Origin: a phage | NCBI GenBank assembly: GCA_024686575.1 | Contig: GCA_024686575.1_4863.1 | Direction: 5' to 3' (one strand) | Length of the DNA: 64,000 nucleotides | Shown here: positions 1 through 64,000 of the stretch, in pieces | Position numbering within the stretch: the stretch's first letter is position 1 | How the letters are laid out: each line of letters starts with the position of its first letter | Notes under the pieces: model-generated | Database searches by the model: none | What the model saw: the letters and a program-made list of their open reading frames with translations, nothing else | Told to the model about the DNA's origin: nothing | Translations under genes and position numbers: made by a program

Positions 1-258
1 CGGCAAGAACAGCTGCTCAGGGCGACCATTCACCAGAATCTTCGTTGGTTTCTTACAGAACTTGATAGACACCTTGCGAGTGAAGTCAAAGTTAATAAAG
101 ATACCGCCGTGCTCACGACATATACCAGGTTGATGGATTACAGGTGCTACGTGGTACGTTGTACCATAGTAGTTCATTAAGCCGCCACGACGAATAAACG
201 GCAGGCTCATTGGTCGTTGCACCGGGCGAGGATCACCTGGAACTCGGAACGAGGCCAT
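1..258 (-). CDS. hypothetical protein, partial (start at 258, runs off the window edge)
   Basis: Minus-strand reading frame open from an ATG at 256-258 to position 1 with no stop (translation begins MASFRVPGDPRPVQRP...); not in the ORF track because it is truncated by the window edge. Confidence 0.35.
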   Translation of the reverse strand, partial: MASFRVPGDPRPVQRPMSLPFIRRGGLMNYYGTTYHVAPVIHQPGICREHGGIFINFDFTRKVSIKFCKKPTKILVNGRPEQLFLP

Positions 259-584
259 TACCATATACGTGTCAGTGGATGAGATGTTAATAATTGACCG
301 GCCACGATTATTTCGTGAATTGTTATCCGACTTCGATAACTTAAAGATAAAAGCTTCAAACGGCGACATTTGGCGACAACCTAATACCGTTAACCCTTCT
401 GGTAATTTCGGGTTATCGATTTCATCATACGTCAACTCACGACGTAGAATGGTTGCCACACGATCATGTATCCCATCTTTAGCTTGTGTGTACCCAACTC
501 CTTCTGCAATTGCACGATTAAAAGGCACTATTTCGCCTGCCTCTTTAATCTTCCTAATCGCATCTTTAAACACACCGGCCTCCC

Positions 585-1589
585 TCAGAGAATCATCCCA
601 ACGAGTGCTACCCCTGCAGCCAAATACGCGGGAATGGATTTCAAGAACTCCGAGCTATCTTTTCGCTGATAAGCTCGGGACTCGTATTGGTCTTTACGAA
701 CATCGGAACGCAACTTAAGCTCATTCGTCTGGATTGCGTTAAGGGTGTTAATCCTCTCCTTCTCCAGCGCCAGATTATTAAGTTGCGTACGATAATCGAG
801 GTCTTGCCGATTCTTTTTCTCATCGAGATCTTGCAACTTGGCCTGATACGTGGCTTCCAGCTTCGCACGAACATCTCGCAACTCTGGAATGTTATCGAGC
901 CACCGATAACGCCTCGCTTCATCTTCAGATGCAAACGCCCGGAACGGGGACATCGGGTCATCGAAAGCGTACATTATCATCTTACCCCCTTCGACACACT
1001 CCGCACCACCGATTACCATGTAAATACCCTCGTCGTAATACTTCGATCGAATCGGTTCGACTTCCAACATCGTTGTATAGAACCTCAGCCACTTTAAAGG
1101 TGCTGGGTCTTCGTACTTCTGCACAACTACCACGCCCAAGGCAAATTCTTTACGATCCCCTCCTGGCTTACCAATAACCTCAGAATCGAGTTTTACTGGT
1201 TGAGTAGAGAAAGCCATTCCTAGCTTCTTCAACACCACCAAGTCGCCTCGCATTAACGCACCGATATCATCAACTACATACATCAGCGTTGTTTCGCCGT
1301 TCGTAGTTAATTCCTTACATATCTGCGCATACTGCTTTGGCGAATGTGCGTCGCGCAAACCAGATAGGTTAGCACCGTTCGCAAACACCGTATAGGTCAC
1401 GTAAATCACAATCCCAAATTCCGCCGCTGTGGTGGACGACGGGGCTAAAACAAAATGCCCGCCACTGAGTTCAGTGACGTAAATGGGAAACCCGGTATTA
1501 TTTTCGTACGTGATAGTCTTCGACACGGCACCACGGTGCATGGGCCGCTGGGTTAGCGTTGGCTGAACGTCTAAATCATAACGGTTCAT
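585..1589 (-). CDS. hypothetical protein
   Basis: Track ORF 585..1613 begins at a TTG; the first ATG in frame is at 1587-1589 (MNRYDLD...). The 15-mer promoter-like motif lies 40 nt upstream. No recognisable motif. Confidence 0.5.
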   Translation of the reverse strand: MNRYDLDVQPTLTQRPMHRGAVSKTITYENNTGFPIYVTELSGGHFVLAPSSTTAAEFGIVIYVTYTVFANGANLSGLRDAHSPKQYAQICKELTTNGETTLMYVVDDIGALMRGDLVVLKKLGMAFSTQPVKLDSEVIGKPGGDRKEFALGVVVVQKYEDPAPLKWLRFYTTMLEVEPIRSKYYDEGIYMVIGGAECVEGGKMIMYAFDDPMSPFRAFASEDEARRYRWLDNIPELRDVRAKLEATYQAKLQDLDEKKNRQDLDYRTQLNNLALEKERINTLNAIQTNELKLRSDVRKDQYESRAYQRKDSSEFLKSIPAYLAAGVALVGMIL

Positions 1590-1628
1590 TGAGCATCCCA
1601 GTAATAATACCAAAAGAATTATTCACGT

Positions 1629-1643
1629 AGATAATATCTATCT
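1629..1643 (-). promoter_or_regulatory. conserved 15-mer AGATAATATCTATCT (promoter-like), copy 1
   Basis: Exact 15-mer, 40 nt upstream of the ATG at 1589. Confidence 0.55.
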
Positions 1644-1694
1644 CAGATTACTTTGGGCACGGGTTCATACCCAGTGCCCGTAACGTAAAAAACT

Positions 1695-2393
1695 TTAGGG
1701 TATTAGGCGTTGGGCTATTTCGCGGAGTTGGTCGCGGGTTAAATCAGCCAACTTCTGGTCGCCGAAGCCCAACTTCAGACCCAGCTCGTACCCAGCTTGC
1801 GGATACGTGTTCGTGTTTGCTACTGAGAGGAGTGCATCGGCTATCTTTACCATCGTTAACTCGAGAGACGCATACGGGGCGGGGATCGGCTGATTCACGA
1901 TTTGGTAATTATAACGCACTGCGGCGTTATCGTAGTCAAACTCCATCCTTCTGCCGAGAACGTTAAACGACTCCGCAGAATAACTACCAAGTGGGTGATT
2001 GGCTTTTTCCCACAAATCTTTCCGTTCAGTAAACCCAGTCGCGAAGTTCTGACGTATGGTGTCGAATATTTGCGTTGCCTGGCTAGGGTGTATATTTTTC
2101 AGCTCATTGTAGTCGTAGTCGGCGATGGAATATAGAGTGAACACAACACCGTTTATATTTAACTGCGGATAATCCATCCGCAGACTGTCATCACCTTGTA
2201 AATGAAGTTCCCACATCCTTACCCACTGCAATATCGCGCTTACCGCATCGTGACTGAGATAAAAATTAGTAGGTTCTTCAGGATTTTCACGGAAGGGAAC
2301 AGAGCATTCCGATACAAAAAAGCCGGCTGCCATAAATCCTCTGCCGTCGAACATAGGCGCAACTAATCTTGATTTTTCTAAATTGATTACCAT
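1695..2393 (-). CDS. hypothetical protein
   Basis: 232-aa ORF with ATG start preceded by AAGGAG at 6-nt spacing; 15-mer motif 41 nt upstream. Confidence 0.6.
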   Translation of the reverse strand: MVINLEKSRLVAPMFDGRGFMAAGFFVSECSVPFRENPEEPTNFYLSHDAVSAILQWVRMWELHLQGDDSLRMDYPQLNINGVVFTLYSIADYDYNELKNIHPSQATQIFDTIRQNFATGFTERKDLWEKANHPLGSYSAESFNVLGRRMEFDYDNAAVRYNYQIVNQPIPAPYASLELTMVKIADALLSVANTNTYPQAGYELGLKLGFGDQKLADLTRDQLREIAQRLIP

Positions 2394-2433
2394 TACTGTC
2401 TCCTTAAGTTAAAACCGAACGACTCTCTCCCTA

Positions 2434-2448
2434 AGATAATATCTATCT
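2434..2448 (-). promoter_or_regulatory. conserved 15-mer AGATAATATCTATCT, copy 2
   Basis: Exact 15-mer, 41 nt upstream of the start at 2393, just downstream of the terminator for the 766-aa gene. Confidence 0.55.
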
Positions 2449-2460
2449 ATAAATTTTTAG

Positions 2461-2498
2461 AAAAAAAGAAAAAGCTTACTCCCCGAAGGGAGTAAGCT
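2461..2498 (-). terminator. rho-independent terminator
   Basis: Perfect hairpin AGCTTACTCCC-CGAA-GGGAGTAAGCT followed on the minus strand by a T-run (plus-strand A-run 2461-2472); directly downstream of the 766-aa gene. Confidence 0.7.
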
Positions 2499-2528
2499 AA
2501 TCTTAGGCAACGTAATCCTTACGGATTA

Positions 2529-4829
2529 TTAGCCGCCAGCGCCTTCACCGCCAGTACCTGGCTGGGTAGCACCGCCGCCAACATCACCAGCATTACCACC
2601 GTCAGTACCGCCGGTACCGTTGGAAGTAGTAGTGACGTTGAACGCCAGTTTCTCTTCCACGAACTTGGTGATACCTTTAATCCAGATCAGACCAGTGATC
2701 GGGCAGTGGCAGATGTGCGCGTTACGAGGCTGTACTGCCAGCTCTTTGCTGGTAGCGCCGTTACGCTGGATGTTGATGTTGGTTACCATGATCGGAGACC
2801 AGAAGTGGTTACCCCAGTTCAGAACACAGTAAGAACCATCATCAGCGGTTGGAACTTTCAGAACCCACTGCAGGCGGCGAGTCCAGCTGCCGTCAGCTTC
2901 GTTCTTCACACGCCAGCGGTCATCGTTGGTGGTGATAACTTCGTACTCGTAGCGATCGCCCAGCAGACGCTGGTCACCCTGAACCAGCAGCAGCATTGCA
3001 GCAGTCGGTTCGTCAGTTGCGATAACAACTTTCGGCAGTGCGTTCGGGTCCGCAGTCAGCAGGCGCAGAGCCGGCATGAAGCGAGAGTCCTGGATAGCAC
3101 GAGTTACCTGGTCACCGATACGCTGTACCAGACCCTGACGGGCGTTGATGAGCGCATCTTTGGTATCCAGAGACTGGATCACTTTGTCCACTTCGTAGTC
3201 GCTTTCGCTGTACCACGGAGCAACCCAGTGACGGCCCAGGCCGCGGATAGCAGGTTTGTCCCACGGAGTGATCATGGACGCAGCTGCGTTCTTAACCGCT
3301 TCGGTGTAAGACAGAGTCTGAGTGATAGCCAGCATTTCGTTACGGATGTTAACCGCAGAAACGAGGTCGTCCAGACGTTCGGTGTCGTCGTATTCAACGC
3401 CAACCGGAGATTTGGTCATGATCGGAGAACCGTACTGCAGTTTGTAGTTCTCTTGTTCCCAAATCGGGTCGAGCAGAAGGCCCTGGGTTCTCCGGTTCTC
3501 GTTGGTACGAGTACCGTCGAAGCGCCAGCCCAGCAGCTCCAGTTTCAGGTTGTCGATGATGACTTTGCCGGTGCCGCTTTCGATATCAACAGCAGTACCA
3601 GTTGCGTCGTACAGACCTTCGATTTCCAGAGACGGTGCAGTCACGTCAACACGACCAGAGAACTGACCATTGGTGAACAGAGACATGCTGATGTTCATGG
3701 AATAACGAATGGTGTAATCGTTCTGTGCCAGAGCGGCCAGTGCCGGGATTTCAGCACCTTTCCAGTCCAGAGACTTGGCGTTCAGGGAGAACACAGTGCG
3801 ACGGAACTGCAGGACCAGCTCACGGCCATCACCTTCAGGAGGACGCTGGAAGGTAGCGAACTGCATGTCGCGTACGTTCAGTTTGATCAGCGCACCATCT
3901 TTCGCTTCTTCGGCCGGCTTACGCACAGACAGCAGCAGGCTACCCAGCGCTGCACCCGGTGCGATTTCGTCGGTTTCATCGTAACCTTCCTGCACGATAC
4001 CCGGATGGGCAGACAGCTGGAACAGGTTCAGACGACGCTCAGAGAAGCTCAGGTAGTTGGTCGGATACGCCGGCACACGACCCAGCTGAACGTTTTCGTT
4101 TTCGATGATGTCTTCGGATACGAAGAACTTCGCGTTCTCACCGGTTTCCATCACGTAAGGTACGATACGGATAGCATCGTCCTGCAGGACTTTGTGGTTA
4201 GACAGCGCGTTATGCAGCGGCTGACGGTTGTCTTCAACCACGTCTTTGGTCAGCAGGGCGTTCAGGATACCACGAGTTACAGTAGTAACTTTGGTACGAA
4301 CGGTGATCCCGACGTCGTTGGTGTCCACAGTGATGGTCGGGAACAGGGTTTCTGCAAACTTGGATTGAGTTTCCAGAGCACGCACGTTCAGCGTCCAGGT
4401 CAGACCCAGGTTTTTGTCCAGGTCTTTGTTGGTGTAGTATTCGGTTGCGACCAGCGGAGTTTTACCGTAGTCAGCAGCCAGGGATGCTGCACCAGAAATA
4501 GCGATCGGCATATAGCTGGCGTATTCCGGCTTCGCGCTCTCAGCAGCAACACGGGTCATGAAGTCATCTTCGTGACCGGCAGCAGCCAGAATCATCGCAG
4601 AAGCAACCTGAGCAGCGTGGCTCATGGTTTTGCCAGGGTTTACAGCTTCGTAGTGCTGCTGAGCAGTGTCACGCAGGTTGGTGAAGCCGGCAGCATTTTT
4701 ACGTACAGATTCGCCAACGGCTACGGTTTGCCATACGTCATTAGCGGAAGAGCCTGCCTTGGCAGCAGCGACCAGAGCATTGCCCTGCTGAACCAGCTGG
4801 TCCAGACTAGCGATACGGGTATCTTTCAT
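2529..4829 (-). CDS. large virion structural protein candidate (possibly major capsid protein)
   Basis: 766-aa ORF with ATG start, followed by a strong rho-independent terminator; size matches the roughly 750-aa major capsid proteins of phiKZ-like phages; Gly-rich C-terminal tail. Function inferred from size and context only. Confidence 0.55.
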   Translation of the reverse strand: MKDTRIASLDQLVQQGNALVAAAKAGSSANDVWQTVAVGESVRKNAAGFTNLRDTAQQHYEAVNPGKTMSHAAQVASAMILAAAGHEDDFMTRVAAESAKPEYASYMPIAISGAASLAADYGKTPLVATEYYTNKDLDKNLGLTWTLNVRALETQSKFAETLFPTITVDTNDVGITVRTKVTTVTRGILNALLTKDVVEDNRQPLHNALSNHKVLQDDAIRIVPYVMETGENAKFFVSEDIIENENVQLGRVPAYPTNYLSFSERRLNLFQLSAHPGIVQEGYDETDEIAPGAALGSLLLSVRKPAEEAKDGALIKLNVRDMQFATFQRPPEGDGRELVLQFRRTVFSLNAKSLDWKGAEIPALAALAQNDYTIRYSMNISMSLFTNGQFSGRVDVTAPSLEIEGLYDATGTAVDIESGTGKVIIDNLKLELLGWRFDGTRTNENRRTQGLLLDPIWEQENYKLQYGSPIMTKSPVGVEYDDTERLDDLVSAVNIRNEMLAITQTLSYTEAVKNAAASMITPWDKPAIRGLGRHWVAPWYSESDYEVDKVIQSLDTKDALINARQGLVQRIGDQVTRAIQDSRFMPALRLLTADPNALPKVVIATDEPTAAMLLLVQGDQRLLGDRYEYEVITTNDDRWRVKNEADGSWTRRLQWVLKVPTADDGSYCVLNWGNHFWSPIMVTNINIQRNGATSKELAVQPRNAHICHCPITGLIWIKGITKFVEEKLAFNVTTTSNGTGGTDGGNAGDVGGGATQPGTGGEGAGG

Positions 4830-4841
4830 TTCAAGTTTACC

Positions 4842-5366
4842 TTATTTAGATAAATGACATGCGTACAACTGCGTCAGCACTTCGTGCGCAGCAAACTGCG
4901 TCGACGTACTGAACGTATCATCCACGACACGAGTCTTGGGACGCATATATTTAAAAAGTTCTGCGCAGAACATCTTTTTCGCAGCGTGGTCTTCACTTAA
5001 AGAAAAACCCGGTCCGGATTTAGCTTCTGCAAAAGACGCCACAACAACATCGCCACGTTGTGAGAACACCCAACGTAAACGACCGTCGAATGATTCCCCA
5101 TATAAATCAGCAAGGGTTTCATTCGTACCTTTCTCAACCAGGTTTAAGACCTGGTCATAATAAAGAGTCGGAAGTGCAGGTGGTGCCATAATCGATTTAT
5201 AAATCGAAATAGGGTCACTCACTGGCAGTATGATGGAACTAAAGCCCGACGAGCAGTCATATAACCAGTTAAAGAAGCTTGCTTGGAGTTCCTCCAACTT
5301 TTTAACGCCAGCCCCTTTATCTATGTTAGATTGAACTTCCCACGGTGGACTAAAACGAATTTGCAT
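4842..5366 (-). CDS. hypothetical protein
   Basis: Track ORF 4842..5420 would overlap the divergent + gene start; the internal ATG at 5364-5366 (MQIRFSPPW...) avoids this. Start uncertain. Confidence 0.4.
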   Translation of the reverse strand: MQIRFSPPWEVQSNIDKGAGVKKLEELQASFFNWLYDCSSGFSSIILPVSDPISIYKSIMAPPALPTLYYDQVLNLVEKGTNETLADLYGESFDGRLRWVFSQRGDVVVASFAEAKSGPGFSLSEDHAAKKMFCAELFKYMRPKTRVVDDTFSTSTQFAAHEVLTQLYACHLSK

Positions 5367-5380
5367 TTTAAGGATGCTCC

Positions 5381-6943
5381 ATGAATAGTAAAATGATGTT
5401 GATAACCGCCTTAGCCGCACTGTATACAGAATCTATGCTGACGGACCCTAGCAAGGATCATGATGTCATAAGAAAAGTTCTGATGCAGATCAAGCTTCCG
5501 GAATATGCGGAAGATGGCGAAGAGCGCTTTGCACTCATCGAGATCAAGGACATTATCACATCTATCATAGACGGCGGCATGGAATACGACCACGCGAGCG
5601 TTATGAAGCGCTTGAAGCTGGCCACCACTCAAGTACGTCCTCTATACGATACGATTACCAAATTCCTCGAAGACGATTTGCCCGAGGAAGAAGACAAACG
5701 TACCGAGCATCTTAATCGACAACTGTCTCAATATTATTTCCAATTACGTCAATGTTTACAGAGCGTCGAACTCAAAACAAAAATGGGTCGCGCGTTCGGA
5801 GCATTGAATGGAACTGAGACACGTGTTGATCTGAACACCGCAGTGCTCGAACTCAAAGAGGCGTTATCTACGTTCGGTGAACGCTCTCATAATAAGATTC
5901 CATCATTGGTCGGTGAGCTGGTTACAGATAATCGTGCTCCGTTTGTTAAAGTGTTCGACTCGATTAACAAGAAAGCTGCAGGTAATGGTTTGCAGACGGG
6001 CTGGAAAGCCATTAACCAAATGCTCGGTTGTAACAAAGGGATTACCGAAGAACTGTGGCTAATGCCAGCGTTACCTTTTAACTGTAAGTCTTTGTTCAGT
6101 CTCTTGCTGAGCCTATCGATTCCTATCTTCAACACGCCTGAGAAAGTAATGGCGGATGTGAAGGGCACACTGCAACCAATTATTCTTGACTTGAGTTTAG
6201 AAAACGAACTCGACGTTAACTTAGCTTACGGCTATCAAGCTCTGTACGGTCATTTTGAAGGACAAGTTCCACAGATGACCATTTCACAGGATGCAACCGC
6301 TGAAGAGAAGTTAGCACACACAACAGCAATGTCTGATTACCTCTGTGGTAAGATTCGCGCAAACGGTTGGGACTACGTTTTCCAAAAGCACACCAACTCT
6401 GATTTTAAAGTGCACTACATCAACGACCTTATTCTCGACTTACGTCGTCGCGGTTATCATGTTGTTGGCATTCGCGCAGACTACTTAGGCACAATCAGCA
6501 AAGCAGGACACGGCAACGGTATTGCCGGGAGTGATATCAAAGAAATTTATCGTATTGCTCGTAACATTCAAGTGGTGCGCAACCGTGGGTTCTTAATTGC
6601 CCCACACCAGATTTCCCCAGAAGGTAAGCGCTTAAAAGCGTTAGACCCGGTAGGCTTCTGTAAGAACTTACCTGGTCGTGGTCTTTACGATAGTTGTTCG
6701 AGCCTTGATAACGAGGCCGATGGTGAAATGTATTTTAACAAGCGTGTGGTCAACGGCCATAGCTTCTTAGAAGTTCAACGCGGTAAACACCGCACCATTA
6801 TCGATACTAAAGAATCTTATCACTACACAGTGATACCTTTCCAGGATGTAGGCATCCTGCCTTGGGATTGTGATAAAGAAGAAACCGTAACAGCGTCGTC
6901 TATCAACTTCTTCACCGGTGGAATGGGTGATGATTTGTTCTAA
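5381..6943 (+). CDS. hypothetical protein
   Basis: 520-aa ORF, ATG start with AAGGATG-like RBS region; followed by a hairpin at 6952-6969. No recognisable catalytic motif. Confidence 0.6.
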   Translation: MNSKMMLITALAALYTESMLTDPSKDHDVIRKVLMQIKLPEYAEDGEERFALIEIKDIITSIIDGGMEYDHASVMKRLKLATTQVRPLYDTITKFLEDDLPEEEDKRTEHLNRQLSQYYFQLRQCLQSVELKTKMGRAFGALNGTETRVDLNTAVLELKEALSTFGERSHNKIPSLVGELVTDNRAPFVKVFDSINKKAAGNGLQTGWKAINQMLGCNKGITEELWLMPALPFNCKSLFSLLLSLSIPIFNTPEKVMADVKGTLQPIILDLSLENELDVNLAYGYQALYGHFEGQVPQMTISQDATAEEKLAHTTAMSDYLCGKIRANGWDYVFQKHTNSDFKVHYINDLILDLRRRGYHVVGIRADYLGTISKAGHGNGIAGSDIKEIYRIARNIQVVRNRGFLIAPHQISPEGKRLKALDPVGFCKNLPGRGLYDSCSSLDNEADGEMYFNKRVVNGHSFLEVQRGKHRTIIDTKESYHYTVIPFQDVGILPWDCDKEETVTASSINFFTGGMGDDLF

Positions 6944-6951
6944 CGAACACT

Positions 6952-6969
6952 GGGGAGCTTAGGCTCCCC
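6952..6969 (+). terminator. stem-loop downstream of the + gene (weak terminator candidate)
   Basis: GGGGAGC-TTAG-GCTCCCC hairpin 9 nt after the stop at 6943; no clear U-tract. Confidence 0.3.
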
Positions 6970-7260
6970 TACGGGCAGTTTATGCGTCCTGCCGAGATCA
7001 AAAAAAATACGACGAACTATTTATATGCGTGGAATTACCCGAGTGCTAGAACACTCGGGTATAATTATTCCAGGCAAATATTCCTGTTATCTCTTGTTGA
7101 GTATTATCTCACCTCCTAGTCCTTTAATGGTACGGGTGGAAGTCTGCGGTTGGCGGGTAACCTCTTGCAGACGTTGTTGAAAAGCGACTTGTTTCAGCTG
7201 TTGCTGACGCAGTTGTTGCATAAAGGTATTCATGTTAACCTCTAGGTGGATGTGAATAAG

Positions 7261-7300
7261 CTCTCTCCTTCGGGAGAGAGCACCTTTTATTTTCTTTTCG
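7261..7300 (+). terminator. rho-independent terminator (+ strand)
   Basis: Hairpin CTCTCTCC-TTCG-GGAGAGAG followed by a T-rich tract CACCTTTTATTTTCTTTT. Confidence 0.55.
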
Positions 7301-7340
7301 GAAAATAAATATAAAGCCCTCTTACCCGAAGGTAAGAGGG
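7300..7340 (-). terminator. rho-independent terminator (- strand)
   Basis: Hairpin CCCTCTTACC-CGAA-GGTAAGAGGG with a T-rich tract on the minus strand; immediately downstream of the stop at 7347. Confidence 0.6.
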
Positions 7341-7346
7341 GTACTA

Positions 7347-8207
7347 CTACGGTTTATAATCAACTTCGTTGATCTCACCGCAAGCCGGACAAGCAATGTT
7401 CATTGTCTGCGAAGTGTAGCGATGGGTTCTCGGTACTGTAGCGACATGGTTGCGGTTACAGCCGGAACACGTCCAACCGACCACTGGTGCCTTCGATTGT
7501 TTCGGGGCAGGAGTGTCTTCTTTTAACAATGCGACTACCGCGTGAAATTTACGAAGTTCTGCGTTAACATGCGCTTCCCAGTCGGCGTCCAAACGCGCCG
7601 TGAACCAACGTTGAATCTTCTGGCCAAGGCCGTCTTGATTTTCTTCTTCATGGGACATCACAAACTTGAGATTTGCGCGACCCCACTGCACAACGTTCTC
7701 TACTTTAATCCCGTCTACGGTGTCGCTGATTGGCGTATAGTTAAAAGTTGGATAGGTGAGATAACAAGCTTCAGCTGTTGCAAAGACCGTATTGCCTTCA
7801 AACAGCGCCATGGCCTCATCGCCCTTAGCATCCTTCTGTGCGGCTTCCAATCGTGGGCAATGGAAACCTTCAAGTTGCTGGATTTTGGTCGTTAGCGCAT
7901 TGATACCCTGCAGCACAGCGATACGCTTTTTGCTGTCTGTAATGGTTGCCATTACCTTGCACAACGCGCGCGAGATAGCGCTATACATTGACGTTTTGCG
8001 GTTTTCATCGAGGAAACGCTCTTGCTGCTCCAGGTCGTAAGAAGACAGGCCGTAGCTCTGCCCTTCGACCAACACGACGTAAGTACGACGTTTGTCGCGG
8101 TCCAGCTGGACAATGGCCGCATCGGTTAACGGATCGCTAGCCAATACTTCGTGGTCGGGAGGTAGGGGGAAATCTGAACTTTTGATGAAATCAGTAATGC
8201 TGTACAT
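7347..8207 (-). CDS. hypothetical protein with C-terminal zinc-ribbon (CxxC...CxxC)
   Basis: 286 aa; C-terminus CSGCNRNH...CPACGEINE has two CxxC pairs; terminator hairpin directly downstream. Confidence 0.55.
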   Translation of the reverse strand: MYSITDFIKSSDFPLPPDHEVLASDPLTDAAIVQLDRDKRRTYVVLVEGQSYGLSSYDLEQQERFLDENRKTSMYSAISRALCKVMATITDSKKRIAVLQGINALTTKIQQLEGFHCPRLEAAQKDAKGDEAMALFEGNTVFATAEACYLTYPTFNYTPISDTVDGIKVENVVQWGRANLKFVMSHEEENQDGLGQKIQRWFTARLDADWEAHVNAELRKFHAVVALLKEDTPAPKQSKAPVVGWTCSGCNRNHVATVPRTHRYTSQTMNIACPACGEINEVDYKP

Positions 8208-8209
8208 TT

Positions 8210-8626
8210 TTAGTCCTTAAGAGAGTTAATAAAGTCATCTAAACTAATATCACGGAATGGGAAGTAAACACCTTCAAGCGGGATCGTGTAGTGTTCACTA
8301 ATGGCACGTTGCCAATCCAGAACAGTTGCGGGGTAGTTCACAACCTCAAAGTTAGGATGCGTAATTGGCGGAATTGCGTTGTAAACATAGCCGTTGATAT
8401 TTTTCGATGGGAACGCTGCACGGAACTTCGGCTCCATGTAGAACATTTCCTCTTTTACTTCCTGGCCTTCCCAGAAACGATAACCGCCCTTACCGTCAGG
8501 AATATAAATCGCCTTGTCACGGGGTATAGGGGAATCCTTGGATAGCGGAACAAATCGTCCGTACTGGTCAAGAACCATCCAGTCGGTGTCATTCTTTAAA
8601 TACTTTTGGAGCTTCTCATTAATCAT
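8210..8626 (-). CDS. hypothetical protein
   Basis: 138-aa ORF packed 2 nt downstream of the previous gene. Confidence 0.5.
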   Translation of the reverse strand: MINEKLQKYLKNDTDWMVLDQYGRFVPLSKDSPIPRDKAIYIPDGKGGYRFWEGQEVKEEMFYMEPKFRAAFPSKNINGYVYNAIPPITHPNFEVVNYPATVLDWQRAISEHYTIPLEGVYFPFRDISLDDFINSLKD

Positions 8627-8685
8627 TTTTCACGTTCCTTAGGCAAAAAATAATACCACCCGTAGGTGGTATTAAATTATCTATA

Positions 8686-8874
8686 CTACTTCTTCCCGAG
8701 TTCCCCACGGAACTTCGCCAGCTCTTCTTTCCAGTCCGGCTTCGGTAGTGCGCTTTTCGGCCCCACGATAAATGTGCGTTCTGAGGTTTGTGGATTCACC
8801 TCTACTGTTTCGTTATCTTCCACTTCACGAAGCATGATTCCGTTTTTACCATCGTAATTAACTAAAACGCCCAT
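8686..8874 (-). CDS. hypothetical small protein
   Basis: 62-aa ORF; its start overlaps the stop of the upstream small gene. Confidence 0.35.
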   Translation of the reverse strand: MGVLVNYDGKNGIMLREVEDNETVEVNPQTSERTFIVGPKSALPKPDWKEELAKFRGELGKK

Positions 8875-9056
8875 TAGTAAATCTCCTGCTGCATTGGAAA
8901 TACATTACCTGTCGGTGAGACAAGTAAAACTTGCGCGGTAACGTGAACGATTTCTTCTTCGTCCTGACGACGAACACCGTTAGTGAGATTATCCCACTCA
9001 CGTTTAAAACGCGGGTGAGATAAGAACTCGGCAAACTCCGTATCAGAAAAGTCCAT
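8874..9056 (-). CDS. hypothetical small protein
   Basis: Internal ATG at 9054-9056 overlaps the TAA of the upstream small membrane-protein gene (TAATG coupling); the track ORF 8874..9074 starts further upstream. Confidence 0.35.
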   Translation of the reverse strand: MDFSDTEFAEFLSHPRFKREWDNLTNGVRRQDEEEIVHVTAQVLLVSPTGNVFPMQQEIY

Positions 9057-9199
9057 TAGCCGCGACCTGTACACATGGCAACAGAGTTACCGTTATCGAT
9101 GCACTTGTTGTAATCTTGAGTTACAGTGATGGACAGTACCGCGAAAGCAACAACAGCAACGATGGCAAAGATGGCACGTTTATGGTTACGAGTTAACAT
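9056..9199 (-). CDS. small hydrophobic (single-pass membrane) protein, 47 aa
   Basis: Not in the track (<60 aa). ATG at 9197-9199 preceded by AAGGAG at 7-nt spacing; translation MLTRNHKRAIFAIVAVVAFAVLSITVTQDYNKCIDNGNSVAMCTGRG has a clear hydrophobic helix; 26-mer motif about 50 nt upstream. Confidence 0.45.
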   Translation of the reverse strand: MLTRNHKRAIFAIVAVVAFAVLSITVTQDYNKCIDNGNSVAMCTGRG

Positions 9200-9250
9200 G
9201 GCAATACTCCTTTAGATTAATAGTCGATTGAGTTGATAGATTGTCTTCTA

Positions 9251-9276
9251 TCACCTAGGTAATATATATCTGAAAT
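9251..9276 (-). promoter_or_regulatory. conserved 26-mer TCACCTAGGTAATATATATCTGAAAT, copy 1
   Basis: Identical 26-mer also at 17753-17778; shares the TAATAT..TATCT core with the 15-mer; upstream of the small membrane-protein gene. Confidence 0.5.
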
Positions 9277-9295
9277 TATTTTTATTCAGAGTACA

Positions 9296-9347
9296 CCCTC
9301 TATAACGCTCTCAAACGCGTTTTGAGAGCTTTTATCACTATAGAGGG
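9296..9347. repeat. nested near-perfect palindrome (operator- or origin-like)
   Basis: Outer arms CCCTCTATA / TATAGAGGG and inner arms GCTCTCAAA / TTTGAGAGC around a CGCG centre, in a roughly 240-bp noncoding region. Confidence 0.5.
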
Positions 9348-9397
9348 CGTTCTACCGTTAGAGTGGCTTTAGAAGGTTGTGAGTGCGTTTAGAGGGC
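9341..9397. repeat. short direct repeats TTAGAG(G/T)G, four copies (iteron-like)
   Basis: TATAGAGGG, GTTAGAGTGG, TTTAGAAGG, GTTTAGAGGG spaced 12-19 nt, next to the palindrome. Confidence 0.35.
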
Positions 9398-9432
9398 TAA
9401 AATAAAGAGACCTGGTCTCACAAGGAGACCAG
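9396..9432 (-). terminator. rho-independent terminator
   Basis: Hairpin CCTGGTCTC-ACAAG-GAGACCAGG followed on the minus strand by a T-rich tract; downstream of the stop at 9441. Confidence 0.55.
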
Positions 9433-9440
9433 GCACACAT

Positions 9441-10238
9441 TTACATCAAATCCAGGCTCTGTGAGACCGCAACTTCCGGTTCACTGATACCGCTGGTCAC
9501 TGACAATGTAAAGCGACGATCGTTAATCACTTCAACTGCTTCGCTCGCACGCAGTGAATACTTGTCGGCGATTGGCAGTACACTGTTATCGTTCTGCGGC
9601 GGCAGAATCTGTGCCGGGAACGGAATGTACGAGTTGAAAGTGATATACGGACCGACCTGCATCATCGGGAACACTTCGTTCACGTTATTTGACATCCCTT
9701 CATCCGAAGAGATAACGGAGTGACGCAGACAGGCACGCAGGCCAACGGTGTACTCCGGATCGCGCGATTCGCCGATCAGTGCGAAACGGAACACATTGAA
9801 ATCGTAGTCGTCTGCAGCGAAGTGTTCTGGCAGGATACGCTGTACGTATTCAGGGTAAGTGGTCACGTCACCCGGAATAACATTCACGGCGAGTTTCTGT
9901 GCCAGGAAATACGCATTCGCGAAACCATACTGACCCGCCAGCGCGGCTGAAATCGGTGCAGTGGTTACGCAGTGCAGGAACAAGTGATAACCCAGCCCGC
10001 CTTTATCTTCGATTGCCAGGTCCTTCTTACTCTGCACACCGTCAGCAGTATAAATAACTGCCACTGTCTTATCCAACGTCGACGCCATGACAAAATCCAA
10101 CTGCACCTCACCGCTCTGCGGTAGTACCTTAACCAGACGATCCCAGAGCTTGGTCGGTTTGGTGAAGTTAGCGGCTTCGTACGCATCAATGTCGAGAACA
10201 GTTTGGCCGGTCATGCGAAAGGTGTGAATCGCTTTCAT
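9441..10238 (-). CDS. hypothetical protein
   Basis: 265-aa ORF; terminator hairpin 9411-9432 just downstream. Confidence 0.55.
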   Translation of the reverse strand: MKAIHTFRMTGQTVLDIDAYEAANFTKPTKLWDRLVKVLPQSGEVQLDFVMASTLDKTVAVIYTADGVQSKKDLAIEDKGGLGYHLFLHCVTTAPISAALAGQYGFANAYFLAQKLAVNVIPGDVTTYPEYVQRILPEHFAADDYDFNVFRFALIGESRDPEYTVGLRACLRHSVISSDEGMSNNVNEVFPMMQVGPYITFNSYIPFPAQILPPQNDNSVLPIADKYSLRASEAVEVINDRRFTLSVTSGISEPEVAVSQSLDLM

Positions 10239-10281
10239 TGCAATATTTTCCTTAAGGTTACTTACGGGTCATACTAGATGA

Positions 10282-11595
10282 CTAAGCTGTAAATTTTTCA
10301 TCTTTGAGCCAAAGACTCAGTTGTGATTGGGTGTTATAGCGTCCTGATGCCATCGTTTGACCATCGACAGCGGACTGGAACACTTCACCCACCAACGTGC
10401 CGTAGCGGGTATAGACCCCATACTCGTTGGCAAAAACGTATTTTACTGGCATACCGGGATATAGGATGCCGTGCGTTGAACGGTTCCAGGTTGTTTGCAC
10501 AATCGTACCCAGACCCATCTCCAGTTTAGACCGCTGCGGTTTATCGGTATCACTAAAGTGTTTATCAGGATCGATTGGTGCGTTAACCACGCCGCCTGGA
10601 TACGCAGCAGGGTCGGCCTGCGCCACAAACTTATCAGGTGTGGTCATACTGATGTCGCCAGGCGTAAATGAACTACTACGCCCATCCAACACACGTACAG
10701 ACCCTACCCTGTAACCCGTACCGTGGTTAAGCGCGGCCTGGTCACGGTATTCCAAACTACTGGTGTCGCCGCCACAAATCAGATAGATAACATTACCCGC
10801 GATATCGGTGGTGCGGTCAATGTGAGCAGCCTGTTCACGAGGCAGATTATAGATGACCAGTTTAGGCTTCGTTGTGTTATTAAACTTCAACGAGTCCCAG
10901 GGCCGATACAGATACCAGCGCTGCAAGTATTGGAAGACCCCAATACCTTTGCTGTAAACACCGTAATGGTTCTGCAGATAATCAAACACGCTTAAGAAGT
11001 CTTCGGAGTCCGGTATAACGATATCACGATATGCCTGCTGTTCTTCCTCGTCGTATTCAATTCCTTTCAACTGCCCCTCTGCAGCCACCCCGTCCGGCAA
11101 CGTATCCGCCAGTATCGAGCGTGCCACTGTTAACCCATCGGTTTCGTGGTAGATACCGCCCACTTGACGGTTACGCAGGAACCACATCGACTCATCCATC
11201 AGCTCCAATGTTACCAAAGCGATAGATTTCTCATCAGACTGACTCAAGAACATCGTCGGTGTTTCCGCGTTGTGGTCGCGGTTATTTATCACGATGCCGC
11301 GGTAGTTAAAGACCCCCGCGATTTTCTGTCCACGACGCAATAACAGCTTTACCTTCAAATCCCCTTCTGCGGACGATGTGATCATTCGCATGTGGCTGTA
11401 GGGTATAGCCAAGGTGAGATGTGTCAATAAACAGATATCGCGCGTAAAGTGACCCGTGTGGATGATAGACAGCATCTTCAACACCGTCACTGGGGCACCG
11501 TGCACCGTGAGGAATATCCCGTAGTCGATAGCCGGTAACCCCCGAGCATTAGCGATGTGACCGTTCGCCATCTGTTGTAACCGACCAAACGACAT
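10282..11595 (-). CDS. hypothetical protein
   Basis: 437-aa ORF, overlaps the stop of the upstream gene at 11595. Confidence 0.55.
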   Translation of the reverse strand: MSFGRLQQMANGHIANARGLPAIDYGIFLTVHGAPVTVLKMLSIIHTGHFTRDICLLTHLTLAIPYSHMRMITSSAEGDLKVKLLLRRGQKIAGVFNYRGIVINNRDHNAETPTMFLSQSDEKSIALVTLELMDESMWFLRNRQVGGIYHETDGLTVARSILADTLPDGVAAEGQLKGIEYDEEEQQAYRDIVIPDSEDFLSVFDYLQNHYGVYSKGIGVFQYLQRWYLYRPWDSLKFNNTTKPKLVIYNLPREQAAHIDRTTDIAGNVIYLICGGDTSSLEYRDQAALNHGTGYRVGSVRVLDGRSSSFTPGDISMTTPDKFVAQADPAAYPGGVVNAPIDPDKHFSDTDKPQRSKLEMGLGTIVQTTWNRSTHGILYPGMPVKYVFANEYGVYTRYGTLVGEVFQSAVDGQTMASGRYNTQSQLSLWLKDEKFTA

Positions 11596-12134
11596 TAGCG
11601 ACCTCCTCGGGCTCTATAAGCGTACTCAATACGTTTCATAATCGTATCATTAAAACGGTGGAGTTTAGACTCCAGGCGGACCTGCCCAAATAACGACTGA
11701 ACACAGTCCGCCATCGTTGCCGTGGGTTTCTTGAAATACCCGTAGCGGTTAGCCACAGGAAACAGTTTCGAAGCCAGCACATTGAACTGACGCAACCCTT
11801 CGATAGGGACTTCCCGGTAAATCAGCGTCGGGTTCTCCAGATAGTTCAGCCAGTCCGCAAGGTGTTCCATAATCCACCCGTACACTTTAATCCCGTCATG
11901 CGGGTCGTGTACATCTAACGCACCACCGGTCGCTAAATACTCAGCAGCTTCTGAGGGGTGCAGATAGATAGGCTTCATGTTCAGTAACAACGCTTGTCGT
12001 TTCTTCGGGTCTTCTGGCAAGAACAATCCGTGTTCCTGACTGGCGTAGGTTGTGATGGTTGCGTATTCCGGTACCCGGAAGAACACCCACGCTTTAAACA
12101 GCATAAATGCTGCACTGCGCTTCTTCTCCGACAT
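11595..12134 (-). CDS. hypothetical protein
   Basis: 179-aa ORF in a tightly packed minus-strand run. Confidence 0.5.
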   Translation of the reverse strand: MSEKKRSAAFMLFKAWVFFRVPEYATITTYASQEHGLFLPEDPKKRQALLLNMKPIYLHPSEAAEYLATGGALDVHDPHDGIKVYGWIMEHLADWLNYLENPTLIYREVPIEGLRQFNVLASKLFPVANRYGYFKKPTATMADCVQSLFGQVRLESKLHRFNDTIMKRIEYAYRARGGR

Positions 12135-12136
12135 TA

Positions 12137-13492
12137 CTACCTCGCGTATTTCAAAATCACGTAGACCATCGGGACGTAATAGAACTGACTGTCCTTCGGT
12201 AAAGCCAGCACCAATTCTGCTAAACGCGCAGCCACTTCACTAGGTACCGGTTGTTTGTTCAGATACAGGTACAAACAATGCTCCAGAACCGAGCTGTACG
12301 AGCCGCTATAGAACGTTTCGCTTAACAGGTAGGGTTTATACGTCAACGGCAGAAAAGCCACCATATCCTCGCCTGCGTTGCCCTGATACTCAGGGAACAT
12401 AACCGGTTCGAATGCTTCGAACTCTGGCCACTCCCCATCGTACGTTGCCAACTGACGAATCTGTGATGTAAAGAAGCGCGTTGAACTGAACTGTGACCAC
12501 GCGATGGTGTTGCGGGTCTGCATCGTTCTGAAAGTGCGCGGGTTAACTGCGCTGCATTCTTTCTCGACGTACGGTAGTAGTCCTGGCTGTTGATTTAACA
12601 ACACCGTGAACAGCGTTTCGATATCTTGCACAGGTTTCGGCGGGTGTGGGTAAATACGGATATCTTTACCAACGGTTCGAAGGCCGATAGCCTTCACAAA
12701 CATCGCCAAGAAGACGTCGTAGTAGCCACCTGCCTTTAACCCGTCGAGTTTCCAGTCGCGTGGATAAGCAAGGGTTTCTAAACTGGTATCGTAGAAACGG
12801 CGAACAAACGTCGTCTCAATGTCCTTAATGCGGTCTCCCAGCTCCAGGAACGTACGATACTCGTTGGGGGTCAGTAAGGTATCACCACCGGTCCACGCGC
12901 GCTCACGGACGTAATGGAGCGTTCTCACAGTGCACAGACGAATCGTCTCTGCAATCTGCGGTGTAATCTCGTACAACATCGTGTAACGTATCTGGTACGT
13001 TGCAATTTTGTTGTTCGACATTCGGGTAACGGCAGTGATGTTAAACAGTCCGTGTCGATGGTCGCCTATCGGCGCAACAAAGAAGTCACCCTCGTTCGGT
13101 GTAATCGATGCTACCAGGGTCGACGTCCCGGTCAGTTCGAAAGTCTTACGTTGTTCGTCCTGCGTACGGTCGAGCGGTGCGTTAACACGTAATGACAGAT
13201 TAACAATCTTAAGCAGCTGTTGCGTAGGGCTGTCATTCTGAGTATCGAACATCGTCTTCGGATCGTTGCGACCCGACAACGCGTGATAAAAATCAACCGG
13301 CCATTCAGAACCTTCGTTGTATTGCAGGAGATACTGTTTCGGAATCCTGTCGAAGTCCGTTACCGTGGTGCGGGTTGGAATCGTTACCAAGTTGCTGGCT
13401 TCTTTTACCCCGTCCTGCGGTTTATTGATAATCGGAATCTCAGGTTCAACAGGAACGAATTTAGTATCACCCCTCTTGTTCGCCTTGAGCAT
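12137..13492 (-). CDS. hypothetical protein
   Basis: 451-aa ORF. Confidence 0.55.
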   Translation of the reverse strand: MLKANKRGDTKFVPVEPEIPIINKPQDGVKEASNLVTIPTRTTVTDFDRIPKQYLLQYNEGSEWPVDFYHALSGRNDPKTMFDTQNDSPTQQLLKIVNLSLRVNAPLDRTQDEQRKTFELTGTSTLVASITPNEGDFFVAPIGDHRHGLFNITAVTRMSNNKIATYQIRYTMLYEITPQIAETIRLCTVRTLHYVRERAWTGGDTLLTPNEYRTFLELGDRIKDIETTFVRRFYDTSLETLAYPRDWKLDGLKAGGYYDVFLAMFVKAIGLRTVGKDIRIYPHPPKPVQDIETLFTVLLNQQPGLLPYVEKECSAVNPRTFRTMQTRNTIAWSQFSSTRFFTSQIRQLATYDGEWPEFEAFEPVMFPEYQGNAGEDMVAFLPLTYKPYLLSETFYSGSYSSVLEHCLYLYLNKQPVPSEVAARLAELVLALPKDSQFYYVPMVYVILKYAR

Positions 13493-14969
13493 TATCGGCT
13501 CCTCTGATGGCTATAATCGTGGTATTAAATTGCGTCAACAGGACACGGCGATAGAACTTCGTGATTTCACCAATCACACTTGGTGGTAACACAGGTTTAT
13601 CCCACCACCAATCCGGGCAATCCCAATCTGGGAATAACCACTCAATAAGCACTTTTGCCGCTTTTGGATAAAGATGCAGTGGCCATAAGTCCATATTACG
13701 CCAGTCGTGTATTGCCGACTCTGTTAAGTAGTACGCTTTCTCGACATGAACTTCACGGTTACGTAGCGAGAAGACGCCGTTTTCCCAATGGTAGAAACGT
13801 GGTTCAATGATTTGACCGTTCTCGAACAATTCCATACGGATAATGCCCGTCTGACCTGTCGGGTCTATCGTGCGACAGTGCTCGATATAAGGAACCACGT
13901 CGGCATTCCAGACATACGGTAAATCATCGATACTACAAACCTCAGGGTCGATCATGTTTTCTTCACCGAAGGCTACATCGGTGCCGAACACATGCAGAAG
14001 CTTTGCTTTTAGCGGCGAGTGTGTACGTTCGAACTGTTCTGTCGGTGACAGCAGATACGGTAGGCGTAAGAACTGGCGAGATTCATTAATCCACCAAGTG
14101 CCGTCGAGGTTCTTTTGCTGTTGGTGACGTTGCACACCCTCTTCATTACTCACAAACGGTGGGTCTATCTCAGGCCACCATTCATCGGGCAACGGTGTCT
14201 GGTTGATGATGTACGGGTAGGTAATCACCACCTCTTCGGGTCGCTGATACGAGAAGCGTATAACGAAGCTGGTCTCGTAATGGTTTTCGTCGTTATCCCA
14301 GGTAGGAGAGATAACATCGTAAACCGTCTCGATACGGGTTGGTGCATAACGCACCGCTAAGACATTCTGGCCACCGGCGACATTGCCTGTGGTGAAAACG
14401 TCGGGTGTGAAATGTGCCTTTAGATAGGCTTTAAAGTCATCGTATTTCGGCACACGGGTCCCTGCGGCAATATAGCATTCGTTCAATAGCTTAAGCGCAG
14501 GCTTTGGAATCAGGTAGTACGCTTCGGATTCCGTCATGGTCGAATAGCGACCCATGTCGATAAGTGAATCCAAGCGGTTTGCCCAACGTAACAATTCGTC
14601 ACGCGATGGGCCGACACGCCGTAGCGTGATGGTCACGTTATACATTACGCGGACAGGAGCAGCGCGTACTTGGTCTTCGGGGTTATGGAAGAATGGAATC
14701 TCTGCCGCTAACCCAACTTGACGGTTAATGCGTGCACGTTCATCACGTTCTTCTTCCACTTCGACGTAGACACGGTTCGGTGCTGAATAGTCCACCGGTG
14801 TCTCATCGCCGAGCGTAGAGCCTGGCTGATGGGCGGTGTTGAAGCTATCCGTGAAAACAACACTGGCACGTTCAATACCAGATTCGTTTAGCACACGTTC
14901 TACGACGCCGTCGACCACAGCTTTGCGCATGGTCTTGTCCAACGATGGAATTTCAAAATACTGTTGCAT
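13467..14969 (-). CDS. hypothetical protein
   Basis: 500-aa ORF, ATG start with GAGGGA upstream. Confidence 0.55.
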   Translation of the reverse strand: MQQYFEIPSLDKTMRKAVVDGVVERVLNESGIERASVVFTDSFNTAHQPGSTLGDETPVDYSAPNRVYVEVEEERDERARINRQVGLAAEIPFFHNPEDQVRAAPVRVMYNVTITLRRVGPSRDELLRWANRLDSLIDMGRYSTMTESEAYYLIPKPALKLLNECYIAAGTRVPKYDDFKAYLKAHFTPDVFTTGNVAGGQNVLAVRYAPTRIETVYDVISPTWDNDENHYETSFVIRFSYQRPEEVVITYPYIINQTPLPDEWWPEIDPPFVSNEEGVQRHQQQKNLDGTWWINESRQFLRLPYLLSPTEQFERTHSPLKAKLLHVFGTDVAFGEENMIDPEVCSIDDLPYVWNADVVPYIEHCRTIDPTGQTGIIRMELFENGQIIEPRFYHWENGVFSLRNREVHVEKAYYLTESAIHDWRNMDLWPLHLYPKAAKVLIEWLFPDWDCPDWWWDKPVLPPSVIGEITKFYRRVLLTQFNTTIIAIRGADNAQGEQEG

Positions 14970-15004
14970 TAGCTGTCCCTCGTTGTAGTCATATCACTGG
15001 CCTA

Positions 15005-15040
15005 AAACGCAAAAAAAAGAAAGGGAGCCGAAACTCCCTT
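15005..15040 (-). terminator. rho-independent terminator
   Basis: Hairpin AAGGGAG-CCGAAA-CTCCCTT preceded on the plus strand by an A-run (T-run on minus). Confidence 0.7.
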
Positions 15041-15046
15041 CGTGTT

Positions 15047-15376
15047 TTAGTGGGCCAGCCAAGCCAGCTGCCACTTCTTACATTTTATTCCGCTGTGTCC
15101 AACCGGATTGCGGATAATGTCCATCGTTTGCCCGACAACGAATTCAATCATCTTGTCTGATAACCTTTTACCCATCGCGATAGAGAGGGCTGTAATTTGA
15201 TCAGGGTCATCGATGTACGCATAGACCGGCTCATTACTGCCGAAGATAAGATAGAAGGAACCCTCGCACGCCACGATTGAGGTCAGTGGCACGATACACC
15301 CGGTATACTCTCTCGCCAGTTCAGCCGCATTTGGGGTTACTTCCATTACGTAACCTTTAACAGATTTCTTTTCCAC
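15047..15376 (-). CDS. hypothetical protein
   Basis: 109-aa ORF immediately downstream of the DHFR gene; terminator follows. Confidence 0.45.
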   Translation of the reverse strand: MEKKSVKGYVMEVTPNAAELAREYTGCIVPLTSIVACEGSFYLIFGSNEPVYAYIDDPDQITALSIAMGKRLSDKMIEFVVGQTMDIIRNPVGHSGIKCKKWQLAWLAH

Positions 15377-15377
15377 T

Positions 15378-15929
15378 TTAAACTCCAGCGATACGATTTA
15401 AAATTTGATACGTCCAACGGTGCGTGTGTTTCTGGCCGTCGGGTAAATGAGTCATGGTGTAGTCGACTTGAAAAACATCTCTGTCGATTTCTGGGAAGAA
15501 TGCATCTGCACCTTCAACAGCAATGTCAATACGCGATAGATAAATACGATCCGCACGAGCGAGGGTTTGTTGATAAACTGATGCGCCGCCAATAATCATC
15601 ACCTCTTGCTCTTTTCCGGTATCTTTCTCGATACGTTCCAGAGCCTTGATGGCTAAATCAATACTCGTGTGAAACGTCACCAAACGCATGTCGGTGTGTT
15701 CTTCCCGGCCATTGATGTACCCTTCTGGGTTACGAGTAACAATTAAGTTACCGCGGTTAGGCAAAGGACGACAACCTAACGATTCCCAGGTCTTACTACC
15801 CATGATAACGTTCTTCCCTGTGGTAATTGCCTTAAAGTTAGCCAGGTCGGCAGGCAGACGCCACGGCAGTTCATTGTTTTTACCGATGGCGTTGTTGCGG
15901 TCCATCGCGACGATAATAGAGAGTTTCAC
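15378..15929 (-). CDS. folA: dihydrofolate reductase
   Basis: Translation aligns by eye with bacterial DHFR along its length: IIVAMDRNNAIGKNNELPWRLPADLANFK, TTGKNVIMGSKTWESLG, LPNRGNLIVTR, MIIGGASVYQQ, IDIAVEGADAFFPE (compare E. coli FolA [75 protein letters not shown]). Start is GTG with AGGAG at 6-nt spacing. Confidence 0.85.
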   Translation of the reverse strand: MKLSIIVAMDRNNAIGKNNELPWRLPADLANFKAITTGKNVIMGSKTWESLGCRPLPNRGNLIVTRNPEGYINGREEHTDMRLVTFHTSIDLAIKALERIEKDTGKEQEVMIIGGASVYQQTLARADRIYLSRIDIAVEGADAFFPEIDRDVFQVDYTMTHLPDGQKHTHRWTYQILNRIAGV

Positions 15930-16300
15930 GGTTTGCTCCTACGGGCTTTAGATAATTCTTTCATTGCGTGGCGTAAATGGCGACTAAATTCAAGACGGCT
16001 ATACGAGAATGTCACCGGATAGTCCAGAATCACCGACAGTGATACCGTTCTGGCATCCACTTCGACCAACAGACTGTTCGTACAGCAACCTGCAAACATC
16101 CCACTACCAACCAACGGCCTCTTAAGCCTAATAGTTAGCGTACCAAGCCATTCCCTGTCGCCGAGCAGCAACAAGGCCTCTGCCAGGTCTTCTTCAACTA
16201 CCGCTAGACAGTATTCGTCATCTCGTACACGGAGGCGAATCTGCGGTTCTACGTTTGCGATTTCTGGCGTCATCTCAAATTTAAATTTATCGGTCATCAA
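15926..16300 (-). CDS. hypothetical protein
   Basis: 124-aa ORF overlapping the DHFR start by 4 nt. Confidence 0.45.
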   Translation of the reverse strand: MMTDKFKFEMTPEIANVEPQIRLRVRDDEYCLAVVEEDLAEALLLLGDREWLGTLTIRLKRPLVGSGMFAGCCTNSLLVEVDARTVSLSVILDYPVTFSYSRLEFSRHLRHAMKELSKARRSKP

Positions 16301-16344
16301 ACAATCCCAAAAAAGAAGGTGGCATGTTAGGCCACCTTATTAAA

Positions 16345-16890
16345 TCATTGAACCATACGCTGCGCGTCGTAAGACGGTGCGAGGTTCACAACACGACCAT
16401 GTAGAGTTTGCTCTGCTTCGTCTAACAGGTCATCGCGTACGAGCGTCTGGCGAATGTAAAGCGTTGCACGTATCCCCTCAGCGCTGTAAGGCGCGGTGAC
16501 CATTTTGGTCTGGTAACCATCAATCGTCACCGGAACACGCTCACCGTTACGACGAACAAAATGCTCCAACTTACCGTAATCGTGACTACAGACTTTAGAC
16601 ATGTCGGACAATCCCGCATCGATTAAGTATTTCCAAAGACCGATGATGCTCTCCGAGCAATGTTTGTTAAGTTCACCTTCGACGACAAACTCGTACCCAC
16701 CGTACGTTAGAATGTGCGTGCCTGCTGCACGACGATCACATTCTAAAATGAATACGCCCAGACCAATCATAACTGGACGCGGGATTGTCATGACACTGGT
16801 ACTAAATTGCAGCGTAGTAACCTCATCCCAAAGGGGCGATGATTTATCGTTACTTACGCTAATAATATCTTTAAGATTGACACGTTTCAT
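16345..16890 (-). CDS. hypothetical protein
   Basis: 181-aa ORF. Confidence 0.5.
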   Translation of the reverse strand: MKRVNLKDIISVSNDKSSPLWDEVTTLQFSTSVMTIPRPVMIGLGVFILECDRRAAGTHILTYGGYEFVVEGELNKHCSESIIGLWKYLIDAGLSDMSKVCSHDYGKLEHFVRRNGERVPVTIDGYQTKMVTAPYSAEGIRATLYIRQTLVRDDLLDEAEQTLHGRVVNLAPSYDAQRMVQ

Positions 16891-16948
16891 TATAAATACT
16901 CCTTAAGATTAATGGTCGATTACATACGGTTTCAGGCTAACGTAATAT

Positions 16949-17710
16949 TTACGCTGCTGGTTCTTCAGCGGTTTTCACTTCAACTGGTTTCATCAGCGAG
17001 TTCGCACAGTCGAAGATAGCATCCAGGAAACCACGGAACGGCTTCATGGCTTCACGCTGGGCGTTCTGACGTTCTTCTTCAATTGCTTCTTCTTGCGCCT
17101 GAATTTCTTCAGCAGTCAGCTCCGGGTGTTCCGTCATGCTTTCTGCCAGGGTCATCACTTTCGGCTGCGCATTCCGAATCGGAATACGGCGGATGACCTT
17201 GGTGATATTCCCGAGCTTCATGCCACCCAGCGCGGTTTCGAACAGCGTACCGAAATCTTGCAGTGGGTCTTCGCTGATTTCCAGTACCGCCGGAGTCGCA
17301 ACCAGACCAAAGGCAATGACCAATTCAACAGCAGTGTCGGTGACGTGCACAGCGAACGGGGTGTCTTCCATCTGCAGGTAATTGTTACCATTATAGGTCA
17401 CCGGAATGAATTTGATTTCTTCCCCTTTCTTCAGGCGCAGTGTGTCGACTGCGGCTTTGTACTGAACTTCGTACAGTTCCGGTTTAACACCGTCAACGTT
17501 ATCCAGTGTAAAGAGCAGGTCGCCAACCGCCATACGGCGCGGCAGTTTGCGTTTGTTGATTTCGCGCAGCCAGACTTGTAAGCCGGTGAATTGAATTGGG
17601 GACAGTATAATTTTAAAGCCGTTGGTTGCTTGCAGGATAGCACCGTCGTCTTCGCTACGTTCGATAGAGCCATTAGCCAGAGTAAGCAGATTGATAGTTT
17701 TCATTTTCAT
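16949..17710 (-). CDS. hypothetical protein
   Basis: 253-aa ORF, ATG start with AAGGAA upstream; 26-mer motif 43 nt upstream. Confidence 0.5.
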   Translation of the reverse strand: MKMKTINLLTLANGSIERSEDDGAILQATNGFKIILSPIQFTGLQVWLREINKRKLPRRMAVGDLLFTLDNVDGVKPELYEVQYKAAVDTLRLKKGEEIKFIPVTYNGNNYLQMEDTPFAVHVTDTAVELVIAFGLVATPAVLEISEDPLQDFGTLFETALGGMKLGNITKVIRRIPIRNAQPKVMTLAESMTEHPELTAEEIQAQEEAIEEERQNAQREAMKPFRGFLDAIFDCANSLMKPVEVKTAEEPAA

Positions 17711-17752
17711 ATTCCTTAAGTGATAGTCGGTTAAAAGATTACCAATGCAATC

Positions 17753-17778
17753 TCACCTAGGTAATATATATCTGAAAT
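17753..17778 (-). promoter_or_regulatory. conserved 26-mer TCACCTAGGTAATATATATCTGAAAT, copy 2
   Basis: 43 nt upstream of the start at 17710. Confidence 0.5.
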
Positions 17779-17795
17779 CTTTTCTAATCTGAGAC

Positions 17796-17835
17796 AAAAA
17801 AAGAAAGGGTAAATCCCCCACCGAAGTGGGGGATT
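17796..17835 (-). terminator. rho-independent terminator
   Basis: Hairpin AATCCCCCAC-CGAA-GTGGGGGATT with a minus-strand T-run; downstream of paralog A. Confidence 0.7.
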
Positions 17836-17846
17836 CGCCAGTCTAA

Positions 17847-19106
17847 TTACTTAGACTTTTCGTACGCACCGATACCGGCGCTGATGTAGCCGTTAACGCC
17901 GGCGATCAGGTTTTTCTGGCCAGTTGCAACGCAACGTTCGGTCCAGGAGATGTACTGGTTCGCAACGGTGATTGCACGACGTGCAACACGGACGTTGGAA
18001 GTCAGTTCAGCGTTGTCGTCGATCTTCACGCCGTCGATACGTTTCAGCAGCGCCTCAATAGCCCGCTCGTACGATTCTTGAGCCTGGTTATTTTTGTGGT
18101 ACGCTTTCACGTTCTCTTCGACTGCTTTACCCAGCTGGTTGAAGAACGCAACCAGAGAAGACAGCGTCTGAGCAGACGGAGTAGAAACAGATTTTTCTAC
18201 GCTGCCTTCAGCATCGATAACGGTGAAGGAAGCTTCCAGGTCATCCCCGTTCACTTTCACGTCAGCTTTACCGATCTGGTTACCCAGCAGTTGAACTTCG
18301 CCCGCTTTGCCTGCAGTGGCTTTGTTAACCGCTGCTGCGAAGCCGCTGTTCAGTTTCCCGCCTTCAACTGCGCTGACCATGCTGGTTGCAGCTTTGACCA
18401 CTGCATCCTGCTCGCCGTAGATGCTGCCGATAGTAGACAGAACACCTTTCAGGACGTTGATGTCGTTACCGACGAACTTACCACCGGTGGTCAGGTTCTT
18501 AATGAACCCACCGCTAACGGTGTCTTTCTTCTGCTTGCCCAGACCACGCAGAGCCGCGTCATATTTCTTAGCGCGCGCCTGAATGGATTTACCCTGGTTG
18601 CTGAACTTGAGCCAGCGATCTTTGATTTTACGGCCTTGTTCTTTCAGCCAGTCGAAGATACGCTGCAGGAACGCTTTGATGTCGTCCCACAGTGATTCAC
18701 GAGCAACCTGACGGCGTTTACGTGCGCCGTAAGATTCCTGCGCAACGCTTACGCGGTGATCGAATGCCCAACGTTTACGGATAGATTCCTGCGCAACGTC
18801 CAGCTGCTCAGCAGCTTCGTCAGGCATATCTTCTTCCACTTCCATTGGCTCTTCGCCATCTTCGCCTTCGCCGTCAGCAGCGGCTTCAGCAGCATCAACT
18901 GCATCCAGCTGTGCATCAGTTTCGTCACCGTCTTCTGCCAGCACGTCTGCTTCTGCGTCCAGCTGGTCGATCGGTTTGGTGTCGTGCTCGATGTCAGCCA
19001 GAGTACCTTCCACGGACTCAGCCGGCAGCTCGATGCCATCTGGAACGACAGTGCCTGCGCCTTCGACAGATTCACGAGCGAGTTTACTTTTTACAAAGTT
19101 AGCCAT
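17847..19106 (-). CDS. paralog A of a tandem pair; candidate protease-processed head/internal protein
   Basis: 419 aa; N-terminus MANFVKSKLARESVE and C-terminus GYISAGIGAYEKSK shared with the adjacent gene; acidic Asp/Glu/Ala-rich N-terminal region with several A/S-x-E sites; terminator downstream. Confidence 0.6.
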   Translation of the reverse strand: MANFVKSKLARESVEGAGTVVPDGIELPAESVEGTLADIEHDTKPIDQLDAEADVLAEDGDETDAQLDAVDAAEAAADGEGEDGEEPMEVEEDMPDEAAEQLDVAQESIRKRWAFDHRVSVAQESYGARKRRQVARESLWDDIKAFLQRIFDWLKEQGRKIKDRWLKFSNQGKSIQARAKKYDAALRGLGKQKKDTVSGGFIKNLTTGGKFVGNDINVLKGVLSTIGSIYGEQDAVVKAATSMVSAVEGGKLNSGFAAAVNKATAGKAGEVQLLGNQIGKADVKVNGDDLEASFTVIDAEGSVEKSVSTPSAQTLSSLVAFFNQLGKAVEENVKAYHKNNQAQESYERAIEALLKRIDGVKIDDNAELTSNVRVARRAITVANQYISWTERCVATGQKNLIAGVNGYISAGIGAYEKSK

Positions 19107-19183
19107 CTTTTTCTATCCTCTAGGCGGTACGCCGTGTACCGCCATTAATGATTTGTCAACTGACGTTCAGTACGTAAAGCGGA

Positions 19184-20461
19184 TTATGCTTTAGACTTTT
19201 CGTACGCGCCAATACCAGCGCCGATGTAGCCGTTCAGGCCGCTGATAACAGTGTTACCAACGTGAGCCACAGCACGGTTCAGAGTCTGGTAGTTACGCAC
19301 AGCCTGGTCAGCTGCAGTGCGTGCATTACGCAGCGCTTCCCACTCGCCTTCGTCGTTGGATTTTTTCAGAGCGGCAGCAGCTTTGGCAGCAGCCTCTTCC
19401 AGTTTCTCAACGTCAGCGTCGTAGCTGCGGAAGTCTTGCAGGACTTTCTCGAAGCCTTTACCGATAACGTCCAGGGCAGACGCAGCAGATGCCAGTGCAG
19501 AAATAGCCGGAGTAGCGATTTCTTTCGTTTCAGAAACGTCACCCGTCGACAGGAAGGCCACTGCGGTGAATTCCTGACCGCCTGCCAGAGTTTTGGTGCC
19601 GGTCTGTACATAGGCGTTGCCTGGCAGTGCCAGAACTTTCTGACCGCCTTCGCCGTCTTCGAATTGCGGCAGTGCGCGCAGTTTCTTCGCAGCGGTACCA
19701 AACAGGGCAACGTCAACAGCGCCTTTAGCAGCGGTTGCGGTACCGTCTGAAGTTTTGGTGATCGCTACAGCAGAGTCAGCCGCCTGAGAGGACAGCTTGT
19801 TGATAGCATCTTTCGCTTTACCGCCGGTCAGCTCTTTCGCGATAGCGATAGAGTTGGCCACATCGAATTCACCTTCGATAGACAGTTTGCTAATAAAGCC
19901 ACCAGAAATGTTTTCTTTCTTCTGTTTGCCGAGCTTACGCAGCATCTCCTGGTAAGCTTTCGCACGTTTCTGCGCGGACTTACCAACGTTGATGTACTTC
20001 AGTTTCAGCTCTTTCGCTTTCGCGATAACTGCTTTACACAGTTCAACGAAGCGTTCGAACAGATCTTTCAGGGTTTCTTTCCAGCCTTCCTGAGCTGCTT
20101 TGGTCATGCCACGGCCACGGCGATAAGATTCGCGTGCCAGTTTGGTACGATCGATAGCCCAACGCTTACGGATAGATTCCTGCGCCACCTCGGTGTGAGC
20201 GATGGCTTCTTCAGGCATCTCTTCACCGTTTTCGATTTTTTCGTCAGCAGCGTCGATAGCAGCTTCGGTACGCTCGGTATCAGCAGCCAGAGTTTCCTGG
20301 TCACCATCGAGCTGTTCCAGCTGACCGTCGATAGACGCAACTTCTGCCAGCTGAACGTCGATGTTCTCTTCTGCCGGTTCAACGTTGCTCAGACCGTCGA
20401 TTACGTCGCCGGTAGCTTCAACGGACTCGCGGGCGAGTTTACTTTTTACAAAGTTTGCCAT
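19184..20461 (-). CDS. paralog B of a tandem pair; candidate protease-processed head/internal protein
   Basis: 425 aa; same N-terminal 15 aa and same C-terminal GYIGAGIGAYEKSK motif as paralog A; shared AQESIRKRWA motif; divergent middle. Confidence 0.6.
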   Translation of the reverse strand: MANFVKSKLARESVEATGDVIDGLSNVEPAEENIDVQLAEVASIDGQLEQLDGDQETLAADTERTEAAIDAADEKIENGEEMPEEAIAHTEVAQESIRKRWAIDRTKLARESYRRGRGMTKAAQEGWKETLKDLFERFVELCKAVIAKAKELKLKYINVGKSAQKRAKAYQEMLRKLGKQKKENISGGFISKLSIEGEFDVANSIAIAKELTGGKAKDAINKLSSQAADSAVAITKTSDGTATAAKGAVDVALFGTAAKKLRALPQFEDGEGGQKVLALPGNAYVQTGTKTLAGGQEFTAVAFLSTGDVSETKEIATPAISALASAASALDVIGKGFEKVLQDFRSYDADVEKLEEAAAKAAAALKKSNDEGEWEALRNARTAADQAVRNYQTLNRAVAHVGNTVISGLNGYIGAGIGAYEKSKA

Positions 20462-20517
20462 TTGTTTCGGTTCCTTTGGTTATAACCCAATTACACGCCC
20501 CTAGATAAGGGGCCCCC

Positions 20518-21075
20518 TTAGGGACGTGCGATTTTTAAAAACACTGCTAACGACGAGATCATATCGGATAACCCGTTCGGACGTGTCAACCAACGTGCCA
20601 GCAGTTCGTGGTCTGCATAAGATAATAGACGCCGGTCAGGCGTGTACGTCTGATGCGCAGTTCCCATTTGGCGAACTTGCCCACTACGGCCGTAAGCCGC
20701 AGCAAGAAGTCGTGAGCCCAGGGAACCGGTTCGCTCTACTTGCTTGGTAGAGTGGATATCGTTCATGTACGATACCAGAAGAACGGACCACTGTCCTGTT
20801 GACACTGTACGGCGTTTACCGTCAAGTATGAACGATGCAGTTTCGTTATAGAACGTATTAAACGTAAAACCGACCTGCGGATATTCGTCATATAATACTT
20901 GTTGGACAGAGTCAGCGCCCATCATGCGGAAATACGGCAGCACGACGGCTGCAGCTTCCAGGGTTTCATGTATCAGTTCGTCGTCATGAACCAGCACGGG
21001 GTTTTGGGTCAGTTTCGCCATGTAGTTTTTAATCAACTTCTCGGCGAGGTTAAAATTCTGGTCATTGTCAAACAT
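20518..21075 (-). CDS. hypothetical protein
   Basis: 185-aa ORF. Confidence 0.5.
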   Translation of the reverse strand: MFDNDQNFNLAEKLIKNYMAKLTQNPVLVHDDELIHETLEAAAVVLPYFRMMGADSVQQVLYDEYPQVGFTFNTFYNETASFILDGKRRTVSTGQWSVLLVSYMNDIHSTKQVERTGSLGSRLLAAAYGRSGQVRQMGTAHQTYTPDRRLLSYADHELLARWLTRPNGLSDMISSLAVFLKIARP

Positions 21076-21098
21076 GAGACTCTCCTGATAATACGGCC

Positions 21099-22031
21099 TT
21101 AAACCAGACCGTATTTTTTCTCCAGACGTTCACGTTTGTACTTGAGTTCCATCAAGCGCTTTTCGTGCGCTTCGATGAGTTTCTCAATGTGCACGTCCCC
21201 TTCACCGGCAGCCAGTTGTTTCTTGTACAACAGAATACGCAGTTCAGTCGCTTTCGCGGCTTCCACGCACTCGTCATAACGATCCATTTGCCATTCTGCA
21301 ATATTCAGACGCACGCGGTAGACGATCGACAGCGGGAACGGGACGGAGGACATGCCCAGCGGGTCAGTGGTGTTCGAACCGAACTGCTGAACCAATTGGC
21401 TATATGTCTCTTCGTCAAACACCGCTTCGGGTATCTCAGCGTAGTCTGCTTTCAGTTTGGTAATGGGGGTTGCCAGGACGCGCACCGCAATACAGAAAGA
21501 CGTCTTACGAGTTTGCAGATACTGAAGGTCTTTCGGACCGATTCCCTTCACTGCAATGTTCGAGTCTTGTACAGCGGCAATCTCTTCGGCCGTGATGTAG
21601 TTAATCAGGGTGCTAGCGTAACCGACGAAGAATTCGATCATATCCAGCAACTGCAACACGGTTTGTTTGTTGAACGTTAGAGATGATGTCACCAACGTCT
21701 TCCCGATGTCACGGTCGATACACTGCTCCAGGAAAGGTCGCAGCGCCTGTACGTTCTGCATAGACGCGATGACGTACTCCAGCATACTTGCGTTACGTAA
21801 CCCTTTAACTTCCAAACCGGAGCTATGCAGGTACTTAACGATTTCAGTAGAAAGGTCTGCAACAGGCTTCGCTTTAAATGGCTTACCCTGGATACTTCCT
21901 ACCAGTTCCTGGAGGTTCTGGAACTGTGGCTCTAACGCAGCAATCGAGTCGCAGTTAGATGACAGTTGATTTTTTAAGTTGGTGGCTTCGAAGCTCGGCA
22001 GCAACATCGCCAACATATTCGGAATCGGCAT
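21099..22031 (-). CDS. hypothetical protein
   Basis: Track ORF 21099..22076 overlaps the upstream gene; internal ATG at 22029-22031 has an AAGGGG RBS and sits just after the upstream stop. Confidence 0.5.
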   Translation of the reverse strand: MPIPNMLAMLLPSFEATNLKNQLSSNCDSIAALEPQFQNLQELVGSIQGKPFKAKPVADLSTEIVKYLHSSGLEVKGLRNASMLEYVIASMQNVQALRPFLEQCIDRDIGKTLVTSSLTFNKQTVLQLLDMIEFFVGYASTLINYITAEEIAAVQDSNIAVKGIGPKDLQYLQTRKTSFCIAVRVLATPITKLKADYAEIPEAVFDEETYSQLVQQFGSNTTDPLGMSSVPFPLSIVYRVRLNIAEWQMDRYDECVEAAKATELRILLYKKQLAAGEGDVHIEKLIEAHEKRLMELKYKRERLEKKYGLV

Positions 22032-22041
22032 TCTTTTCCCC

Positions 22042-23160
22042 TTACAGTACCGGATTCGCGCCAGCGCGATAGGCATCGATGATTTTGTTTACATCGCCGC
22101 TACCGGACTTCGCCTTGCTAAAGTCTGATTTGTCGAGTTCTTGAGACCCGGTCTGACCACGCGTATAAATGGTTACACGGTTCCAGGTCTGGTCGACAAC
22201 CACGTAGTAAACAGTCAGGGTGTCTTTGAACACACGCTGGCGGATATTGTAATCATCGAAGTCACCGCCCAGCTGAGCAGTCAGATCGTCGATAGTTTCT
22301 TGAGAAACCACCATAACCGAAGACGCGTTGTTGATGGATGGGCTCAGTGTCAGCAGGCCAGACAGCCAGTTGGCGTTTTTCTTCTCCATCATCTTGCGGT
22401 AATAACCGGACTTATCACGGAAGCGGTTCTTACGGTATTCTTCGATAAGGTCATTACACAGCGCGATATCTTTCGCGTAGCTGAGAGAACCGACCTTCGC
22501 GCGCAGCACACGTTCCCAGAAGGTTTTGGTTTGATCGCTGAACGCGATGAGCGTTTTCATTTCGTCGGTCGGCAGAGACTTCACATCAAGACGCAGACGC
22601 ATCGGCAGCTCGACTTTATTACCGTCACGTTCGAAGGTAACAGAGAACACTTTACCGTTGGACAGACCTTCTTGATCATGCAGGAGCTTCAGCGTGTTGT
22701 TCGGCAGCACAGAACCTGCGGACGATTCAGTCGCTACTTTGTTATCGGATTTCTGGCGACGGGATTCACCGACCGCAAGCCCGATTTTATCGTATGACGG
22801 CAGCGTGTGACGGGAGGACTCGCCGATTGCGAAAGACGCTAAGCGAGAACCCGAACGTGCAGCCGCGTCGAGGGCATTACGACGGGTGCTAACCTGGTCA
22901 AGCGTACCAAGGATATCAACCTCAGGAACACCTACCAGAATTGAGATGGCGGTAAGTTGGTTGCCCGCGAGCAGGATTTGGATTTTCTCCAGAATACCTG
23001 GCAGGTAATCTAAGCCCAACAGACTTTGTTCAACCAGCGTGGTGTGCTCGTTGTACAGCACAGAGTTGAATTCTTCCGTCGATTCCGCCCGCTGGCGAAG
23101 CAGCATGGGAAACTTAGAAAGAAAGGAGACGAGCGATGTCTCAAATGTTTTTTCTGCCAT
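22042..23160 (-). CDS. hypothetical protein
   Basis: 372-aa ORF; start only about 22 nt from the divergent + gene at 23183. Confidence 0.55.
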   Translation of the reverse strand: MAEKTFETSLVSFLSKFPMLLRQRAESTEEFNSVLYNEHTTLVEQSLLGLDYLPGILEKIQILLAGNQLTAISILVGVPEVDILGTLDQVSTRRNALDAAARSGSRLASFAIGESSRHTLPSYDKIGLAVGESRRQKSDNKVATESSAGSVLPNNTLKLLHDQEGLSNGKVFSVTFERDGNKVELPMRLRLDVKSLPTDEMKTLIAFSDQTKTFWERVLRAKVGSLSYAKDIALCNDLIEEYRKNRFRDKSGYYRKMMEKKNANWLSGLLTLSPSINNASSVMVVSQETIDDLTAQLGGDFDDYNIRQRVFKDTLTVYYVVVDQTWNRVTIYTRGQTGSQELDKSDFSKAKSGSGDVNKIIDAYRAGANPVL

Positions 23161-23182
23161 TTTTAACTAAACTCCGGAGTTA

Positions 23183-24445
23183 ATGATGAGTAACGAGACC
23201 GATAAGAACGATCCGGGGTATGACCCGAATACCGACTACGACAATTCGTATCAAAACCCGAATAATATCGATGCAGTACCATCGGTCGCCGACTACTTTG
23301 ACCGTCGACTGTCCGATGCGAAACCCACCACGGCGTACAACGTTAATGATGAGTTATCGGGTTGGAATGACCGTATCCGTCTTACGTTAGGTTTGGGTCT
23401 GGCTGCGCAGCGTGTGACCAACCCCTACATGGGGTTCAACCATATGATGGCGTCGAACCCGACGCCTGTTAACCGTGAGTACGGTGGTCTAACCTTTATT
23501 ACCCGCCCTGACTTCAACTTGTGCTTTGACAACATTGCCAACTCGCGCAAGATGTCGAACATGGCTTCTCAGCCGAAATCGTCACTCGACTATTCCATTC
23601 TGGCAGCGTTAGACCCAGATTTTGAATTGGGGTTCTCTGATTCACCGATGGAAGATGGGCGAAGAAAGAACCGTTTGGGCACGCCATTCATGAAGGACAT
23701 TATGTTTGACAATCTTCAGGCATTCATACCATTGCTGAGTACACAGATGCTGAGCCTCTCGGGGATGCCTGACCAGTCTGTCGATAACTGGATGTCTGAA
23801 GAAGGTTTGATGCGCGAACAGTGGGGTATGGTTGACTCCACACATGAAATCAATAACCAGTACAGCATGTCGATGTCGCTGAACAACCCATACGGCAACC
23901 CTATCATGCGAATGATGGGTGTGTGGCTGGAGTATATGTCCGGCATTAAAATGGGTAAGTTCAAACCGAAGATGCGTAACTCCATCCAACGTCGCATTGA
24001 CTACCAGTCAAGGATGTACGGGTTTAAATACGACGCACTCGGAAACATTACCCGTTTCTGGACAGCGTGTGTTTGTTGGCCGATGAACGATAACGCCGGT
24101 CAAATGGCGAACGTCGATAACACCAAGCCTCAATTAAATGACGACACCACAATTAACCTCAACTGGCAATGCATCGGGGCGCGCTTCGATGACCCATTGT
24201 ACATGGAGATGTTCAACTTGACGGTGTCTATGTTTAACCCGGATATGATGCCGCAACCAGGGAGTGTTGCAGCGGGCAACTTTATCCCGATTGCCGAAGA
24301 CCAGCTTGTGCCGATTGCACCACAGCTACTACCGCTGTTCAACTACTACGGCTATCCGCACATCGACTCCCTGCGTCGTAAGCTGACCTGGTATGTTTAT
24401 CAGGCAGATTACCAATTCATCCTTAAACGAGCGGGCTTACTGTAA
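23183..24445 (+). CDS. hypothetical protein
   Basis: 420-aa ORF, GGAG RBS; stop overlaps the next start (TAATG). Confidence 0.55.
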   Translation: MMSNETDKNDPGYDPNTDYDNSYQNPNNIDAVPSVADYFDRRLSDAKPTTAYNVNDELSGWNDRIRLTLGLGLAAQRVTNPYMGFNHMMASNPTPVNREYGGLTFITRPDFNLCFDNIANSRKMSNMASQPKSSLDYSILAALDPDFELGFSDSPMEDGRRKNRLGTPFMKDIMFDNLQAFIPLLSTQMLSLSGMPDQSVDNWMSEEGLMREQWGMVDSTHEINNQYSMSMSLNNPYGNPIMRMMGVWLEYMSGIKMGKFKPKMRNSIQRRIDYQSRMYGFKYDALGNITRFWTACVCWPMNDNAGQMANVDNTKPQLNDDTTINLNWQCIGARFDDPLYMEMFNLTVSMFNPDMMPQPGSVAAGNFIPIAEDQLVPIAPQLLPLFNYYGYPHIDSLRRKLTWYVYQADYQFILKRAGLL

Positions 24446-27405
24446 TGACTACGAAAACGTACGACGCATTATCGAAAGACTTGCTACTGATGGCACATAA
24501 CCCATCAGCAATGCAGTCGTTAATGCTGAACCAGCTCCAAGACGTGCAGGACGCCGACGGGCAAATCCTGCTACGTGACCCGACCGACCCGGTGGTCTAC
24601 ATGACCGAAGTCGGAATTACGATGGGCCACACGATTATCCAGGGCGATCGGGACACCATTCCGAAAATGTTCCCCTCTATGGCACAAACTCACGATGATC
24701 TGTTCCGCCACATGTCTGACGTGGATTATGTCGATGTTTTTGCCCAGCCATCACAAGCGACCTTACTGCTGCTTCTAGATGTCGACTCTCTATTAGCGAA
24801 GGCGATGCCGTTAAACGTGGCAGGTATTCGTAAAGTAGTGATTCCGCGGGATACCGTCTTTACTGTTTCAGGTTACAACTTTGCCATTCAGTATCCCATC
24901 GAAATTCGAGTGCTGCCGTATGGTACTGTTGATAATCCAGCCTTCCAGGTCTTGTGGATTACCGAAACCCAGTCACCGATATCGCCCGTAACCACTAACG
25001 CGTTGGACTGGGAACTGACAAGTGTTCCCAGCACACCGTCGCAGATACTGGCTATCCGTATTCCGGTGATGCAGTACAGTGTAAAGGACGAGAACGATAC
25101 GTTGTTGGGGCAGAACACGTTTGTGATGACGCGCACGTTCACCAACAAGTTCTTCTACGCACGGGTGTGGAATAAACCGTCCAATTCAAACACCTGGACA
25201 GAAATCCATCACACGCACAGTCGTGACGTTTACGATCCAAACACACCTACGGCGCTGATTCAAGTCGTTAACCAGTCCATTCGCTGTACGATACCGTCTA
25301 TCTACATGGCGAAGAACCTGGTAAGTGGTGAAATCCGCATGGACGTATATACGACCATCGGGCCACTCGACCTCGACGTTTCTGCATTTCCGGCGGACGA
25401 GTACACCTTCTCATTGCGCGACTTGAACGGTGAATACGATGCGGGATACATCAACCCGTTGAAATCATTCTCCATCAAAATGCTGGTTGCTGAAGAAGGC
25501 AGTTACGCCACCGGGGGGCGTACACAACTTTCGTTTGATGAGTTGCGTGACCGTGTGGTAAATAACGCTGTGGGGATTCGCAAACTGCCTGTAACGGAAA
25601 AGCAGTTAGAAGCCACCGTATCGGATTACGGTCTAACGTTATCGAAGCCAAACGATTACGTAACTGGGCGTACTTACTTCCTGACTGCGCCGATGCCGGA
25701 GTCCACGTTATCTAAAGTGAGTTCCCCTATCGGAACCATCACCGCCCCGCTGTACTTTAGCTGGGATGAACTGGTGAAACTGCCGACGGTCCGTATTAAC
25801 GGCAACCGTTTGACGATTGAGCCGGATACGCTGTATCGCTTTACGGATACCAGTCTGCAAATCGATGCGGAGATGACCATCCTTGCGAAGACCATGCGTA
25901 AAGAAGATTTGGTTAACGCGGGTAACACTAACCGTTACCTGTTCACACCGTTCCATTACGTGGTGGACATTAACAACAAATCTTGCGATGTTCGTATTTA
26001 CCAACTCGATAAACCGCAGTTGAACTCAAAACGTTTCGTTAGCACCAACGTGACAACGGAGCTGAGTGTTGTCACTGCAGATTATCAGATTGAGAAAACG
26101 AGCGAAGGTTATATCCTGCGCACTGTGACTAAGTCAGAACCGCCATACCAGGCGTTAAGTGATGACCAAGTCTTTGCGCAGATTTCCTTCTCGCCACGCA
26201 ACGCAGACGGTAAGTTGGCGTACATCAACGGCACCTTAGTGGGTCGTCAAGGTTCGGAGCGTGTATGGGAATTCTTGTTGAAAACCAATCTCGATGTTGA
26301 CCGTAACGATGAGCTGATTATCAACAACACCCGAATCACCACCGAAGTGGATGTGGACACACCTGCACCGTTGTTAACCGAGTATAACGTGTTCTACGGC
26401 TGTACGGGTTACTACCCCGGTAATTACGAACGCGCTGAAATGGATACAATGATTGTACCGCCTGCGCGCGATGGTATTGGGATTACTCATGAGATTTTCA
26501 AAATCGAGCTGGGTAAAGCCATGTCCTATTACTGGCGAAAAGCACGTGCAGTAACGGACAGCATCAACTACGAATACTACCAGAAGGACGTTCTGGCGTA
26601 TTGGGAAAAGGATGTTATTAAAACCAAAGAAGATGGTGTAACGCCTGAGTATACGTACGACCCTAATGCTGTTCCACCGTTGCAAATCACGTACCTGCAT
26701 CGCAAAGGCGATCCGAAAATAGACCCGGTCACCGGTGAACAAGAAATCGCACACCACGTTGGGGAGCAAATCTTCGACGGGAACGGTCAGCCTATTATTG
26801 CGAAACCGCGCAGTATTAAGTTCCGTAGTGAAATGGCTGTCTTTGATGCCCGTTATAAGTTCGCAACCTCGAAAGCGGTTAAAACGTACCTTGATAGCGT
26901 AATTGACAACATCATCAACTATGTTACGGTGGTACTGCCTAATCTGAAACCGCTGCTGTTGGAGCAAACTGAAGGCTTCTTTGTTCCTATCACCACGATG
27001 GGTTATATCGACGTACGTACCGAAGACGGGGTTGTGTCACCGTTGCCTGCTGAAAACCAGTTCACTGTCAAATATTACCTCACGGCAGCGAACCGCGCAA
27101 ACAGCGAGCTTCTGGCACAAATCCGGAAACGGACTTCGCAAGTCATTAACGATTATCTGTCAACACATCTGACCGTTTCAGCAACCGAGATTGGTAATGC
27201 GCTACGCACCACGCTTAACGATGCCATTATCGGTGTTGAACTCGACGACATGGGGCCAGATAAAGACCTGCGACTGTTCACTGTCATTACCGAAGCGGCA
27301 CGTGCCACGATTGGTAAGAAGCTCGATATCGAAGCCAATGGCGACATCGGTTTGAAAGATGACATCGTACTGTCGTACAACCGTCACGATACCGAAAAAG
27401 AATAA
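24445..27405 (+). CDS. large hypothetical protein (virion structural candidate)
   Basis: 986-aa ORF translationally coupled to the upstream gene; strong terminator directly downstream. Structural role inferred from size only. Confidence 0.6.
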   Translation: MTTKTYDALSKDLLLMAHNPSAMQSLMLNQLQDVQDADGQILLRDPTDPVVYMTEVGITMGHTIIQGDRDTIPKMFPSMAQTHDDLFRHMSDVDYVDVFAQPSQATLLLLLDVDSLLAKAMPLNVAGIRKVVIPRDTVFTVSGYNFAIQYPIEIRVLPYGTVDNPAFQVLWITETQSPISPVTTNALDWELTSVPSTPSQILAIRIPVMQYSVKDENDTLLGQNTFVMTRTFTNKFFYARVWNKPSNSNTWTEIHHTHSRDVYDPNTPTALIQVVNQSIRCTIPSIYMAKNLVSGEIRMDVYTTIGPLDLDVSAFPADEYTFSLRDLNGEYDAGYINPLKSFSIKMLVAEEGSYATGGRTQLSFDELRDRVVNNAVGIRKLPVTEKQLEATVSDYGLTLSKPNDYVTGRTYFLTAPMPESTLSKVSSPIGTITAPLYFSWDELVKLPTVRINGNRLTIEPDTLYRFTDTSLQIDAEMTILAKTMRKEDLVNAGNTNRYLFTPFHYVVDINNKSCDVRIYQLDKPQLNSKRFVSTNVTTELSVVTADYQIEKTSEGYILRTVTKSEPPYQALSDDQVFAQISFSPRNADGKLAYINGTLVGRQGSERVWEFLLKTNLDVDRNDELIINNTRITTEVDVDTPAPLLTEYNVFYGCTGYYPGNYERAEMDTMIVPPARDGIGITHEIFKIELGKAMSYYWRKARAVTDSINYEYYQKDVLAYWEKDVIKTKEDGVTPEYTYDPNAVPPLQITYLHRKGDPKIDPVTGEQEIAHHVGEQIFDGNGQPIIAKPRSIKFRSEMAVFDARYKFATSKAVKTYLDSVIDNIINYVTVVLPNLKPLLLEQTEGFFVPITTMGYIDVRTEDGVVSPLPAENQFTVKYYLTAANRANSELLAQIRKRTSQVINDYLSTHLTVSATEIGNALRTTLNDAIIGVELDDMGPDKDLRLFTVITEAARATIGKKLDIEANGDIGLKDDIVLSYNRHDTEKE

Positions 27406-27411
27406 AAAGCA

Positions 27412-27450
27412 CTACCCTCTCCCGAAGGAGAGGGTAGCCTTTTATTTTAT
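27412..27450. terminator. bidirectional rho-independent terminator
   Basis: Hairpin CTACCCTCTCC-CGAA-GGAGAGGGTAG flanked by an A-run on the 5' side and a T-run on the 3' side, between convergent genes. Confidence 0.7.
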
Positions 27451-29180
27451 TCGCCGTCAAGCATATTTTTGCGATTATTGCCTTTCACCAACGGGTTACG
27501 TTTGGCCAGGTTCAGTATCGTCTGCAGTGTAGCGGCAGCACCGCAACAACGACGCACCAAAGACAGGTTACGTCGCAAGCCGACGAAGAGGTCTTCATCC
27601 CCGTCTGGGGAGAATAACACCATCGAGAGTTCACGACCGTCGGTACGCAGGCCAGAAGGCTGATTAAGCTCATTCATGATGACTTCGCTAATCAGGTTAA
27701 CGTATTCAACGTTATCCTTGGTTGCTTTCTGGAACTGCTCCAACACTTTAATCGTGTTGTTAACCGCCTTATCCAGTGCACTGTAACGATTCAGGTTAGT
27801 CGCAGCGGTGTCGTTGGTAAAGCCTTGTTTACCTAACGTTACCACTACAGCCAGCAACTCACGTTCGTCACCAACCGATAACGTGCCTGCCTGACGCATT
27901 TGCTCTAAACACTCGCGTCCCAAGAACGCAGATGCTTGTGCGTTGACCAATACCTTACCAGGCACGAAGTCCACACCATCGTCATGACCCACCAAACCAC
28001 GAACTTTGTTTTCTGGGATAACGACCAAAGGTGCAGTAGCGTATTCGAATCCTTTGCGGGAAACGTCGCTGATGATGAAGTTCATCGTGGTGTTCAGCTG
28101 CGCTAACGCCTGACCGAAAATAAGCGCGGTGTCGTGTGCTGCTTTGTTAACTTGCTTACCGTTGTGCGTGGTGGTTGAACCTTGCTGATTCTTAAAACCT
28201 TCGGCGACGCTTGGGTCAATCATCGCTTTAAAGGCACTCTGGAGCGAGCCAAAGTAACCGATAAGTTCGCTGGCAACATTCGACATCTGATGGAAGTTCA
28301 ACAGGTTCGGAATACGCACACCGGCTTCGCGAGCAGACTTCGGTAACGCCTGCCAGGCTTTCTTACCCACTTCAATCGGGTAGATACCGTACGTCACGTT
28401 GTGTTGTAACAGGGTGTCTAACAGATCGTGAATAACCTGCTGGCTTGACTGACGTTTCTTAGTGTAGCCTTTGAACAACTCAGTGAACGGCGAACGACCC
28501 AGCGCGCTGCTCAAGTCGTTCAGATACTCTTCCGCGTTCATGTTCGTAAACACTTCGTCGGCCATCGCGATAGCCAAGTTCAGGTTTTCCAGATCACGAC
28601 CTTTCAGACCCTTAGAGGCTTCGATGTATGCATCTTTCACTGCGCTGATTTTCAACTGACCGATGATAGTGTTTTCGGTCTGGGAGAAACTCTCTGCTTT
28701 TTCGCCGACTTTCTCAGCGTAACCTTCGCCGTCGAATTCGCCATTACCAGCAAACCCGTTACCGTTGCTGATAATCCAACCGATGATTTTGATAATCGCG
28801 GTCATGATCAACACAACCAATCCCACTTTACCTGCATTTGCCCAGGATTCGAGCGCAACAATAGTCTCTTTCTGGTGCGTGCGGGTATAGTTCGAGGTCA
28901 GGATTTTGCGAACGGCTTCGGGAATTGTACCTGGGCGAGAAGATTCAACAGCGACAGCGACATCTTTCGACAGACCTGCGCGACGCACTTCGTCAAGAAT
29001 CGCGTCAATTTGCAGAATCAGTCGAGAGCCGTAGATTAAGTCAGCTTCGTTGCGTTGCATGTACAGATTGAGCTGGTTGACAGAATCAATACGCTCGGCC
29101 ATACGTGAACGCAGGACTTCACCGATCTCCCCCAAACGCCATTTGGGGTGGGTGGCGTTACCTGTCATTTCCATGCTCAT
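27447..29180 (-). CDS. hypothetical membrane-associated protein
   Basis: 577 aa with a hydrophobic segment VGLVVLIMTAIIKIIGWII. Confidence 0.55.
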   Translation of the reverse strand: MSMEMTGNATHPKWRLGEIGEVLRSRMAERIDSVNQLNLYMQRNEADLIYGSRLILQIDAILDEVRRAGLSKDVAVAVESSRPGTIPEAVRKILTSNYTRTHQKETIVALESWANAGKVGLVVLIMTAIIKIIGWIISNGNGFAGNGEFDGEGYAEKVGEKAESFSQTENTIIGQLKISAVKDAYIEASKGLKGRDLENLNLAIAMADEVFTNMNAEEYLNDLSSALGRSPFTELFKGYTKKRQSSQQVIHDLLDTLLQHNVTYGIYPIEVGKKAWQALPKSAREAGVRIPNLLNFHQMSNVASELIGYFGSLQSAFKAMIDPSVAEGFKNQQGSTTTHNGKQVNKAAHDTALIFGQALAQLNTTMNFIISDVSRKGFEYATAPLVVIPENKVRGLVGHDDGVDFVPGKVLVNAQASAFLGRECLEQMRQAGTLSVGDERELLAVVVTLGKQGFTNDTAATNLNRYSALDKAVNNTIKVLEQFQKATKDNVEYVNLISEVIMNELNQPSGLRTDGRELSMVLFSPDGDEDLFVGLRRNLSLVRRCCGAAATLQTILNLAKRNPLVKGNNRKNMLDGE

Positions 29181-29620
29181 GAAATTTGCCCTTTCAGTTC
29201 TGCCATGTAGAAACCAACCACTTCCATAAAGCGGCTAATCCACAGACCGACGGTTTCCCAGATATCTTCACCGAGCGCCTGGTTGAAGATTTCACGAACA
29301 GAGAAACTTTCCAGGGCTTTAGCGCCGCCATACACGTTGCAGTAACGATTGCAGTACAGACCCACGGTCATGTCCTCAATCACGCCCAAATCAACACAGT
29401 ACAGCTCGTTAACGTCGGAGACGATATTACGCATTACCGGACGTAAAAACGTCCCAGCGGCCTCTGCAGCGCCATATTGGCCATTATCAGCCAGTACCGC
29501 GTTATACGCCAGTGAGAAAGCAACCAGACCAGTCAAAGCACGCTGGGCGTGTACGCCTTTCCCTTCGTTGGTACGTTTGAAATCCAGTACCAGGTTATTT
29601 AAAGAAACTTTGTGCGTCAT
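29177..29620 (-). CDS. hypothetical protein
   Basis: 147-aa ORF overlapping the downstream gene by 4 nt. Confidence 0.45.
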   Translation of the reverse strand: MTHKVSLNNLVLDFKRTNEGKGVHAQRALTGLVAFSLAYNAVLADNGQYGAAEAAGTFLRPVMRNIVSDVNELYCVDLGVIEDMTVGLYCNRYCNVYGGAKALESFSVREIFNQALGEDIWETVGLWISRFMEVVGFYMAELKGQIS

Positions 29621-29635
29621 GTTAAGTACCCTTAC

Positions 29636-30988
29636 TTAGGAAGAAGTCGCCTGACTAAGCTTCGCAGAAGCCACACGCAGGTCATTAGAAAGATAGCGCT
29701 CCATCGTACGCTGATAATCCACCCCAGCACGCTCACGGCGACCGCCAGGGGTCAGCGTTTTCATGATGAAGCTAAAGACGTTGTCTTTGTCTTTCACGGT
29801 TTTCAGTAGTTCGTCGATAGACGCAATGCCCTGCAGAATACGTTTACGATGTTCGTTCGCTTCTTTCGTGGTGCTGCCTTTTAAGGTGTTCAGCTCCTCC
29901 ACTAAGTTACGGCGCATCGTCTCAAAACGTTCCTGCGGCGGATCGTAGATGGTGTTGCGTGGGTCGTTCACAATCAGGCCGAACGCGACTGAGATAGTCG
30001 TGAAGAACAGACCAACTGGATTAGTCGAAGCCACAATCAGCAGCGAAACGTTAAGCATCTCCAGCATCAGATGCACACCGTAGTTCATGTACGACGCGTT
30101 CCGGCAGAGATAGAATTGGGACGTTTCGATTTTGTACAAGGCTGACGCCAGGTACGGGGCTGCACCAAAGCGAGCTGCGAAGTCATCTGCAGCACGTTCC
30201 CAGGTACGGTTAGCGAACCCTTCCGAACCGGTAACAAACGGACGCTCAAGCAGAATGTCTGTCACCAGATGCATGTAGATGTTCTCTTTAGACATCTCTT
30301 TGCAGATAGTTTCCGGCTGATTCACTTTGGTGTTCAGCATACGTTCAACGTCTTTTACGACTTTTAAACGCACTGTCGGGTCTTCTGTTTGCATCATGCG
30401 GTTCGCTGCAGCATCCGCAATCAGGTTCGTTACCACCGTACGCATCAAGGTACGGAAATAGTAATAGACGTGACCGACTTCATGTAGAATAATCGCCGCG
30501 ACTTCTAAATCCGTTAACTCGATACCTGTCAGTAGTTTCGGGGTCAGCCAAAGTGGGGACGGCACCTTGCTGAGTTCGCCTGAAAGCTTCGCATTTTTAT
30601 CGTCGAACTCGCCGTTCAGCTCGTTCTCTTTTAAGAACTTACTGTAGACATCCAGGTCGGTGTTACCCTGCACCATCTTGCGTTGCAGGTCGGCGATGAT
30701 TGGGTTGTTCGCGTCGAGCTTCGGTGGCTCCACACCCGCAAACACAACGTCCGCCACACCTAAGTCGGACCCGTTACGAGGCAGGACTGTAATACCGTTG
30801 TTGTCAAAGACCCAGGCAGCAATACCAGAACTCTGATAACCCGCTGGCGAGAAGTCGCCCGCATCACGGAACTTACGTACCACTTCCGCCAAAGAGGCGA
30901 GTTTCTTTTTATCTTGGAATCCGATGGACTCCGAGGCCACGGCTTTCGCGTCGGCCAACGAGGTTATGTGCTTTTGCCAGTGTCCCAT
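29636..30988 (-). CDS. putative zinc metallopeptidase (HExxH) with transmembrane segments
   Basis: 450 aa; AAIILHEVGHVYYY carries an HExxH zinc-binding motif; hydrophobic stretch LLIVASTNPVGLFFTTISVAFGLIV. Confidence 0.5.
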   Translation of the reverse strand: MGHWQKHITSLADAKAVASESIGFQDKKKLASLAEVVRKFRDAGDFSPAGYQSSGIAAWVFDNNGITVLPRNGSDLGVADVVFAGVEPPKLDANNPIIADLQRKMVQGNTDLDVYSKFLKENELNGEFDDKNAKLSGELSKVPSPLWLTPKLLTGIELTDLEVAAIILHEVGHVYYYFRTLMRTVVTNLIADAAANRMMQTEDPTVRLKVVKDVERMLNTKVNQPETICKEMSKENIYMHLVTDILLERPFVTGSEGFANRTWERAADDFAARFGAAPYLASALYKIETSQFYLCRNASYMNYGVHLMLEMLNVSLLIVASTNPVGLFFTTISVAFGLIVNDPRNTIYDPPQERFETMRRNLVEELNTLKGSTTKEANEHRKRILQGIASIDELLKTVKDKDNVFSFIMKTLTPGGRRERAGVDYQRTMERYLSNDLRVASAKLSQATSS

Positions 30989-31058
30989 TTAGACGTTCCT
31001 TTTAGAAAATACGTTACCCACAAATCAGTATAGCAGACACCATATTTGAGAGTAGACC

Positions 31059-32843
31059 ATGGAAATCAATACCTATTACGCACCCGAGGATGTCATCGCT
31101 AAAGAGTGCAAGCACGTCGCTTATGCGACGGACGAAGAAAAAGAAAATGACTTTGTCCTCATCAAAGAGGTCATCCATACTAAGGATGGCAGGCTTATCC
31201 CGCGCTTGGTAATGCGTGAGAATTTAAAGCGTCCGGTGTACGTTACCCGTGAAGAATATCGTAACCACCAGGAGAAAAAGGAGTTCGAAGAAAAAGGAAA
31301 ATGTCAAGAACTCTGGACTACTGATGCGCAGATGGCGAAGACGTTGCAGATGGGTTTAGGTGCACGTTTCCCTGACCCGAAAAAGAACCTGAGGCGTGTT
31401 TGTACTAGCCCGTACGTTTATTGGGCCGACTTACCGATTACCAGCTGGATTAAACAGAAATACTTAAAGCGTTGGCCAAACAACATCAGTCCTAACCGTC
31501 TTTGTGTATACGACGTAGAGACCAACGAAATGGACGGCACGAAGGAACCGTGGATCGTGTCATTTATCTTAGACGACGAAATCCATTTCTTTGGTGCTAA
31601 GAACTACATGGACCGCATCGGTAAAAACGCGGAAGAAGTCATTCTCAAAAAAGCGCAGGAACTCTTAAGCAAAATCGAATTCGATGAGAAAGACAAAAAG
31701 ACTGGCGAAAAGGTGACAAAGACCAAAGACATTATCAGTGGTTATAAAATCTTCACCTATACCTGCGCTACAGCAGGGCAGTGCATCGTCAGGATGTTCG
31801 AAGAAATTCATCCGCGTCTTCCTGATTTGCTGGTCGCATGGAACCACCAGTTCGATATTTCACGCATGTTAGAAACCTTGCAGAAAGAAGGCATCGATCC
31901 ACTGGGCGTCTTTAACCATCCGGATGTGCCGGAGAAATACCGTCGTCTGTGGTTTAAAGAAGACCAGGCGAACAAAAAGACAGAATCCAAGTCACTCACC
32001 AAAGCACCGTCACAACAGTGGCACGTACTCTACTGTACTGCGTCTTTCTACTGTGTGGATGCCATGGTGTTATTCCGTTCGTTGCGTGTCCACGAAGGCC
32101 AACGTCCTTCGTACAAGTTATCTGCCATACTGTACACCGAACTCGGTTTACACAAACTCGACATTCCTGGCCTGCCGTATGAAGATAACCTGCAATGGCA
32201 CATAAAAGCACAACGGGACTACCCTGCCGAATACGCCGTATACAACATGATGGATAACTTGTTAATTGTGTTGTTGGATAAGAAGACGAACGACTTGTCT
32301 TCAGCAATATCCATTCTGGCAGGTTTCTCGATGTACGATATCTTCCCGTCGCTACCAAAACGTATCTGTGTGGCCTTTACCTATTATCTGTATGACAAAG
32401 GATACGTCATCGGCTCCGTAGGATCTGCAATGCGTAACGATTACGATGAAGAGGTTATCGGTACAGACGGTTGGATTGTTACCCTGACAGCATGTATGAA
32501 TGCTGAGAACGGTCTGAATAACATTCTGGAGGAGATTGACGAATATTACTCTGCGTTCCGTGGTCAAACTGCGGATGCGGACTTAACCCAGGCCTACCCT
32601 TCGGCCACAAACATGATGAACCAGTCTCGTGAGACCACACTCATTGAACTGCTGTCCATCAATGGGGTTAGTGAAGAGATTCGACGTCGCACGGGCGTCA
32701 ACTTAACTGCTGGGCGAGTTAATGCCATGGAAATAGCGACAGACTTCTTCTGCTTACCGGACAAAGACACTGTCCTGTCTACGTTCTTACGTAAGCAAGG
32801 GGAAGTAGTGACAGAGCCTATGGAGTACATCTGCGGGTTCTAA
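31059..32843 (+). CDS. DNA polymerase (family B-like), N-terminal part with 3'-5' exonuclease domain
   Basis: 594 aa; DEDDy exonuclease motifs in canonical order: Exo I LCVYDVETNE, Exo II VAWNHQFDISRML, Exo III YAVYNMMDNL; a possible motif A-like SMYDIFPSLP near the C-terminus; terminator downstream. Confidence 0.6.
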   Translation: MEINTYYAPEDVIAKECKHVAYATDEEKENDFVLIKEVIHTKDGRLIPRLVMRENLKRPVYVTREEYRNHQEKKEFEEKGKCQELWTTDAQMAKTLQMGLGARFPDPKKNLRRVCTSPYVYWADLPITSWIKQKYLKRWPNNISPNRLCVYDVETNEMDGTKEPWIVSFILDDEIHFFGAKNYMDRIGKNAEEVILKKAQELLSKIEFDEKDKKTGEKVTKTKDIISGYKIFTYTCATAGQCIVRMFEEIHPRLPDLLVAWNHQFDISRMLETLQKEGIDPLGVFNHPDVPEKYRRLWFKEDQANKKTESKSLTKAPSQQWHVLYCTASFYCVDAMVLFRSLRVHEGQRPSYKLSAILYTELGLHKLDIPGLPYEDNLQWHIKAQRDYPAEYAVYNMMDNLLIVLLDKKTNDLSSAISILAGFSMYDIFPSLPKRICVAFTYYLYDKGYVIGSVGSAMRNDYDEEVIGTDGWIVTLTACMNAENGLNNILEEIDEYYSAFRGQTADADLTQAYPSATNMMNQSRETTLIELLSINGVSEEIRRRTGVNLTAGRVNAMEIATDFFCLPDKDTVLSTFLRKQGEVVTEPMEYICGF

Positions 32844-32844
32844 A

Positions 32845-32893
32845 ACAAAAAAAGAAAGGCCTCTCTACCCTAGGGTAGAGAGGTACTTTTATT
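32845..32893. terminator. bidirectional rho-independent terminator
   Basis: Inverted repeat CCTCTCTACCC / GGGTAGAGAGG flanked by an A-run and a T-run, between convergent genes. Confidence 0.65.
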
Positions 32894-33393
32894 TAGCCGC
32901 CAAAGGCGTGCATAACCAGCGAACGGAGGTCCGGGTCGTTCAAGCGACGGGCCAGACGGTCAACATCGTTGGTATCACGGAAACGACCTTTATCGGCGCA
33001 GCGTGCGTAACGAATCAGCATGTTAATAAAGATAACGAAGACTTCACGCTCGTCACGATTCGGGAAGTTCTCACTGATACGGTTATTAGCAGCCGGTGCG
33101 TAGAAAATACCGTTACGGTGCTTATTAGCCGCTTCTACAAAGGCGTAGAAACCATCCAGGAAGGCCTGACCGCGCAGTTTAAACAGCTCACGGAAAGAGT
33201 GATGCAGCTTATTATACGCATCTTTCTCAGCCTGGGTACCAGATGCTTTACGTGGGCCGGCGTTGTTACCTGCTTCATCGAGCATCGTGGTGATCAGTTT
33301 AACACGATATTGGTCGTCGTTGCTGTAAGAAGCGCTATCACGGACCACGCCTTCTGTACGCGGGTCAAGGGTAGTAGTGTCTTTCTTAGTCAT
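32893..33393 (-). CDS. hypothetical protein
   Basis: Track ORF 32893..33468 overlaps the upstream gene; internal ATG at 33391-33393 (MTKKDTTTLD...) with AAGGA upstream sits after the upstream stop. Confidence 0.45.
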   Translation of the reverse strand: MTKKDTTTLDPRTEGVVRDSASYSNDDQYRVKLITTMLDEAGNNAGPRKASGTQAEKDAYNKLHHSFRELFKLRGQAFLDGFYAFVEAANKHRNGIFYAPAANNRISENFPNRDEREVFVIFINMLIRYARCADKGRFRDTNDVDRLARRLNDPDLRSLVMHAFGG

Positions 33394-33406
33394 GAGGAAA
33401 CAATCC

Positions 33407-34705
33407 TTAGGTGATGTGGAATTTAGGGATGTACTCTTTAACCACGGTTTCACGACCGTGCATCGCACCCATTGCAGTGGTCATAACGTTCGAGAAGCCG
33501 GATGAGATATCCGCAGCGATTGCCCGTGGCTCTTCTGCTTTGTGTGCAGAGGCGCACGCCGCACAACAGTCTACGTGACCTTGCTGACATAAGATGGGTC
33601 GGCGGAGTCGAACAACTTTACCGAATTGCGTTTTCAAATACTCTTCGGTGAGTTGGGTAACTTTACCGTTAATCATCGCGTTCATGCCAACATAACGCTT
33701 GTAGTTATACTGGTTAATTACAAGTGCATGAGTCAGTTTTGTCCCGCAATCTCCAGGCACGATTTTGTGGTTCTGGAAGATCATCTGGATGATACGTACC
33801 TGCTCACCACCCTTAGCGGTTTCTGCACCACGCATGAAGGAACCTTCACGAGTGTCATTGAACTTCTCTACCAGGTACTTCATCCCGGTCTGATCAACTT
33901 CCATCAGACTCGTTGGGATTAAGGTAAAATCTGCACCTTCTTTAAAAGCGGTCTGAATACCATACATCAGCATCAGCTTACGGCGACGCATACGCGCTTT
34001 AGGCGAGCTGTAGAACTCAACGGACTGGTCGCCACTCAACCACTCTTTATCAAGTTCGTCGAGAGCTTTTTCAATCATAACGATAACCGCAGGGTTATCC
34101 AGTTCGTCTTTGTGCTTCAACAGCAACGCATCACGTACCTTATACGCGTCAGGATGCGTTGTAAGGCTTCTAATTGTTCCTGTTGGGGCAATCCCACGAC
34201 ACAACGGAGCAAGCTCGTGTAGACCCCCTACAAAGCGTCCTATCATGTATGGCCGAATCGCGTCTTCGTTGTCTGGATCGGTGTCATCGTATTCCACACA
34301 TCGTTCGTACATCTCCTTACGGTAGGCTAGCGGGTCACGGGACTCTGCCAGATACGGGAGACGGGTACCGAATGCGTAATAGATAGCAATCCAGTTAAAG
34401 ACATAGCGACCCACGGTAGTCGGAATGGGACCAGCTAGACCTGGGTACATCTCAGGACGCAATTCAAACTGCTCTTCCGGCACGAACAGCTCTTCATCTT
34501 TTTTGCACCCTTCAATCGGCACCCATTTAATTTCTTCGTTTTCCCAGTAGTGGGGCAAGCCGTCAATGTAGTTCAGGTCGTATTGCTCAGGTGGCTCACC
34601 TTTTTCATTAAAGATTGCCACGTTGAAAACCGCAATACGCCACACCAGTCTACGCCAAGCTTCTGCTTTACACGCAGCGACCAGATAATCAATCTTGTTC
34701 ATCAT
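33407..34705 (-). CDS. hypothetical protein
   Basis: 432-aa ORF. Confidence 0.5.
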   Translation of the reverse strand: MMNKIDYLVAACKAEAWRRLVWRIAVFNVAIFNEKGEPPEQYDLNYIDGLPHYWENEEIKWVPIEGCKKDEELFVPEEQFELRPEMYPGLAGPIPTTVGRYVFNWIAIYYAFGTRLPYLAESRDPLAYRKEMYERCVEYDDTDPDNEDAIRPYMIGRFVGGLHELAPLCRGIAPTGTIRSLTTHPDAYKVRDALLLKHKDELDNPAVIVMIEKALDELDKEWLSGDQSVEFYSSPKARMRRRKLMLMYGIQTAFKEGADFTLIPTSLMEVDQTGMKYLVEKFNDTREGSFMRGAETAKGGEQVRIIQMIFQNHKIVPGDCGTKLTHALVINQYNYKRYVGMNAMINGKVTQLTEEYLKTQFGKVVRLRRPILCQQGHVDCCAACASAHKAEEPRAIAADISSGFSNVMTTAMGAMHGRETVVKEYIPKFHIT

Positions 34706-35573
34706 CTACCTCCGCGTCCCCACTAGCGTATATGACTTTCAACGCTTCCAATCCTTTCCGCAAGATTTCTCCAGGCGGGACGTTGTCGACGTTCAACAGG
34801 GCAAGGTTCTTTTCTAAGTCACCGTAAGCCCCATCAAACTCCGCATGAGGAATAATCGATAAGCCCACCGCATACATCGTCAGCAAATCAATTTCGCTAA
34901 CATCTTCTACGCGAAACTCTAACGACTGCTGCACCACCGTTAAGTCTGGCTCAGCAGGCAGATTCATAAAGACAAACGCTGACGGGTTCTCAGGGAACAA
35001 CCGCAAGTAAGCGACGATACGCTCTTGGCGCTCATCGTCGCTGTTTCGTTTCTGGCTTTCCAACGACTCTGCTGCTAAGAAGTTTTCCATCACGGTAAGC
35101 ACGCGTGGGCTGACAACAGTAATCAGGTCTTCGAAGTGCAGGTTTTCGTCACCGTAAACATAACGACACATGTTCTCCAGGATATACTCTGGTGTCTCAC
35201 CAGAGGAGACAATCCCGTAAAGGGCATCACTGTCTTCGAACTCCTCGAAGGCTTCCAACACACCGTGAAGGATACGTACGGTTTCTTTCGGTTTCTGGAA
35301 GACGATTTGTGGATTAAGTCCGATACCGAGGCGGTTGCCTAATCCAACCGCTACCTTCACGATAATGGATTCCAGACGGACAGTTTCGTCCGCGTGGTCA
35401 GACAACGGGTTGCTATAAACATCGGATAACGCCACATCGTAACCGTAATCCATACCGAGCGTCACTAAATCTAGCATCGGTGCTGCACGACCTTCGTGAC
35501 GGTTGACTGTCAATACAGCCGCATAGTCGGTATAAATATCAATCATGGCTCTGTTCCATAGTGAAAAGGGCAT
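34689..35573 (-). CDS. hypothetical protein
   Basis: 294-aa ORF. Confidence 0.5.
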   Translation of the reverse strand: MPFSLWNRAMIDIYTDYAAVLTVNRHEGRAAPMLDLVTLGMDYGYDVALSDVYSNPLSDHADETVRLESIIVKVAVGLGNRLGIGLNPQIVFQKPKETVRILHGVLEAFEEFEDSDALYGIVSSGETPEYILENMCRYVYGDENLHFEDLITVVSPRVLTVMENFLAAESLESQKRNSDDERQERIVAYLRLFPENPSAFVFMNLPAEPDLTVVQQSLEFRVEDVSEIDLLTMYAVGLSIIPHAEFDGAYGDLEKNLALLNVDNVPPGEILRKGLEALKVIYASGDAEVDDEQD

Positions 35574-35587
35574 TCATACCAAGGCGA

Positions 35588-35618
35588 ATAAAAAAAAGAA
35601 AACGGGGCCGAAGCCCCG
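35588..35618 (-). terminator. rho-independent terminator
   Basis: Hairpin CGGGGC-CGAA-GCCCCG with a minus-strand T-run. Confidence 0.65.
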
Positions 35619-35626
35619 AATTTCTA

Positions 35627-35998
35627 TTAATGTCCCGTCAGATCTTTCTCCAGCTCCTTTAACGCACGTTCACCTGCCACCTGCTCGCCGGCTTTGGCGA
35701 TAATCGCTTTGCGACGACGGATATTGTCGAGCATCAGCAGTATCTGCCAGCGGGGGCGGTCGAGGAACTCGTCTATCGACATCCGGTAGTTTTCACCGAC
35801 CTCTTCACGTAAGTAAGTGGCGTACCAGATATCGTAAAGACTACCGTATACCGGGTTTTCAAAATCCGACAATCCTACCTGATGGTCGCCGGTATTAAGA
35901 GCCAGTGTACGGTCATACGCTTCCAGAAGCTCGTTATGGGCTTCCTGATACGTAATAGGACGTGTGCTACGCTGCTTGAAGAGAGAGGTGGTATCCAT
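35627..35998 (-). CDS. hypothetical protein
   Basis: 123-aa ORF; terminator downstream. Confidence 0.45.
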   Translation of the reverse strand: MDTTSLFKQRSTRPITYQEAHNELLEAYDRTLALNTGDHQVGLSDFENPVYGSLYDIWYATYLREEVGENYRMSIDEFLDRPRWQILLMLDNIRRRKAIIAKAGEQVAGERALKELEKDLTGH

Positions 35999-36042
35999 CT
36001 TGAGCGTTGTAATGATTTGCTCGGACGGAACGTCTTCCTGGT

Positions 36043-38013
36043 CTAGCCAATATCGGCGTATTGATCCAGCAAGAATTTCTGAATCTCGGACACCACTCGA
36101 GAGAGCACGAAAAAAACCCTGTCCGGACTGATGGTAACAATACCGCGATACAGACCGTCTTTCTCGCCGTGTGTTTTACCACACGCCGGGCAGCGTTTAC
36201 CCATGTAACCGAATACCGCTAAACGTGTACGTTCGTTGTATTCAGCAATCGCGTTTTCAAACTGACCAACGTAGATACGGTCGGAAGACAGCTCTTCCAG
36301 CATCTCAACGATTTTCGCTGTGTCGGTTTCAGTTTGTGGGATAACCTGCATTTCACCGTTTACTTCACGTTGCTCATTAACGGTGATAGATTTCACCATG
36401 TGAGCGTAACGCGTTAAGCGACGGGCTTCTGCAGTTAAACGCATATGGGATTCACGTTCACGCTCGGTAGCAAATTCAGACAGCGCTGCCGTAGTTGACG
36501 CGTTAACGTCTTCAATCCACTTCTCGGTGGAGTCAAAGAAGCTACCCAGGGTAGAACGGCCAAATTCAACACGCACGTCGTGGTATTCAAATACCGAAGA
36601 TGGGTCAACCTGATGCGCTGCGATATATTCGCGCTGTTCTGCAATAGAAATCACTGGACGCTCAGTACCGCGTTGACGTGCCCACAGTTGTTTCTGCAGG
36701 TCGCTAAACAGACCGGAACCGAAACGGATACAGCGTGCGATATTCAGCTTCACATCTTCCTGCTGGTTGCAGCCGTCTTCGCCACACATCAGCGTCCATG
36801 GAATACCAGACGGCCACTTCGCCTGCAACGGACCCAGAATAACCAGCCAGTAGTCAGCCAGATCAATGGTATCCAACAGCACCGTACGCAGATCGTTACC
36901 CGCACAATCGATGGTTGCTTCGGTAACAAACTGAAGTGCGAATTCAACCATGTGGCGCATGTACACGCCAGAAGACGACGACAGCATCAAACCATAGGTC
37001 TGCATACCGATGGTCGCAGTTTCCAGCGTTAGACGCATGTCGAAGTCACAAAGGTCGCGTTCATGCGGTGCGCGGAAGCCCACGTAGATACCTGTGGCCG
37101 GCAACCAAACCATGTTCGGAATACCCGACTTACGTACACGACGCAAAGCAGCCAGCGCGCCAGTGTGCATATTGTCACGCGGTGCAATAGCACCAGATGC
37201 CTTGCCGTCCGGCAACATCACGCGCTGTTCCCAAGCGGTATCACCACGATCCAGTGCACCAGCAAATGCCGGTACGCCGTCCTGTAGACGTGGCGGGGTC
37301 ATGTTCAAAGCACGATAGATGTCGTCGTAAACCTGTTGCTGTTCAGGGCTTTCGAATAGCAGCCGACCGTCTTTCGGTGAACGTTTAATGTTACCGAGGA
37401 ACTTTTGCAGGGAGTCTGCAATGATGTTAGGGTCTTGTTTCAGACCAATCAACATCTTCGACTGTGTCAGAATACGATCGGCTTCATCCTCACCCATTTC
37501 GGCGGTTTCAGCTAAATGGGTATTACCGAAGTCAATCTCACGCATCTGTTGTTGTTCCGGAACCTTCGGTGCAGCATCTTCCATTTCTTTTACAGCCGGC
37601 TGTGCCGGTGCAACCGCTTCCGGAGCTTTTGGCTGCGGAGCAGGTTCTACCACAGGCGCTTTCTCTACTACCGGTTCCGGGGCACGATGTAGGTGCTCCT
37701 GCACCTGTTCAGAGAAAGTCTGAGCTGCCGGTGGTACAGGCGCAGCAGGTTCAGGCAACGCCTCTTCTACAAACGTCGGACGCTCAAGCTTAGGCTCCGG
37801 ACGATGATAGTGTTGGTGATAAACTTCTTCTGCACGGGCAAAAGAAAAATCGGGATTGGCTTGTTTAATAGCCATGATGATTGCATCCGAGGTCGCGTCA
37901 TCAGGCACGGTCGGAAGAATCATCTCTTGTTGGGTAGCAGCCGCCACAGGGGCTGGCTGGTCGGGATTAGGGCGACGGGCATTACCCGGACGCTGATCTT
38001 GGATCTCAGACAT
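36043..38013 (-). CDS. hypothetical protein with Pro/Ala-rich N-terminal region and C-terminal CxxC
   Basis: 656 aa; N-terminal low-complexity PAPVAAATQQ...PEPAAPVPPAAQ; CPACGKTHGE near the C-terminus. Confidence 0.55.
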   Translation of the reverse strand: MSEIQDQRPGNARRPNPDQPAPVAAATQQEMILPTVPDDATSDAIIMAIKQANPDFSFARAEEVYHQHYHRPEPKLERPTFVEEALPEPAAPVPPAAQTFSEQVQEHLHRAPEPVVEKAPVVEPAPQPKAPEAVAPAQPAVKEMEDAAPKVPEQQQMREIDFGNTHLAETAEMGEDEADRILTQSKMLIGLKQDPNIIADSLQKFLGNIKRSPKDGRLLFESPEQQQVYDDIYRALNMTPPRLQDGVPAFAGALDRGDTAWEQRVMLPDGKASGAIAPRDNMHTGALAALRRVRKSGIPNMVWLPATGIYVGFRAPHERDLCDFDMRLTLETATIGMQTYGLMLSSSSGVYMRHMVEFALQFVTEATIDCAGNDLRTVLLDTIDLADYWLVILGPLQAKWPSGIPWTLMCGEDGCNQQEDVKLNIARCIRFGSGLFSDLQKQLWARQRGTERPVISIAEQREYIAAHQVDPSSVFEYHDVRVEFGRSTLGSFFDSTEKWIEDVNASTTAALSEFATERERESHMRLTAEARRLTRYAHMVKSITVNEQREVNGEMQVIPQTETDTAKIVEMLEELSSDRIYVGQFENAIAEYNERTRLAVFGYMGKRCPACGKTHGEKDGLYRGIVTISPDRVFFVLSRVVSEIQKFLLDQYADIG

Positions 38014-38668
38014 TAGCCGCTTCCTCGGTTTCTACTACAACGTCATTGTGATCGACGATGGCGTTTTTAGGGAGTTCCTTCGAATTATTAGCCAGAGCTT
38101 CAGCCAACAGAACTTCGGCTTGTTCCACGGTATGACCGTTATTCAGCGCCTGCTTCACGAACTTCACTTTCGCGTTATACGTGGAGAAGATTTCGATACT
38201 GGTGCCCTGAATATCCATCGCAAGCATGTTTGCCCGCTGGTCAATCAGGGACAGTTCGGTGTGGTCGACGTGGAACTGGTCTTTGATTTCTTTCCACGTT
38301 TTGCTGTTATCGTTCAGCATGTCAAACACCGGCACAGCCTTAGCATCTGCCTCAACAATCAGTTTACCGAACAGCTCTTTGCCTTGCTGACACATGCCAA
38401 GGAAAGCCGCCTGTGCTTCATCCAGCGCTTTCAACGTAAAGGCTTTCAGCTCTTCGTGCGTAATGGCTTCAGTTACTTCACGCTCCCGATCAATTTTGCC
38501 TGACAGGAATTCGGTACTTTCGATAAACACAGCTTGTTTTTTCAACACAGACTGCATCATCGCCTTGACGAAATCGCGGGCGTCTTTACGTGGGTTATAA
38601 GCGGGTTTCTTTTTGCGACGACTCATCGTAATAATCCTTTTGAAATTAGGGGTTGGGTGTATACACAA
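38006..38668 (-). CDS. hypothetical protein
   Basis: 220-aa ORF with a Lys/Arg-rich N-terminus. Confidence 0.5.
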   Translation of the reverse strand: MCIHPTPNFKRIITMSRRKKKPAYNPRKDARDFVKAMMQSVLKKQAVFIESTEFLSGKIDREREVTEAITHEELKAFTLKALDEAQAAFLGMCQQGKELFGKLIVEADAKAVPVFDMLNDNSKTWKEIKDQFHVDHTELSLIDQRANMLAMDIQGTSIEIFSTYNAKVKFVKQALNNGHTVEQAEVLLAEALANNSKELPKNAIVDHNDVVVETEEAANV

Positions 38669-38686
38669 TATACACCCAAAACGTGA

Positions 38687-39022
38687 TTAACTTGCATCGT
38701 GTGGAACAGTCACCCAATCGTGCCATTTTTCAGAGTAAAGACGATAAGCCATCTTTGGATTCTGATCGACACTACCGGCCGGGTTCTCATTCCACAACAC
38801 GTACGTATATAACTCGTACGACGAAGTGTTACGGATACTTGACGTGCGGGTGACGTAGTACGTCAACCCGCGTTGGTTAAGGAACAGGCCGCTGTAATGT
38901 TCAGTGACCATGTAGTAGTGAAACGCCTGGTTGATAGTGGCGTCGGTACAGAGTTTCTTAGCGACGTCTTCTACGCCGGGATACGCCTTTAGAATGTTTT
39001 CGAGAAAACTTGCTAAAGTCAT
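38687..39022 (-). CDS. hypothetical protein
   Basis: Track ORF 38687..39070 overlaps the 3' end of the helicase gene; internal ATG (MTLASFLENIL...) reduces the overlap. Start and reality uncertain. Confidence 0.35.
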   Translation of the reverse strand: MTLASFLENILKAYPGVEDVAKKLCTDATINQAFHYYMVTEHYSGLFLNQRGLTYYVTRTSSIRNTSSYELYTYVLWNENPAGSVDQNPKMAYRLYSEKWHDWVTVPHDAS

Positions 39023-41702
39023 TCCGATGTAGGGTGGCAGCGGCTCTGCTGGACGCGGCGGAGTGAGCATGTGATTTCCTTACAACGTAGGGGGATGTCG
39101 CAATACGGAACGACAATACGACATCCTTGAGTGATTTCTGACGGGCATTCAGGTAATTGCAATGCTTCGGTACGTTATACGCATGGAATAACCACACCGT
39201 TGGGTCTATTTCACCCCATTCGTTGTGGAGAATCTTACGTGGACGACCGGCCATCTGTTCGTTCAGTTGCTGGTCTTCTACCGGGGTTGAGATGTACATG
39301 TGTACCAACCCAGGTTTATCGACCGCAGTCCCCGCTTTCCCCGGTGTGGAGATAGAGAAGTCTGCTTGGATAAAGTCGTCATACGAATCGCCTGCATTAT
39401 ATTTCGCCACCATCAGTGGATGGAATACAGGGTCACGCGATAACTTATCTTTCACATACTCGGTAAAGAACTCACACATCGCTACCGTAGCAAAGAGTAT
39501 CAAACATTTTTGGCCAGGCTGATACCGTTTAAGAAACGATTTCTCAACCACATCCCAGATCATGTTTGCGTATTCTAAATGCAAGTTCTCTTTAATCAGC
39601 TTCCCTTCGAAGAGCTTGTGGTTATACGGCGTCATCTTCGACGCCCACCACGCAAACTTCTTATCATCCAGTCGATAGTACAACGCCTTCACGTCAACCA
39701 CCGGAATGATTGGAATACTGATTCGGTACTCCATTGGGAAACGTTCTAAATACCGCTCCGCGATAAAGGCTTTACTGCTACCCGGCTTAAGAGTTGCAGA
39801 CATCTCTATCGATGCCGGCGGATTCAACATTATACCAGCCATGTAAACGAGGTGAAAATGCTCGTGCACCTCATCCATCGCCACCAGACCCACACCCAGA
39901 ACATCATAAAACGTATCCAGGTCCACAGGGTTAGTCGCAGCAGTGTTAATGTACTCCTTCAGGAAACGCTGTAGAGAGACCGTGGGGAGGATTATTACCT
40001 TAATACCACGACTATCTAGCTCTCCCGACTTACCCATCTCCAGTGCGTCGTAAATCGCCTGTACGCCTGTACAAACTAACACCTCGTCACGAAGTATACG
40101 AAGTCCTGTTTCATCATCACAGACGTCAAACAGCCATTTGGGAACGTACGACGGACGGTGAATCAATGCGGTACGGGTTCCCCGTTTAACCATCGACTTC
40201 ATACAGGTCTTGGTGTTGTGCGTAACAATCCACTGTCCCAGAACGTACAGATGTTCATCGTTGTCGACAGTAATGCACGAACCATGACTCTTCCCAACAT
40301 ACACGATAGACTTAACACGGAGTTTCAGTGTATCGTTGTATTGACCGTTGTCGCGACACAGCGCTTTCTTACGCGGGAGGTTGAACAGCATTGAAGGTGT
40401 CTTGTGCCTAATGAACACCATATAAGCCAATTTACCTTCTCTACGTTCTCCTTTGTAAGTAAAGAACGGACGTTTTGTGGATATAGTTGCAATACCACCT
40501 AACGATCTCACCAACTCCTGGACGCCCAACGCCAGCGACTCGCTGGTGCTACAATACGACGGCTGCCCTCCATCTTTATTCACGGTTCCGTCCGTGTCCA
40601 TTAAACCGCGCAGCAGCTCCCAGCGTTGCTCAATCGAGCCTTCAAAATATTCATCCGGAATATATTTTCTATCAGACCCTTTCCCTAGAAGACCGTGGTC
40701 CTGCAAATAGAGCGGCCAGGACATCGGCACTTCACGTCTGCGACGACGCATTCTATACTGATAACGATCGGCGGGAACCATCTCGGTATCGTCAGGTAAA
40801 TACTTCCTCACCAGCTCGACAGTTTCTGGATCGGCTGATGTGAAGCCTACCGCGCCATTTTCACAGGCGTGGCCGTTTCCCAAGAATGCCCCCATGAGAT
40901 ACGGATGTATTTTAAAGCACTTTTCACTTGTCTCTTCCGGTTCAGGTAACGGAATGTAGACTCGCGGGTTCGGCATTGCAATCAGTCGCTGAATTTCTTC
41001 CGTACTTCTTACCTGCCACCGAGTGTTTGGTGTGGTATTGACGTAGTAGGATTGCCAGAGATGCTCTTTACCGACCACAGTCTTACGTCCGTCAGCAAAA
41101 GTTATCTCGTAAAAATCCCAATCTTCATGCGGGTACACCGCCGTCACATTCGTCGGCTTCCCATCCCTACCGATTACCACATCCCCGACTTCTAGCTCTC
41201 CATGTAATTTCCACCCACCAGGAATCCTTACACGCTGATCCCATCTACAGACCTTTCCTCTTCCTGTTTGTATCGCGAAAACCGTTTGTGAACGCGATGG
41301 ATCTGTTGCGGCGGCTACGACTTCATTCTGATAATAGAAACGCGACTCTGGGTCTGTTTCTTCCATCTTGAATCCGTAATTATCAAACGTGCACTTATAA
41401 GGTTCTGCACGTTCAGGATGGTGCTCTGTTAGCTTGTACTGAAAAGCGTATTCAATTGCTGCTCGTTGGAGGATATGTTTAATCTTCTCAGCGAACACTT
41501 TATGGAAAATGAACGTCCTTAAAGACGGAATGTGAGCGTAGTACGCGTCACCGCGTTCCGTAGTTATTCGTCCATGTTGCTTGCCCATCTTTGGGGCGTG
41601 CATATTCTCTTCGGCCCACGCGAGTATGGCCCTTTCAGCCTGGCGGATAGGGACTTCAACCCGTACCCCCATACTCGTGTAAGTCATTTGAATTTCTACC
41701 AT
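38958..41702 (-). CDS. SF2 DExH-box helicase interrupted by an intein
   Basis: Extein motifs: P-loop-like QTGRGKV | TKT split by the intein, motif II LVAMDEVHEHF, motif III MSATLKPG, motif VI QMAGRPRKI. Likely start is M20 (MVEIQ..., ATG 41700-41702) because a terminator hairpin for the upstream gene lies at 41727-41745. Confidence 0.75.
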   Translation of the reverse strand: MVEIQMTYTSMGVRVEVPIRQAERAILAWAEENMHAPKMGKQHGRITTERGDAYYAHIPSLRTFIFHKVFAEKIKHILQRAAIEYAFQYKLTEHHPERAEPYKCTFDNYGFKMEETDPESRFYYQNEVVAAATDPSRSQTVFAIQTGRGKVCRWDQRVRIPGGWKLHGELEVGDVVIGRDGKPTNVTAVYPHEDWDFYEITFADGRKTVVGKEHLWQSYYVNTTPNTRWQVRSTEEIQRLIAMPNPRVYIPLPEPEETSEKCFKIHPYLMGAFLGNGHACENGAVGFTSADPETVELVRKYLPDDTEMVPADRYQYRMRRRRREVPMSWPLYLQDHGLLGKGSDRKYIPDEYFEGSIEQRWELLRGLMDTDGTVNKDGGQPSYCSTSESLALGVQELVRSLGGIATISTKRPFFTYKGERREGKLAYMVFIRHKTPSMLFNLPRKKALCRDNGQYNDTLKLRVKSIVYVGKSHGSCITVDNDEHLYVLGQWIVTHNTKTCMKSMVKRGTRTALIHRPSYVPKWLFDVCDDETGLRILRDEVLVCTGVQAIYDALEMGKSGELDSRGIKVIILPTVSLQRFLKEYINTAATNPVDLDTFYDVLGVGLVAMDEVHEHFHLVYMAGIMLNPPASIEMSATLKPGSSKAFIAERYLERFPMEYRISIPIIPVVDVKALYYRLDDKKFAWWASKMTPYNHKLFEGKLIKENLHLEYANMIWDVVEKSFLKRYQPGQKCLILFATVAMCEFFTEYVKDKLSRDPVFHPLMVAKYNAGDSYDDFIQADFSISTPGKAGTAVDKPGLVHMYISTPVEDQQLNEQMAGRPRKILHNEWGEIDPTVWLFHAYNVPKHCNYLNARQKSLKDVVLSFRIATSPYVVRKSHAHSAASSRAAATLHRNDFSKFSRKHSKGVSRRRRRR
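40215..41249 (-). mobile_element. intein (Hint domain) with a two-motif LAGLIDADG homing endonuclease
   Basis: 345 aa (residues 171-515 of the track ORF). N-terminal block CRWDQRVRIP...GELEVGDVVIGRDG and TxxH-like block; LAGLIDADG-like motifs PYLMGAFLGNGHA and LLRGLMDTDGTV; C-terminal blocks CITVDNDEHLYVL and GQWIVTHN followed by +1 Thr. Boundary codons checked on the nucleotide sequence. Confidence 0.8.
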
Positions 41703-41716
41703 GCTGCCCCTCTTCG

Positions 41717-41745
41717 CACAAAAAAAGAGGGGCGCAAGGCCCCTC
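41717..41745 (-). terminator. rho-independent terminator
   Basis: Hairpin GAGGGGC-GCAAG-GCCCCTC with a minus-strand T-run, directly after the beta'-like gene stop (41749). Confidence 0.65.
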
Positions 41746-41748
41746 GGT

Positions 41749-43854
41749 TTACAACTCAATTACCACAGCGGCTCCTAGGTCATCGTACAACGATGCCGGG
41801 ATTTTGTACTCGGTATAAAAACCAACGCGATCGATATTCCCCTGCTGTCCTTCAAACAACAACATCGGAATTGCCGAGCGCAAACTAATGAGCGTGTTGT
41901 GATCGACAAACCGTTTCCCTGTAGCGTTAGTAGAATCCTCACTGTCAAATCCTACTGCCGGGAACGGATTGGTTGGCGACTCTACACGAGATATCGCCAA
42001 CATAATCGCAATGTGCGTCATCGGTATACCACTCAGCTTACGCTGGATATACTTAAACGTGTCCATCAACGCATAAGTACACTGTTTCTCTGTAGCACCA
42101 CCCATTTCAACCAACGTCACCGGTTTCACACGACCTTGTTTCTTGTTCAGCTTCACAGTCGAGGCTGTGTTGATGATTTCCACAATGTCTTCGTTCTTAT
42201 CGGCAGCAATCGAACGGAGCTTGGTTTCTAAGCCGGCTACGAACTCCGCCATCGATTCAGAACGGTTGGTGTAGACCAGGACCGGGTGTTTCGGGTTCCA
42301 TCCTTTTAAGGGGATTTCTACCGTCTTCTTCTCGATACGAATGTTCGCTCGTTGTTTCAAGAAGTAGTGCAGGAACGGTTTAGAGAAGTTCCCACAAACA
42401 CCCATTCGCACATCGATAGAATCCGCAGCGATTATCTGCCCATCTTCTAAACGACGTTGGAAAGTTAAGTCGGTGATTTCTGGTAATGCCGTTTCATCAA
42501 TTGCATCGAGATCTTCATGATACGCAATCTGGCTCAGCTCCGAATAAACTTTGTCGGTAACAACCAACTCGTATTCTGACCAATTCCCACGCTGTGGTTT
42601 TGGCAGCAAGCACAACCCTTTCAGAGAGTTATGTTTGTATTCGGTCATATACTCACGCATACGTGGGGTGAGTACCAGGTTGAGCAGATAACGCAAGAAG
42701 TCAAGGTGCTTGGTAGAGAGAATTCCCTGTGTACCCTTTTCCGAGATGGACGTGGATGCCAGGTGACCTGGTGACGTACCTTCAGAGAGGTTATAAATCA
42801 AATCCCCCATACAGGTCGCACAGATGGACTGATTCGCCATCTCTTTACAGGTCATGGCACTACGGAAGACCAGCGGTTTGCCAACCAGGTCTGCGTATCC
42901 GCCTTTCTCAAATCGCAACCACGGACCATTATCGCCTTCTAAACGATAACGCATCCCCACCATCGCTTTATAGGCACGCTCATCCAGCTGCGTATCCTTA
43001 AACGTGTAGCGGTGTGCGTGTGTTGTACCGCAGTCGTCGTACGTGAAATACATCAGTACGTTTGCTGCCAGCTGCAGTTTACGTGAGGCGTATTCTGCTT
43101 CGGCAATCTTGTCAGTGTTGTACAGGTGGGAACGTGAAGTTGCACCAGATTCTTTCAAACGCGAAATAACCGAATGCATTCCGGTAAAGAAGCCTTCCCA
43201 CACCTGATTGGTGTATACACGTGAGTCAATTTCTGACGTTTTGCCGCGCACGAACGCTTGCAGTACCTGGTTCATCTTCACGGTACCGTCCAGTACCGAC
43301 ATTACGACTGGGTTATACCGCAGCGCAGGGTCTTTGAAGATTTTCTCGATAAGCTTATACGCTTCTTCAACCATATCCTGACCATCTTCATCGTAGCCAG
43401 TAGGATACTGCACTTCCCACTGACGGATGAGTTCGAAGTTCGGGTGGTCGTAGATCTCCATCATCGTATCAAAGTCGATTGTCGTACAATAGGACAGCAA
43501 GTTCTTCACTGTCATGTTGAACGCATCGGCGTAGACATGTTGACTCAGGATATAACGCGTTTCAGCAAGGTCGACACCTGCTTTACGGGCCAGTACCGCT
43601 GCTTCCGACATAAAGTCCAGATGCAGGTCATCTGTTGCTACCTGACCTGGACGATACGCCATGGTCGATGGAGTGGGCACCTGCGGATACAGACGCGACA
43701 CACCCCAATACGGCCAGCTGAGTTTGATGTGGCGACTAGACATTTCCAACGACTTACCATCGTCGAAAGTCACGTAATAACGCCCGCGTAGTTTCCACAC
43801 CTGATCAGAGTTAAGCATACGCAAATCACGTACGTGTACAGAACGACCCGCCAT
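41749..43854 (-). CDS. multisubunit RNA polymerase beta'-like subunit, C-terminal part
   Basis: 701 aa; STSISEKGTQGILSTKH resembles the beta' trigger loop (SIGEPGTQLTMRTFH); ATG overlaps the TAA of the upstream beta-like gene (TAATG). Confidence 0.6.
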   Translation of the reverse strand: MAGRSVHVRDLRMLNSDQVWKLRGRYYVTFDDGKSLEMSSRHIKLSWPYWGVSRLYPQVPTPSTMAYRPGQVATDDLHLDFMSEAAVLARKAGVDLAETRYILSQHVYADAFNMTVKNLLSYCTTIDFDTMMEIYDHPNFELIRQWEVQYPTGYDEDGQDMVEEAYKLIEKIFKDPALRYNPVVMSVLDGTVKMNQVLQAFVRGKTSEIDSRVYTNQVWEGFFTGMHSVISRLKESGATSRSHLYNTDKIAEAEYASRKLQLAANVLMYFTYDDCGTTHAHRYTFKDTQLDERAYKAMVGMRYRLEGDNGPWLRFEKGGYADLVGKPLVFRSAMTCKEMANQSICATCMGDLIYNLSEGTSPGHLASTSISEKGTQGILSTKHLDFLRYLLNLVLTPRMREYMTEYKHNSLKGLCLLPKPQRGNWSEYELVVTDKVYSELSQIAYHEDLDAIDETALPEITDLTFQRRLEDGQIIAADSIDVRMGVCGNFSKPFLHYFLKQRANIRIEKKTVEIPLKGWNPKHPVLVYTNRSESMAEFVAGLETKLRSIAADKNEDIVEIINTASTVKLNKKQGRVKPVTLVEMGGATEKQCTYALMDTFKYIQRKLSGIPMTHIAIMLAISRVESPTNPFPAVGFDSEDSTNATGKRFVDHNTLISLRSAIPMLLFEGQQGNIDRVGFYTEYKIPASLYDDLGAAVVIEL

Positions 43855-46091
43855 TATTTATCCTCCCGAATTGGACGCACTAATTCAAAACCTTCACAGC
43901 GATGGATGTTACGTATCATCCTGTCAATCTGCGAATCACCCATTGGCAGTTTCTTACGATCGACCAGCACCCCTGGATTGGTTGGTGTTGGCGAGTTATA
44001 CAGCCCCGTTACGATCGCACGGTGTACCGCAGGGTTATTAGCGCGGTCATGAGTTTCGGGGAAGTTGCCCGGACCAAAGCCGTCGGTAAGACGCTGCTCG
44101 GAAGGACCACCCCACTTCAACCCTTTCAGGTTAATCGGATATGAACCACGTCCTTGGTTGGATGCATCAATACAACCCAAATAGTTCGTGTACATCGACG
44201 AGATACTGGAGAACTCACGACCGGTTTTATCCAGGCGCAGAGTCTCTACCATGCCGACGTAAAACTGGTTCTTCGTCCACTCTTTCTCACCCTGATAGTT
44301 AGTAATCAGTAGCTTAGACTTGCGTGGTGCATACTCGCCTAGAGCACGGCAGATTTCTACCTGGGTAGCATTCAATTCGTGGGGAAGCCAGATACGAATC
44401 GTGAAGTCGTAAATCTCTTTAAAGAGTTCCAGACGTGACCCAGTATCCGGGTGACTGGCATTGAGATAGAATGTCCAGCGTGGGTTATAGCGATCGATAT
44501 AGTCCATCAGGATTTCCCAGGCTTCATCAACCTGGTTGGCGGCAAGTAAAGGTTTCAACCGCATCTTCAACTGCTCGGATGCAGCAGACCAATACATGTG
44601 GAACAGCGCAGCATAAGTCGAACGACGAATTACGGCGTTCATGGAACGAATGACATGCACACGTTCTCCGAACTCGTTAATCGGCATTTCTTCATCAGGC
44701 CGCACTGCGCCCACGATACCTTTTGTACCTGAACGGTCGGTGATTTTCGATGAGACGGTAACTGGGATTGGATAACGTACCACGATGCGTATCGTGTAAC
44801 TACCAATTGGGTCCCAGAGACCACGCTGAACCGGCTGCGCCAGTTTGTTTAACACGTTCTTATCAGCAGAACGGTTATACTCGCCTTTACGCATGGCTTC
44901 ATCGTATTCACGACCAATCTCTTCACGGAAGTCGTTATAGACTTCATACGTCTCAGAACAGAACGCCTTGTCAAGAATCTCAAACGCTTTCGGTGACCAG
45001 ACGATATTCTTGTCCTTGGACATCGCAAAATAGAACCGTACGATATCATTGTAAAAACGTTTCAAAGCGTTCGCGTAGTGATCTAACTCGCGTTTGTTCT
45101 CTTCGGTACATGCGATATTGTTAACACCACGATCGCATTTGGTTTCGTCCCGCCATACCTGAATATCAACGACACGAGAACCGGTACGTTCCATCTTTTC
45201 AAAGTCGCCAGCCAGTCGCGCTTTGTAATGCTCAGGGTCGGCATCAACATACTCACAACGGTCGAAGTGCGGAGAGACATGTTGTGTTTCACCTACGTGC
45301 GAGTCAATGGCTGCCCATAGCTTATCGAAACGGCGCGCGGCAATAACCAACCCATCATCACGAATTGCCTGTCCTTTATTGGGCAGGTACTGTGGTCGAC
45401 GAACGCCATCAATACCCGTTGTCCCATACGTATCAAGCAGGTACTCGTCGTCGCGCAAGGTAAAGTCGATTGCACGCAAACCATAAGCGTGCATCGCTTT
45501 CGCTGCAGTTTCGGAGATGGTGTACGAGTCCTCGATAATGTCCGGGTGCGACATCGTCACGGTGTGCAGGTTGACCCCATCGACAAACTCACCGTCTTTC
45601 TGTGCCGGCAGCACGGTAAGCATTTCATCTTTTTCCAGGTGCTGCGTCTGCCCGCGCAGCAACGCCTGAAGTTTCCCAGTAGCCTCTTTCTTAGACGAGA
45701 AAATGTTATCGTGGTTGGTGTAATACTTAATATCGATTACATCAATCATCACTTTGCGCTGGTTGGTTAAATCTGCGCGCGTGAAGAAGATAACATGTTG
45801 GAGCGGTTCGTGATCCCCTTCACGACCATAGCGTGCAAAAACAGCTGCACGAGTAACACCTTCTTTGGTTGTGTAACTGCACACGGTACCACTGTCTTCC
45901 ACGATATCGTTAAAACAATAATCGTGGTAGTTCACATCAGCGCCGGTAAAATGGATAGTCGGATCTGGATTGTCCAGTGGTACCGCCGACTTCATATGTC
46001 CACCCACCATTGAGGCACGTGCCCCAGATACGCCAGTGATATTCACCTCACGGTCAGCAACGCTTGACATGAGTTCGACTGGTGTTTTCAT
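43854..46091 (-). CDS. multisubunit RNA polymerase beta-like subunit, C-terminal part
   Basis: 745 aa; DRSGTKGIVGAVRPDEEMP resembles the beta GRHGNKGVVSKI..EDMP segment, with a downstream YVGMVETLRLDK (compare YMYMLKLNHLVDDK); AAAGGAG RBS; 15-mer motif 31 nt upstream. Confidence 0.7.
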   Translation of the reverse strand: MKTPVELMSSVADREVNITGVSGARASMVGGHMKSAVPLDNPDPTIHFTGADVNYHDYCFNDIVEDSGTVCSYTTKEGVTRAAVFARYGREGDHEPLQHVIFFTRADLTNQRKVMIDVIDIKYYTNHDNIFSSKKEATGKLQALLRGQTQHLEKDEMLTVLPAQKDGEFVDGVNLHTVTMSHPDIIEDSYTISETAAKAMHAYGLRAIDFTLRDDEYLLDTYGTTGIDGVRRPQYLPNKGQAIRDDGLVIAARRFDKLWAAIDSHVGETQHVSPHFDRCEYVDADPEHYKARLAGDFEKMERTGSRVVDIQVWRDETKCDRGVNNIACTEENKRELDHYANALKRFYNDIVRFYFAMSKDKNIVWSPKAFEILDKAFCSETYEVYNDFREEIGREYDEAMRKGEYNRSADKNVLNKLAQPVQRGLWDPIGSYTIRIVVRYPIPVTVSSKITDRSGTKGIVGAVRPDEEMPINEFGERVHVIRSMNAVIRRSTYAALFHMYWSAASEQLKMRLKPLLAANQVDEAWEILMDYIDRYNPRWTFYLNASHPDTGSRLELFKEIYDFTIRIWLPHELNATQVEICRALGEYAPRKSKLLITNYQGEKEWTKNQFYVGMVETLRLDKTGREFSSISSMYTNYLGCIDASNQGRGSYPINLKGLKWGGPSEQRLTDGFGPGNFPETHDRANNPAVHRAIVTGLYNSPTPTNPGVLVDRKKLPMGDSQIDRMIRNIHRCEGFELVRPIREDK

Positions 46092-46121
46092 TCGTAAATG
46101 CTCCTTTTGGTTACCTCGGTA

Positions 46122-46136
46122 AGATAATATCTATCT
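46122..46136 (-). promoter_or_regulatory. conserved 15-mer AGATAATATCTATCT, copy 3
   Basis: Exact 15-mer 31 nt upstream of the RNAP beta-like gene start (46091), in the divergent region shared with the + gene at 46158. Confidence 0.55.
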
Positions 46137-46157
46137 GTTTTATTTTAAGGAGAGACG

Positions 46158-46481
46158 ATGCTAGATAAATTTGCTACCTTATCCGAAATAATACCTTCGC
46201 CTGATTCGACCAAGTATAAGGTGTTGCATGACTATACAGACTTCCTTCGCAAACACCCAGATACTACAGAAGAAGTTGTTGACCCAAAATATGCCTACCC
46301 AGAGGTACACAGTTTCTACGCGTACTGTCGTCTCAAACAGTACGATAATAGTATTATTTATCCGATGATGTTAATGAACGGAATTTCTACTCCGTTCGAT
46401 TTCACGCCAGAGATAAGAACCTTATTGGTTCCTAGTGTCGGTGTGGTAAGTAACATCTTATCGACTATCGTAGAATCTTGA
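46158..46481 (+). CDS. hypothetical protein
   Basis: 107-aa ORF, ATG with AAGGAG RBS; bidirectional terminator downstream. Confidence 0.5.
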   Translation: MLDKFATLSEIIPSPDSTKYKVLHDYTDFLRKHPDTTEEVVDPKYAYPEVHSFYAYCRLKQYDNSIIYPMMLMNGISTPFDFTPEIRTLLVPSVGVVSNILSTIVES

Positions 46482-46512
46482 AAAAAAGAAGGGACGCCCA
46501 GTCCCTTCTTTC
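46479..46512. terminator. bidirectional rho-independent terminator
   Basis: Hairpin GAAGGGAC-GCCCA-GTCCCTTC flanked by an A-run and a T-rich tract, between convergent genes. Confidence 0.65.
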
Positions 46513-46518
46513 TAACGC

Positions 46519-47886
46519 TTAACGTAAATTAGCTGATGAGAATGGTAGGTTGCCTAAACTGCTGCTACTTCCGCCACCTAAACCACCCAGACCACCTAAC
46601 ACGTCACTACTCCCTCCTAAGAGGTTGGTGCTACCGCCGCCCAACTGCGTGCTACCCCCCAAGAGATTATTACTACTTCCCAGCAAACCAGAACCCAGAC
46701 CACTTTCTTTCGTCACCGCATTACCACGCAGCGCTTCACCGAGAGACAGTTCTTTAATTGTCCCTTTCGGTAAATGGCCGTTGTTCTCACGCAGCGCTTC
46801 CTGAATCTTCGGTGCTAACGCATTGAAGCTATTAGCCGAAGACGCCTGTTGCGCTTTCTTCGCACGGAAATAGTTTACCGGATCATTGAGATCAAGATTT
46901 TCCTGCGGAGCTTGTTGAGAAGCTAAAGCAACGACCGGCTTTGTGCCGGCAGGTGTACGCCCGATACGGAAATCTGTTGCGGTGGTGTCTGTTGCCTGAT
47001 CGTTACGTGGGCCGGTATTATACGGCAGAGTTTGGATAACGTTATCATAAACGCTCATGTTATCCAGTTGGCCAATCCATTCTTCTTCTAACGGACGCAG
47101 TGGAGTGTGGTCACGCAGACCACGAACCACTTGATTGTAGTTGGTCACGTATTGTGCCCAACCGCGTGCCAAAGAACCGAAGTACGGACGCGGATCGTTA
47201 GAACCAGTAACCGAAGGATACCAACCAAACACTGCAGTTAGCAGGTTAAAGATAATGACCTTATCCTGCTTACGCTGGAGCTTGGCACCGAAGAATGTTG
47301 CCGTACCATCCAGTGACTCTTCTTCAAACATGTGTTTGTAGTTCGCCACGCGGATATATTTGATACCCTCAATGGTCATATCGCTGGAGATGAAGATACT
47401 GGTGATCTTTGTCTTTTTATCTTCTTCCAGCAAACCGTAAACATAGTTCTTCACCGCTTGCCAGCTCTGAACCAGTTTCTTATCCATCGTCGGATCTTTC
47501 AGGTCAGCACAAACCACATCGCTTAAAAACTTCTTGTAAGCTGCCAGACGGATATTCTTTCCTTCGGCTGCTGTTTCCAAAATAGCATCGATTAGCTCGA
47601 AGCTTTTCAGGAAGAGGTTCGCGTTGATGGCTTTCTTCAGGAAGCGAATCGTTCCAGATTCGCCAGCCAGTACCGATTCACACAGTGGGTGGAACGCATG
47701 ACACTCACTACCTTCATCGTCTTCCAACCCACGCTTAATCATCGCTGCAGTTGGAAGCACCAAGCGGCGCTTCACTTTGTTGTAGGTGAACATTGCTGGA
47801 TGACCATCATCGATAGTCAGCATGTCACCTTCGAATCCGTATCCGAGAGAGGTCAGAAACGAACGGTAGAATTCAATCAATTTCAT
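46519..47886 (-). CDS. hypothetical protein with Gly/Ser/Leu-rich C-terminal tail
   Basis: 455 aa; C-terminal 60 aa is a low-complexity repeat LLGGSTQLGGGSTNLLGGSSDVLGGLGGLGGGSSSS. Confidence 0.55.
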   Translation of the reverse strand: MKLIEFYRSFLTSLGYGFEGDMLTIDDGHPAMFTYNKVKRRLVLPTAAMIKRGLEDDEGSECHAFHPLCESVLAGESGTIRFLKKAINANLFLKSFELIDAILETAAEGKNIRLAAYKKFLSDVVCADLKDPTMDKKLVQSWQAVKNYVYGLLEEDKKTKITSIFISSDMTIEGIKYIRVANYKHMFEEESLDGTATFFGAKLQRKQDKVIIFNLLTAVFGWYPSVTGSNDPRPYFGSLARGWAQYVTNYNQVVRGLRDHTPLRPLEEEWIGQLDNMSVYDNVIQTLPYNTGPRNDQATDTTATDFRIGRTPAGTKPVVALASQQAPQENLDLNDPVNYFRAKKAQQASSANSFNALAPKIQEALRENNGHLPKGTIKELSLGEALRGNAVTKESGLGSGLLGSSNNLLGGSTQLGGGSTNLLGGSSDVLGGLGGLGGGSSSSLGNLPFSSANLR

Positions 47887-47898
47887 GGTTAATAATCC

Positions 47899-49599
47899 TT
47901 AATCAATGAGACCGTTGCCGAGTCCGTTTCCGCCTATACCGCCTAAGCCACCACCCAGGTCAAGACCTCCAAGAGGATCTAAGCCACCTGTGTTAGTTGG
48001 AATGTTAGATAGCATTCGACCCCGGCCTTGGCCTTTCTCGAATTCTGTATAACCTTCTTCCACGGCTTTCAGCAGCGTTGCAGTGTTCTGTGCCAGCTCA
48101 CCAACGTATTTGAGATCGGTGGTGTTGCCGGTATGGAGACGGAATTGCATAAACGACGCGTAGGTGTAATATTCCAGCGGTTCGTCGTCGACACGGATTT
48201 CAATACGAGTAACGGTCCCCAACAATGCGGTGACCAGCATGTGACAGCGAATATGGTTATGTTTAGTAACCTGAACCATCGCTTCTTTCATGTTCTGCAA
48301 GAAACGACGACCTAATGCAGCAGGTAACTGATGATGTGTGATGCTGCTGACTGAGTTAGGAATAACTTCCAACGTAGGCTCTATCATGATATCCGTGTTA
48401 CGGTTATCAAAGACAAAGCTCACTTCGCCAATCAGGTTACGTGACATAATCGGCCCGATAGACATAGCCAGATCATACGCAACTAGACTACCCTGAGTAG
48501 AAAAGCCGTTACGTCCAATCCAGTGGTCGGTTTGGTTAACCAGCCCTGCACCCAACCCACGGCGACTTGCCAGCGCCAGCGATTCACGGATACATTCATC
48601 CAACCGCATTGGGTTGACAATCGCATTACGCAAATCAGCCAAACGGAACGTCGCCTTACTGGTTGCTTTCCAACCGCCAGATACATCAGACATCCCGTTC
48701 TGGAGTGCTTGACGCATCGCAGCAATCAGTTCGTGGTTGCTGTAGTTACGGATAACACCACGCTGCTTCAATTCAGATTCAACGCCGATGGAGTTATTAC
48801 CTGCAAAGAAGCTTTCCACGCTACCGAGTTCGGTATCTACCCCAGAGCTTGCCAGATACGCATTACTGATTGCAGATACGTAGTTTTCCGGACGCTGGAG
48901 TTGGGATACCATCAACTGTGGTGCAGAGCTACTGGTTGCGGATAGCACAGAGTCGCTCGTTGGAACGAACTTCTCACCGCTATTCATTTCAATACGTTTT
49001 ACCATATCCGCTGCTTTCGCGATCGAAATGATATCTACCGTACTTTCTGTTTGACCTTCAACAGACAGCGCTTTCGATAAAACGTAGTTATCCAGTAGAC
49101 GGAATGAGTCTGGGTTCAATGTTTTGCCGCCCAGGGCATCGTGTGTATACGTTGCCTGTAAGCCGTAGATGTCGTTAATGTACAACACCATATCGTCCGG
49201 CAGCAGGCTACCCAGGCTGGTTTCTGCCTGACTGGTATAACCGGAGACGATGTATTGCGTTTCCTGAGTGCGTGTTGCATTCAGAGGTTTAGCAATAAAC
49301 ACCGCCACGAAGTTAAAGATACCGGTATCACGTGATTCCCATTGGAACTGTACAGGACGATTGTCATCATCGGACACGTTGATGAATGGACGCTCAAAAC
49401 CGTTCTGGGTGCCATCGAAGCCCACGATGGCAGATAATGCTTCTTGATACTGCTGTGTTCCCACAGCTTTTTCCCCGCCCAGTTCAACCGCTGCTGCTAA
49501 GTCATCCAGTGCACCCGTCGATGCGTTAAAGCCGATGCGGCGACGAACTTGCTCTGGAACATCGTAGACCGGATACATCAGTAGATTTACAAGCTGCAT
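47899..49599 (-). CDS. hypothetical protein with Gly/Leu-rich C-terminal tail
   Basis: 566 aa; C-terminus GGLDPLGGLDLGGGLGGIGGNGLGNGLID. Confidence 0.55.
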   Translation of the reverse strand: MQLVNLLMYPVYDVPEQVRRRIGFNASTGALDDLAAAVELGGEKAVGTQQYQEALSAIVGFDGTQNGFERPFINVSDDDNRPVQFQWESRDTGIFNFVAVFIAKPLNATRTQETQYIVSGYTSQAETSLGSLLPDDMVLYINDIYGLQATYTHDALGGKTLNPDSFRLLDNYVLSKALSVEGQTESTVDIISIAKAADMVKRIEMNSGEKFVPTSDSVLSATSSSAPQLMVSQLQRPENYVSAISNAYLASSGVDTELGSVESFFAGNNSIGVESELKQRGVIRNYSNHELIAAMRQALQNGMSDVSGGWKATSKATFRLADLRNAIVNPMRLDECIRESLALASRRGLGAGLVNQTDHWIGRNGFSTQGSLVAYDLAMSIGPIMSRNLIGEVSFVFDNRNTDIMIEPTLEVIPNSVSSITHHQLPAALGRRFLQNMKEAMVQVTKHNHIRCHMLVTALLGTVTRIEIRVDDEPLEYYTYASFMQFRLHTGNTTDLKYVGELAQNTATLLKAVEEGYTEFEKGQGRGRMLSNIPTNTGGLDPLGGLDLGGGLGGIGGNGLGNGLID

Positions 49600-49611
49600 T
49601 TTAAATACTCC

Positions 49612-51246
49612 TTAAGAATTAAACCATTCAACTTCTTCTAACTTGCGACGTGCATTCAACACCATAAACTCCGCCAGGCTATTGTGCAGTGACAAGTGAG
49701 GTATATAGTTTGGCTGATCCGTCTCACACTTCAGCAGCGCAGCTGCTTCTGGTGTAGCCCTGAGATGGAACAGATACGGGTTGATGTGATCCTTGTGTAA
49801 CAAGGTCAGTGATTCCCGTGGTGTAGATTGCGGTTCGAGATTACGCGGGTTGCGATACTCCTGAAGATAATATCTATCTAAATCTGCTTTGAGTTCAGAT
49901 CGAATTGGGTCGGCTGCATAACCGGCAGACATCTCAGAACGCACCATATTGCAACTTAACAGTTGCGCAACGTCATACATTCCATAATTGAGATAAGTTG
50001 CCTGTGCTAACGCCATGCCGTAGCGAAACGCTTCTGGTCCACATTCGGTATACGTCTTATAATGCGCGCTACGATGGAGTGCTAATGCGACTAACCATTC
50101 GTGGAGCGTATAGACAGGACCGTCGTGTGTTGCCAGTTGCGAATCAATCAATAACTTAACATCTGCTGGAGCGGCATTATCCAGGCGCATTGTTTTCAAG
50201 AAAGAGCGGTATTCTTTAAATACGTACTCGGTACGGACGTATTCTTTCATCTGGGCAGGAGAACGTGCCTGCACCAAATCCATGGCGTTTATCTTACCCT
50301 TTTCGCCATTGAATATCACACTTTCTGGATGCGCTTTTAACAGCACCGGCTGGTTAGAGATTTTGTTTGCAAAACCTGTTTCAATCTCTTGTTTAACCAG
50401 AAAATACATGCCGGTGACGATATTGTTGTTAACCATGATTTCAACCGGTAATTCACCACCGACTTCACGGACAGCCAACAATTTAATAATAGCATACGCC
50501 AGGATATAATCTTCCATCATATCCGTGCCATAGCCCCGCACAGTAGCCAGTACCGACAAACTGGTGCTGTTCGTACCTTTGTTTGCCAGTTCTTTTTCTA
50601 CCTTTTCCATCACTGTCTGTAGGAACCCACGCAGTTTCGGAATAGCAGGTAAAGACATGACTTCTGTGTCTTGAAGCATCTCCAGACAGTATGTCAGATT
50701 GTACACCATTTTCCGATGTGTTTCGATTGGCAAGTTCTTACCTATCGGGAACGTCCCCATGGTGAGGAACACCGGAATATACGGTTTAATCATCAGGACC
50801 AGTATCAACAACTCGTAATAGTCCGGACGAATGTACGTCATCGCTTCCGGATAATTACTGTTCATTTCATCGTGCGTATCTTCCATGTTCTGCGGAATCC
50901 ACAGCTTATCGATGGGATACAGCTTACGATACACTTCGGCCTTGTGGAACTTCGCAATCGTCTGCACAATCTTCGGCATGTGCTTACGCTGCGTTTCCGT
51001 CGATTCGTTTGCCAGCTCGTCCAGCATCAGATACGCCATGAACAGTTCATCTTGTTCGTCTGGCGTTAAATAATCCCACACGCGTTGTAATTCCATGAAG
51101 AGAATGTTGTCGCGTGCAATCTGTTTACCTTTAACAGTGATGTAGTCGGGTGCGTTGTTATCCTTCCGATAACGTAAGCCAATAAATGAGACCTCTTGAC
51201 CATGATGCTCGATTGTCATCCGGTCTTTAATCTTCGTAATTTTCAT
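49612..51246 (-). CDS. hypothetical protein
   Basis: 544 aa, ATG with GGAG RBS; 15-mer motif 35 nt upstream; a second copy of the motif lies inside the 3' part of this ORF. Confidence 0.55.
   Translation of the reverse strand: MKITKIKDRMTIEHHGQEVSFIGLRYRKDNNAPDYITVKGKQIARDNILFMELQRVWDYLTPDEQDELFMAYLMLDELANESTETQRKHMPKIVQTIAKFHKAEVYRKLYPIDKLWIPQNMEDTHDEMNSNYPEAMTYIRPDYYELLILVLMIKPYIPVFLTMGTFPIGKNLPIETHRKMVYNLTYCLEMLQDTEVMSLPAIPKLRGFLQTVMEKVEKELANKGTNSTSLSVLATVRGYGTDMMEDYILAYAIIKLLAVREVGGELPVEIMVNNNIVTGMYFLVKQEIETGFANKISNQPVLLKAHPESVIFNGEKGKINAMDLVQARSPAQMKEYVRTEYVFKEYRSFLKTMRLDNAAPADVKLLIDSQLATHDGPVYTLHEWLVALALHRSAHYKTYTECGPEAFRYGMALAQATYLNYGMYDVAQLLSCNMVRSEMSAGYAADPIRSELKADLDRYYLQEYRNPRNLEPQSTPRESLTLLHKDHINPYLFHLRATPEAAALLKCETDQPNYIPHLSLHNSLAEFMVLNARRKLEEVEWFNS
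49865..49879 (-). promoter_or_regulatory. conserved 15-mer AGATAATATCTATCT, copy 4 (inside a coding region)
   Basis: Exact 15-mer embedded in the 3' part of CDS 49612..51246, 266 nt upstream of the next gene start (49599). Confidence 0.4.
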
Positions 51247-51280
51247 TATAGTTGAACTCCGCGAATAGTCGATTGCACTG

Positions 51281-51295
51281 AGATAATATCTATCT
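51281..51295 (-). promoter_or_regulatory. conserved 15-mer AGATAATATCTATCT, copy 5
   Basis: Exact 15-mer 35 nt upstream of the start at 51246. Confidence 0.55.
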
Positions 51296-51381
51296 CAATC
51301 TTCTTACAGTGTGTGTTGCAGGACCACGCATAAGCGTTAATAGCCCAAGGTCTCCCTTGGGCGTATTTTTTATTTTGTTTC

Positions 51382-52038
51382 TTAGAGGAATTCGTCGTAA
51401 GAATCAGTGGTTGCTGGAGGTGCAGATTGTTGCTGTTGATAACCGCCGCCGCTGCGCTGACCACCACCCTGGCCACCGCCGTATCCGCCACGACCGAAGC
51501 TACCACCACCTTGCTGGAATTCACGCGGCTTATATTTCTCTTCCAGGTTCTGTAAGAACTTCTCGAAGTTAGTGATAAACGCACGTGCACAGCGCTCAGC
51601 AAGTTCTAAATCAGAAACCTGCTGGCCATCGCGGAAAATACGGAATCCTTTCGGGTAGGAGAAGTAGAACTTCTTCTGGCGGGCACCAACGCCCTGGATT
51701 TCACCGGCAATAGCGATGAACGGTACCAGGTTGTCTTCACGGCCAACAATCAGACTAACGGGCGGTTTGTTGCCGTTTTCGTTAGTAAACTTCAGCATAC
51801 TCTTTTCGCTCTTACGCAGACAATCCTGCAGAGCTTCGATAATGGTACGGCAAACCGTAATCGGTGCAGAGAAATAGAGACCTTCGCCCTTACCAAAAGA
51901 GTAGCTAAACTTCATAGTTTCAACATCACCGTTGAAATCATTCGGTTCAATGTTGAGTTTACGCGTACGGTTTTGCTGATCCGGTTCGGTCTGCGGGTAA
52001 AGCCATTTGTCTTTGAAAATTTCTTGGTTAATCATCAT
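51382..52038 (-). CDS. SSB-like protein (Gly/Gln-rich linker plus acidic C-terminal tip)
   Basis: Internal start MMINQ with AAGGA RBS. C-terminus GGGSFGRGGYGGGQGGGQRSGGGYQQQQSAPPATTDSYDEFL resembles the bacterial SSB Gly/Gln linker and acidic tip (…DFDDDIPF); the N-terminal domain was not recognised. Confidence 0.4.
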   Translation of the reverse strand: MMINQEIFKDKWLYPQTEPDQQNRTRKLNIEPNDFNGDVETMKFSYSFGKGEGLYFSAPITVCRTIIEALQDCLRKSEKSMLKFTNENGNKPPVSLIVGREDNLVPFIAIAGEIQGVGARQKKFYFSYPKGFRIFRDGQQVSDLELAERCARAFITNFEKFLQNLEEKYKPREFQQGGGSFGRGGYGGGQGGGQRSGGGYQQQQSAPPATTDSYDEFL

Positions 52039-52103
52039 TTCATCCTTTTCGGAAAAGCGGTCTAGTGGTTCACACATGATGTCCCACTAACGTAAATTTT
52101 AAC

Positions 52104-52940
52104 TTACTTCATAAGCCTGCGGAGCAGTTCAATTACAAATGGCTCATTCACCAGTTTTAGACAGTTATAAATACGGTCCATTGTGGTATCCTGTTTCCAG
52201 CTGTACTTCTCTGCGGTTTTTAACACCACCCCACGCGTTTTGCGATCGAGGGGTGAAAACATTATCCCGTCGCCAAACAACGTCAGGAACGCTTTGTTAA
52301 ACGGAATATGTTGGGGTTTCCCGTTAAGTTTGGTGTACCACTCCAGTTGCGTTTTCACTTTACCGGTATGTGATTCCAACAAACCCAGTTTAGGGAAATC
52401 TTTACGTGCCAGGAGATCAGCTGGCATGTGGGTCAGTAACAGTGTGTCGCGGCTACCCTCTGGGAAAACATCGAATTGACGGAAGTCATTTTCGTGTTTC
52501 TCACCGTACATCTTTAAAGTGTCGTGTTCCAGTGCATTATAGTGCAGCTGGTTTGGCGTCATCTTATCCTGACCGCCTGCAATGTTTTTGAACGAGGCTT
52601 CGGGAAACACTTTGTTAGCGCTACGATAGCTACAAAGGTACGGAACGCATAACACCGAAGGGGCTACCGCTCTCGCGGTAGCCGTAAGATTATTAATATC
52701 TTCTTCAATCGATGTTAGCATCACGTCGGGTGTTAACCGTTCTCTATTCTCTTCAAACGCATAGAAGGCGTTACGGAACAATGTCCGGAGATTCAGGTAT
52801 ATTTCCTGATAGGAATGGATAGGCAATTCGCCTTTCCAGTCGGCGTATTCGCCGGTATGCAGCAGACCTTCAAACGCCAGCGAACTGGCGATTGACACTG
52901 AATAGAACCCGAAAGTGCGATCAACACTGATTGGATTCAT
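52104..52940 (-). CDS. hypothetical protein
   Basis: 278-aa ORF overlapping the upstream gene by 4 nt. Confidence 0.5.
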   Translation of the reverse strand: MNPISVDRTFGFYSVSIASSLAFEGLLHTGEYADWKGELPIHSYQEIYLNLRTLFRNAFYAFEENRERLTPDVMLTSIEEDINNLTATARAVAPSVLCVPYLCSYRSANKVFPEASFKNIAGGQDKMTPNQLHYNALEHDTLKMYGEKHENDFRQFDVFPEGSRDTLLLTHMPADLLARKDFPKLGLLESHTGKVKTQLEWYTKLNGKPQHIPFNKAFLTLFGDGIMFSPLDRKTRGVVLKTAEKYSWKQDTTMDRIYNCLKLVNEPFVIELLRRLMK

Positions 52941-54088
52941 TCTATTTTCCTAATGATTGCAGTAACAACATCAGGGTCGTACTTCACTGATGTTAGCTCT
53001 TCGAGAACTAATCGTTCAAAGTTCTCAGGAGTAGGTTTTTCGTACACTGGGGCTTCGTTCGAAAAACTCTTCACTAACAACTCCTCTTCTTCAGAGGAGC
53101 GCACACGTTCTCCAGAAATGTGGAACGTGTATTCTTTTTTCCACCGACTAACATATTCGGCCATCGGTGAACCTGCGTAATACTCGACTTCAAATCGTCC
53201 AATAGCGGACGAAGGATGATTGTCGATGTATTCTAATGCAGAAAGACAAGCTGCTAACTGCGCATCAAAGTCTTCCTGTGCCCGAATCTTTTTCTGCGGG
53301 CACGCGCGTGGGTTAACCAGGAAATAGTCCCTGGCAACCGTATCGGTGAAATCGACAAGAGCTACGCCTTTGTCCTCCTCTTCACCTTGAGATAGTCGCT
53401 CAGGACTACCTACAACTCTTATCTTGTCTAATTCTTTAGGTCGATGGTCATGCCCGATAAATATCAGGTGCTTGACTCTCGGCAACCAGAACTCCTCGTG
53501 GAAAGAACGAGGGGACTCGACAGGGAGTTGAAACTGGAAGCAGCCGTGCATGAAGATAAAGTCTAACTTCTCCAAGCCTCGTGTCGCCATCAGTTCTGCC
53601 ATTTCTGCCTCAGTGGCAGCAGCATTAATTTCATCGACGCCAGCAGCTTTATATTCGTCCTGCACCCAACCTACCGTCGCATCGAGAGCCGGATCGTAAA
53701 ATATCCCGATCCCTGCCAAATACAAACAGTCTGCGCCTATACTGATGTTCAGCGACTCAACTATTTTGGACTGGCCGTGGTCATGGGACGGTGTTCCCTC
53801 AACGATGCGAACTGCGGTATTGGTGGCCTTAGACCACTGGAGCAACCACGTCAAGAAGCCCACAGCTTCTTGAGAATCTTCCTGGCGAAGATGTCGGGAA
53901 TCATCAAATAAATCTCCCGCTATATAAAAGGCATCAAGCGTATTTTCGCAGCTAATGAGTACCTCACGTATCACATCCACGATGTGCCAAGTAGGCACAC
54001 GCTTATGCAACAAATGGATATCATTAGTGTTCAAAAGGCGCTTAACGCCTTCTGGTTTCTTGGGAGGTTTAGTAATCTTCTCCATCAC
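52937..54088 (-). CDS. calcineurin-like metallophosphoesterase, Mre11/SbcD-type nuclease candidate
   Basis: 383 aa; phosphoesterase motifs in order and spacing: TNDIHL (D-x-H), IAGDLFDD (GDxxD), VEGTPSHDHG (GNHD-like), FIFMHGCF and IFIGHDHRP (GH/GHxH). Confidence 0.65.
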   Translation of the reverse strand: MMEKITKPPKKPEGVKRLLNTNDIHLLHKRVPTWHIVDVIREVLISCENTLDAFYIAGDLFDDSRHLRQEDSQEAVGFLTWLLQWSKATNTAVRIVEGTPSHDHGQSKIVESLNISIGADCLYLAGIGIFYDPALDATVGWVQDEYKAAGVDEINAAATEAEMAELMATRGLEKLDFIFMHGCFQFQLPVESPRSFHEEFWLPRVKHLIFIGHDHRPKELDKIRVVGSPERLSQGEEEDKGVALVDFTDTVARDYFLVNPRACPQKKIRAQEDFDAQLAACLSALEYIDNHPSSAIGRFEVEYYAGSPMAEYVSRWKKEYTFHISGERVRSSEEEELLVKSFSNEAPVYEKPTPENFERLVLEELTSVKYDPDVVTAIIRKIE

Positions 54089-54743
54089 CGATCCCTACGA
54101 TTGGCTGCGTTTGAGCTGGGGCTTGCACCGAAGTCTCTGCAGCTGTCGCCGTGTTTTTACCGCCGGTAATTTTATCGACGTATTCAACCAACCCTTCCGG
54201 ATATGGCAATTGACCACCCACACCGTAGCGTCGGAAAATCCAGTTCAGCAAGTCAATAATGTACTTCGCACGAACTGAATTTTCAGCCAGAGACATATTT
54301 TCGATCCCAGTTAGGGTGTAATCGATCATCTTGTACATCTGGGTTTCACCGACGGTTGCAATCACATCAACCTGACGACGGATGTACTCAGTCTCATCAG
54401 AGAGGGAAGGTTCGCCGTCAACGGTGATTAACGAGCGGCCGGTGTTCAGCAGAGCGGGGATGGTAAATAGCAGTTTGCTATTATCAGCATCGTCCACAAT
54501 CTGTAGGGGTACAAATGGACTTCCTACGTAAGCCGTCCAGGTCTCTTCGTTAAAAGTACCATCAAGCATCCCGGACAACAGTGGTAAGCCCTGACGTCGG
54601 AACTGTGCTTCGGTGAAGACGCTACAGACGTTCTGGCTTTCCGCCAAATCCTTTTCAATCTCTTTGAGTTTGTTATACTCAAAGCGCATCTGCTCATTCA
54701 TCTGGCTTAACGGTACACCGTTAAATGTAGGTTCCTGGCTCAT
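54069..54743 (-). CDS. hypothetical protein
   Basis: 224-aa ORF; start overlaps the upstream stop. Confidence 0.5.
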   Translation of the reverse strand: MSQEPTFNGVPLSQMNEQMRFEYNKLKEIEKDLAESQNVCSVFTEAQFRRQGLPLLSGMLDGTFNEETWTAYVGSPFVPLQIVDDADNSKLLFTIPALLNTGRSLITVDGEPSLSDETEYIRRQVDVIATVGETQMYKMIDYTLTGIENMSLAENSVRAKYIIDLLNWIFRRYGVGGQLPYPEGLVEYVDKITGGKNTATAAETSVQAPAQTQPIVGIGDGEDY

Positions 54744-55129
54744 TACATATCCTCAATCGCACTCGACTCGGTATCCACGTACCGCTCAACATCGTACCAT
54801 TCACCGTCTGCAACTTCTTGCACACGGACACTAATGAAGATGCGGTAGCGCACATCTGAATCTTTTAAAAACTCCCAGCTGGTTTCAACTTCAACGCCAG
54901 CAGGAAATACGTTCCCGTAGAGGTTCTCCAAATCCATTTTAATCTGGGCAACCATCCCGTCGGGATCTTGTGCAAACACAGCTTGCGTATACGCAAGTGA
55001 TTTAATGTTCCCACGATAAACTACCGATTGGCTATAGCCTGATTCGGTATAATGGTTCATCAGCTCACGCGCCTTTTCCTGGGGTGTACGTGCCCAGCCA
55101 CGTGTGGATAAAGTTCCTACCGCAATCAT
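54743..55129 (-). CDS. hypothetical protein
   Basis: Track ORF 54743..55189; internal ATG at 55127-55129 has AGGAG at 6-nt spacing and follows the upstream stop. Confidence 0.45.
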   Translation of the reverse strand: MIAVGTLSTRGWARTPQEKARELMNHYTESGYSQSVVYRGNIKSLAYTQAVFAQDPDGMVAQIKMDLENLYGNVFPAGVEVETSWEFLKDSDVRYRIFISVRVQEVADGEWYDVERYVDTESSAIEDM

Positions 55130-55130
55130 G

Positions 55131-55556
55131 TTAGCTCCTGTCAAATTCAAGGACGGAAATGTAATATTTGCCTGGTCGATAGTCCGCATACTTAACGGTG
55201 TCGACTTGATGGTAAACTTTTACACCCCGAAATGTTAACCAATGATATTTGATACTCAGCTTACGGCTAGCGACGAACTCCTCGTCTAACCGCCAGGCTT
55301 GTTCAGGAGGCACATCTAATCCAACGAGCAGATCCTTCTCATCTATCTCGAGATACGCACCATAATCACCAACCACCACACGGTTCCAACGTAGGCATAC
55401 AGATACACCGCCTATTGTGGCAGCCCTTACCTTATCGAACCCGTTTAAGTGTTGCTGATAAACTGACAAAGCTTCTTCACGCACTTTCTTGGGCAATGGT
55501 CGGTATCGATACCGTGCTGCCAAGCCCTCGATATACGCCAATATAGGATGCTGCAT
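55131..55556 (-). CDS. hypothetical protein
   Basis: 141-aa ORF; terminator upstream of its start region. Confidence 0.45.
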   Translation of the reverse strand: MQHPILAYIEGLAARYRYRPLPKKVREEALSVYQQHLNGFDKVRAATIGGVSVCLRWNRVVVGDYGAYLEIDEKDLLVGLDVPPEQAWRLDEEFVASRKLSIKYHWLTFRGVKVYHQVDTVKYADYRPGKYYISVLEFDRS

Positions 55557-55570
55557 ACAGCCCCCAGTGA

Positions 55571-55604
55571 AGAAAAAAAGAGGGGCCGAAGCCCCGTCTT
55601 TTTA
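55571..55604. terminator. rho-independent terminator (possibly bidirectional)
   Basis: Hairpin GGGGC-CGAA-GCCCC flanked by an A-run and CTTTTT. Confidence 0.6.
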
Positions 55605-56183
55605 ACACGTCGCGCCAAGTTCCGAACAGGGATCACCATCTTCCCAGTCGAAAGCTGACATACGTGCCCAGTTAAGTTGAATATCCACTTTATCGATTCG
55701 ACTCAGTCGTACTGCGCGATCTTCATTGGTAGCCCATTGCCAAATCTTATCTTCATCGTACTTCGTCGAAATGCCCGATGTTGCTTCGCGGAAGTGGTCA
55801 TCGGTACGCATATACGCATTCCCTTTGAACACATCCAACCGCGAAAAGCCATTCTCATAACCAGTCGCCATACCGTCATTATACAACTTACGATATTCCG
55901 GCATGGCAACGAGGAATGGCTGTAAAGCAGCATTGGCGAACTGGAATTCACCCAACTCTTCGATCTGTCTTACCATCTCTACCGCGTCGCTATAACGTAA
56001 CTTACGTGCGGTACTGAATGTTTCACGGAAACGCTCCAGTGAGATTAAGTCCTGACAATGTTCTTTTACACGGTCAACGAGATCGGGTGCCAGGCTAGAC
56101 AGCGAAAACGATTCTTTGAATACGCTGAGTGCCCCGCTACCTTCGGTCTGTTTCGTCCACACCGTGCTACCTTGTAGCCACAT
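55602..56183 (-). CDS. hypothetical protein
   Basis: 193-aa ORF. Confidence 0.5.
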   Translation of the reverse strand: MWLQGSTVWTKQTEGSGALSVFKESFSLSSLAPDLVDRVKEHCQDLISLERFRETFSTARKLRYSDAVEMVRQIEELGEFQFANAALQPFLVAMPEYRKLYNDGMATGYENGFSRLDVFKGNAYMRTDDHFREATSGISTKYDEDKIWQWATNEDRAVRLSRIDKVDIQLNWARMSAFDWEDGDPCSELGATC

Positions 56184-56196
56184 TACAATACTCCTA

Positions 56197-57792
56197 TTAG
56201 CCCATCACCGCTTCCAACGGAATGCCTTCTTCATCGTCCTCATCTGTCTCAATAAGGAACTGGTTCTGCATACTGATTAGCTCGTTATGTAAAACCATGC
56301 CGTGTTCTACGCGGTCCACATCAGTAGAAGACATAAAGCCGTTATCTGGACGGAATTGGAGCGCCAACTTCATCTCAGTTTCATCGACTGGCAAACGTAC
56401 CTGGAACTGGTCACCATCGAAATCTCCATTTGCCATCTTTATCACACGGTCAGAGATACGCAGCGAACACTGGTTAACATCGGTAACAACTTCGTCGATG
56501 AACAGCGTCTGAATAGACAACTGTACCAGCGTCGGGTTACGCAGCGGTATGACCATGATCCCAAGACCACCTGGGGATTCGCGAATCAGTTCTTTAAAGA
56601 TTTCGTCTACAAGCGGGTCATACTGCATTGCCGCTTTTGCAACGATACGTTCACATTGCCGTGACGAATAACCCCGTCGTAGCAATTTATTCTCGATGTG
56701 GGTCGACATCAACCCAACCATCCAACGCCATGGTGCTTTTAACTTCCAGGCATCGTGTGGTTCTGAGATAGGTGAGATGGTTGCGCGACCACCGAACGGA
56801 ATATGGGTGGAACCCAATTTCGCGCGATAGTCACCCGGTTTACCTTCCATAGACTCACGACGGAAGTCCATGTGGAAGTACGTTAACTGACGGTTCGCTT
56901 TCAAAGCGCGACTAATCAGAAAACGCGGTTCGATCGCTTTACGCCGCGTATAAAGTAACGCGATATTTTTCACCGCATCAATAGCACCCGTGAACACTGG
57001 GTCTACCATGACACCACGACGACCTTCCTCAGTAACGATAAGTTTAGAGGAGATTAGCGGTAAGTGTCTTGGGAAGAATGCATGGCGTTGCGTTTCGAAT
57101 AGCTCCTTCCATTGTAAACGTAAGCGTTCGCCTTCAGCGGCGTTATGCCGATTAGGTGCGAAGATTTCCTTCCAGGCTTCTGGCGTGGTAAGGATGTTAA
57201 AGATACTAACGTGGTTATCAACCAGATTGCGCAAGCCACGAACGAAACCATGTTCTTCCAATACACGTTTCACAGCATGTGCGCGTTTACCGTCTGGTTC
57301 TTCTATAAGGTAATACGGGTCAATCATCCACATCATCAAGTCATTACCGCGTTCGATAGTGACCTTGTTACGTTCAAACTTCTTCAACTTGCTATTAAAG
57401 AAAGCATTGAACATTGCCCAGAATCGTGGGTTGACGAAGTTACCCATTTCATCAGGTGCACGTAACCATACATCGGATTCAATTCGATGTTCAGTTACAA
57501 CATAGCCACACGTCGGACACTTACAACCGAGATTGTAACGATGCGCGATCGGTGCCGGACAATCCAAACTACAAATCGGTGCAGAGTTCAGTTCTTCGTC
57601 AACGATTCTGTTCTGTACCATGCGATCGATAAGTTCAGCAACCTCGATCGCATCCCCGTTAACAGCGACATCGTTAATAATAGTGGGTGGTTTAATACCT
57701 TTGGCAGCAGCTTCTATTTGCAAATCGGACAAATAGTTATCCTGACTAACCAATCGGCCGGATATTCCGTAGAATTTTGGTACCTTTCTCAC
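56197..57792 (-). CDS. multisubunit RNA polymerase beta'-like subunit, N-terminal part
   Basis: 531 aa; zinc-finger-like CSLDCPAPIAHRYNLGCKCPTCGYV and catalytic-motif-like NGDFDGDQ (canonical NADFDGD); GTG start with GAGG RBS. Confidence 0.8.
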   Translation of the reverse strand: MRKVPKFYGISGRLVSQDNYLSDLQIEAAAKGIKPPTIINDVAVNGDAIEVAELIDRMVQNRIVDEELNSAPICSLDCPAPIAHRYNLGCKCPTCGYVVTEHRIESDVWLRAPDEMGNFVNPRFWAMFNAFFNSKLKKFERNKVTIERGNDLMMWMIDPYYLIEEPDGKRAHAVKRVLEEHGFVRGLRNLVDNHVSIFNILTTPEAWKEIFAPNRHNAAEGERLRLQWKELFETQRHAFFPRHLPLISSKLIVTEEGRRGVMVDPVFTGAIDAVKNIALLYTRRKAIEPRFLISRALKANRQLTYFHMDFRRESMEGKPGDYRAKLGSTHIPFGGRATISPISEPHDAWKLKAPWRWMVGLMSTHIENKLLRRGYSSRQCERIVAKAAMQYDPLVDEIFKELIRESPGGLGIMVIPLRNPTLVQLSIQTLFIDEVVTDVNQCSLRISDRVIKMANGDFDGDQFQVRLPVDETEMKLALQFRPDNGFMSSTDVDRVEHGMVLHNELISMQNQFLIETDEDDEEGIPLEAVMG

Positions 57793-57805
57793 TCTGTCAA
57801 CCTCA

Positions 57806-57845
57806 ACAAAAAAAGAGGGAAGGACGGAGGCGTTAGCCCCCGTCC
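57806..57845 (-). terminator. terminator-like stem-loop
   Basis: Imperfect hairpin GGACGGAGG...CCCCCGTCC preceded on the plus strand by an A-run; downstream of the 617-aa gene. Confidence 0.45.
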
Positions 57846-57874
57846 GTTTCCTAACTACTCAGTAACCGATTCGA

Positions 57875-59728
57875 TTACAGTTTGAAGTTGCTCAGAGACA
57901 CGCCCAGACCGAAATCGGAACCGCTTGCAGACAGGCCGTTGCCAGACAGCGTGAAGTCTTCCCCACCGTTGTTGAAGAACAGGGAGGTCGCCATCGTGTT
58001 GTAGGCATTTACACCAGTCATAGACCAGGTGCAGTTGTTACGGACGAAGTCCAGCAGGCATTTACCGAAGATCGGGTTGATAGCCATATCCAGAGATTCA
58101 CCGGTAGCTTGCGGTGCTTTGGATGCGAACAGAGAAGCGGCCAGTTTCAGCATGTAGATACGCTGCTGACGCTCGTTCAGTTCACGGTGGCTGTAGGACT
58201 GTGCGTTCAGGTAGCTATAGACGTCGTTCGCGTTATCACCCAGTTTGGTAACAACGGAAATCAGGTCCATATCCTGGAAGCTGCGTTTCTGTGCAGTACC
58301 GGTGTAAACACCGGAAACAGTCGGTACGGCTGCTTTCACGATGTGGCTGCAATGGATGGTACCATTGAAGGCATCGCCCAGCTGTGCTTTCAGTGCAGAA
58401 GCAAATACTGCAGTGAAGCTGGTCGCTGCAACAACTTCGCCGTTCTGATCACGCGGGGACATGGAATTCAGAATAGCGAGCAGCTGTTTCAGAGAGTTGT
58501 CGTAACCGACCGCAATTTCAGACAGCATAGTAGACAGACCACCCAGGCCGTTACCGGCACGATGGCTAACTACCAGTGCTGCTTCACGCGGTGCGAACAT
58601 ATCCAGGCAACCTTCGATAGCTTCACGGCTACCGTCGATTTTGGATACATCAGGACGAGCGTCAGCACCCCAGGACAGGTATTCTGCCACACGGGAGAAC
58701 TTGCGATCTTGTTTGTTCAGGCGTTTCACAAACAGGTCACGCCAGCCACCGATTGCCGCGATTTCTGCAAATGCAGCCAGCAGCAGCAGTTGACGTTCAT
58801 ACGGTGCCATTGCACCTTCAGTTTGAGAATCGACCAGACTTACTACGATTTCAGCCTGCAGCTGTTTCAGGTCGTAGACGCCGTTAACGACAGGCTTCTG
58901 ACCGGTGAAACGCATATTGACGAAACCGGTACCGGATACACGCGGATACACCTGTACCTGATTGGTGTCCAGCAGAGTCGGAGTGGCATCGGTTACGTTG
59001 CTTGGGCTGTGCTCAACGGTGATTGCGAAATCAGCACGTTGTGCGTGGCCGTTAGCATCCACAACCGCGCCATCTTCCAGCGGCATTACTGAGGCCTGAT
59101 AACGGTCATGCTTACGCAGGTTCAGTGTACCCAGGTAGCCTGCGATACGACCGAAGATTCCCATCATCATCTGACCCATCAGGGTACGTGCCCACTCAGC
59201 ATCCAGAACTTTACCCAAGTCTGGTACGGAGTTGATGATCATGAAGTTCGCATTGGTCAGACCATGCGCTTCCATGATGTTTTTCTGTACTACTGCCAGC
59301 ACGTCTTTGTTGAACAGTTCAGTGATGGTGTAGTAGTCTTCCTGGCCGTTGTTGGTGGTTTCTTTCAGACGCAGAGACTGACCGCGTTCAAAGAAGATAA
59401 TACCGTACAGCCAGTGGCCCTGCCATTGGCCTGCGACGTACGCCGCGGAACCCATTTCGTTACCCACGCCGACGATGGTGCCCCAGCGGAATGCGTTGAG
59501 GTATTCGTTGCTTTTCTTCAGCTCATCCAGGAGGTTGGTGAAGTGCATTGCATAAGTGCTGATGTTGCGGATGCCAAATGCGTTATCGAATTGGCTGACA
59601 GTAGAAGTACCCGGCACAGCAGTTTGCACTTTTACAGTCTCGTTGCCCAGACCGCCCAGTGGTGCGGTGTCTTGAGTCTGAGTGTTGTTCTGCTGAGCGT
59701 TGTTGTTAGAGTCAACGATTTTTACCAT
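57875..59728 (-). CDS. abundant-protein candidate (nuclear-shell-like or major structural protein); function unassigned
   Basis: 617 aa; ATG with AAGGA RBS; two copies of the 15-mer motif upstream (59774-59788, 59868-59882) and a terminator-like hairpin downstream; Gly/Ser-rich C-terminus. Confidence 0.6.
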   Translation of the reverse strand: MVKIVDSNNNAQQNNTQTQDTAPLGGLGNETVKVQTAVPGTSTVSQFDNAFGIRNISTYAMHFTNLLDELKKSNEYLNAFRWGTIVGVGNEMGSAAYVAGQWQGHWLYGIIFFERGQSLRLKETTNNGQEDYYTITELFNKDVLAVVQKNIMEAHGLTNANFMIINSVPDLGKVLDAEWARTLMGQMMMGIFGRIAGYLGTLNLRKHDRYQASVMPLEDGAVVDANGHAQRADFAITVEHSPSNVTDATPTLLDTNQVQVYPRVSGTGFVNMRFTGQKPVVNGVYDLKQLQAEIVVSLVDSQTEGAMAPYERQLLLLAAFAEIAAIGGWRDLFVKRLNKQDRKFSRVAEYLSWGADARPDVSKIDGSREAIEGCLDMFAPREAALVVSHRAGNGLGGLSTMLSEIAVGYDNSLKQLLAILNSMSPRDQNGEVVAATSFTAVFASALKAQLGDAFNGTIHCSHIVKAAVPTVSGVYTGTAQKRSFQDMDLISVVTKLGDNANDVYSYLNAQSYSHRELNERQQRIYMLKLAASLFASKAPQATGESLDMAINPIFGKCLLDFVRNNCTWSMTGVNAYNTMATSLFFNNGGEDFTLSGNGLSASGSDFGLGVSLSNFKL

Positions 59729-59773
59729 TTTAAATATTCCTTAATAGTGATTGCAATCATAGTTCGGTTCGCA

Positions 59774-59788
59774 GAGATAATATCTGCC
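59774..59788 (-). promoter_or_regulatory. 15-mer variant AGATAATATCTGCCT, copy 6
   Basis: Two mismatches; 46 nt upstream of the 617-aa gene start (59728). Confidence 0.45.
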
Positions 59789-59867
59789 TGTAATTTCATG
59801 GAATGCAAGTATGCCGTCGCTTACTTACAAGGCACATAGTCCAGACATTTCTCAGGAACTGTCACAT

Positions 59868-59882
59868 AGATAATATCAATCT
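59868..59882 (-). promoter_or_regulatory. 15-mer variant AGATAATATCAATCT, copy 7
   Basis: Two mismatches; second copy in the same intergenic region, also about 50 nt upstream of the + gene start at 59935. Confidence 0.4.
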
Positions 59883-59934
59883 GAGATATTTTTGACTGTG
59901 ACTGACTTCCTATGTGGAATCTAAGGAGTCTGCC

Positions 59935-61002
59935 ATGTTCAGCCAAGCCGAGTTAAACCAAGTGGCCATAAAGGGTCACAGCACGGACCCCTCCGCTATA
60001 ACATTAGCGGCTCACGTAAAAAACAACAGCCAGCGTATACGCAACTACTTCGAACAGCTTAATCGCAGTGCTGGTAATGGCCATTTGTTGCAACAGGTGT
60101 TGTCTGCCATCGGCTATGCCGGTGAACCAGAGTACGAAGACATCGAATGGGCTTGCCGTCGCAAGCTTGTTCAGATCGGTAACGCCTTACGCTTAACGTC
60201 TGTTGGTGAGTACGGTCAAATCTTTAATAGCAAGTTTATCCAGGGCCAAGATGAGGTAATCTCTCTCGTAGCCCGCCCAGTAAATCCAGACCTTTCGTTC
60301 CGCGACTACACCCCCGCCCGTTACCTCTACCATGAGTATACCAACCTCAATTGGAAGTTCGGTGACGGACGGCCCCGAGGTGTTACGGTGATCGAAATCA
60401 ACCTGGTTGCTTTGCTTTGGCAATATGTCAAAGGTCAGCAGCACTACAGTCGCGGCACCGAACCTATTGCCACACCTGTGTATCTCCAACGACATGTGAT
60501 CTCTCGCATGTTGCCGAGCTACATGGATATCGCCTTTGTAAATATACATCGTGCGATAGCCTTCGGGAAAGAGATTGAACCGGATGAAACGTTACGTGTC
60601 ATTCCTGTTCCGCCGCTTCAAGCTTTAGCTGTGAAGCACGCAAAAGGCATCCGTAGTAAACTACTGGCTGCCAACCCGTTACCGGGACAAGTCTTAAACA
60701 ACATCCCATTGTTCTTCCAACATCCTGGTGAAGAAGGCCATACAGCACTGGAACTGATTGTCTTTCGAGAACCAGGTCAAACACTGCAGAACACCTGGCA
60801 CCAGAACATGGTGAACTGGTACTGGGCACTGTTTTGTCTTCAATACAACCAGGGGAATATGGAGAAACACAAACGTACGATGTTGGTTGATTTGGCGCGT
60901 TATGTGGACTCTAAAGTCCTCACACGTTTGACCAAATCCTTCTATAACTTTATCCAACGCGATTTGATTATCCCGTTGACGACAGAGCTAGAAGAAAAAT
61001 AA
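59935..61002 (+). CDS. hypothetical protein
   Basis: Track ORF starts at 59914; the ATG at 59935 (MFSQAELNQ...) is preceded by AAGGAG; strong terminator at 61055-61088. Confidence 0.5.
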   Translation: MFSQAELNQVAIKGHSTDPSAITLAAHVKNNSQRIRNYFEQLNRSAGNGHLLQQVLSAIGYAGEPEYEDIEWACRRKLVQIGNALRLTSVGEYGQIFNSKFIQGQDEVISLVARPVNPDLSFRDYTPARYLYHEYTNLNWKFGDGRPRGVTVIEINLVALLWQYVKGQQHYSRGTEPIATPVYLQRHVISRMLPSYMDIAFVNIHRAIAFGKEIEPDETLRVIPVPPLQALAVKHAKGIRSKLLAANPLPGQVLNNIPLFFQHPGEEGHTALELIVFREPGQTLQNTWHQNMVNWYWALFCLQYNQGNMEKHKRTMLVDLARYVDSKVLTRLTKSFYNFIQRDLIIPLTTELEEK

Positions 61003-61054
61003 GACTTACTCTCTCCTCGCGAACACTCTTTCGAGTATTCATACTATATACAAA

Positions 61055-61088
61055 AACTACACACTTCGGTGTGTAGTTCTTTTTTTGT
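61055..61088 (+). terminator. rho-independent terminator
   Basis: Hairpin AACTACACAC-TTCG-GTGTGTAGTT followed by TCTTTTTTTG; downstream of the + gene ending at 61002. Confidence 0.65.
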
Positions 61089-61665
61089 CTGTCTATTATT
61101 TTATCGTCTCCGTGAGATCACTTGCGTACGGTTTACCCCACACAGTGATTTTACGTTTCCGTTTGGCATCCAATGCCGTGATATGCACCGTTTCGCCTGC
61201 CTGATGCAACTCAATATCCACACAACCTCGTTCTTCGAGGTCGCGACGGATTGCGGTTATCATCTCTGTGGACTTCCCACTATTTCGATACATACCCTTC
61301 CACCCGTACGTTTAAACCGCCTATTGCTGCAAACCAACCGTCGAGAGGATTGTCAAATTGCTTGTCAATAGACACAACCGGTTTCACGGTTTTCCAACGA
61401 TCATCGCGTGGCGATACTGAACCTTCACACGATGCCATTGTTTGAAACTGCGTTGGCAAAGACAACACATGCTGCCGTACCAGGTTAGGCTGGCTGTGCA
61501 AATAGAGCTGTCGCCAGCCCCAGTTATTTGCTTTACTGTTTCGTTTCGACACAATGTTCATCCTTTAGATAAGATAACCAAAGATTGAGTAGCGCCGTCG
61601 GTACCGGTGCTGGGTCCACCCACGTAACGGTTATTGTTTGTGGTACACACGATCGTGACTTATTC

Positions 61666-63945
61666 TTACTCCTCCGCTTCTTCCCCATCTTCTTCCTCTC
61701 CATCACGTTCAGATTTCTTAACGTACTCACCACTACCTAATTCTTCCTTGACGGAATCTACAGACTCACCGTAGTAATCCGAAAGCAGACGAGTTCTGTT
61801 CTTGTCCATCATGAACACACCCAGACATTCCAGAATGTGATAGTAAGGTTCTACTGTGGAGAATGCGCTTCGACGTGTGTCTGCAGCATCAATCAGCTCC
61901 GGCGGAATGCCGAAGTTTTCCACCAGGAACTCTGGCAGTATCAGAGTGCGATAGGTACGATAGTTGTTTTCTTCGAACCACCGTGTTGCGGTGGTCTTAA
62001 TCATCGGGTCTTTAATGTTTTCCAGCCACTCTTTAACGGCTGTTTTGTTCTCCAGGTTTACCGGAAGTTTCACGGCGTCATAAGGCGGTTCGTCCAGGTA
62101 GCCGTACTTCGGTCCAAAGATAGCGTTGTACATGCGGTGGTAATGGTAACTCTTTTCATCATCTTCAGAGTACGCACTACGGTCTTTGACGTTGGTTGTT
62201 TTCAGGTAGCCTGCTTTACCAGCGCGAATAGAATCCACCACAACGTGCTCAATTGCAGCAACCTTTTCCAGCAGAGGCAGAATCTTAATCTTGTCACCTC
62301 GTGCCACGATCTCACAGAGTTCTTTAATCGTGCGTTTGAACTCTTTCATGACCACCGGAGGAATGTTCGACGTACGTAAAGACACGCCCTTAACTTCTAA
62401 CTCAGGGTCAGACTTCAACTGCCCTTCCTGGCCAGTGATGATGGAGAAATAGTGTTTTGCTTTCGTGGTTAACGCAAAGGAGTCGAACTTAAATTCGTTC
62501 TTCATTGCGTACAAAAACAGACGCTCTTTCGCCACACCGATATTCGCCGACATACTCGCCATCAGATGACGTAAGTGCTGGGTTGCGATATAAATCATCG
62601 CATCCGATACGCGCGTAGCTTCACGACCGTAATGTTGACCGGTATACCACTGCGCCCACCACTGTGCAGTCATCATCGTGGAGTCGGTATCAGATACCAC
62701 GCCAACACGACGAACCACGTCAGGCATCCTGGCAATGTTGATTGGCAGGTTTTTGGTGGTCAGGATATTACGAATCAAGCACGCGTACTTACCGATGGTT
62801 TTCTGCAGATACACAGCTGAGCGAATCAGCTCTTTGTATTTTTCCTGCTTATCCCACGGTTCCGCTTTGTTCGTGTTTTCGTCTTTGAGTTTAACGTCAG
62901 AGAACGACTTACCTAACGGCACGATATCAGTACGGAACTGCGAGATAATGATCTGCATGTCACCGTCGATAGAGCGCTCAGCAGCATCCCAATCGGTGAT
63001 CTCGTCTTCCGTCTCCTCGGCAATCAGCGCACCGATAAATCCGCGCATGAATTCATCGTTATATTTCGCCAGGTGGTAGAAGTCACCCATGTAGACAAAC
63101 GCTGCACGTACCAGCGGGCTACAATTACCGACGTAGTGACGAATGAACTCTAGCCCTTCGTCGTTACGGAAGTAAAACTCTGCAGAATACATAACCACTT
63201 CCATAACCTCGTCCACTGTTGGGTAGTGGAGGTTATAGAGTTCCATACACTTCTTGAACTCAGCAAAGTTAGTCAGTGTACCGATAGAGAGTAGGTGGTC
63301 GATGACACGAGACGGCGTGTCGTAGTGACGATTACCGCCCAGTAGTCGTTCGTTGCCCGCATTACCGAATGATGTAGCTGTACGGCAGGTTGACGTCAAT
63401 ACAGAGTGCGAAGACTGGTTAAAGATTACCGTGTACGGTGATGAGAATGCACCCGACATCCCGTTGTTCAACGTCTTAACAGCGTTCTGTTCGTTCTTTT
63501 TGTTAATACGTAAAACTTCGTTTCCTGCAGCACCGGCTGCATACATCTCTTTCTTAACCACCGCACGCTTACGCACGTTCTCTGCCGTAAATTCAGCAAG
63601 CTTAGAACGCTTTACGTGTTCCGGCAAATAGAAGGTCAACGACGGTGCAGAAATGATCTGCTTATCAATCACTGTACGGAACAGTTTATCTACCGTGGTG
63701 TATTTTTCTTCGCGATCGCCGGTCTTTTGATTGCGCACCCACATCTTACACACGGGGAATTCGTGTACTAACTCACCACCAGGTTGGAACATTTCTTCGA
63801 CCTGCTGTCGACAGAACTCCAAAGAATATTTCCCGTTGGTGACGGTATGAATGTAGAGCGCCAGTTGTTCGTAGTACGCATCGATAACGTCAATGTCGCG
63901 ATGATACTCGTCTTGACTAAGACGAAATGGTGAATTGTAGTCCAC
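61666..63945 (-). CDS. DNA polymerase (family B-like), C-terminal polymerase part (putative)
   Basis: 759 aa; KTLNNGMSGAF (motif B-like K-x3-N-x3-G-x-F) and GVVSDTDST (motif C DTDS); GTG start with AAGGGG RBS. Motif-level evidence only. Confidence 0.45.
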   Translation of the reverse strand: MDYNSPFRLSQDEYHRDIDVIDAYYEQLALYIHTVTNGKYSLEFCRQQVEEMFQPGGELVHEFPVCKMWVRNQKTGDREEKYTTVDKLFRTVIDKQIISAPSLTFYLPEHVKRSKLAEFTAENVRKRAVVKKEMYAAGAAGNEVLRINKKNEQNAVKTLNNGMSGAFSSPYTVIFNQSSHSVLTSTCRTATSFGNAGNERLLGGNRHYDTPSRVIDHLLSIGTLTNFAEFKKCMELYNLHYPTVDEVMEVVMYSAEFYFRNDEGLEFIRHYVGNCSPLVRAAFVYMGDFYHLAKYNDEFMRGFIGALIAEETEDEITDWDAAERSIDGDMQIIISQFRTDIVPLGKSFSDVKLKDENTNKAEPWDKQEKYKELIRSAVYLQKTIGKYACLIRNILTTKNLPINIARMPDVVRRVGVVSDTDSTMMTAQWWAQWYTGQHYGREATRVSDAMIYIATQHLRHLMASMSANIGVAKERLFLYAMKNEFKFDSFALTTKAKHYFSIITGQEGQLKSDPELEVKGVSLRTSNIPPVVMKEFKRTIKELCEIVARGDKIKILPLLEKVAAIEHVVVDSIRAGKAGYLKTTNVKDRSAYSEDDEKSYHYHRMYNAIFGPKYGYLDEPPYDAVKLPVNLENKTAVKEWLENIKDPMIKTTATRWFEENNYRTYRTLILPEFLVENFGIPPELIDAADTRRSAFSTVEPYYHILECLGVFMMDKNRTRLLSDYYGESVDSVKEELGSGEYVKKSERDGEEEDGEEAEE

Positions 63946-64000
63946 GTCTGGCCCCTTGGTTTTTACTCAGCTATAAGACTTGCGGGATACGTGAAAAAAG

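Follow-up and report, generated by a model that had tools for sequence, protein, structure and literature searches.

The 3' quarter of gp30, a gene of a Salmonella jumbo phage, probably houses a complete and functional copy of the early promoter of its lineage, which would be active in infection. The element is a 15-mer that also serves as protein code and, judged from its sequence, is a new case of a known promoter class, unusual for its dual-coding position, and no new kind of system. Since the full promoter copy has been kept letter for letter in four genera, a second early transcript for the downstream genes gp31 and gp32 appears very probable.

The motif and its copies in the window

The window, i.e. 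the whole 64-kb stretch of DNA analyzed here, represents an SPN3US-like Salmonella jumbo phage of the genus Seoulvirus (the SPN3US genome is 240 kb in length), and its segment 47800-51700 is reverse-oriented and 99.2-99.3% identical to SEGD1 and SPN3US. Positions 49865-49879 read AGATAATATCTATCT on the + strand and AGATAGATATTATCT on the - strand, which encodes gp30 (49612..51246; 544 aa). On this strand the core 15-mer overlaps codons L456-D-R-Y-Y-L461: Leu456 (TTA) contributes its third base, the A at 49879, which is followed by GAT AGA TAT TAT CT(T), specifying D457, R458, Y459, Y460 and L461, after which the protein continues with Q, E and Y. The low end of the motif lies 266 nt from the ATG of gp31 (49599). 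Both sequence and coordinates thus bear out the initial annotation, which had described an exact 15-mer inside the CDS 49612..51246 (DRYYLQEY), 266 nt before the next gene.

Five exact copies of the 15-mer are present in the window (at 1629, 2434, 46122, 49865 and 51281), the chance expectation for an exact 15-mer in 64 kb being about 1e-4. When up to 3 mismatches are permitted the window contains 12 matches, as against an expected 1.05, a count that was reached by none of 100 shuffles. All the good copies in the window are in the sense orientation for genes on the - strand, and the four exact copies other than that in gp30 are intergenic, situated 16-41 nt 5' of start codons.

The genes around the internal copy

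The genes flanking the motif can be matched one for one, by both PHROG family and gene order, to those of phiKZ and KTN4 from gp29 to gp33, with the common gene order being SbcD, an unassigned gene x, gp67, gp68, gp69, gp70, a reverse gene and the RNAP beta gene. Thus, gp29 (51382..52077, - strand; PHROG 3284) is the counterpart of phiKZ gp67 (Imp6), and gp30 (PHROG 3209), which houses the internal copy, is the counterpart of gp68, which in phiKZ makes up the fifth subunit of the non-virion RNA polymerase (nvRNAP). The first gene 3' of the internal copy, gp31 (47899..49599, - strand; 566 aa; PHROG 3141), corresponds to gp69 (Imp1/PicA), and gp32 (46519..47886, - strand; 455 aa), with which the presumed transcription unit ends, shares PHROG 3520 with phiKZ/KTN4 gp70. 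The small reverse gene of phiKZ has its counterpart in gp33 (46158..46481, + strand; PHROG 3455), and the next unit on the - strand comprises gp34 and gp35, which are annotated as RNA polymerase (nvRNAP) subunits beta and beta'. In phiKZ the gp67-gp74 locus encodes Imp6, the nvRNAP subunit gp68, Imp1/PicA (gp69), gp70 and the nvRNAP beta/beta' subunits; gp69 has been demonstrated, for phiKZ only, to act in protein import into the phage nucleus (bioRxiv 10.1101/2024.03.27.586873). Likewise, physical membership of gp68 in the nvRNAP complex is known for phiKZ only (cited in 10.1101/2024.03.27.586873).

The assignment of gp30 to the phiKZ gp68 family is based on full-length homology and the conserved neighborhood. 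The PHROG 3209 profile matches gp30 with an E-value of 3e-159, residues 2-535 aligning to profile positions 8-508 of 509, and KTN4/phiKZ gp68 with 4e-183, in both cases end to end; furthermore, a tblastn search with gp30 recovered the KTN4 'putative non-virion RNAP subunit' (E 6e-7). Homology, together with the position beside the gp68-like gene, similarly places gp31 in the Imp1/PicA (phiKZ gp69) family: PHROG 3141 recovers gp31 with 7e-157 and KTN4 gp69 with 2e-179, and direct comparison of gp31 and gp69 with hhalign gave a collinear but weak alignment (438 columns, E 1e-3, probability 20%). By tblastn alone, gp31 gave no match in Pseudomonas phages.

These comparisons also bear on the proposal that a gene boundary was mis-predicted, i.e. 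that the 544-aa ORF is really two genes, or a fusion of two, with the promoter lying between them. The intergenic position of all the other exact copies would fit such an arrangement. Against it, the reading frame is uninterrupted, the match to PHROG 3209 runs end to end in both gp30 and phiKZ gp68, similarity continues across the site without interruption, and no conserved start codon is found past the motif. Homologues that end before the motif, as the initial annotation had proposed to look for, were not encountered: about 85 residues beyond it are retained in every orthologue, including phiKZ gp68, this C-terminal segment of 85 residues being conserved across six genera. The continuity of the gp30 ORF throughout the family refutes the boundary error, whose probability we regard as practically negligible.

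A predicted class of early promoters in the SPN3US lineage

A scan of the SPN3US genome for the 15-mer with up to 3 mismatches, the matches being read against the annotation, recovered about 22 credible sites in 240 kb, all in the sense orientation. Twenty-one of them are intergenic and lie 16-60 nt 5' of start codons, leaving the copy within gp30 as the sole exception. The intergenic sites precede gp5, gp9, gp22 (two sites), gp30, gp34, gp55, gp66, gp76 (two sites), gp99, gp101, gp112, gp125, gp135, gp175, gp180, gp198, gp209, gp221 and gp249. The annotated genes for non-virion-type RNAP subunits hereabouts, namely gp22-23, gp30 and gp34-35, are each preceded by such sites. Two of these sites are close to the internal copy, both on the - strand: the predicted early promoter of gp30 itself (51281..51295), 35 nt 5' of its ATG, and that of the gp34/gp35 unit (46122..46136), 31 nt 5' of the ATG.

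Alignment of the 21 intergenic SPN3US sites yields a consensus of roughly 38 nt, a.TC.AA.AAATTTCAGATAGATATTATCTA.GTGAGA, and a common variant of its core, AGATATATATTACCT, includes TATATTAC, which is present upstream of phiKZ gp68. Published work describes, for all jumbo phages that encode their own RNA polymerases, a lineage-specific AT-rich motif of ~10 nt, centered at ~-10, before the early operons; in those with mapped transcripts, the virion RNA polymerase uses it as the early promoter (PMC7598289). Early promoters dependent on the virion RNAP have also been described in 201phi2-1 (PMC11512511). Hence, the 15-mer is predicted to be the core of the early promoter of this lineage, belonging to the class that is read by the virion-packaged RNAP in phiKZ-type phages. 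As in phiKZ, 201phi2-1 and AR9, it is a conserved, lineage-specific and AT-rich element in the sense orientation with a few dozen copies per genome, and it further resembles the phiKZ-type early promoters in possessing a conserved upstream element, retained in part by the internal copy, in occurring before nvRNAP subunit genes and in having a core related to phiKZ TATATTAC. A search of the literature recovered no transcriptome or promoter map for SPN3US or its close relatives. Early motifs were reportedly predicted for these phages by Lavysh et al. in 2016, and the gp30-internal copy may already be listed there.

Two other classes of regulatory site were considered for the motif and set aside. 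It is not likely to be a palindromic transcription-factor site, given that AGATATATATTACCT is not palindromic and that all copies are found in a single orientation. A host sigma-70 promoter is formally possible; a consensus scan flagged none of the motif copies.

The internal copy matches the extended promoter

A profile of 42 columns was built from the 21 intergenic SPN3US sites, with each intergenic score calculated in a leave-one-out manner. Profile scoring covered the window and positions 1-50 kb of SPN3US, and the remaining genome was covered by the 15-mer search at up to 3 mismatches. The internal copy corresponds to an extended match over all 42 columns (49855..49896, - strand), comprising an upstream TCAAA element and a downstream start region with AGGAG. 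It scores 31.3 bits, as compared with 23.5-47.8 bits for the intergenic sites and a background mean of -46 on both strands of the window, and is thereby in the bottom third among the sites; the intergenic promoters of gp30 and of the gp34/gp35 unit score 39.0 and 34.3 bits, respectively. Outside nine sites, all positions in the 128 kb scored on both strands remained at or below 18 bits, the residue being reverse-strand echoes of real sites. The only other intragenic candidate with up to 2 mismatches, a match with 2 mismatches inside gp251, scored -12.6 bits and was judged to be a chance occurrence.

The TCAAA element of the internal copy has the spacing of the consensus, and the orthologues conserve it. 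The AAATTTC block directly 5' of the core is matched at 4 of 7 positions, so that this A/T-rich block is weaker than in most intergenic copies, while the start region is G/A-rich (TCTtcAGGAG), as in several of them. Given that the phiKZ-type motif is centered at ~-10 (PMC7598289), transcription from the internal copy would be expected to start at about 49858-49862 on the - strand.

Conservation of the site across genera

Orthologues from other genera also carry an internal copy, and at the homologous codon position. It takes the form GGATAGATATTATCT in STsAS (Seoulvirus), whose gp30 protein is 84% identical to that of the window, GGATAGATATTATCC in both phiEaH2 and Asesino (Erskinevirus; 58%) and Wellington (Wellingtonvirus; 47%), and AGATAGATATTATCC in pSal-SNUABM-04 (Machinavirus; 50%). 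As counted by exact pattern, the 13-nt core GATAGATATTATC is intact at this position in all the loci examined from Seoulvirus, Erskinevirus, Machinavirus and Wellingtonvirus. In the Machinavirus loci the internal copy is the sole exact core in 13.6 kb, which implies that it is better kept there than the intergenic promoters.

The extent of this conservation was evaluated with a codon alignment of the 1.6-kb gp30 gene from 5 phages of 4 genera (47-84% amino-acid identity). Among the five phages no invariant nucleotide run of the gene is as long as the 13-nt core, the runner-up being a run of 8 nt at the start codon; upon addition of Phobos to the alignment the maximum falls to 8 nt (ATATTATC), followed by 5 nt. 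Of the 153 amino-acid-invariant degenerate columns, only 14% have a single codon shared by all five phages, and DRYY is the only place where such columns stand side by side. Elsewhere in gp30 the same-codon fraction between genera is 0.44-0.50, indicating that synonymous sites are saturated, and among the 12-codon windows of the gene the highest synonymous identity belongs to ELKADLDRYYLQ (0.81 against a gene mean of 0.45). AGA accounts for 2.3% of the Arg codons in the phage, and, given the peptide LDRYYL and the codon usage of the phage, the probability of the 15-mer is 2.3e-4.

Some of the amino-acid changes at the site appear to follow the promoter variants of the respective lineage. In Wellington the internal TATCCtcatgac equals the TATCCtcatgat of the intergenic promoter before the RNAP beta gene, and the downstream bases encode His-Asp in place of Gln-Glu (Q->H, E->D). 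ATATATGTTATC is the intergenic consensus of the Derbicusviruses Phobos and CR5, whose internal sites read GAC ATA TAT TAT CC and GAA ATA TAT TAT CC, respectively. Here a replacement of R by I (AGA->ATA) puts a T where their own consensus has T, with two mismatches in 12 remaining, and the internal site of these phages may be inactive.

The internal copy was not detected in the gp68 homologues of phiKZ/KTN4 or of the Vibrio phage pVp-JHP1101, despite the common gene order. These phages do have exact copies of early promoters before both the gp68-like and the RNAP beta genes. The absence of the internal copy from phiKZ/KTN4 and the Vibrio relative indicates that the element is not essential to the gene cluster in general. 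The pVp-JHP1101 protein retains D-T-Y-P-Y-Y-R at the site without the motif, suggesting that the peptide predates the promoter. Consequently, the internal promoter seems to have arisen within the enterobacterial clade as an innovation on a pre-existing peptide. A scan of IMG/VR for broader sampling gained few new lineages.

The persistence of the peptide without the motif might point to a coding coincidence or a relic, whereby D-R-Y-Y-L/P is required by the protein and the nucleotide identity is either inherited or reflects a translational pause at rare codons (AGA/ATA). Indeed, the D, Y and Y of the site are invariant as amino acids, so a part of its conservation must come from the protein, and enterobacteria use both AGA and ATA rarely. 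However, synonymous sites are saturated elsewhere, and yet all four codons of this site are identical, as are the bases on either side; GAT, TAT and TAT, together with the C of the codon that follows, would not be held fixed by a rare-codon pause; and neither the 31-bit match over 42 nt nor the amino-acid changes that track the lineages are explained. We therefore consider coincidence or a relic unlikely. Under the preferred reading of the site as a promoter, it would be frozen across genera by a double constraint, because D-R-Y-Y-(L/P) and the promoter use the same nucleotides.

The fixed position of the site in all the genera examined also weighs against a recombination or replication signal, be it the mark of a mosaic junction or an R-loop that primes an origin of replication. 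In the window, promoter copies do flank a polymorphic gene cassette at 1629-2448, as might be expected of recombination marks. At the gp30 site, comparison with STsAS and Asesino gives an even level of nucleotide identity across the motif, and the cumulative GC skew is monotonic without a turning point near 49.8 kb, which speaks against an origin. Such a signal is hence highly improbable.

Transcription unit and proposed mechanism

The boundaries of the unit containing gp30 can be approximated from predicted RNA hairpins on the - strand. A strong hairpin (51339..51367; -17.4 kcal/mol, z = -6.3) between gp29 and the gp30 promoter is likely to be the upstream boundary, and a terminator-like hairpin followed by U7 directly after the gp32 stop codon (46478..46513; -19.3 kcal/mol, z = -3.5) is likely to be the 3' end of gp30-gp32. 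On the - strand no terminator-like site was detected within gp30 and gp31 or between the motif and gp31, and gp31 has a conserved ribosome-binding site, AAGGAG. The simplest picture emerging from these features is a single gp30-gp31-gp32 unit, 4.8 kb in length, that has a further start inside it at 1.4 kb.

In terms of mechanism, we propose that the injected, virion-packaged multisubunit RNAP would bind the AT-rich element centered near -10, and that RNA synthesis would start about 5-8 nt 3' of the 15-mer, near 49860 on the - strand. The last 85 codons of gp30 would then form the leader, being untranslated in the internal transcript, which would encode gp31 (Imp1/PicA family) and gp32 (gp70 family) and stop at the hairpin-U7 after gp32. 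The internal promoter would in this manner supplement read-through from the gp30 promoter 1.4 kb upstream, and the added transcription would supply gp31 and gp32 early, at a level higher than that of gp30 or partly independent of it. The suggestion in the initial annotation that the motif drives an internal transcript for 47899..49599 thus gains good, if indirect, support from the consensus match, the synonymous-site conservation in four genera and the correct orientation. That the purpose of the site is extra early gp31/gp32 relative to gp30 is rated somewhat less probable than its activity.

The internal copy is in the sense orientation upstream of gp31-gp32, and yet it differs from the other 21 sites in lying within a gene, with 266 nt separating it from the ATG. 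The implied leader, at about 260 nt, greatly exceeds the motif-to-start distances of 16-60 nt at the other copies. Among the orthologues this leader has no conserved start codon, and analysis with RNAalifold detected no conserved RNA structure in the 260 nt (-4.4 kcal/mol, with an unfavorable covariation term).

This unusually long leader makes a pure role in initiation less tidy, and it could be argued that the virion RNAP or a specificity factor of it binds the site without initiating, thereby tuning read-through from the gp30 promoter by a promoter-proximal-like pause, a roadblock or occlusion. In bacteria, sigma-dependent pausing occurs at -10-like elements. The same evidence from sequence and conservation could be cited for such binding as for a promoter, and the site is located 1.4 kb into the unit with no terminator nearby. 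On the other hand, the TCAAA element and the start region are conserved like the -10-like core, which fits full promoter recognition; all other copies are at positions appropriate for promoters; and we know of no pausing mechanism of this type for jumbo-phage RNAPs. We accordingly view binding without initiation as decidedly improbable, and initiation at the site as the preferred reading.

A more far-reaching proposal, which is tentative and on the unlikely side, is that the internal promoter is a clade-specific innovation that exapted the D-x-Y-Y peptide and uncouples the early synthesis of the nuclear-import factor and the gp70 homologue from that of the nvRNAP subunit, possibly with a regulatory role for the leader. 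Such a coding-derived leader might have a role in the timing, stability or localization of the mRNA during the vesicle-to-nucleus transition.

Relationship to known systems and implications

The locus as a whole resembles the phiKZ gp67-gp74 locus in its gene order, its five PHROG families and the early promoters before the gp68-like and RNAP beta genes. It departs from phiKZ/KTN4 in the promoter copy inside the gp68-like gene, which looks like an addition specific to the enterobacterial clade. Early promoters have so far been described as intergenic, with leaders of roughly 30-40 nt; the typical value for phiKZ is 31-40 nt (PMC8244752). In contrast, the internal copy is predicted from sequence, lies in a CDS and is about 260 nt from the start codon. 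A precedent for promoters inside ORFs is furnished by AR9, in which 13 nvRNAP-dependent late promoters were located within ORFs from mapped 5' ends (PMC5312081). Unlike these, the gp30 copy is of the early class, predicted from sequence and conserved across genera.

Secondary internal promoters are known from bacterial and phage operons, where they boost distal genes and uncouple their level from that of the proximal gene. Unlike ordinary secondary operon promoters, the gp30 copy is dual-coding, retains the exact consensus at 47-58% protein identity, and has as its presumed reader a polymerase delivered with the virion.

The site offers a clean natural example of one DNA stretch that is protein code and, very probably, promoter, unchanged between genera with protein identities of only about one half. 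It also indicates that promoter scans limited to intergenic DNA will miss real sites. If the internal copy is active, the phage-nucleus import machinery (gp31, gp32) would have its early supply controlled separately from that of the polymerase subunit encoded just upstream.

Gene start and boundaries of the gp30-gp32 unit

The GenBank and RefSeq annotations of SPN3US place the start of gp30, the phiKZ gp68 homologue, 27 nt downstream of the ATG common to all orthologues (window 51220-51246; JN641803 23859-23886); the N-terminus, MKITKIKDRM, is conserved. In the record of the Seoulvirus STsAS the gp30 orthologue (L007 6001-7635) is without any annotated CDS. The gp30-gp32 unit is bounded by strong hairpins, one of which lies 3' of gp32 (window 46478-46513) and carries a U7 tract. 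The other, 3' of gp29 (51339-51367), has an A-tract upstream and is without a U-tract on the - strand; in a simple scan it is classed as a terminator of the + strand, yet no + strand gene ends there.

Within gp30, synonymous conservation is also elevated in a second stretch at window ~49745-49760 (- strand), ~100 nt 3' of the internal promoter, i.e. the predicted early-promoter copy at 49865-49879 (-). This stretch reads TTC CAT CTC AGG GC, includes AGG, another rare Arg codon, and is common to Seoulvirus and Erskinevirus only.

Arrangement and divergence of the early-promoter copies

Upstream of the gp22-gp23 unit, which encodes an RNAP subunit, predicted early-promoter copies occur in tandem (59775-59789 and 59868-59882), 93 nt apart, and gp76 likewise has two; polymerase-subunit operons seem to be preceded by paired promoters. 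Near the window start, two exact copies flank a - strand ORF of 232 aa (1695..2393; PHROG 15414), which is present in ~26 Seoulvirus records. In SPN3US, EC001, Lh1B, JN03 and SaP7 this ORF is absent and just the two promoter copies remain, ~198 nt apart. Proteus phage 7 and MET_P1_082_240 carry another insert there, comparable in length. Window 1629-2448 looks like a gene cassette polymorphism with promoter repeats as its borders, an arrangement reminiscent of the promoter-bounded cassettes of T4-type phages.

In the Machinavirus loci (L009, L019-L022 and L025) the intragenic copy, at position ~7360, retains the exact 13-nt core kept across four genera, whereas the intergenic promoters of the same loci have drifted (GATAGATTTTATC, AATATATATTATC). 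The internal copy may be the slowest-evolving promoter, through the double constraint of coding and promoter function.

Follow-up and report, generated by a model that had tools for sequence, protein, structure and literature searches.

This locus raises the question of which function can be assigned to a phage protein of 218 residues whose C-terminal end, GGYGGGQGGGQRSGGGYQQQQSAPPATTDSYDEFL (translated from the ATG at 52038), was taken in a preliminary description of the DNA, which quotes the same residues, for the linker and acidic tip of a bacterial single-stranded DNA-binding protein (SSB). The gene lies on the minus strand of a stretch of phage DNA of 64,000 nucleotides, called the window below, which megablast placed at 99.4-99.6% identity to Salmonella phages SPN3US and SEGD1 and to Proteus phage 7, all of them ~240-kb Seoulvirus jumbo phages and relatives of phiKZ. 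The protein is 100% identical in SPN3US, SEGD1, SaP7 and Proteus phage 7 and corresponds to gp29 of SPN3US (SPN3US_0029, ACQ60_gp237); every matched phage record labels it 'hypothetical protein' or carries an equivalent placeholder. An amber mutant of SPN3US has been isolated for gp29, which is essential, non-virion and one of three essential non-virion SPN3US proteins without assignable function, and the table of the same study lists it without a match in phiKZ, 201phi2-1 and PhiPA3 (Thomas et al. 2016, PMC5105663). The assignment proposed here would give a function to a protein known since 2016 to be essential, with neither an assignable function nor a detectable counterpart in phiKZ.

The open reading frame begins with the ATG at 52038 and ends with a stop codon at 51382-51384, and the frame as delimited mechanically reaches 52077, which would give 231 aa. 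We favor a start at 52038 or 52035 over 52077 because the N-termini of the homologues read M(M)INQE, because GenBank/RefSeq places the start at the second Met (52035, one codon inside 52038) and because a Shine-Dalgarno motif, AAGGA, is found 4-7 nucleotides upstream of the ATGATG. A scan for promoters and terminators around the gene gave nothing exceeding chance.

We found gp29 to be a new member of a known family, ChmC/Imp6, under which it had not been labelled before. ChmC has been described in PhiPA3 (gp61), phiKZ (gp67), Goslar (gp176) and 201phi2-1 (gp123) as a protein with a predicted Whirly fold that forms a homotetramer by SEC-MALS (Enustun et al., bioRxiv 2023; NAR 2024, PMC11077065). 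Among the non-structural proteins it ranks second in abundance. Its Kd is 58 nM for ssRNA and 184 nM for ssDNA, it cross-links to phage mRNAs within infected cells, and infection depends on it; its disordered C-terminus, N/G-rich at first and S/D/E-rich toward the end, is needed for the formation of condensates and, in PhiPA3, also for localization at the shell (Enustun et al., PMC11077065). The phiKZ protein, gp67, is also known as Imp6 and forms a complex of about 2:1 with the import factor Imp1 (gp69) (Kokontis et al., bioRxiv 2024), and ChmC was rated important in a phiKZ antisense screen. Our main reading, to which we give a probability of about 0.88, is that gp29 is the Seoulvirus ortholog of ChmC/Imp6, which belongs to the core proteins of the jumbo phages that form a nucleus (Chimalliviridae), and that it is a Whirly/PUR-type binder of single-stranded nucleic acids with a disordered SSB-like tail, acting at the phage-nucleus shell with Imp1/PicA.

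Membership in the family was seen at the level of profiles. Both gp29 (E 4.7e-66) and phiKZ gp67 (E 6.1e-80) matched phrog_3284 over their full length, and the same PHROG was matched by 54/54 of the relatives collected. A first hhalign run, which gave a probability of 95.4%, overlapped the low-complexity tail, and consequently the comparison was redone with all tails cut off. In this form the SPN3US clade matched the phiKZ clade with 99.0% probability (E 2.2e-18, 153 columns), and each of the two clades matched an intermediate group at 99.8%. Pairwise BLASTP of gp29 against phiKZ gp67 was not significant (E 1.2), which accounts for the link having been missed in 2016, and tblastn with gp29 or phiKZ gp67 as query reached only the clade of the query itself. 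Profiles were therefore needed, and it is on profiles, predicted fold and synteny that we consider gp29 to be the ortholog of phiKZ gp67, PhiPA3 gp61, Goslar gp176 and 201phi2-1 gp123. The proteins have in common their PHROG, a homologous folded domain, a Whirly-like predicted fold, a similar size, the succession of domain, linker and acidic tip, and the gene position, and they are essential or important for infection in SPN3US as in phiKZ and Goslar. In contrast, gp29 is only 15-21% identical to its counterparts in phiKZ, PhiPA3, Goslar and 201phi2-1.

The gene order SbcD, gp66, gp29, nvRNAP gp68 and Imp1 in the window (54088..47899) is that of phiKZ gp65-69, with PHROGs in the order 100-3229-3284-3209-3141 (Table 1), and tblastn showed a block collinear with phiKZ whose outer members are the DNA polymerase gp50 (window 63933) and the helicase gp75 (window 39102). 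The chmA slot of the window holds an ORF of 617 aa that belongs to phrog_8316, whereas phrog_4795 was expected, and chimallin was not recognized in this slot by PHROG, by Pfam or by BLASTP against phiKZ ChmA. Salmonella phages are counted among the nucleus formers (Kokontis et al., bioRxiv 2024).

Table 1. Features of gp29 and its neighbors, in positions of the window.
Feature	Position	Strand	Basis
CDS of gp29 (218 aa), putative ChmC/Imp6 ortholog	51382..52038	-	ORF, protein identity and phrog_3284 match
Predicted Whirly/PUR-like folded domain, residues 1-172	51523..52038	-	strands 29-58 and helix 60-75, strands 80-125 and helix 143-168
Predicted disordered Gly/Gln/Tyr-rich linker, residues 173-206, EFQQGGGSFGRGGYGGGQGGGQRSGGGYQQQQSA	51421..51522	-	pLDDT 31-42; conserved GGY motif and Gly-rich pattern
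Acidic-aromatic C-terminal tip, residues 207-218, PPATTDSYDEFL	51385..51420	-	D215 invariant; aromatic/hydrophobic positions conserved
Imp1/PicA (gp31), putative phiKZ gp69 ortholog	47899..49599	-	phrog_3141 for both; two genes downstream of gp29
nvRNAP subunit, putative phiKZ gp68 ortholog	49612..51246	-	phrog_3209 for both; tblastn E 1e-12; directly downstream
Putative phiKZ gp66 ortholog	52104..52940	-	phrog_3229 for both; tblastn E 1e-29; directly upstream
SbcD-like nuclease, putative phiKZ gp65 ortholog	52937..54088	-	phrog_100; annotation; tblastn E 1e-28; marks conserved block

The folded part of gp29 was modeled as a single chain with AlphaFold2 on an alignment of 14 sequences, with a pTM of 0.70 and a pLDDT of ~90 or higher across most of residues 11-160. 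The predicted topology is beta-beta-beta-alpha followed by beta-beta-beta-beta-alpha, and the model has the tandem repeats of a beta-sheet and a helix that make up the Whirly/PUR-like fold of ChmC/Imp6. Its structural likeness was 9.2 to StWhy2 (3n1h), 8.5 to PBF-2 p24 (1l3a), 8.4 to T. brucei MRP2 (2gia_A), 7.3 to Pur-alpha (3k44) and 7.0 to T. brucei MRP1 (2gia_B). Identity to these Whirly/PUR proteins is 5-11% in the structural alignments, and the first repeat of the gp29 model has three strands where Whirly/PUR proteins have four. Pfam Whirly (PF08536) and PurA gave no match for gp29 at E values up to 1, and a search of PDB sequences with the family profile returned no Whirly or PUR chain. 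Judged from the model, the relation of gp29 to Whirly/PUR proteins is one of fold only. With the single protein as query, Pfam gave nothing but weak Gly-rich matches and low-complexity noise, and PDB sequences likewise gave noise. An SSB-type tail is, to our knowledge, not among the features of Whirly/PUR proteins.

The model also bears on what had first been said of this domain. The preliminary description had seen no obvious OB fold in the N-terminal part, in agreement with the Whirly/PUR-like model and with the finding that the Pfam SSB family (PF00436), the OB-fold ssDNA-binding domain, is not matched; the OB-like fold for which it had looked to structure prediction did not appear, and a Whirly/PUR-like domain was predicted instead. 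A far-diverged SSB with an OB fold, of the type found in bacteria, T4 (gp32) or T7 (gp2.5), is thus a very improbable identity for gp29: the resemblance of the tail is the one argument for it, and the predicted model contradicts it. The acidic tails of T4 gp32 and T7 gp2.5, which have a hydrophobic end, regulate ssDNA binding and recruit replisome partners, but both proteins have an OB fold, and their acidic tails are short and lack a long Gly-rich linker.

Whether the domain of gp29 would bind nucleic acids as its relatives do was considered at the level of residues. RNA and DNA binding of PhiPA3 ChmC is abolished by mutation of K30, R35, R44, K48, K59 and R63 (Enustun et al., PMC11077065), and we confirmed these six residues in the PhiPA3 sequence. 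In the profile alignment, whose confidence is low over this half of the protein, they correspond to gp29 R24, N29, T41, Y46, G53 and S57, so that a single one of the six (K30, aligned with R24) is basic in gp29. The first beta-sheet of the gp29 clade contains several conserved acidic residues, and the invariant basic residues of the clade are K50, R100, K123, K130, R149 and R152. The gp29 domain has a net charge of +3 and a pI of 8.7, whereas the phiKZ and PhiPA3 domains have a net charge of +5. With an alignment of low confidence, invariant basic residues of its own and a net-basic domain, the SPN3US clade is likely, and only likely, to bind nucleic acids. The tetramer, RNA and DNA binding, condensates and Imp1 binding are known from the PhiPA3, Goslar and phiKZ proteins, and essentiality is known from SPN3US; for the clade of gp29 we infer that nucleic-acid binding is retained, and we infer likewise what the tip binds.

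We then compared the tail of gp29 with that of bacterial SSB. Residues 173-218 have a pLDDT of 31-42 in the AlphaFold2 model and are predicted to be disordered. These 46 residues comprise 33% G and 17% Q, and the last 15 of them carry a net charge of -3. Across 14 homologues (42-89% identity) the G/N/Q-rich composition and the GGY motif of the tail are conserved, and the tip follows the pattern [FY]-D-x-[FYM]-[VLIF], in which D215 is invariant. The window contains 340 segments between stop codons with a length of 60 aa or more, and gp29 alone ends in such a pattern. The E. coli SSB tail is close in composition (G 0.33 in gp29 vs 0.26 in SSB, Q 0.17 in both), and the local alignment of the two tails scored 73, compared with 45.8 +/- 7.7 for composition-preserving shuffles, 5 out of 2000 of which reached 73. 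The two tails also have QQSAP directly before the tip in common. By composition and alignment score, gp29 has the Gly/Gln/Pro-rich disordered linker of an SSB; in contrast, it does not have the SSB tip D-F-D-D-D-I-P-F and ends D-S-Y-D-E-F-L, which is acidic and aromatic. The same tail has the features of a ChmC C-terminus, which is disordered over ~50-70 aa and G/N-rich before an S/D/E-rich end, with Q in place of N in gp29. The linker of gp29 is thus Gly/Gln-rich without Asn whereas that of ChmC from Pseudomonas phages is Asn/Gly-rich, and its SYDEFL tip differs from FDEDMPSF of phiKZ gp67 and FDDEIPNF of PhiPA3 gp61.

As a whole, gp29 would resemble a bacterial SSB in being an oligomer that binds nucleic acids and continues into a disordered linker rich in Gly and Gln, a Q-S-A-P stretch and a tip that is acidic with a hydrophobic end. 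It differs from SSB in its domain, which is Whirly-like and not OB, and in the lack of Ile-Pro-Phe at the tip; its gene shows no similarity to E. coli ssb at the level of DNA, and its characterized ChmC relatives favor RNA. The suggestion that gp29 is a divergent phage SSB can therefore be kept in so far as the family of gp29 is one that binds single-stranded nucleic acids, but this family is ChmC/Imp6 and not SSB. The SSB-like linker and tip on which the suggestion was built are real as a design, both in gp29 (the 5/2000 shuffles above) and in its family (0/5000, see below), even if the I-P-F end is absent from gp29.

Next we asked how far the SSB-like tail is a property of the family, using the set of 54 members, which share ~20% identity. 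A G/N/Q/S-rich tail was present in 54/54 members, with a length of 33-70 aa in the 53 in which it was measured (for P0020 the automatic boundary call failed). In 54/54 members the last 15 residues carry a net negative charge, in 54/54 a hydrophobic residue stands among the last three positions, and in 50/54 at least two acidic residues stand among the last eight. The layout is ordered, a G-rich part being followed by a Q/A/P-rich part and then by the acidic-aromatic end. According to their tips, the members fall into three classes. An SSB-type end, in which acidic residues are followed by I/L/M-P-F/Y/M, was found in 18/54, including phiKZ gp67 (AFDEDMPSF), PhiPA3 gp61 (GFDDEIPNF), P0063 (SFDDDLPF), P0040 and P0043; the latter two, which are metagenomic, share their ending, DDFDDDIPF, with E. 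coli SSB. The 'FDEFV' type is represented by 11/54, gp29 (SYDEFL) and its clade, and the remaining 25/54 have other acidic-aromatic ends such as AFDGLAF of Goslar. The consensus tip of the family, dfDddipf, aligns to DFDDDIPF of SSB, and from the sequence comparison we regard SYDEFL as a drifted, clade-specific variant of the SSB-Ct-like tip of the family.

When all PDB sequences were searched with the family profile, the best match was a bacterial SSB tail (7f2n_A, E 0.0045), the family consensus ...qsapaa..ad..dfDddipf being aligned to ...QQAPAApsnEPpmDFDDDIPF of 7f2n_A; E. coli SSB was also matched, at E 0.48. An HMM built from the family tails only was scored against the linker and tip of E. 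coli SSB (MG1655) and against composition-preserving shuffles of it. The real tail scored 44.2 bits, and none of 5000 shuffles of the whole SSB tail reached this score (13.9 +/- 3.4, maximum 28.3). When the tip was kept and the linker shuffled, the mean was 30.0 +/- 4.1 and 6 out of 5000 shuffles reached the real score. An HMM from which the 18 SSB-type members had been removed still gave 39.2 bits, against 14.4 +/- 3.7 for the shuffles, with 0/5000 reaching the real score. We also considered that the relatives ending in DFDDDIPF might be real SSBs drawn in by their tails, and rejected this because 0/54 members match Pfam SSB; with tails removed, members with DFDDDIPF-type ends gave E values of 4e-19, 7e-16 and 1e-16 against the domain of phiKZ gp67 (for a database size of one million sequences), the first two values being those of P0040 and P0043. 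These comparisons also make it hardly credible that the tail of gp29 is a neutral low-complexity appendix whose SSB likeness is an accident of composition. Gly-rich tails are common, it is true, and the Pfam Gly-rich matches are weak, but the tail is kept with its ordered layout in 54/54 relatives at ~20% identity, both the whole-tail and the linker-only shuffles reject a match by composition only, and removal of the tail from PhiPA3 ChmC abolishes condensates and shell localization. On these sequence data, the resemblance of the tail to that of SSB is real and extends over the whole family.

No DNA similarity to host ssb was found across 5,426 E. coli genomes, in a test limited by the low-complexity filter, and so there is no sign of a recent capture from E. 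coli ssb; the tail may have arisen by ancient capture or by convergence. In the NAR paper, the tail is taken to end in an 'electronegative cluster' (Enustun et al., PMC11077065). A text search of this paper and the recent reviews checked gave no mention of SSB, and a search of the literature on SSB in Chimalliviridae or SPN3US returned nothing relevant. The SSB-type linker and tip module of the ChmC/Imp6 tail may thus be a new observation. A tentative extension, which we hold possible but would not lean on, is that the tail is a genuine SSB-type module, possibly captured from an ssb gene of a bacterium or phage and fused to a Whirly domain, that ChmC coats single-stranded nucleic acid and is an SSB-equivalent hub of the phage nucleus recruiting readers of SSB tips, and that the tip of the SPN3US clade co-evolved to FDEF[VL]. 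If so, those recruited would be phage replication and repair enzymes, Imp1/PicA or host SSB partners. An SSB-like action of the tip would link ChmC/Imp6, an RNA-export and protein-import factor, either to the partners of host SSB or to enzymes of replication and repair, and it would explain the absence of a recognized SSB in phiKZ-like phages.

In another reading, gp29 is itself the working SSB of replication and recombination, a Whirly-fold analogue that coats phage ssDNA in the phage nucleus and uses its tip as an enzyme-recruiting hub. It would be compatible with a role in RNA, and several observations on PhiPA3 ChmC agree with it: its binding of ssDNA is cooperative (Kd 184 nM, Hill 2.4), it is a tetramer, it is expressed early and ranks second in abundance among the non-structural proteins, and it was found by proximity labelling with the RecA-like UvsX. 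The classic OB-fold SSB is moreover a hallmark of group 2 jumbo phages and not of the phiKZ-like group 1 (Iyer et al. 2021), and we detected no OB-SSB-like sequence within the 64-kb window (best E 0.27), a search that covered this part of the SPN3US-like genome. On the other hand, PhiPA3 ChmC favors RNA threefold and cross-links to phage mRNAs near their start codons, knock-down of ChmC causes a global drop in phage protein levels, and the PhiPA3 protein is located at the shell and not throughout the DNA-filled interior. We therefore regard this reading as rather doubtful and prefer that of a ChmC/Imp6 ortholog working at the shell.

As a ChmC/Imp6 ortholog, gp29 may act as follows. Residues 1-172 would form the Whirly/PUR-type domain, most likely oligomeric, as is the tetramer of PhiPA3, which most likely coats single-stranded nucleic acid without sequence specificity, RNA being preferred to DNA in the characterized relative. 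The Gly/Gln/Tyr-rich linker would supply weak multivalent contacts and in this way give rise to condensates. It contains the motifs GRGGY and GGGYQQ, of a type that resembles low-complexity regions promoting phase separation, and E. coli SSB forms condensates that depend on its linker. The acidic-aromatic tip could fold back onto the basic nucleic-acid surface or dock on a partner; the acidic tips of SSB, T4 gp32 and T7 gp2.5 compete for the basic binding surface of these proteins. The protein probably works at the phage-nucleus shell with Imp1/PicA, where it would handle nascent phage mRNA, contribute to the import complex, or both. Imp1/PicA is also the partner for which there is published support, although the part of Imp6 that binds Imp1 is not reported in Kokontis et al. 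With the amber-mutant system of SPN3US, roles of the tail and tip as a hub or as a decoy are directly testable.

The preliminary description had also proposed that the protein might be a mimic competing for the partners of host SSB. As such a decoy, gp29 would bind with its SSB-like tip host ExoI, RecQ, RecJ, PriA, Pol III chi and others, and would titrate them from host SSB or drag them to the phage nucleus. We consider this unlikely. The idea is weakened for gp29, whose tip, DSYDEFL, does not end in Pro-Phe, and the tips vary widely even where the phages have the same host or related ones, from SYDEFL (SPN3US) to AFDGLAF (Goslar) in enterobacterial phages and likewise in the Pseudomonas phages phiKZ and PhiPA3. 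The tip of host SSB is, as far as we know, invariant. Since the tips of phages sharing hosts vary so strongly while the host tip does not, we hold it more likely that the tip serves a phage-encoded partner with which it co-evolves, or a self-interaction, than that it is a mimic directed at host proteins; a generic acidic-aromatic tail would also agree better with this variation than a decoy. For the family the idea stays alive: an I/L/M-P-F type of end occurs in the 18/54 members given above, with FDEDMPSF in phiKZ gp67 and FDDEIPNF in PhiPA3 gp61, the consensus tip is DFDDDIPF, and the two metagenomic members with the E. coli SSB ending DDFDDDIPF keep both the mimicry and the hub readings in play.

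The part of the window between 39102 and 63945 is collinear throughout with phiKZ gp50-gp75, including the DNA polymerase, the nvRNAP subunits, SbcD and the helicase. Searching the window by tblastn at E values up to 1 gave no match for the phiKZ genes encoding ChmA, Imp3, ChmC and Imp1, though the ChmC and Imp1 orthologs missed in this way were found by profiles. In contrast, ChmA was not recovered in its expected slot by PHROG, Pfam or BLASTP. This slot, which in phiKZ is the place of the nuclear-shell protein ChmA (626 aa), carries an ORF of 617 aa that belongs to PHROG 8316 and not to PHROG 4795. The ORF had no match in the Pfam search and no similarity to phiKZ ChmA by BLASTP. This ORF is probably a very divergent chimallin.

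Features located in the window around the ChmC gene and in the chmA slot
Feature	Position	Strand	Details
617-aa ORF	57875-59728	-	between DNA polymerase and nvRNAP beta subunit
Overlap of SbcD-like gene with upstream neighbour	54069-54088
Overlap of SbcD-like gene with downstream gp66 ortholog	52937-52940
Perfect 8-bp G+C-rich hairpin	51343-51362		GCCCAAGG-TCTC-CCTTGGGC
Sigma-70-like match	51245-51272	-	TCGACT-16 nt-TATAAT, 10/12; directly upstream of nvRNAP gp68-like gene
Imp1/PicA ortholog	47899-49599	-	C-terminal tail ...GGLDPLGGLDLGGGLGGIGGNGLGNGLID

The C-terminus of the Imp1/PicA ortholog was observed to be a low-complexity tail rich in Gly and Leu, so that in this phage Gly-rich tails occur on both proteins of the Imp1-Imp6 complex described in the literature (Imp6 being ChmC).

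The SbcD-like gene overlaps the gene on either side of it, by 4 nt downstream (the gp66 ortholog) and by 20 nt upstream, an arrangement that suggests translational coupling in this block. Unlike the SbcD-like gene, the ChmC gene is flanked by spacers on both sides (65 nt and 135 nt). The hairpin lies downstream of the ChmC gene, with 20 nt separating it from the stop codon. The T-run needed for an intrinsic terminator is present at this hairpin on the + strand only, and all the neighbouring genes are on the - strand. A possible role for the hairpin at the highly expressed ChmC gene is that of a bidirectional element or of one affecting RNA stability. As for promoters, the region around the ChmC gene contains two sigma-70-like matches, which is not above the 1.4 expected from shuffles.

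Finally, the ChmC gene is fragmented or scrambled in GenBank records LR535903-LR535917 (Salmonella phages SPFM5, 7, 8, 9, 10, 12, 14 and 20), where it is split into 2-5 BLAST pieces found at 2-3 places per record. The proteins predicted from such copies (P0014, P0026 and P0028) have repeated or permuted N-terminal segments. These copies seem to reflect errors of genome assembly, not biology.

Follow-up and report, generated by a model that had tools for sequence, protein, structure and literature searches.

The gene at 52937..54088 (minus strand) of the window, i.e., of the whole 64,000-nucleotide stretch of phage DNA analysed here, most probably encodes SbcD, the nuclease subunit of a phage SbcCD (Mre11-Rad50) complex, whose SbcC partner is encoded about 90 kb away. 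We put the probability of this reading, which draws on analogy with well-studied SbcCD complexes, at about 90%. The separate location of sbcC and sbcD is the rule in phiKZ-like phages and has been known since 2016, when gp27 and gp186 of the Salmonella phage SPN3US were identified as the SbcD and the SbcC subunit, respectively, and the two genes were described as 'drastically separated' in SPN3US, phiKZ, and their relatives (Thomas et al. 2016, J Virol, PMC5105663). The evidence comprises the family assignment and fold of the nuclease, the presence of a complete SbcC in the closest relatives of the phage, and the co-occurrence of both genes in about 300 phiKZ-like phage genomes.

The nuclease and its source phage

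The ~3-kb stretch around the nuclease gene shares 98.6-99.0% nucleotide identity with the Salmonella phages SaP7, SEGD1, and SPN3US, which belong to the genus Seoulvirus and have genomes of about 240 kb; SaP7 is the closest match to the window. The annotated complete RefSeq record of SPN3US was used for comparison, and its region from about 11.5 to 74.3 kb aligns with the whole window in reverse orientation, except for a few indels. Judged by its sequence, the source is an SPN3US-like, phiKZ-related Salmonella jumbo phage. About 650 bp at window positions 1703-2350 do not align with SPN3US; there, the matches on either side are separated by about 40 bp only. Conversely, about 270 bp of SPN3US (67600-67872) are absent from the window at 7061-7085 and about 630 bp (59021-59651, including a small gene at 59048-59638) at 15032-15046. 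A 391-bp insertion relative to SPN3US at 55152-55544 carries a 141-aa ORF (55131-55556, minus strand), which is placed between the homologues of SPN3US ACQ60_gp242 and gp241 and had no match in PHROG. Several records of SPFM Salmonella phages align merely as 30-40 short fragments in which ORFs are broken, a pattern suggestive of error-rich assemblies.

Three further genes of the window deserve mention. The helicase ORF at 38958..41759 (minus strand, 933 aa) contains an in-frame insert of about 346 aa (about 40215-41252) with a LAGLIDADG domain, which starts just past the Walker-A residues GRGK and ends with VTHN directly before a threonine; the SPN3US gene is uninterrupted at this site (QTGAGKSKS), and the insert looks like an intein splitting the P-loop. 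A 617-aa protein (57875..59728, minus strand) is encoded at the position of phiKZ 054 (chimallin), and a 231-aa protein with a Gly/Arg/Gln-rich C-terminal tail (51382..52077, minus strand) at the position of phiKZ 067 (ChmC). Neither product had a match by BLASTP to phiKZ 054/067 or by phmmer against the PDB, and the labels chimallin and ChmC are guesses from gene position.

The nuclease ORF proved to be real; it is located on the minus strand and comprises 383 aa when counted from a GTG codon. An ATG at 54085, one codon 3' of the GTG, is preceded by a better-spaced Shine-Dalgarno sequence (AGGGA), gives a protein of 382 aa, and is the start annotated in the RefSeq record of SPN3US; it is likely to be the true start. 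sbcD is packed tightly between its neighbours: at its 5' end it overlaps with the upstream ORF 54069..54743, and at its 3' end its stop codon shares nucleotides with the ATG of the next ORF (ATGA at 52937-52940). The product is 99.7% identical to the SPN3US protein named gp27 by Thomas et al. 2016 and annotated in RefSeq as ACQ60_gp239 ('SbcD-like subunit of palindrome specific endonuclease'); the two are in essence the same gene in closely related phages. It is a homologue of phiKZ 065 (PHIKZ065; 34% identity, BLASTP E=2e-31). The gene sits in a block with the phiKZ gene order 055, 062, 065 (SbcD), 066, 068, and 070. Both SPN3US (gp27/gp186) and phiKZ (gp065/gp165) have the same remote location of SbcC.

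The original assignment to the Mre11/SbcD nucleases is supported by several methods. In PHROG, the protein matches phrog_100 ('SbcD-like subunit', E=2e-64), and in Pfam the Metallophos family was matched with a sub-threshold score only (E=0.038). A search of the PDB with the single sequence (phmmer) yielded noise and no relative, for which reason a profile was required. When the query was a profile of 32 homologues, the search retrieved the Mre11 proteins of Thermotoga maritima (E=6e-8) and Pyrococcus as well as E. coli SbcD (E=3e-6), the matched structures including 2q8u, 3qg5, and 6s6v. The confident AlphaFold2 (AF2) model of the protein (pLDDT 91.4, pTM 0.82) was compared with the PDB by Foldseek. 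The best 12 matches were all Mre11/SbcD proteins, with TM scores of 0.6-0.7 and E values down to 3e-14; E. coli SbcD (7yzo_A) gave E=3e-14 and the T. maritima Mre11 core (3thn) a TM score of 0.71 (normalized to target length), whereas the next, non-Mre11 matches, which are generic metallophosphoesterases, were about four orders of magnitude weaker. The model shows the Mre11-type fold of a phosphoesterase and a capping domain, the latter deduced from the full-length alignments. On the strength of profile and predicted structure, the product of 52937..54088 is a member of the Mre11/SbcD family and presumably an active nuclease.

The conservation of the phosphoesterase motifs was scored across 32 homologues with identities down to 26%. 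Motifs I, II, IV, and V are present with their Asp/His metal ligands and align to the corresponding motifs of Mre11/SbcD. Motif I (D23-I-H25, 54014..54022, minus strand, as for all motifs) is invariant and aligns with the D-x-H of T4 gp47 and E. coli SbcD. In motif II (G58-D59-L-F-D62, 53903..53917), which aligns to the GD-x-x-D of Mre11, G58 is invariant and D59 and D62 are conserved in at least 90% of the homologues. Motif IV (H181-G182, 53543..53548) is again invariant, and so are H213 and H215 of motif V (G212-H213-D-H215, 53444..53455); G212, H213, and H215 are also invariant in an alignment of eight sequences that includes T4 gp47 and E. coli SbcD.

Canonical Mre11 proteins have a motif III of the form G-N-H-[DE], which provides an asparagine as metal ligand in addition to a catalytic histidine. 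The motif III of the phage protein (G98-T-P-S101-H102-D103, 53780..53797) departs from this form, and the original claim that all phosphoesterase motifs are present in the right order thus has to be qualified for motif III, which lacks the asparagine. GTPSHD replaces GNHD in all 32 aligned homologues and in phiKZ 065, with G98, T99, H102, and D103 invariant and S101 conserved in at least 90% (L or R in homologues P0041 and P0046). In the HMMER alignment with T. maritima Mre11, TP forms a two-residue insertion and Ser101 occupies the position of the metal-binding asparagine, while the catalytic His102 and also Asp103 are retained. Because the asparagine is missing, the two-metal site may differ from that of canonical Mre11. 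This variant looks unreported, as limited literature searches found no mention of it.

At its C-terminus, the AF2 model contains two helices (residues 357-364 and 372-382, 52943..53020, minus strand), which are preceded by a flexible linker of low confidence, seen as a dip in pLDDT. The full-length Foldseek match to 7yzo_A, E. coli SbcD as part of the SbcCD head complex, extends over 409 alignment columns against a chain of 381 residues, and the predicted helix pair lies at the position of the helix-loop-helix by which Mre11/SbcD proteins bind Rad50/SbcC; it may serve the same purpose here. The SbcD of E. coli and the Mre11 proteins of Thermotoga and Pyrococcus, which are the best structural matches (7yzo_A, 3qg5_C, 3thn), resemble the phage nuclease, as modelled, in motif order, full-length match, and C-terminal helix pair, and their partners resemble the phage SbcC in motif layout and hook. 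They differ in the canonical asparagine of motif III, in sequence (16-19% identity), and in that their genes are organized in operons, with overlapping genes in E. coli. T4 gp47 also has the canonical GNHD motif and is only 18% identical to the window nuclease (MAFFT); a similarity detectable by BLASTP was found to be lacking (PMC5105663).

The gene downstream of sbcD

The ORF whose ATG overlaps the sbcD stop codon (52104..52940, minus strand) is translationally coupled to sbcD and encodes a 278-aa homologue of phiKZ 066 (BLASTP, E=5e-32) with a predicted FEN/5'-3'-exonuclease-like fold. The PHROG family of the protein has no assigned function, there was no match in Pfam, and a profile of its family had none in the PDB. 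Alignment of the family to T4 RNase H by hhalign gave a probability of 1%, with no sequence similarity and no usable alignment. The AlphaFold model, however, has a pLDDT of 95.2, and in this predicted structure the protein adopts a FEN/5'-nuclease (PIN-like superfamily) fold. Members of the FEN/5'-3' exonuclease superfamily bind their catalytic metals by seven to eight conserved acidic residues. A canonical cluster of this type is not evident in the family of the 278-aa protein, in which E189 is the only invariant acidic residue and E24, E138, D175, and D224 are nearly invariant; it may represent a divergent or non-catalytic FEN member. In phiKZ, 066 has been listed as an 'Uncharacterized' core gene with a weak knock-down phenotype (PMC12571901), and flap-nuclease homologues have been described in other groups of jumbo phages, the phiKZ group not being among them (Iyer et al., PMC7824862). 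A limited literature search found no FEN assignment for the phiKZ 066 homologues, and the FEN-like fold of the sbcD neighbour looks unreported.

Homologues of phiKZ 066 occur in 301 phage records, distributed over the host genera in the same numbers as SbcD, and in every genome with comparable positions the gene is located directly downstream of sbcD and co-oriented with it; the genomes sampled were those of phages of Pseudomonas, Erwinia, Klebsiella, Serratia, Vibrio, Aeromonas, and Burkholderia. The 278-aa protein may be a functional associate of the nuclease. A stronger form of this idea holds that SbcD also works with the FEN-fold protein as a two-nuclease end-processing module, which would be compatible with a function in SbcCD. 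Mre11 and Exo1 in eukaryotic resection and the FEN1-like recombination nuclease of poxviruses offer loose analogies. In its favour are the overlapping stop and start codons (ATGA), the matching distribution of the two genes, their preserved adjacency in phages of many host genera although SbcC drifted away, and the core-gene status and weak knock-down phenotype of phiKZ 066. On the other hand, the order of the 055-070 block of phiKZ is kept in SPN3US, and the adjacency may only reflect the conservation of this block; the neighbour has no sequence similarity to T4 RNase H, its single invariant acidic residue leaves room for a non-catalytic protein, and the removal of Okazaki primers in lagging-strand processing would be an equally good guess for its role. 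On balance we regard the module as unlikely. The same low standing applies to the more far-reaching proposal that the conserved genomic partner of the phiKZ-like Mre11 nuclease is the FEN-fold protein rather than Rad50, and that the GTPSHD motif might be an altered metal site adapted to such a two-nuclease module.

The SbcC partner

Within the window, the nuclease gene has no Rad50/SbcC partner. The original observation that no large Walker-A/coiled-coil ATPase ORF flanks sbcD holds: a tblastn search of the window with the SPN3US SbcC protein gave chance matches only (E>2), and the large neighbouring ORFs that were scanned matched a helicase, RNA polymerase subunits, or phage families of unknown function and no ABC/SMC ATPase. 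A regular expression for the Walker-A motif had zero matches among the window ORFs of 200 aa or more; at least for the helicase 38958..41759, this is due to the putative intein in its P-loop, and the tblastn search was taken as evidence instead.

A different picture emerges for the remainder of the genome, which was searched in SPN3US and SaP7 and in both cases contains a Rad50-like ATPase gene that is not adjacent to sbcD. In SPN3US, the partner gene is located at 168900..171410 and encodes gp186, a protein of 836 aa annotated as 'putative SMC domain-containing protein'; its distance from sbcD is about 90 kb by the shorter path and 147 kb in record coordinates. In SaP7, sbcD (142627-143775) and sbcC (235578-238088) are 91.8 kb apart. 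The implication of the original prediction that the nuclease might lack a partner was therefore wrong. Loss of sbcC in the phage from which the window derives was considered and rejected, the gene being present in all 37 SPN3US-like records matched by megablast, including SaP7. In the records of Proteus phage 7 (MT679221) and MET_P1_082_240 (OQ383623), sbcC is labelled 'nuclease SbcCD subunit D'.

The gp186 protein matches phrog_77 ('SbcC-like') of PHROG over its full length (E=4e-96), and its best sequence matches in the PDB are archaeal Rad50 ATPase heads. It contains a Walker A motif (GGNGCGKT) at position 36, a Walker B motif (LLLDEP) at 761, an H-loop (VVSHE) at 797, and a single CPQC motif at 413 of 836, i.e., in the middle of the protein; of the ABC signature motif SGGE/Q, only a degenerate form (GSKAQ) is present. 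These features characterize gp186, at the sequence level, as a Rad50/SbcC ABC-ATPase with a split head and a central CxxC zinc hook. The motif positions were located directly; an alignment with T4 gp46 and E. coli SbcC by MAFFT failed to align the hooks, and the coiled coil of gp186 was judged from composition. The same layout is found in phiKZ gp165 (CPSC at 412 of 830), T4 gp46 (CPTC at 288 of 560), and E. coli SbcC (CPLC at 506 of 1048). T4 gp47/gp46 is likewise a phage Mre11/Rad50 pair, represented by the same families phrog_100 and phrog_77 and with a central CxxC hook in gp46, although T4 gp46 comprises 560 aa only and its coiled coil is about half as long as that of gp186 (PMC5105663).

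The distribution of both proteins was analysed by tblastn against 50,697 phage records, which revealed SbcD in 301 and SbcC in 300 of them. The counts per host genus are nearly identical, for example 81 for Pseudomonas, 62 for Erwinia, 35 for Salmonella, and 23 (SbcD) versus 22 (SbcC) for Vibrio phages. In all 25 genomes in which both genes could be placed, the shorter separation was 37-123 kb. By comparison, T4 genes 46 and 47 are 443 bp apart and sbcD and sbcC of E. coli overlap. The contrast to the usual paired arrangement exemplified by T4 gp46/gp47, to which the original prediction had pointed, is thus a real one.

A stand-alone Mre11-like nuclease that functions without any Rad50/SbcC ATPase, as the original prediction implied, would fit the absence of an SbcC-like ORF from the 64-kb window and the fact that sbcC and sbcD were never linked in the 25 placed genomes of the phiKZ-like family. 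It is nevertheless very improbable in view of the complete SbcC/Rad50 with zinc hook in the same genome, the co-occurrence of the two genes in about 300 genomes, and the C-terminal helix pair that, according to the structural model, is kept at the position of the Rad50-binding domain. Moreover, phiKZ 065 ('Nuclease') and 165 ('SbcC-like nuclease') are both core genes, and antisense knock-down of either one reduced the number of plaques (PMC12571901).

Proposed function and significance

That the gene product is a generic calcineurin-like phosphoesterase, such as a phosphatase or an LpxH-like pyrophosphatase, and not a DNA nuclease can be dismissed almost entirely: the sub-threshold Metallophos score, the non-canonical motif III, and one metagenomic homologue automatically named LpxH by JGI could be cited for it, but the 12 top-ranking structures are all Mre11/SbcD and align along the entire protein, with the regions that follow the phosphoesterase domain included, the matches to LpxH and purple acid phosphatase are weaker (E ~1e-4) and confined to the phosphoesterase core, and LpxH reached an E value of only 0.08 in the profile search against the PDB, compared to 6e-8 for Mre11.

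As the nuclease subunit of an SbcCD complex, the protein would act in the manner known from T4 gp46/gp47 and E. coli SbcCD. The metal-dependent nuclease sites would reside in a dimer of SbcD, which a second dimer, that of the ABC-ATPase SbcC, would clamp onto DNA ends; the long coiled coils of SbcC would be joined at the zinc hook. Binding and hydrolysis of ATP would control both the endo- and the exonucleolytic cleavage of ends and hairpins in DNA. The products would enter recombination-dependent replication and the repair of the phage genome, as is the case for T4 gp46/47. A complex of gp27 and gp186 would presumably act in the phage nucleus, given that the related phage Asesino builds such a compartment.

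The presence of unlinked sbcD and sbcC genes is a re-discovery of an annotated feature. PhiKZ-like phages are known to scatter functionally linked genes. For the SbcC subunit, essentiality has been demonstrated by an amber mutant of SPN3US gp186 (PMC5105663), and orf165 of phiKZ tolerates no transposon insertions (PMC12676376); the SbcD subunit is probably essential as well. According to Iyer et al. 2021 (PMC7824862), practically all jumbo phages have SbcC and SbcD. Since the 'drastic separation' of the two genes has been published and is ordinary for the phiKZ-like family, the finding as such is of low interest. It does teach the caution that the lack of a partner gene in a 64-kb window says nothing about its absence from a genome of 240 kb. 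As the replication and recombination machinery of nucleus-forming phages is still poorly defined, the two by-products of the analysis, i.e., the FEN-like fold predicted for the core protein encoded beside sbcD and the unusual motif III of the nuclease, might be of interest to those who study it.

Follow-up and report, generated by a model that had tools for sequence, protein, structure and literature searches.

The window analysed here is a stretch of phage DNA of 64,000 nucleotides (GenBank assembly GCA_024686575.1). On its minus strand the ORF listing of the window gives a reading frame at 56197..57792 that encodes 531 aa from a GTG start codon. Two motifs stand out in the translation. The first is a cysteine-rich stretch, PICSLDCPAPIAHRYNLGCKCPTCG, with cysteines at positions 74, 78, 90, 92 and 95. 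The second is NGDFDGD, residues 455-461 (window 56410..56430), which is contained in KMANGDFDGDQFQ. An initial annotation, made from the letters of the window, had read the two motifs as the zinc-binding domain and the catalytic loop of the N-terminal part of an RNA polymerase β′ subunit; the reading frame, the cysteine-rich stretch and NGDFDGD that it named are all present in the 531-aa translation. The surrounding region (55500..60000) aligns over its full length with Salmonella phage SPN3US and about 30 Seoulvirus relatives at 98-99% nucleotide identity, as determined by megablast against a phage collection.

The upstream neighbour, at 57875..59728, is a chimallin-like gene with the RefSeq counterpart ACQ60_gp244. 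Laughlin et al. 2022 (PMC9365700) describe a "diverged chimallin homologue (gp244)", and the gene is taken to be this one on the basis of that paper and the matching RefSeq locus tag. A phmmer search of its product against the PDB returned no match even at E≤10. The chimallin of Pseudomonas phage phiKZ is gp54, and the gene order chimallin then β′N would mirror that of gp54 and gp55 in phiKZ. The next gene, at 55602..56183, is a homologue of SPN3US gp24. An intrinsic-terminator-like hairpin, found by a terminator scan at 55582..55595 on the minus strand, comes after it and likely marks the end of the transcription unit.

A second hairpin sits between the chimallin-like gene and ORF 56197..57792. 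Read from the sequence, it is a 10-bp stem-loop on the minus strand, GGACGGGGGC-TAAC-GCCTCCGTCC (57845..57822), followed by a T-rich tract, the whole spanning 57808..57845. It escaped the strict terminator scan because the T-run begins 7 nt past the stem; it may act as a leaky terminator or stabilise the RNA. A scan for sigma-70 promoters gave 3 sites against a shuffled expectation of 5.4, hence nothing in excess. As transcription in such phages relies on phage-encoded polymerases, the scan says little.

Relatives of the ORF product were collected from 5.8 billion proteins. 42 were found, and 27 full-length ones (46-80% identity) were aligned with the query to give a 28-sequence alignment. The alignment bears directly on the start of the gene. 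The GTG codon (57790..57792, minus strand) is the first start codon past the preceding in-frame stop, and no in-frame ATG, GTG or TTG was seen in the ~20 nt upstream of it. A Shine-Dalgarno-like GAGG, read from the sequence, lies 8 nt upstream (57801..57804, minus strand), and the 60 nt 5' of the GTG are identical in SPN3US. The N-termini of the homologues fall no more than a few residues from the same position; 26 start with M and two with V. The GTG start given in the initial annotation is thus backed both by the GAGG and by the N-termini of the homologues. Translation from an internal ATG (M58) would instead yield a protein of 474 aa missing the first 57 residues. This is how the gene is annotated in phage SaP7, where the first exon begins at the ATG equivalent to M58, and GTG starts are the minority. 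Such a start is nevertheless very unlikely here, since conservation across residues 5-57 extends to homologues with as little as 46% identity, conserved positions running from G9 onwards and both G9 and P36 being invariant, and since the profile of PHROG 2987 described below aligns from residue 8. The position of the GAGG also argues against it, the annotations of SPN3US and EC001 place the start at the GTG, and two metagenomic homologues start with V near the GTG-equivalent position.

The product was compared with known proteins by profile, sequence and structure. PHROG 2987, a family labelled "RNA polymerase beta subunit", was matched by residues 8-516 (E=8e-179). A phmmer search against all PDB chains matched phiKZ gp55 (7OGP_A) over residues 52-494 at E=2e-38. 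The β′-like subunit of the non-virion RNA polymerase (nvRNAP) of Bacillus phage AR9 followed with E=3e-8, and bacterial β′ chains, dozens of them, with E ~7e-5. Residues 313-476 align to residues 329-480 of E. coli β′, an alignment in which NGDFDGD sits on NADFDGD. These codons (56365..56856, minus strand) delimit the double-psi β-barrel (DPBB)/active-site region, which also gave a sub-threshold Pfam match. The Pfam match, to RNA_pol_Rpb1_2, covers residues 414-471 and scores 20.4 bits, under the cut-off of 25.3, so it is through phmmer, Foldseek and the phage homologues that the protein is assigned to the cellular β′ family.

The structure was predicted with AlphaFold2 from the 28-sequence alignment (mean pLDDT 75.6), and Foldseek was used to compare the model with PDB structures. 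phiKZ gp55 again came first, in this case from the DNA/RNA-bound nvRNAP (8QUE_A), with E=6e-28 over 534 alignment columns. Chains of AR9, of bacterial β′ and of cyanobacterial γ (RpoC1) came next. The TM-scores are low, 0.45 to 8QUE_A and ≤0.45 overall, probably reflecting the free orientation of domains in a multi-domain subunit modelled as a monomer. The β′ N-terminal identity proposed earlier thus holds over residues 52-494 in the phmmer alignment and over 534 columns in the Foldseek alignment. An isolated motif match with no RpoC-like similarity around it, which would have counted against that identity, was looked for; what was found is extensive similarity in both sequence and fold.

We put at roughly 95% the probability that ORF 56197..57792 (minus strand) encodes the β′ N-terminal subunit of the nvRNAP of an SPN3US-like jumbo phage (Seoulvirus, Chimalliviridae-type), orthologous to SPN3US gp23 and phiKZ gp55, as the PHROG, phmmer and Foldseek comparisons indicate. 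Homology to phiKZ gp55 (PHROG 2987) extends over the full length in both sequence and fold. A canonical bacterial RpoC is one chain of about 1,200-1,500 aa with Rpb1 domains 1-5 above threshold, whereas this protein has 531 aa and its sole match, to Rpb1 domain 2, is sub-threshold. It resembles the N-terminal part of β′ in role and is not a canonical RpoC.

SPN3US gp23 (SPN3US_0023, ACQ60_gp243, YP_009153317.1) is also 531 aa long, is identical at 529/531 positions, and shares the GTG start and the neighbouring genes. The two genes differ by 22 nucleotides and the two proteins by two substitutions, L162R and T516A. SPN3US gene 23 is listed as the homologue of phiKZ ORF055 (supplementary table, PMC5105663). 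phiKZ gp55 (7OGP/7OGR/8QUE/9RJS, chain A) likewise has a Cys4 zinc site, a DFDGD-bearing DPBB and a cistron that ends after the DPBB, and the phiKZ β′C subunit, gp74, is encoded elsewhere, as it is for ORF 56197..57792. The identity between the two proteins is ~24-25%, and phiKZ has NADFDGD where NGDFDGD is found here. Published structural work on gp55 covers both its Zn2+ domain and its DFDGD loop (PMC8287921, PMC7618050). The phiKZ homologue is without a rudder, and the phage enzyme needs neither α nor ω (PMC8287921, PMC7618050).

The β′-like N-terminal subunit of the AR9 nvRNAP (7S00/7S01, chain d) is also a split subunit and has glycine at the equivalent of G456; it matches the model with a Foldseek E=5e-16, but sequence similarity is limited to residues 312-487. 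Cyanobacterial RpoC1 (γ) and the N-terminal half of bacterial RpoC have a like fold and catalytic loop (Foldseek E ~1e-12). The cellular β′/γ proteins are however only 15-18% identical, the phage protein is shorter than they are, and its Pfam Rpb1 domains fall below thresholds.

The zinc site of the initial annotation is borne out by conservation and by the alignment to phiKZ gp55. Four of the five cysteines (C74, C78, C92 and C95) are invariant in the 28-sequence alignment and C90 is variable. The four form a Cys4 motif, C-x3-C-x13-C-x2-C, at codons 74-95 (57508..57573, minus strand). C78, C92 and C95 align with cysteines of gp55 in the phmmer alignment, and C74 is offset by a difference in spacing, the first pair being C-x3-C here and C-x-C in phiKZ gp55 and E. 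coli β′. In the 2024 cryo-EM structure of the phiKZ nvRNAP with DNA/RNA, the N-terminus of gp55 is a four-cysteine Zn2+-binding domain equivalent to the zinc-binding domain of E. coli β′, and the cysteines of the present protein correspond to those of that domain; AR9 is without an N-terminal Zn-binding domain (PMC7618050). The four-cysteine domain is thus present in the sequence, and Zn2+ binding is predicted by homology to the phiKZ subunit.

The rest of β′ is encoded by a separate gene in the same window. At 41749..43854 on the minus strand lies the gene for a 701-aa protein with an ATG start, the orthologue of SPN3US gp35 and phiKZ gp74. Its product matches phiKZ gp74 (7OGP_D) at E=8.8e-39 (phmmer vs PDB) and PHROG 3015 at E=6e-241, with a weak match to Pfam Rpb1_5. 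By position it is SPN3US gp35, which Thomas et al. 2016 (PMC5105663) named as the nvRNAP β′ subunit with the C-terminal conserved regions. The β′ chain is therefore split, as the initial annotation proposed on seeing the two cistrons. The separation had been estimated at 10 kb; the measured gap between 41749..43854 and 56197..57792 is 12,342 nt, or 12.3 kb, with both genes on the same strand. The split falls after the DPBB, ORF 56197..57792 ending 70 residues past the DFDGD loop with the gp74-like gene separate. A β′ split after the DPBB is common to the virion-packaged RNA polymerase (vRNAP) and the nvRNAP, and it coincides with the rpoC1/rpoC2 split of cyanobacteria (2020 review, PMC7598289).

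Directly upstream of the β′C gene, at 43854..46091 on the minus strand, lies the gene of an nvRNAP β-like subunit of 745 aa with the second DPBB, orthologous to SPN3US gp34 and phiKZ gp71-73. The stop of this gene and the β′C start share 1 nt, and its product matches 7OGP_C at E=2.4e-29 (phmmer) and Pfam Rpb2_6 at 24.3 bits, above the cut-off of 23.4. The β N-terminal subunit of the SPN3US nvRNAP is gp77 (PMC5105663), and the phiKZ enzyme has gp123 as a further β-like subunit.

The window also holds a second β′-C-like paralogue, at 33407..34705, which by position is the orthologue of SPN3US gp42. It matches PHROG 2962 at E=4e-175 and shows a weak cross-match to PHROG 3015. Its product had no match in the PDB by phmmer, so its assignment to the vRNAP rests on the PHROG match and the literature. 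The presence of this gene raises the question of whether ORF 56197..57792 is instead the vRNAP β′ N-terminal subunit with 33407..34705 as its true partner, and from the sequence alone a reader could not choose between the two partners. The homologues decide strongly in favor of the nvRNAP, leaving the other pairing only a negligible probability. The best solved homologue, phiKZ gp55, is an nvRNAP chain, and 41749..43854 matches gp74 of the same enzyme. The published vRNAP subunits of SPN3US are gp240, gp241, gp218, gp42 and gp244, a list without gp23, in which β′ consists of gp240 as the N-terminal and gp42 as the C-terminal part (PMC5105663). Thus the SPN3US vRNAP β′N is another gene, gp240, and its partner gp42 is the orthologue of 33407..34705. 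Orthology to the vRNAP β′N family (phiKZ gp180/SPN3US gp240) was not found for ORF 56197..57792, the best matches all being nvRNAP chains. The pairing with 41749..43854 is preferred over that with 33407..34705 because the two products are orthologous to two chains of one solved phiKZ enzyme.

Within the nvRNAP subunit so assigned, NGDFDGD (codons 455-461; 56410..56430, minus strand) is by alignment the predicted Mg2+-chelating loop with the aspartate triad D457, D459 and D461. In the DPBB, residues D457, D459, G460 and D461 are aligned with DFDGD in both gp55 and E. coli β′, and the phmmer alignments place the whole loop on NADFDGD in phiKZ gp55 and on SGDYDGD in AR9. N455, D457, D459, G460 and D461 are invariant in the 28-sequence alignment. 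Position 456 is Ala in 20/28 sequences and Gly in 8/28, the glycines being scattered across the alignment. The comparison with other phage polymerases that the initial annotation called for therefore finds Gly in eight of the 28 homologues and in AR9 too. All bacterial β′ chains compared, that of E. coli included, carry NADFDGD, as does phiKZ gp55, and a glycine in this loop could on these grounds be thought to mark an inactive or functionally altered subunit. This is extremely improbable. Gly456 recurs in more than a quarter of the alignment (8/28) and the metal-binding aspartates are invariant; AR9 nvRNAP has SGDYDGD, yet the enzyme is reported to be catalytically active (PMC8287921); and the ORF is intact and near-identical in more than 30 independently isolated phages. 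The Ala to Gly change, as judged from these sequences, is a tolerated, ordinary polymorphism in the phage family and no distinguishing feature. Mg2+ binding by the aspartate triad is predicted from the phiKZ and AR9 enzymes. A pseudogene reading of ORF 56197..57792 was also considered and was rejected.

A role in the polymerase can be proposed by homology. The N-terminal part of the ORF product would form a clamp with the Cys4 zinc-binding domain, and the C-terminal part would form one of the two active-site double-psi β-barrels, in which D457, D459 and D461 would chelate the catalytic Mg2+. The polypeptide would end just past this barrel and the remaining β′ would come from gene 41749..43854, the gp74-like subunit bringing the bridge helix, the trigger loop and a second Zn site. 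The other DPBB would be brought by the β-like subunits. By analogy with phiKZ, these would join two further subunits from genes outside the window, a β N-terminal one and a σ-like fifth one; the latter, gp68 in phiKZ, would be needed for assembly of the active enzyme and for promoter recognition. The assembled, host-independent enzyme would then transcribe the late phage genes, as the nvRNAP is described to do without the host polymerase (PMC5105663). Activity, assembly, promoter use and timing are thus predicted from the behavior of the phiKZ and AR9 enzymes.

The split polymerase has already been described (Thomas 2016; Yakunina 2015; de Martín Garrido 2021/2024), and the closest model is structurally solved. 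The novelty implied in the initial annotation does not hold, as the split β′ is published and the gene is near-identical to an annotated SPN3US gene. Its family has been characterised biochemically and has solved structures. Gly456, the GTG start and the 12-kb separation are all in keeping with the phiKZ-like group. Published hallmarks of phiKZ-like jumbo phages include split β/β′ genes as well as two multisubunit RNA polymerases, and the value of the gene as a discovery is small. The practical value lies in annotation. Public labels for this gene vary ("beta", "beta subunit 1/3", "alpha", "rpoC"), and one record has a truncated start; records should call it the nvRNAP β′ N-terminal subunit and begin it at the GTG.

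Comparison with sister phages shows a further feature of the gene, inside its catalytic loop. By junction mapping, an insertion site for a group I intron falls between codons G456 and D457 (56424..56425, minus strand). The site is empty both in the window and in SPN3US. Rfam searches of the whole window at gathering thresholds and of 55400..58000 at E≤1 found no intron and no other RNA family, thus the gene is uninterrupted in the window. In SaP7 a 1404-nt insert lies exactly between G456 and D457 (L002 2382..3785); it matches RF00028 at 51.9 bits and carries an HNH/NUMOD1 endonuclease ORF. EC001 has at the G456/D457 site an ORF-less group I intron of ~356 nt (RF00028, 69.4 bits), the core of which is ~79% identical to that of the SaP7 intron. 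Inserts similar in size to the EC001 intron are present in JN03 and SPLA3 and are probably the same ORF-less intron, and Proteus phage 7 probably has the endonuclease-bearing intron as in SaP7. The exon ends fit the group I rules, with U preceding the 5′ splice site and a G as the final intron base. The codons flanking the intron in the intron-bearing alleles differ synonymously from those of the intron-less allele, a pattern that is consistent with co-conversion or with target-site immunity.

From these comparisons it appears likely that the catalytic-loop codons G456/D457 are a polymorphic group I intron homing site within one phage species, with three allelic states. No published description of an intron at G456/D457 was found. 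If the site is such a homing site, the entry of the intron into an essential active-site codon could be studied with the window's allele as the natural recipient, or as a resistant site. Intron polymorphism in the catalytic motif would then be a small, neat case of a mobile element targeting an essential active-site sequence.

Elsewhere in the window, the gp36-like helicase gene (38958..41759) has a 346-residue LAGLIDADG/Hint (intein-like) insertion inside helicase motif I; SPN3US gp36 is without this insertion.

The catalytic loop of the non-virion RNA polymerase (nvRNAP) β′N gene (56197-57792, minus strand) is an intron insertion site in sister Seoulvirus phages. The exact insertion point of the group I intron is the codon boundary between G456 and D457 within the NGDFDGD motif. 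In the window this site is empty (56424/56425), and the β′N genes of both the window and SPN3US are free of introns. Phage SaP7 (locus L002, 2382-3785) has a 1404-nt form of the intron containing an HNH/NUMOD1 homing-endonuclease ORF, and EC001 (locus L005, ~1383-1738) has an ORF-less form of ~356 nt. Judged from insert size, the long form is probably present in Proteus phage 7, and the short one probably in JN03 and SPLA3. The codons around the site show synonymous differences, reading GCA AAT GGA/GAT TTC in the intron-less and GCT AAC GGT/GAT TTY in the intron-bearing genes (slash, intron site).

Public records split the intron-bearing alleles into two separate genes, and the annotated first exon of SaP7 (L002 3747-4982) begins at an internal ATG (M58), not at the GTG. 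The product names are also inconsistent: "beta subunit", "beta subunit 1", "beta subunit 3", "alpha subunit" and "rpoC".

The β′N gene is unlinked to the β-like (43854-46091) and β′C (41749-43854) gene pair. Within the pair, one base is shared between the β-like stop codon and the β′C start ATG (43852-43856, minus strand), which suggests that these two nvRNAP subunits are translationally coupled. A second β′-C-terminal-like gene (33407-34705, minus strand; PHROG 2962, SPN3US gp42 homologue) encodes a subunit of the virion-packaged polymerase and is open to confusion with the true β′N partner.

Upstream of β′N is a gene for a 617-aa protein (57875-59728, minus strand), corresponding to RefSeq ACQ60_gp244 and to PHROG 8316, "unknown function". 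It appears to be the diverged SPN3US homologue of chimallin, the phage-nucleus shell protein, reported by Laughlin et al. 2022 (PMC9365700). The protein has no PDB match by sequence, even at E≤10. The order of the chimallin-like and β′N genes parallels that of gp54 and gp55 in phiKZ, where gp54 is chimallin. In the interval between the two genes, a strong stem-loop with a GC-rich stem of 10 bp precedes a T-rich tract (57808-57845, minus strand), only ~15 nt upstream of the β′N Shine-Dalgarno. One possible role of this element is to attenuate read-through from the preceding chimallin-like gene.

The helicase-like gene (38958-41759, minus strand) has a 346-aa insertion, ORF residues 170-515, that is absent from its homologue SPN3US gp36. 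The insertion shows a LAGLIDADG match and weak Hint/Hom_end matches. It interrupts helicase motif I (TGRGK/.../TKT) and its C-terminal boundary is a canonical THN/T. Its first residues are "VC", and thus it is either an intein with an unusual first residue or one that adds a Val to the spliced motif I. The gene itself probably begins further in than the listed ORF, at the ATG of residue 20.

Follow-up and report, generated by a model that had tools for sequence, protein, structure and literature searches.

Identity of the gene

The open reading frame on the minus strand at 57875..59728 is almost certainly the gene of chimallin (ChmA) in an SPN3US-type Salmonella jumbo phage (genus Seoulvirus, family Chimalliviridae). 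Chimallin defines the nucleus-forming jumbo phages, whose protein shell shields the phage DNA from host defences that attack DNA, such as CRISPR-Cas and restriction enzymes. The identification of chmA is already published, because Laughlin et al. 2022 listed the homologue and Prichard et al. 2025 worked on the orthologue of Erwinia phage Asesino; what we report is a known gene correctly called and not a discovery. The gene in our window (the whole stretch of 64,000 nucleotides that was analysed) is thus the chimallin of the SPN3US clade, listed as a homologue in 2022 and represented by a 64%-identical orthologue localised in 2025. The reading frame has the position and the 617 codons for amino acids that the first-pass annotation had given, with an ATG start and a TAA stop at 57877-57875. 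The gene and its translation signal are the following:

57875..59728, minus strand: chmA coding sequence including the stop codon, 617 aa, orthologue of SPN3US gp22 / RefSeq ACQ60_gp244
59738..59742, minus strand: ribosome-binding site AAGGA, 9 nt before the chmA ATG, with AAGG invariant in five phages

The 9 kb around chmA showed 98.9% nucleotide identity to Salmonella phage SPN3US. The protein was 100% identical to ULF48371.1 of phage SaP7 and 99.8% identical to SPN3US_0022, which is the same protein as RefSeq ACQ60_gp244 and YP_009153316.1. A total of 64 phage records matched the protein, and 'hypothetical protein' was the annotation in all 40 of the matches listed. The cluster of identical proteins (P0001, P0028-P0031) includes an entry of a Salmonella enterica serovar Derby assembly (XI41_21145), therefore the phage also occurs inside bacterial genome assemblies. 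Several entries of SPFM phages were matched by the family profile piecemeal, in many short segments that BLAST covered poorly, and this points to assemblies full of frameshifts.

The numbering of the SPN3US genes calls for caution. Actually, this phage has two mirror-image gene numberings, and the chimallin is ACQ60_gp244 in RefSeq and SPN3US_0022 (gp22) in GenBank. The 'gp244' of the SPN3US literature is the C-terminal subunit of the virion RNA polymerase beta', a 240-aa virion protein, which by its position next to the head protease is YP_009153538.1 = ACQ60_gp022 (gene at 8024-8746 of locus L008, NC_027402.1 220023-220745). In a 2025 preprint (10.1101/2024.12.31.630880) the SPN3US chimallin is given as YP_009153538, and this looks like a mix-up of the two numberings.

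Evidence for the chimallin fold

Direct sequence searches did not link the protein to chimallin. The Pfam search gave nothing relevant, the only match being a sub-threshold one to FliC_D2 (E 0.056), and among the PHROGs only a family of unknown function was matched. Neither phmmer with the single protein nor the 27-sequence family profile of the first round found any match among the PDB sequences at E<=10. The Phikzvirus chimallin family, in its local version PF25677.1, did not match the protein at E<=1. Precomputed PF25677.3 matches are recorded for homologues that are 48-66% identical to it, and P0050, a distant relative added to the enlarged profile described below, reached a PF25677 score of 35.4 against a cut-off of 27. 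Since the model takes its name from the phiKZ-type members, the miss may be read as a limit of sensitivity.

Since these searches showed no link, the assignment rests on predicted structure and on one further profile round. We modelled the protein with AlphaFold2 on the family alignment (pLDDT 76, pTM 0.78); residues 1-53 and 578-617 were disordered, with pLDDT below 50. When this model was compared with the PDB by Foldseek, the nine best matches were all chimallin/PhuN chains, from Goslar, 201phi2-1 and phiPA3 (E 6e-21 to 1e-15, target-normalised TM 0.65-0.71, identity 12-14%), and the tenth match had only E 0.08. The two-domain core fold of chimallin, an alpha/beta N-terminal domain followed by a GNAT-like C-terminal domain, was present in the model. 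The comparison with viral predicted structures gave 19 significant matches, of which 17 were full-length (590-691 aa, TM 0.57-0.85), and the named ones came from phages of Pseudomonas, Ralstonia, Vibrio, Aeromonas, Klebsiella and Erwinia. Furthermore, we enlarged the family profile with distant relatives taken from a profile search of 1.8 billion representative proteins. The enlarged profile matched phiPA3 PhuN with E 9.3e-17 and 201phi2-1 chimallin with E 6e-5, nearly end to end in both cases. Ordinary sequence tools therefore miss the link between chmA and chimallin, and structure comparison or an iterated profile is needed.

The genome context also fits Chimalliviridae, with RNA polymerase subunit genes at 56197..57792 and at 43854..46091. 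Regarding the literature, Laughlin et al. 2022 described 'gp244' of SPN3US as a diverged homologue of chimallin, with only 10% identity to the protein of 201phi2-1, and their Supplementary Table 7 gives YP_009153316.1 as its accession, which is the protein studied here. Tetragonal (square-lattice) sheets have been seen in SPN3US lysates (PMC7552025) and were attributed to chimallin by Laughlin 2022. Prichard et al. 2025 found that GFP-tagged Asesino gp039 forms a ring enclosing the phage DNA (PMC11724907). The first-pass annotation had hesitated between the nuclear shell protein and a major structural protein, and had named profile or structure comparison with ChmA and with capsid folds as one way to check. 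In that comparison chimallin was matched and a capsid fold was absent. Fold, iterated sequence profile, synteny and literature all bear out the chimallin option.

Promoter motifs upstream of chmA

Two exact copies of GATATTATCT lie upstream of chmA on its coding (minus) strand, in agreement with the two promoter-like motifs that had been noticed beforehand. The elements of this region are:

59775..59784, minus strand: proximal GATATTATCT copy, 3' end 46 nt before the chmA ATG
59813..59820, minus strand: GCGACGGC block between the two promoter copies, invariant in the five-phage alignment
59868..59877, minus strand: distal GATATTATCT copy in the same orientation, 139 nt before the chmA ATG and followed by a conserved GTGA(C/G)-N-GTTCC block

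The motif was far more frequent than expected by chance. With one mismatch allowed, the window contained 17 matches where 2.6 were expected, and 17 was not reached in any of 100 shuffles. Exact copies numbered seven. The minus strand carried every one of them, the plus strand none, and six of the seven fell in the non-coding 5% of the window (P ~1e-7). A longer form, AGATAGATATTATCT, is common to five of the seven. The 9-nt core of the motif, GATA-T-TATC, is a palindrome but for its central base. In addition to chmA, the genes preceded by the motif are the one for an RNA polymerase subunit at 43854..46091 and three of unknown function, and at the other intergenic sites its distance to the listed start was 15-46 nt. 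The remaining exact copy (49865-49874) lies inside a 544-aa reading frame (49612..51246), 265 nt upstream of the next gene (47899..49599), and may be an internal promoter.

Both copies before chmA hold their position in the phages SPAsTU, Asesino, Huxley and Caitlin, whose ChmA proteins are 49-78% identical to ours. Counted from the start of the ATATTATC/TATTATC core, the copies in these phages lie about 55 and 145-150 nt before the ATG. The whole intergenic region between chmA and the divergent gene (59729-59934) had a mean column identity of 78% across genera, which is unusually high. By eye we also saw in the alignment an imperfect inverted repeat, GGAA..GTCAC / GTGAC..GTTCC, that brackets the distal copy. 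It showed no covariation, and a repeat search of the region did not report it, giving only two other weak pairs (75-79% complementary).

A scan for sigma-70 promoters stayed at the chance level, with 3 sites against 4.6 expected, therefore the chmA motifs are not promoters of the host type. The virion polymerases of jumbo phages use early promoters that are specific to each phage and consist of a highly conserved AT-rich motif about 10 nt long, which lies upstream of early operons and is centred near -10 (PMC7598289). From this likeness, GATATTATCT would belong to the class of early promoters read by the virion RNA polymerase. The proximal start site would then lie a few nucleotides downstream, near a conserved G(T/C)GAAC, and the 5' UTR would measure about 40 nt. 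The papers retrieved from the literature with the motif sequence were all unrelated, and no transcript maps for the early transcription signals of this clade were found in the literature searched.

The distal copy (59868-59877) might serve the divergent gene, whose ATG is at 59935 on the plus strand, instead of being a second chmA promoter. The near-palindromic GATA-T-TATC core could act in that direction. Moreover, the copy is 57 nt from the divergent ATG, a distance like the 15-46 nt seen at intergenic sites elsewhere, whereas 139 nt separate it from the chmA ATG, and no other motif is available to the divergent gene. Nevertheless, all seven motif sites have T as the central base when read on the minus strand, the distal copy carries the flanks of the minus-strand family (CAGAT upstream, GTGA downstream), and no plus-oriented motif precedes a plus-strand gene anywhere in the window, the divergent gene included. 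We consider this assignment unlikely and keep the distal copy as a probable second chmA promoter. The divergent gene itself is the orthologue of SPN3US gp21 (59935-61002, plus strand; 355 aa, PHROG 3938, no Pfam match), and it adjoins chmA in all five phages.

Terminator-like element and downstream polymerase gene

A hairpin follows the chmA stop codon, and a polymerase subunit gene comes shortly after it:

57808..57845, minus strand: terminator-like element, with a 10-bp G+C-rich stem, a UAAC loop, a UUCCCUC spacer and U7
56197..57792, minus strand: beta'1 subunit of the non-virion RNA polymerase (nvRNAP), with the NGDFDGD catalytic motif, downstream neighbour of chmA

The hairpin (57845-57822) has the stem GGACGGGGGC/GCCUCCGUCC around the UAAC loop, and after the spacer the U7 run occupies 57814-57808. 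An 82-nt stretch holding the hairpin folds at -28.2 kcal/mol (z = -2.5). In the five-phage comparison, compensatory double changes were seen at 4 of the 11 pairs of the stem, and CUCUUUUUUUG did not vary. This covariation, together with the invariant part, indicates that the terminator-like element is under selection. A simple terminator scan did not report the hairpin, because the U-run starts 7 nt after the stem. This distance is unusual for an intrinsic terminator. The terminator-like hairpin predicted by the first-pass annotation thus holds as a conserved stem with U7, although its spacing is atypical.

The nvRNAP beta'1 gene begins only 15 nt beyond the U-tract, with a GAGG ribosome-binding site and no promoter motif of its own, and the next GATATTATCT copy beyond chmA in the direction of transcription is at 51281. 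The order of chmA followed by the nvRNAP beta'1 gene was kept in all the relatives examined, and in Asesino gp040, the gene next to gp039, is named nvRNAP beta'1 (PMC11724907). Therefore, nvRNAP beta'1 is probably reached by read-through, and with this gene so close behind and lacking its own motif, the hairpin more likely lowers transcription than ends it, that is, it would act by partial termination (attenuation). The claim that chmA forms a stand-alone transcription unit holds partly: the gene has its own promoter motifs and a conserved hairpin, but the unit does not appear to close before the polymerase gene.

The window and SPN3US both have an uninterrupted nvRNAP beta'1 gene (531 aa). 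In SaP7 (10108-12936 of locus L002) the gene is annotated as two pieces, and about 1.4 kb between them hold a 288-aa reading frame, which suggests an intron or a homing-endonuclease insertion.

Expression and association with proheads

The codon usage of chmA is among the most biased of the window. Its fraction of optimal codons is 0.786 and its Nc 34.9, the third place among 44 reading frames of >=150 aa. The gene of the major head protein stands just ahead (0.826), whereas most reading frames are near 0.55. The same extreme host-optimal bias (Fop 0.78-0.83) appears in 2529-4829, which is the major head protein gene, in 17847-19106 and in 19184-20461; the last two are adjacent, encode proteins of about 420 aa each and presumably give very abundant products. 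SPN3US gp22 has been described as 'abundant in infected cells' (PMC7552025). High expression of the chmA product, as anticipated from the first reading, is thus supported by codon usage and by the published abundance of gp22.

[quoted passage not shown] In such mutant particles gp22 reached spectral counts similar to those of the major capsid protein, and did so even when two gradients had been run (PMC7411985). However, the chmA model is a mixed alpha/beta globular protein and not a helical scaffold, the Asesino orthologue localises as a shell round the phage DNA, and chmA sits in an early-type gene context. The SPN3US protease motif is AXE, and the only AXE site of the protein (residues 370-372) lies inside a predicted helix of the folded domain, with none in the tails. 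[quoted passage not shown] Its presence in prohead preparations can be explained by lattice sheets that co-sediment with the proheads. We therefore regard a scaffold or core role as very improbable, and the older proposal can be set aside in favour of the shell protein. In view of the capsid-like abundance of gp22 in twice-purified protease-null preparations, proheads could stay bound to the shell lattice until the prohead protease acts, which would amount to a protease-dependent release of capsids at the phage nucleus. Cleavage by the prohead protease at E590 was also considered and dropped, as this residue is only 52% conserved and the protease motif is a different one.

Protein architecture

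Four regions can be distinguished in the protein from the predicted disorder and the mean column conservation:

59600..59728, minus strand: residues 1-43, N-terminal tail rich in N, Q and T, predicted disordered, conservation 0.37
59564..59599, minus strand: residues 44-55 (SQFDNAFGIRNI), conserved island on the border of the disordered N-terminal region, conservation 0.65
57998..59563, minus strand: residues 56-577, folded two-domain core, conservation 0.69
57878..57997, minus strand: residues 578-617, Gly-rich C-terminal tail, predicted disordered, conservation 0.65 and thus core-like

In the model, the alpha/beta N-terminal domain would extend to about residue 200, with the GNAT-like domain after it, and the boundary is approximate. 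D48 and A50 are nearly invariant in the island; in the C-terminal tail F584, G588 and G596 are invariant, and L594, G598 and L608 nearly so. The N-terminal segment (NTS) of 201phi2-1 chimallin comprises residues 48-61, and the roles of the C-terminal segments (CTS) have been described as well (PMC9365700). By comparison, residues 44-55 are a candidate N-terminal docking segment equivalent to this NTS, and residues 578-617 are candidates for the CTS1/CTS2 segments that link tetramers. The conservation of both stretches at a core-like level, which residues 1-43 do not share, is consistent with docking by N- and C-terminal segments.

The most conserved segment of the protein is H389-R-A-G-N-G-L-G-G397. 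We take it to resemble the cofactor loop of GNAT enzymes, and it may line the groove that receives the tail of the neighbouring protomer instead of being a cofactor loop. The GNAT-like domain as a still active acyltransferase, or as a cofactor-binding enzyme, is very improbable: this resemblance would be in its favour, but the published chimallin structures are without the AtaT active-site residues and their groove binds CTS1 of the neighbouring protomer (PMC9365700), in the aligned phiKZ-type chimallin sequences only R-x-G is kept, and no Pfam acetyltransferase family matched the protein.

Finally, a major capsid or other major virion structural protein, which the size of about 600 aa, the strong codon bias and the own regulatory signals might suggest, is refuted, because the major head protein is encoded by a separate 766-aa gene at 2529..4829 (PHROG 3231, E 1e-297) and the chmA protein had neither an HK97-type fold among its structure matches nor a match to a major head protein family.

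Proposed course of events

Taking the chimallin identification together with the regulatory signals, we propose the following model. The RNA polymerase injected with the virion would transcribe chmA early, from one or both copies of the AT-rich GATATTATCT promoter; the motifs and their conservation were computed here, and the promoter class and start sites are what we infer from them. The strong ribosome-binding site and the host-optimal codons, a bias likewise computed here, would give a very high yield of chimallin, in line with the abundance of gp22 taken from the literature. The conserved hairpin and the U-tract after the stop codon, for which we computed the covariation, would lower transcription into nvRNAP beta'1, so that far more shell protein than polymerase might be made. 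One speculative idea is that a conserved control unit, made up of the near-palindromic promoters in tandem, the invariant GCGACGGC block and a leaky terminator, adjusts how much shell protein is made relative to nvRNAP.

Regarding the protein, each protomer would consist of the N-terminal alpha/beta domain and of a GNAT-like C-terminal domain that has no known enzyme activity. The reading frame, the fold and the profile homology were established here, and the particular tail residues that dock are a proposal. The protomers would form tetramers via the N-terminal docking segment, and the two C-terminal segments, on flexible linkers, would join the tetramers into a square lattice presumably one protein thick, for which the lattice sheets of SPN3US provide published support. 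This lattice would enclose the replicating phage DNA, around which a GFP ring was reported for Asesino, and exclude host nucleases. That chimallin is more than a passive shell in this clade, which lacks PhuZ, for instance by retaining proheads until the protease acts, is an idea we hold to be rather improbable.

The layout of promoters, terminator and read-through is conserved, and it gives testable coordinates for the early transcription signals of the clade.

Comparison with known systems

SPN3US gp22 is the same gene in a close variant, with essentially no difference from the chmA described here. ChmA of Erwinia phage Asesino (gp039) is 64% identical and agrees in gene order and in the arrangement of promoters and terminator. 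Compared with the characterised chimallins (201phi2-1 gp105, Goslar gp189, phiPA3 gp53 and phiKZ gp54), the protein has only 12-14% identity to the solved ones, and its C-terminal tail, with 40 residues, is shorter and Gly-rich. The period reported for the SPN3US sheets is 13.5 nm, against 11.5 nm for Goslar.

The fold resemblances beyond the chimallins are those already published, namely a remote one of the N-terminal domain to E. faecalis EF_1977 and a remote one of the C-terminal domain to the GNAT tRNA-acetylating toxins (AtaT/TacT). As for the promoters, those of the phiKZ-like phages are likewise conserved, AT-rich, about 10 nt long, specific to a phage group and located upstream of presumed early genes. 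However, the motif before chmA has a sequence specific to the SPN3US/Erwinia clade, is near-palindromic and occurs in tandem.
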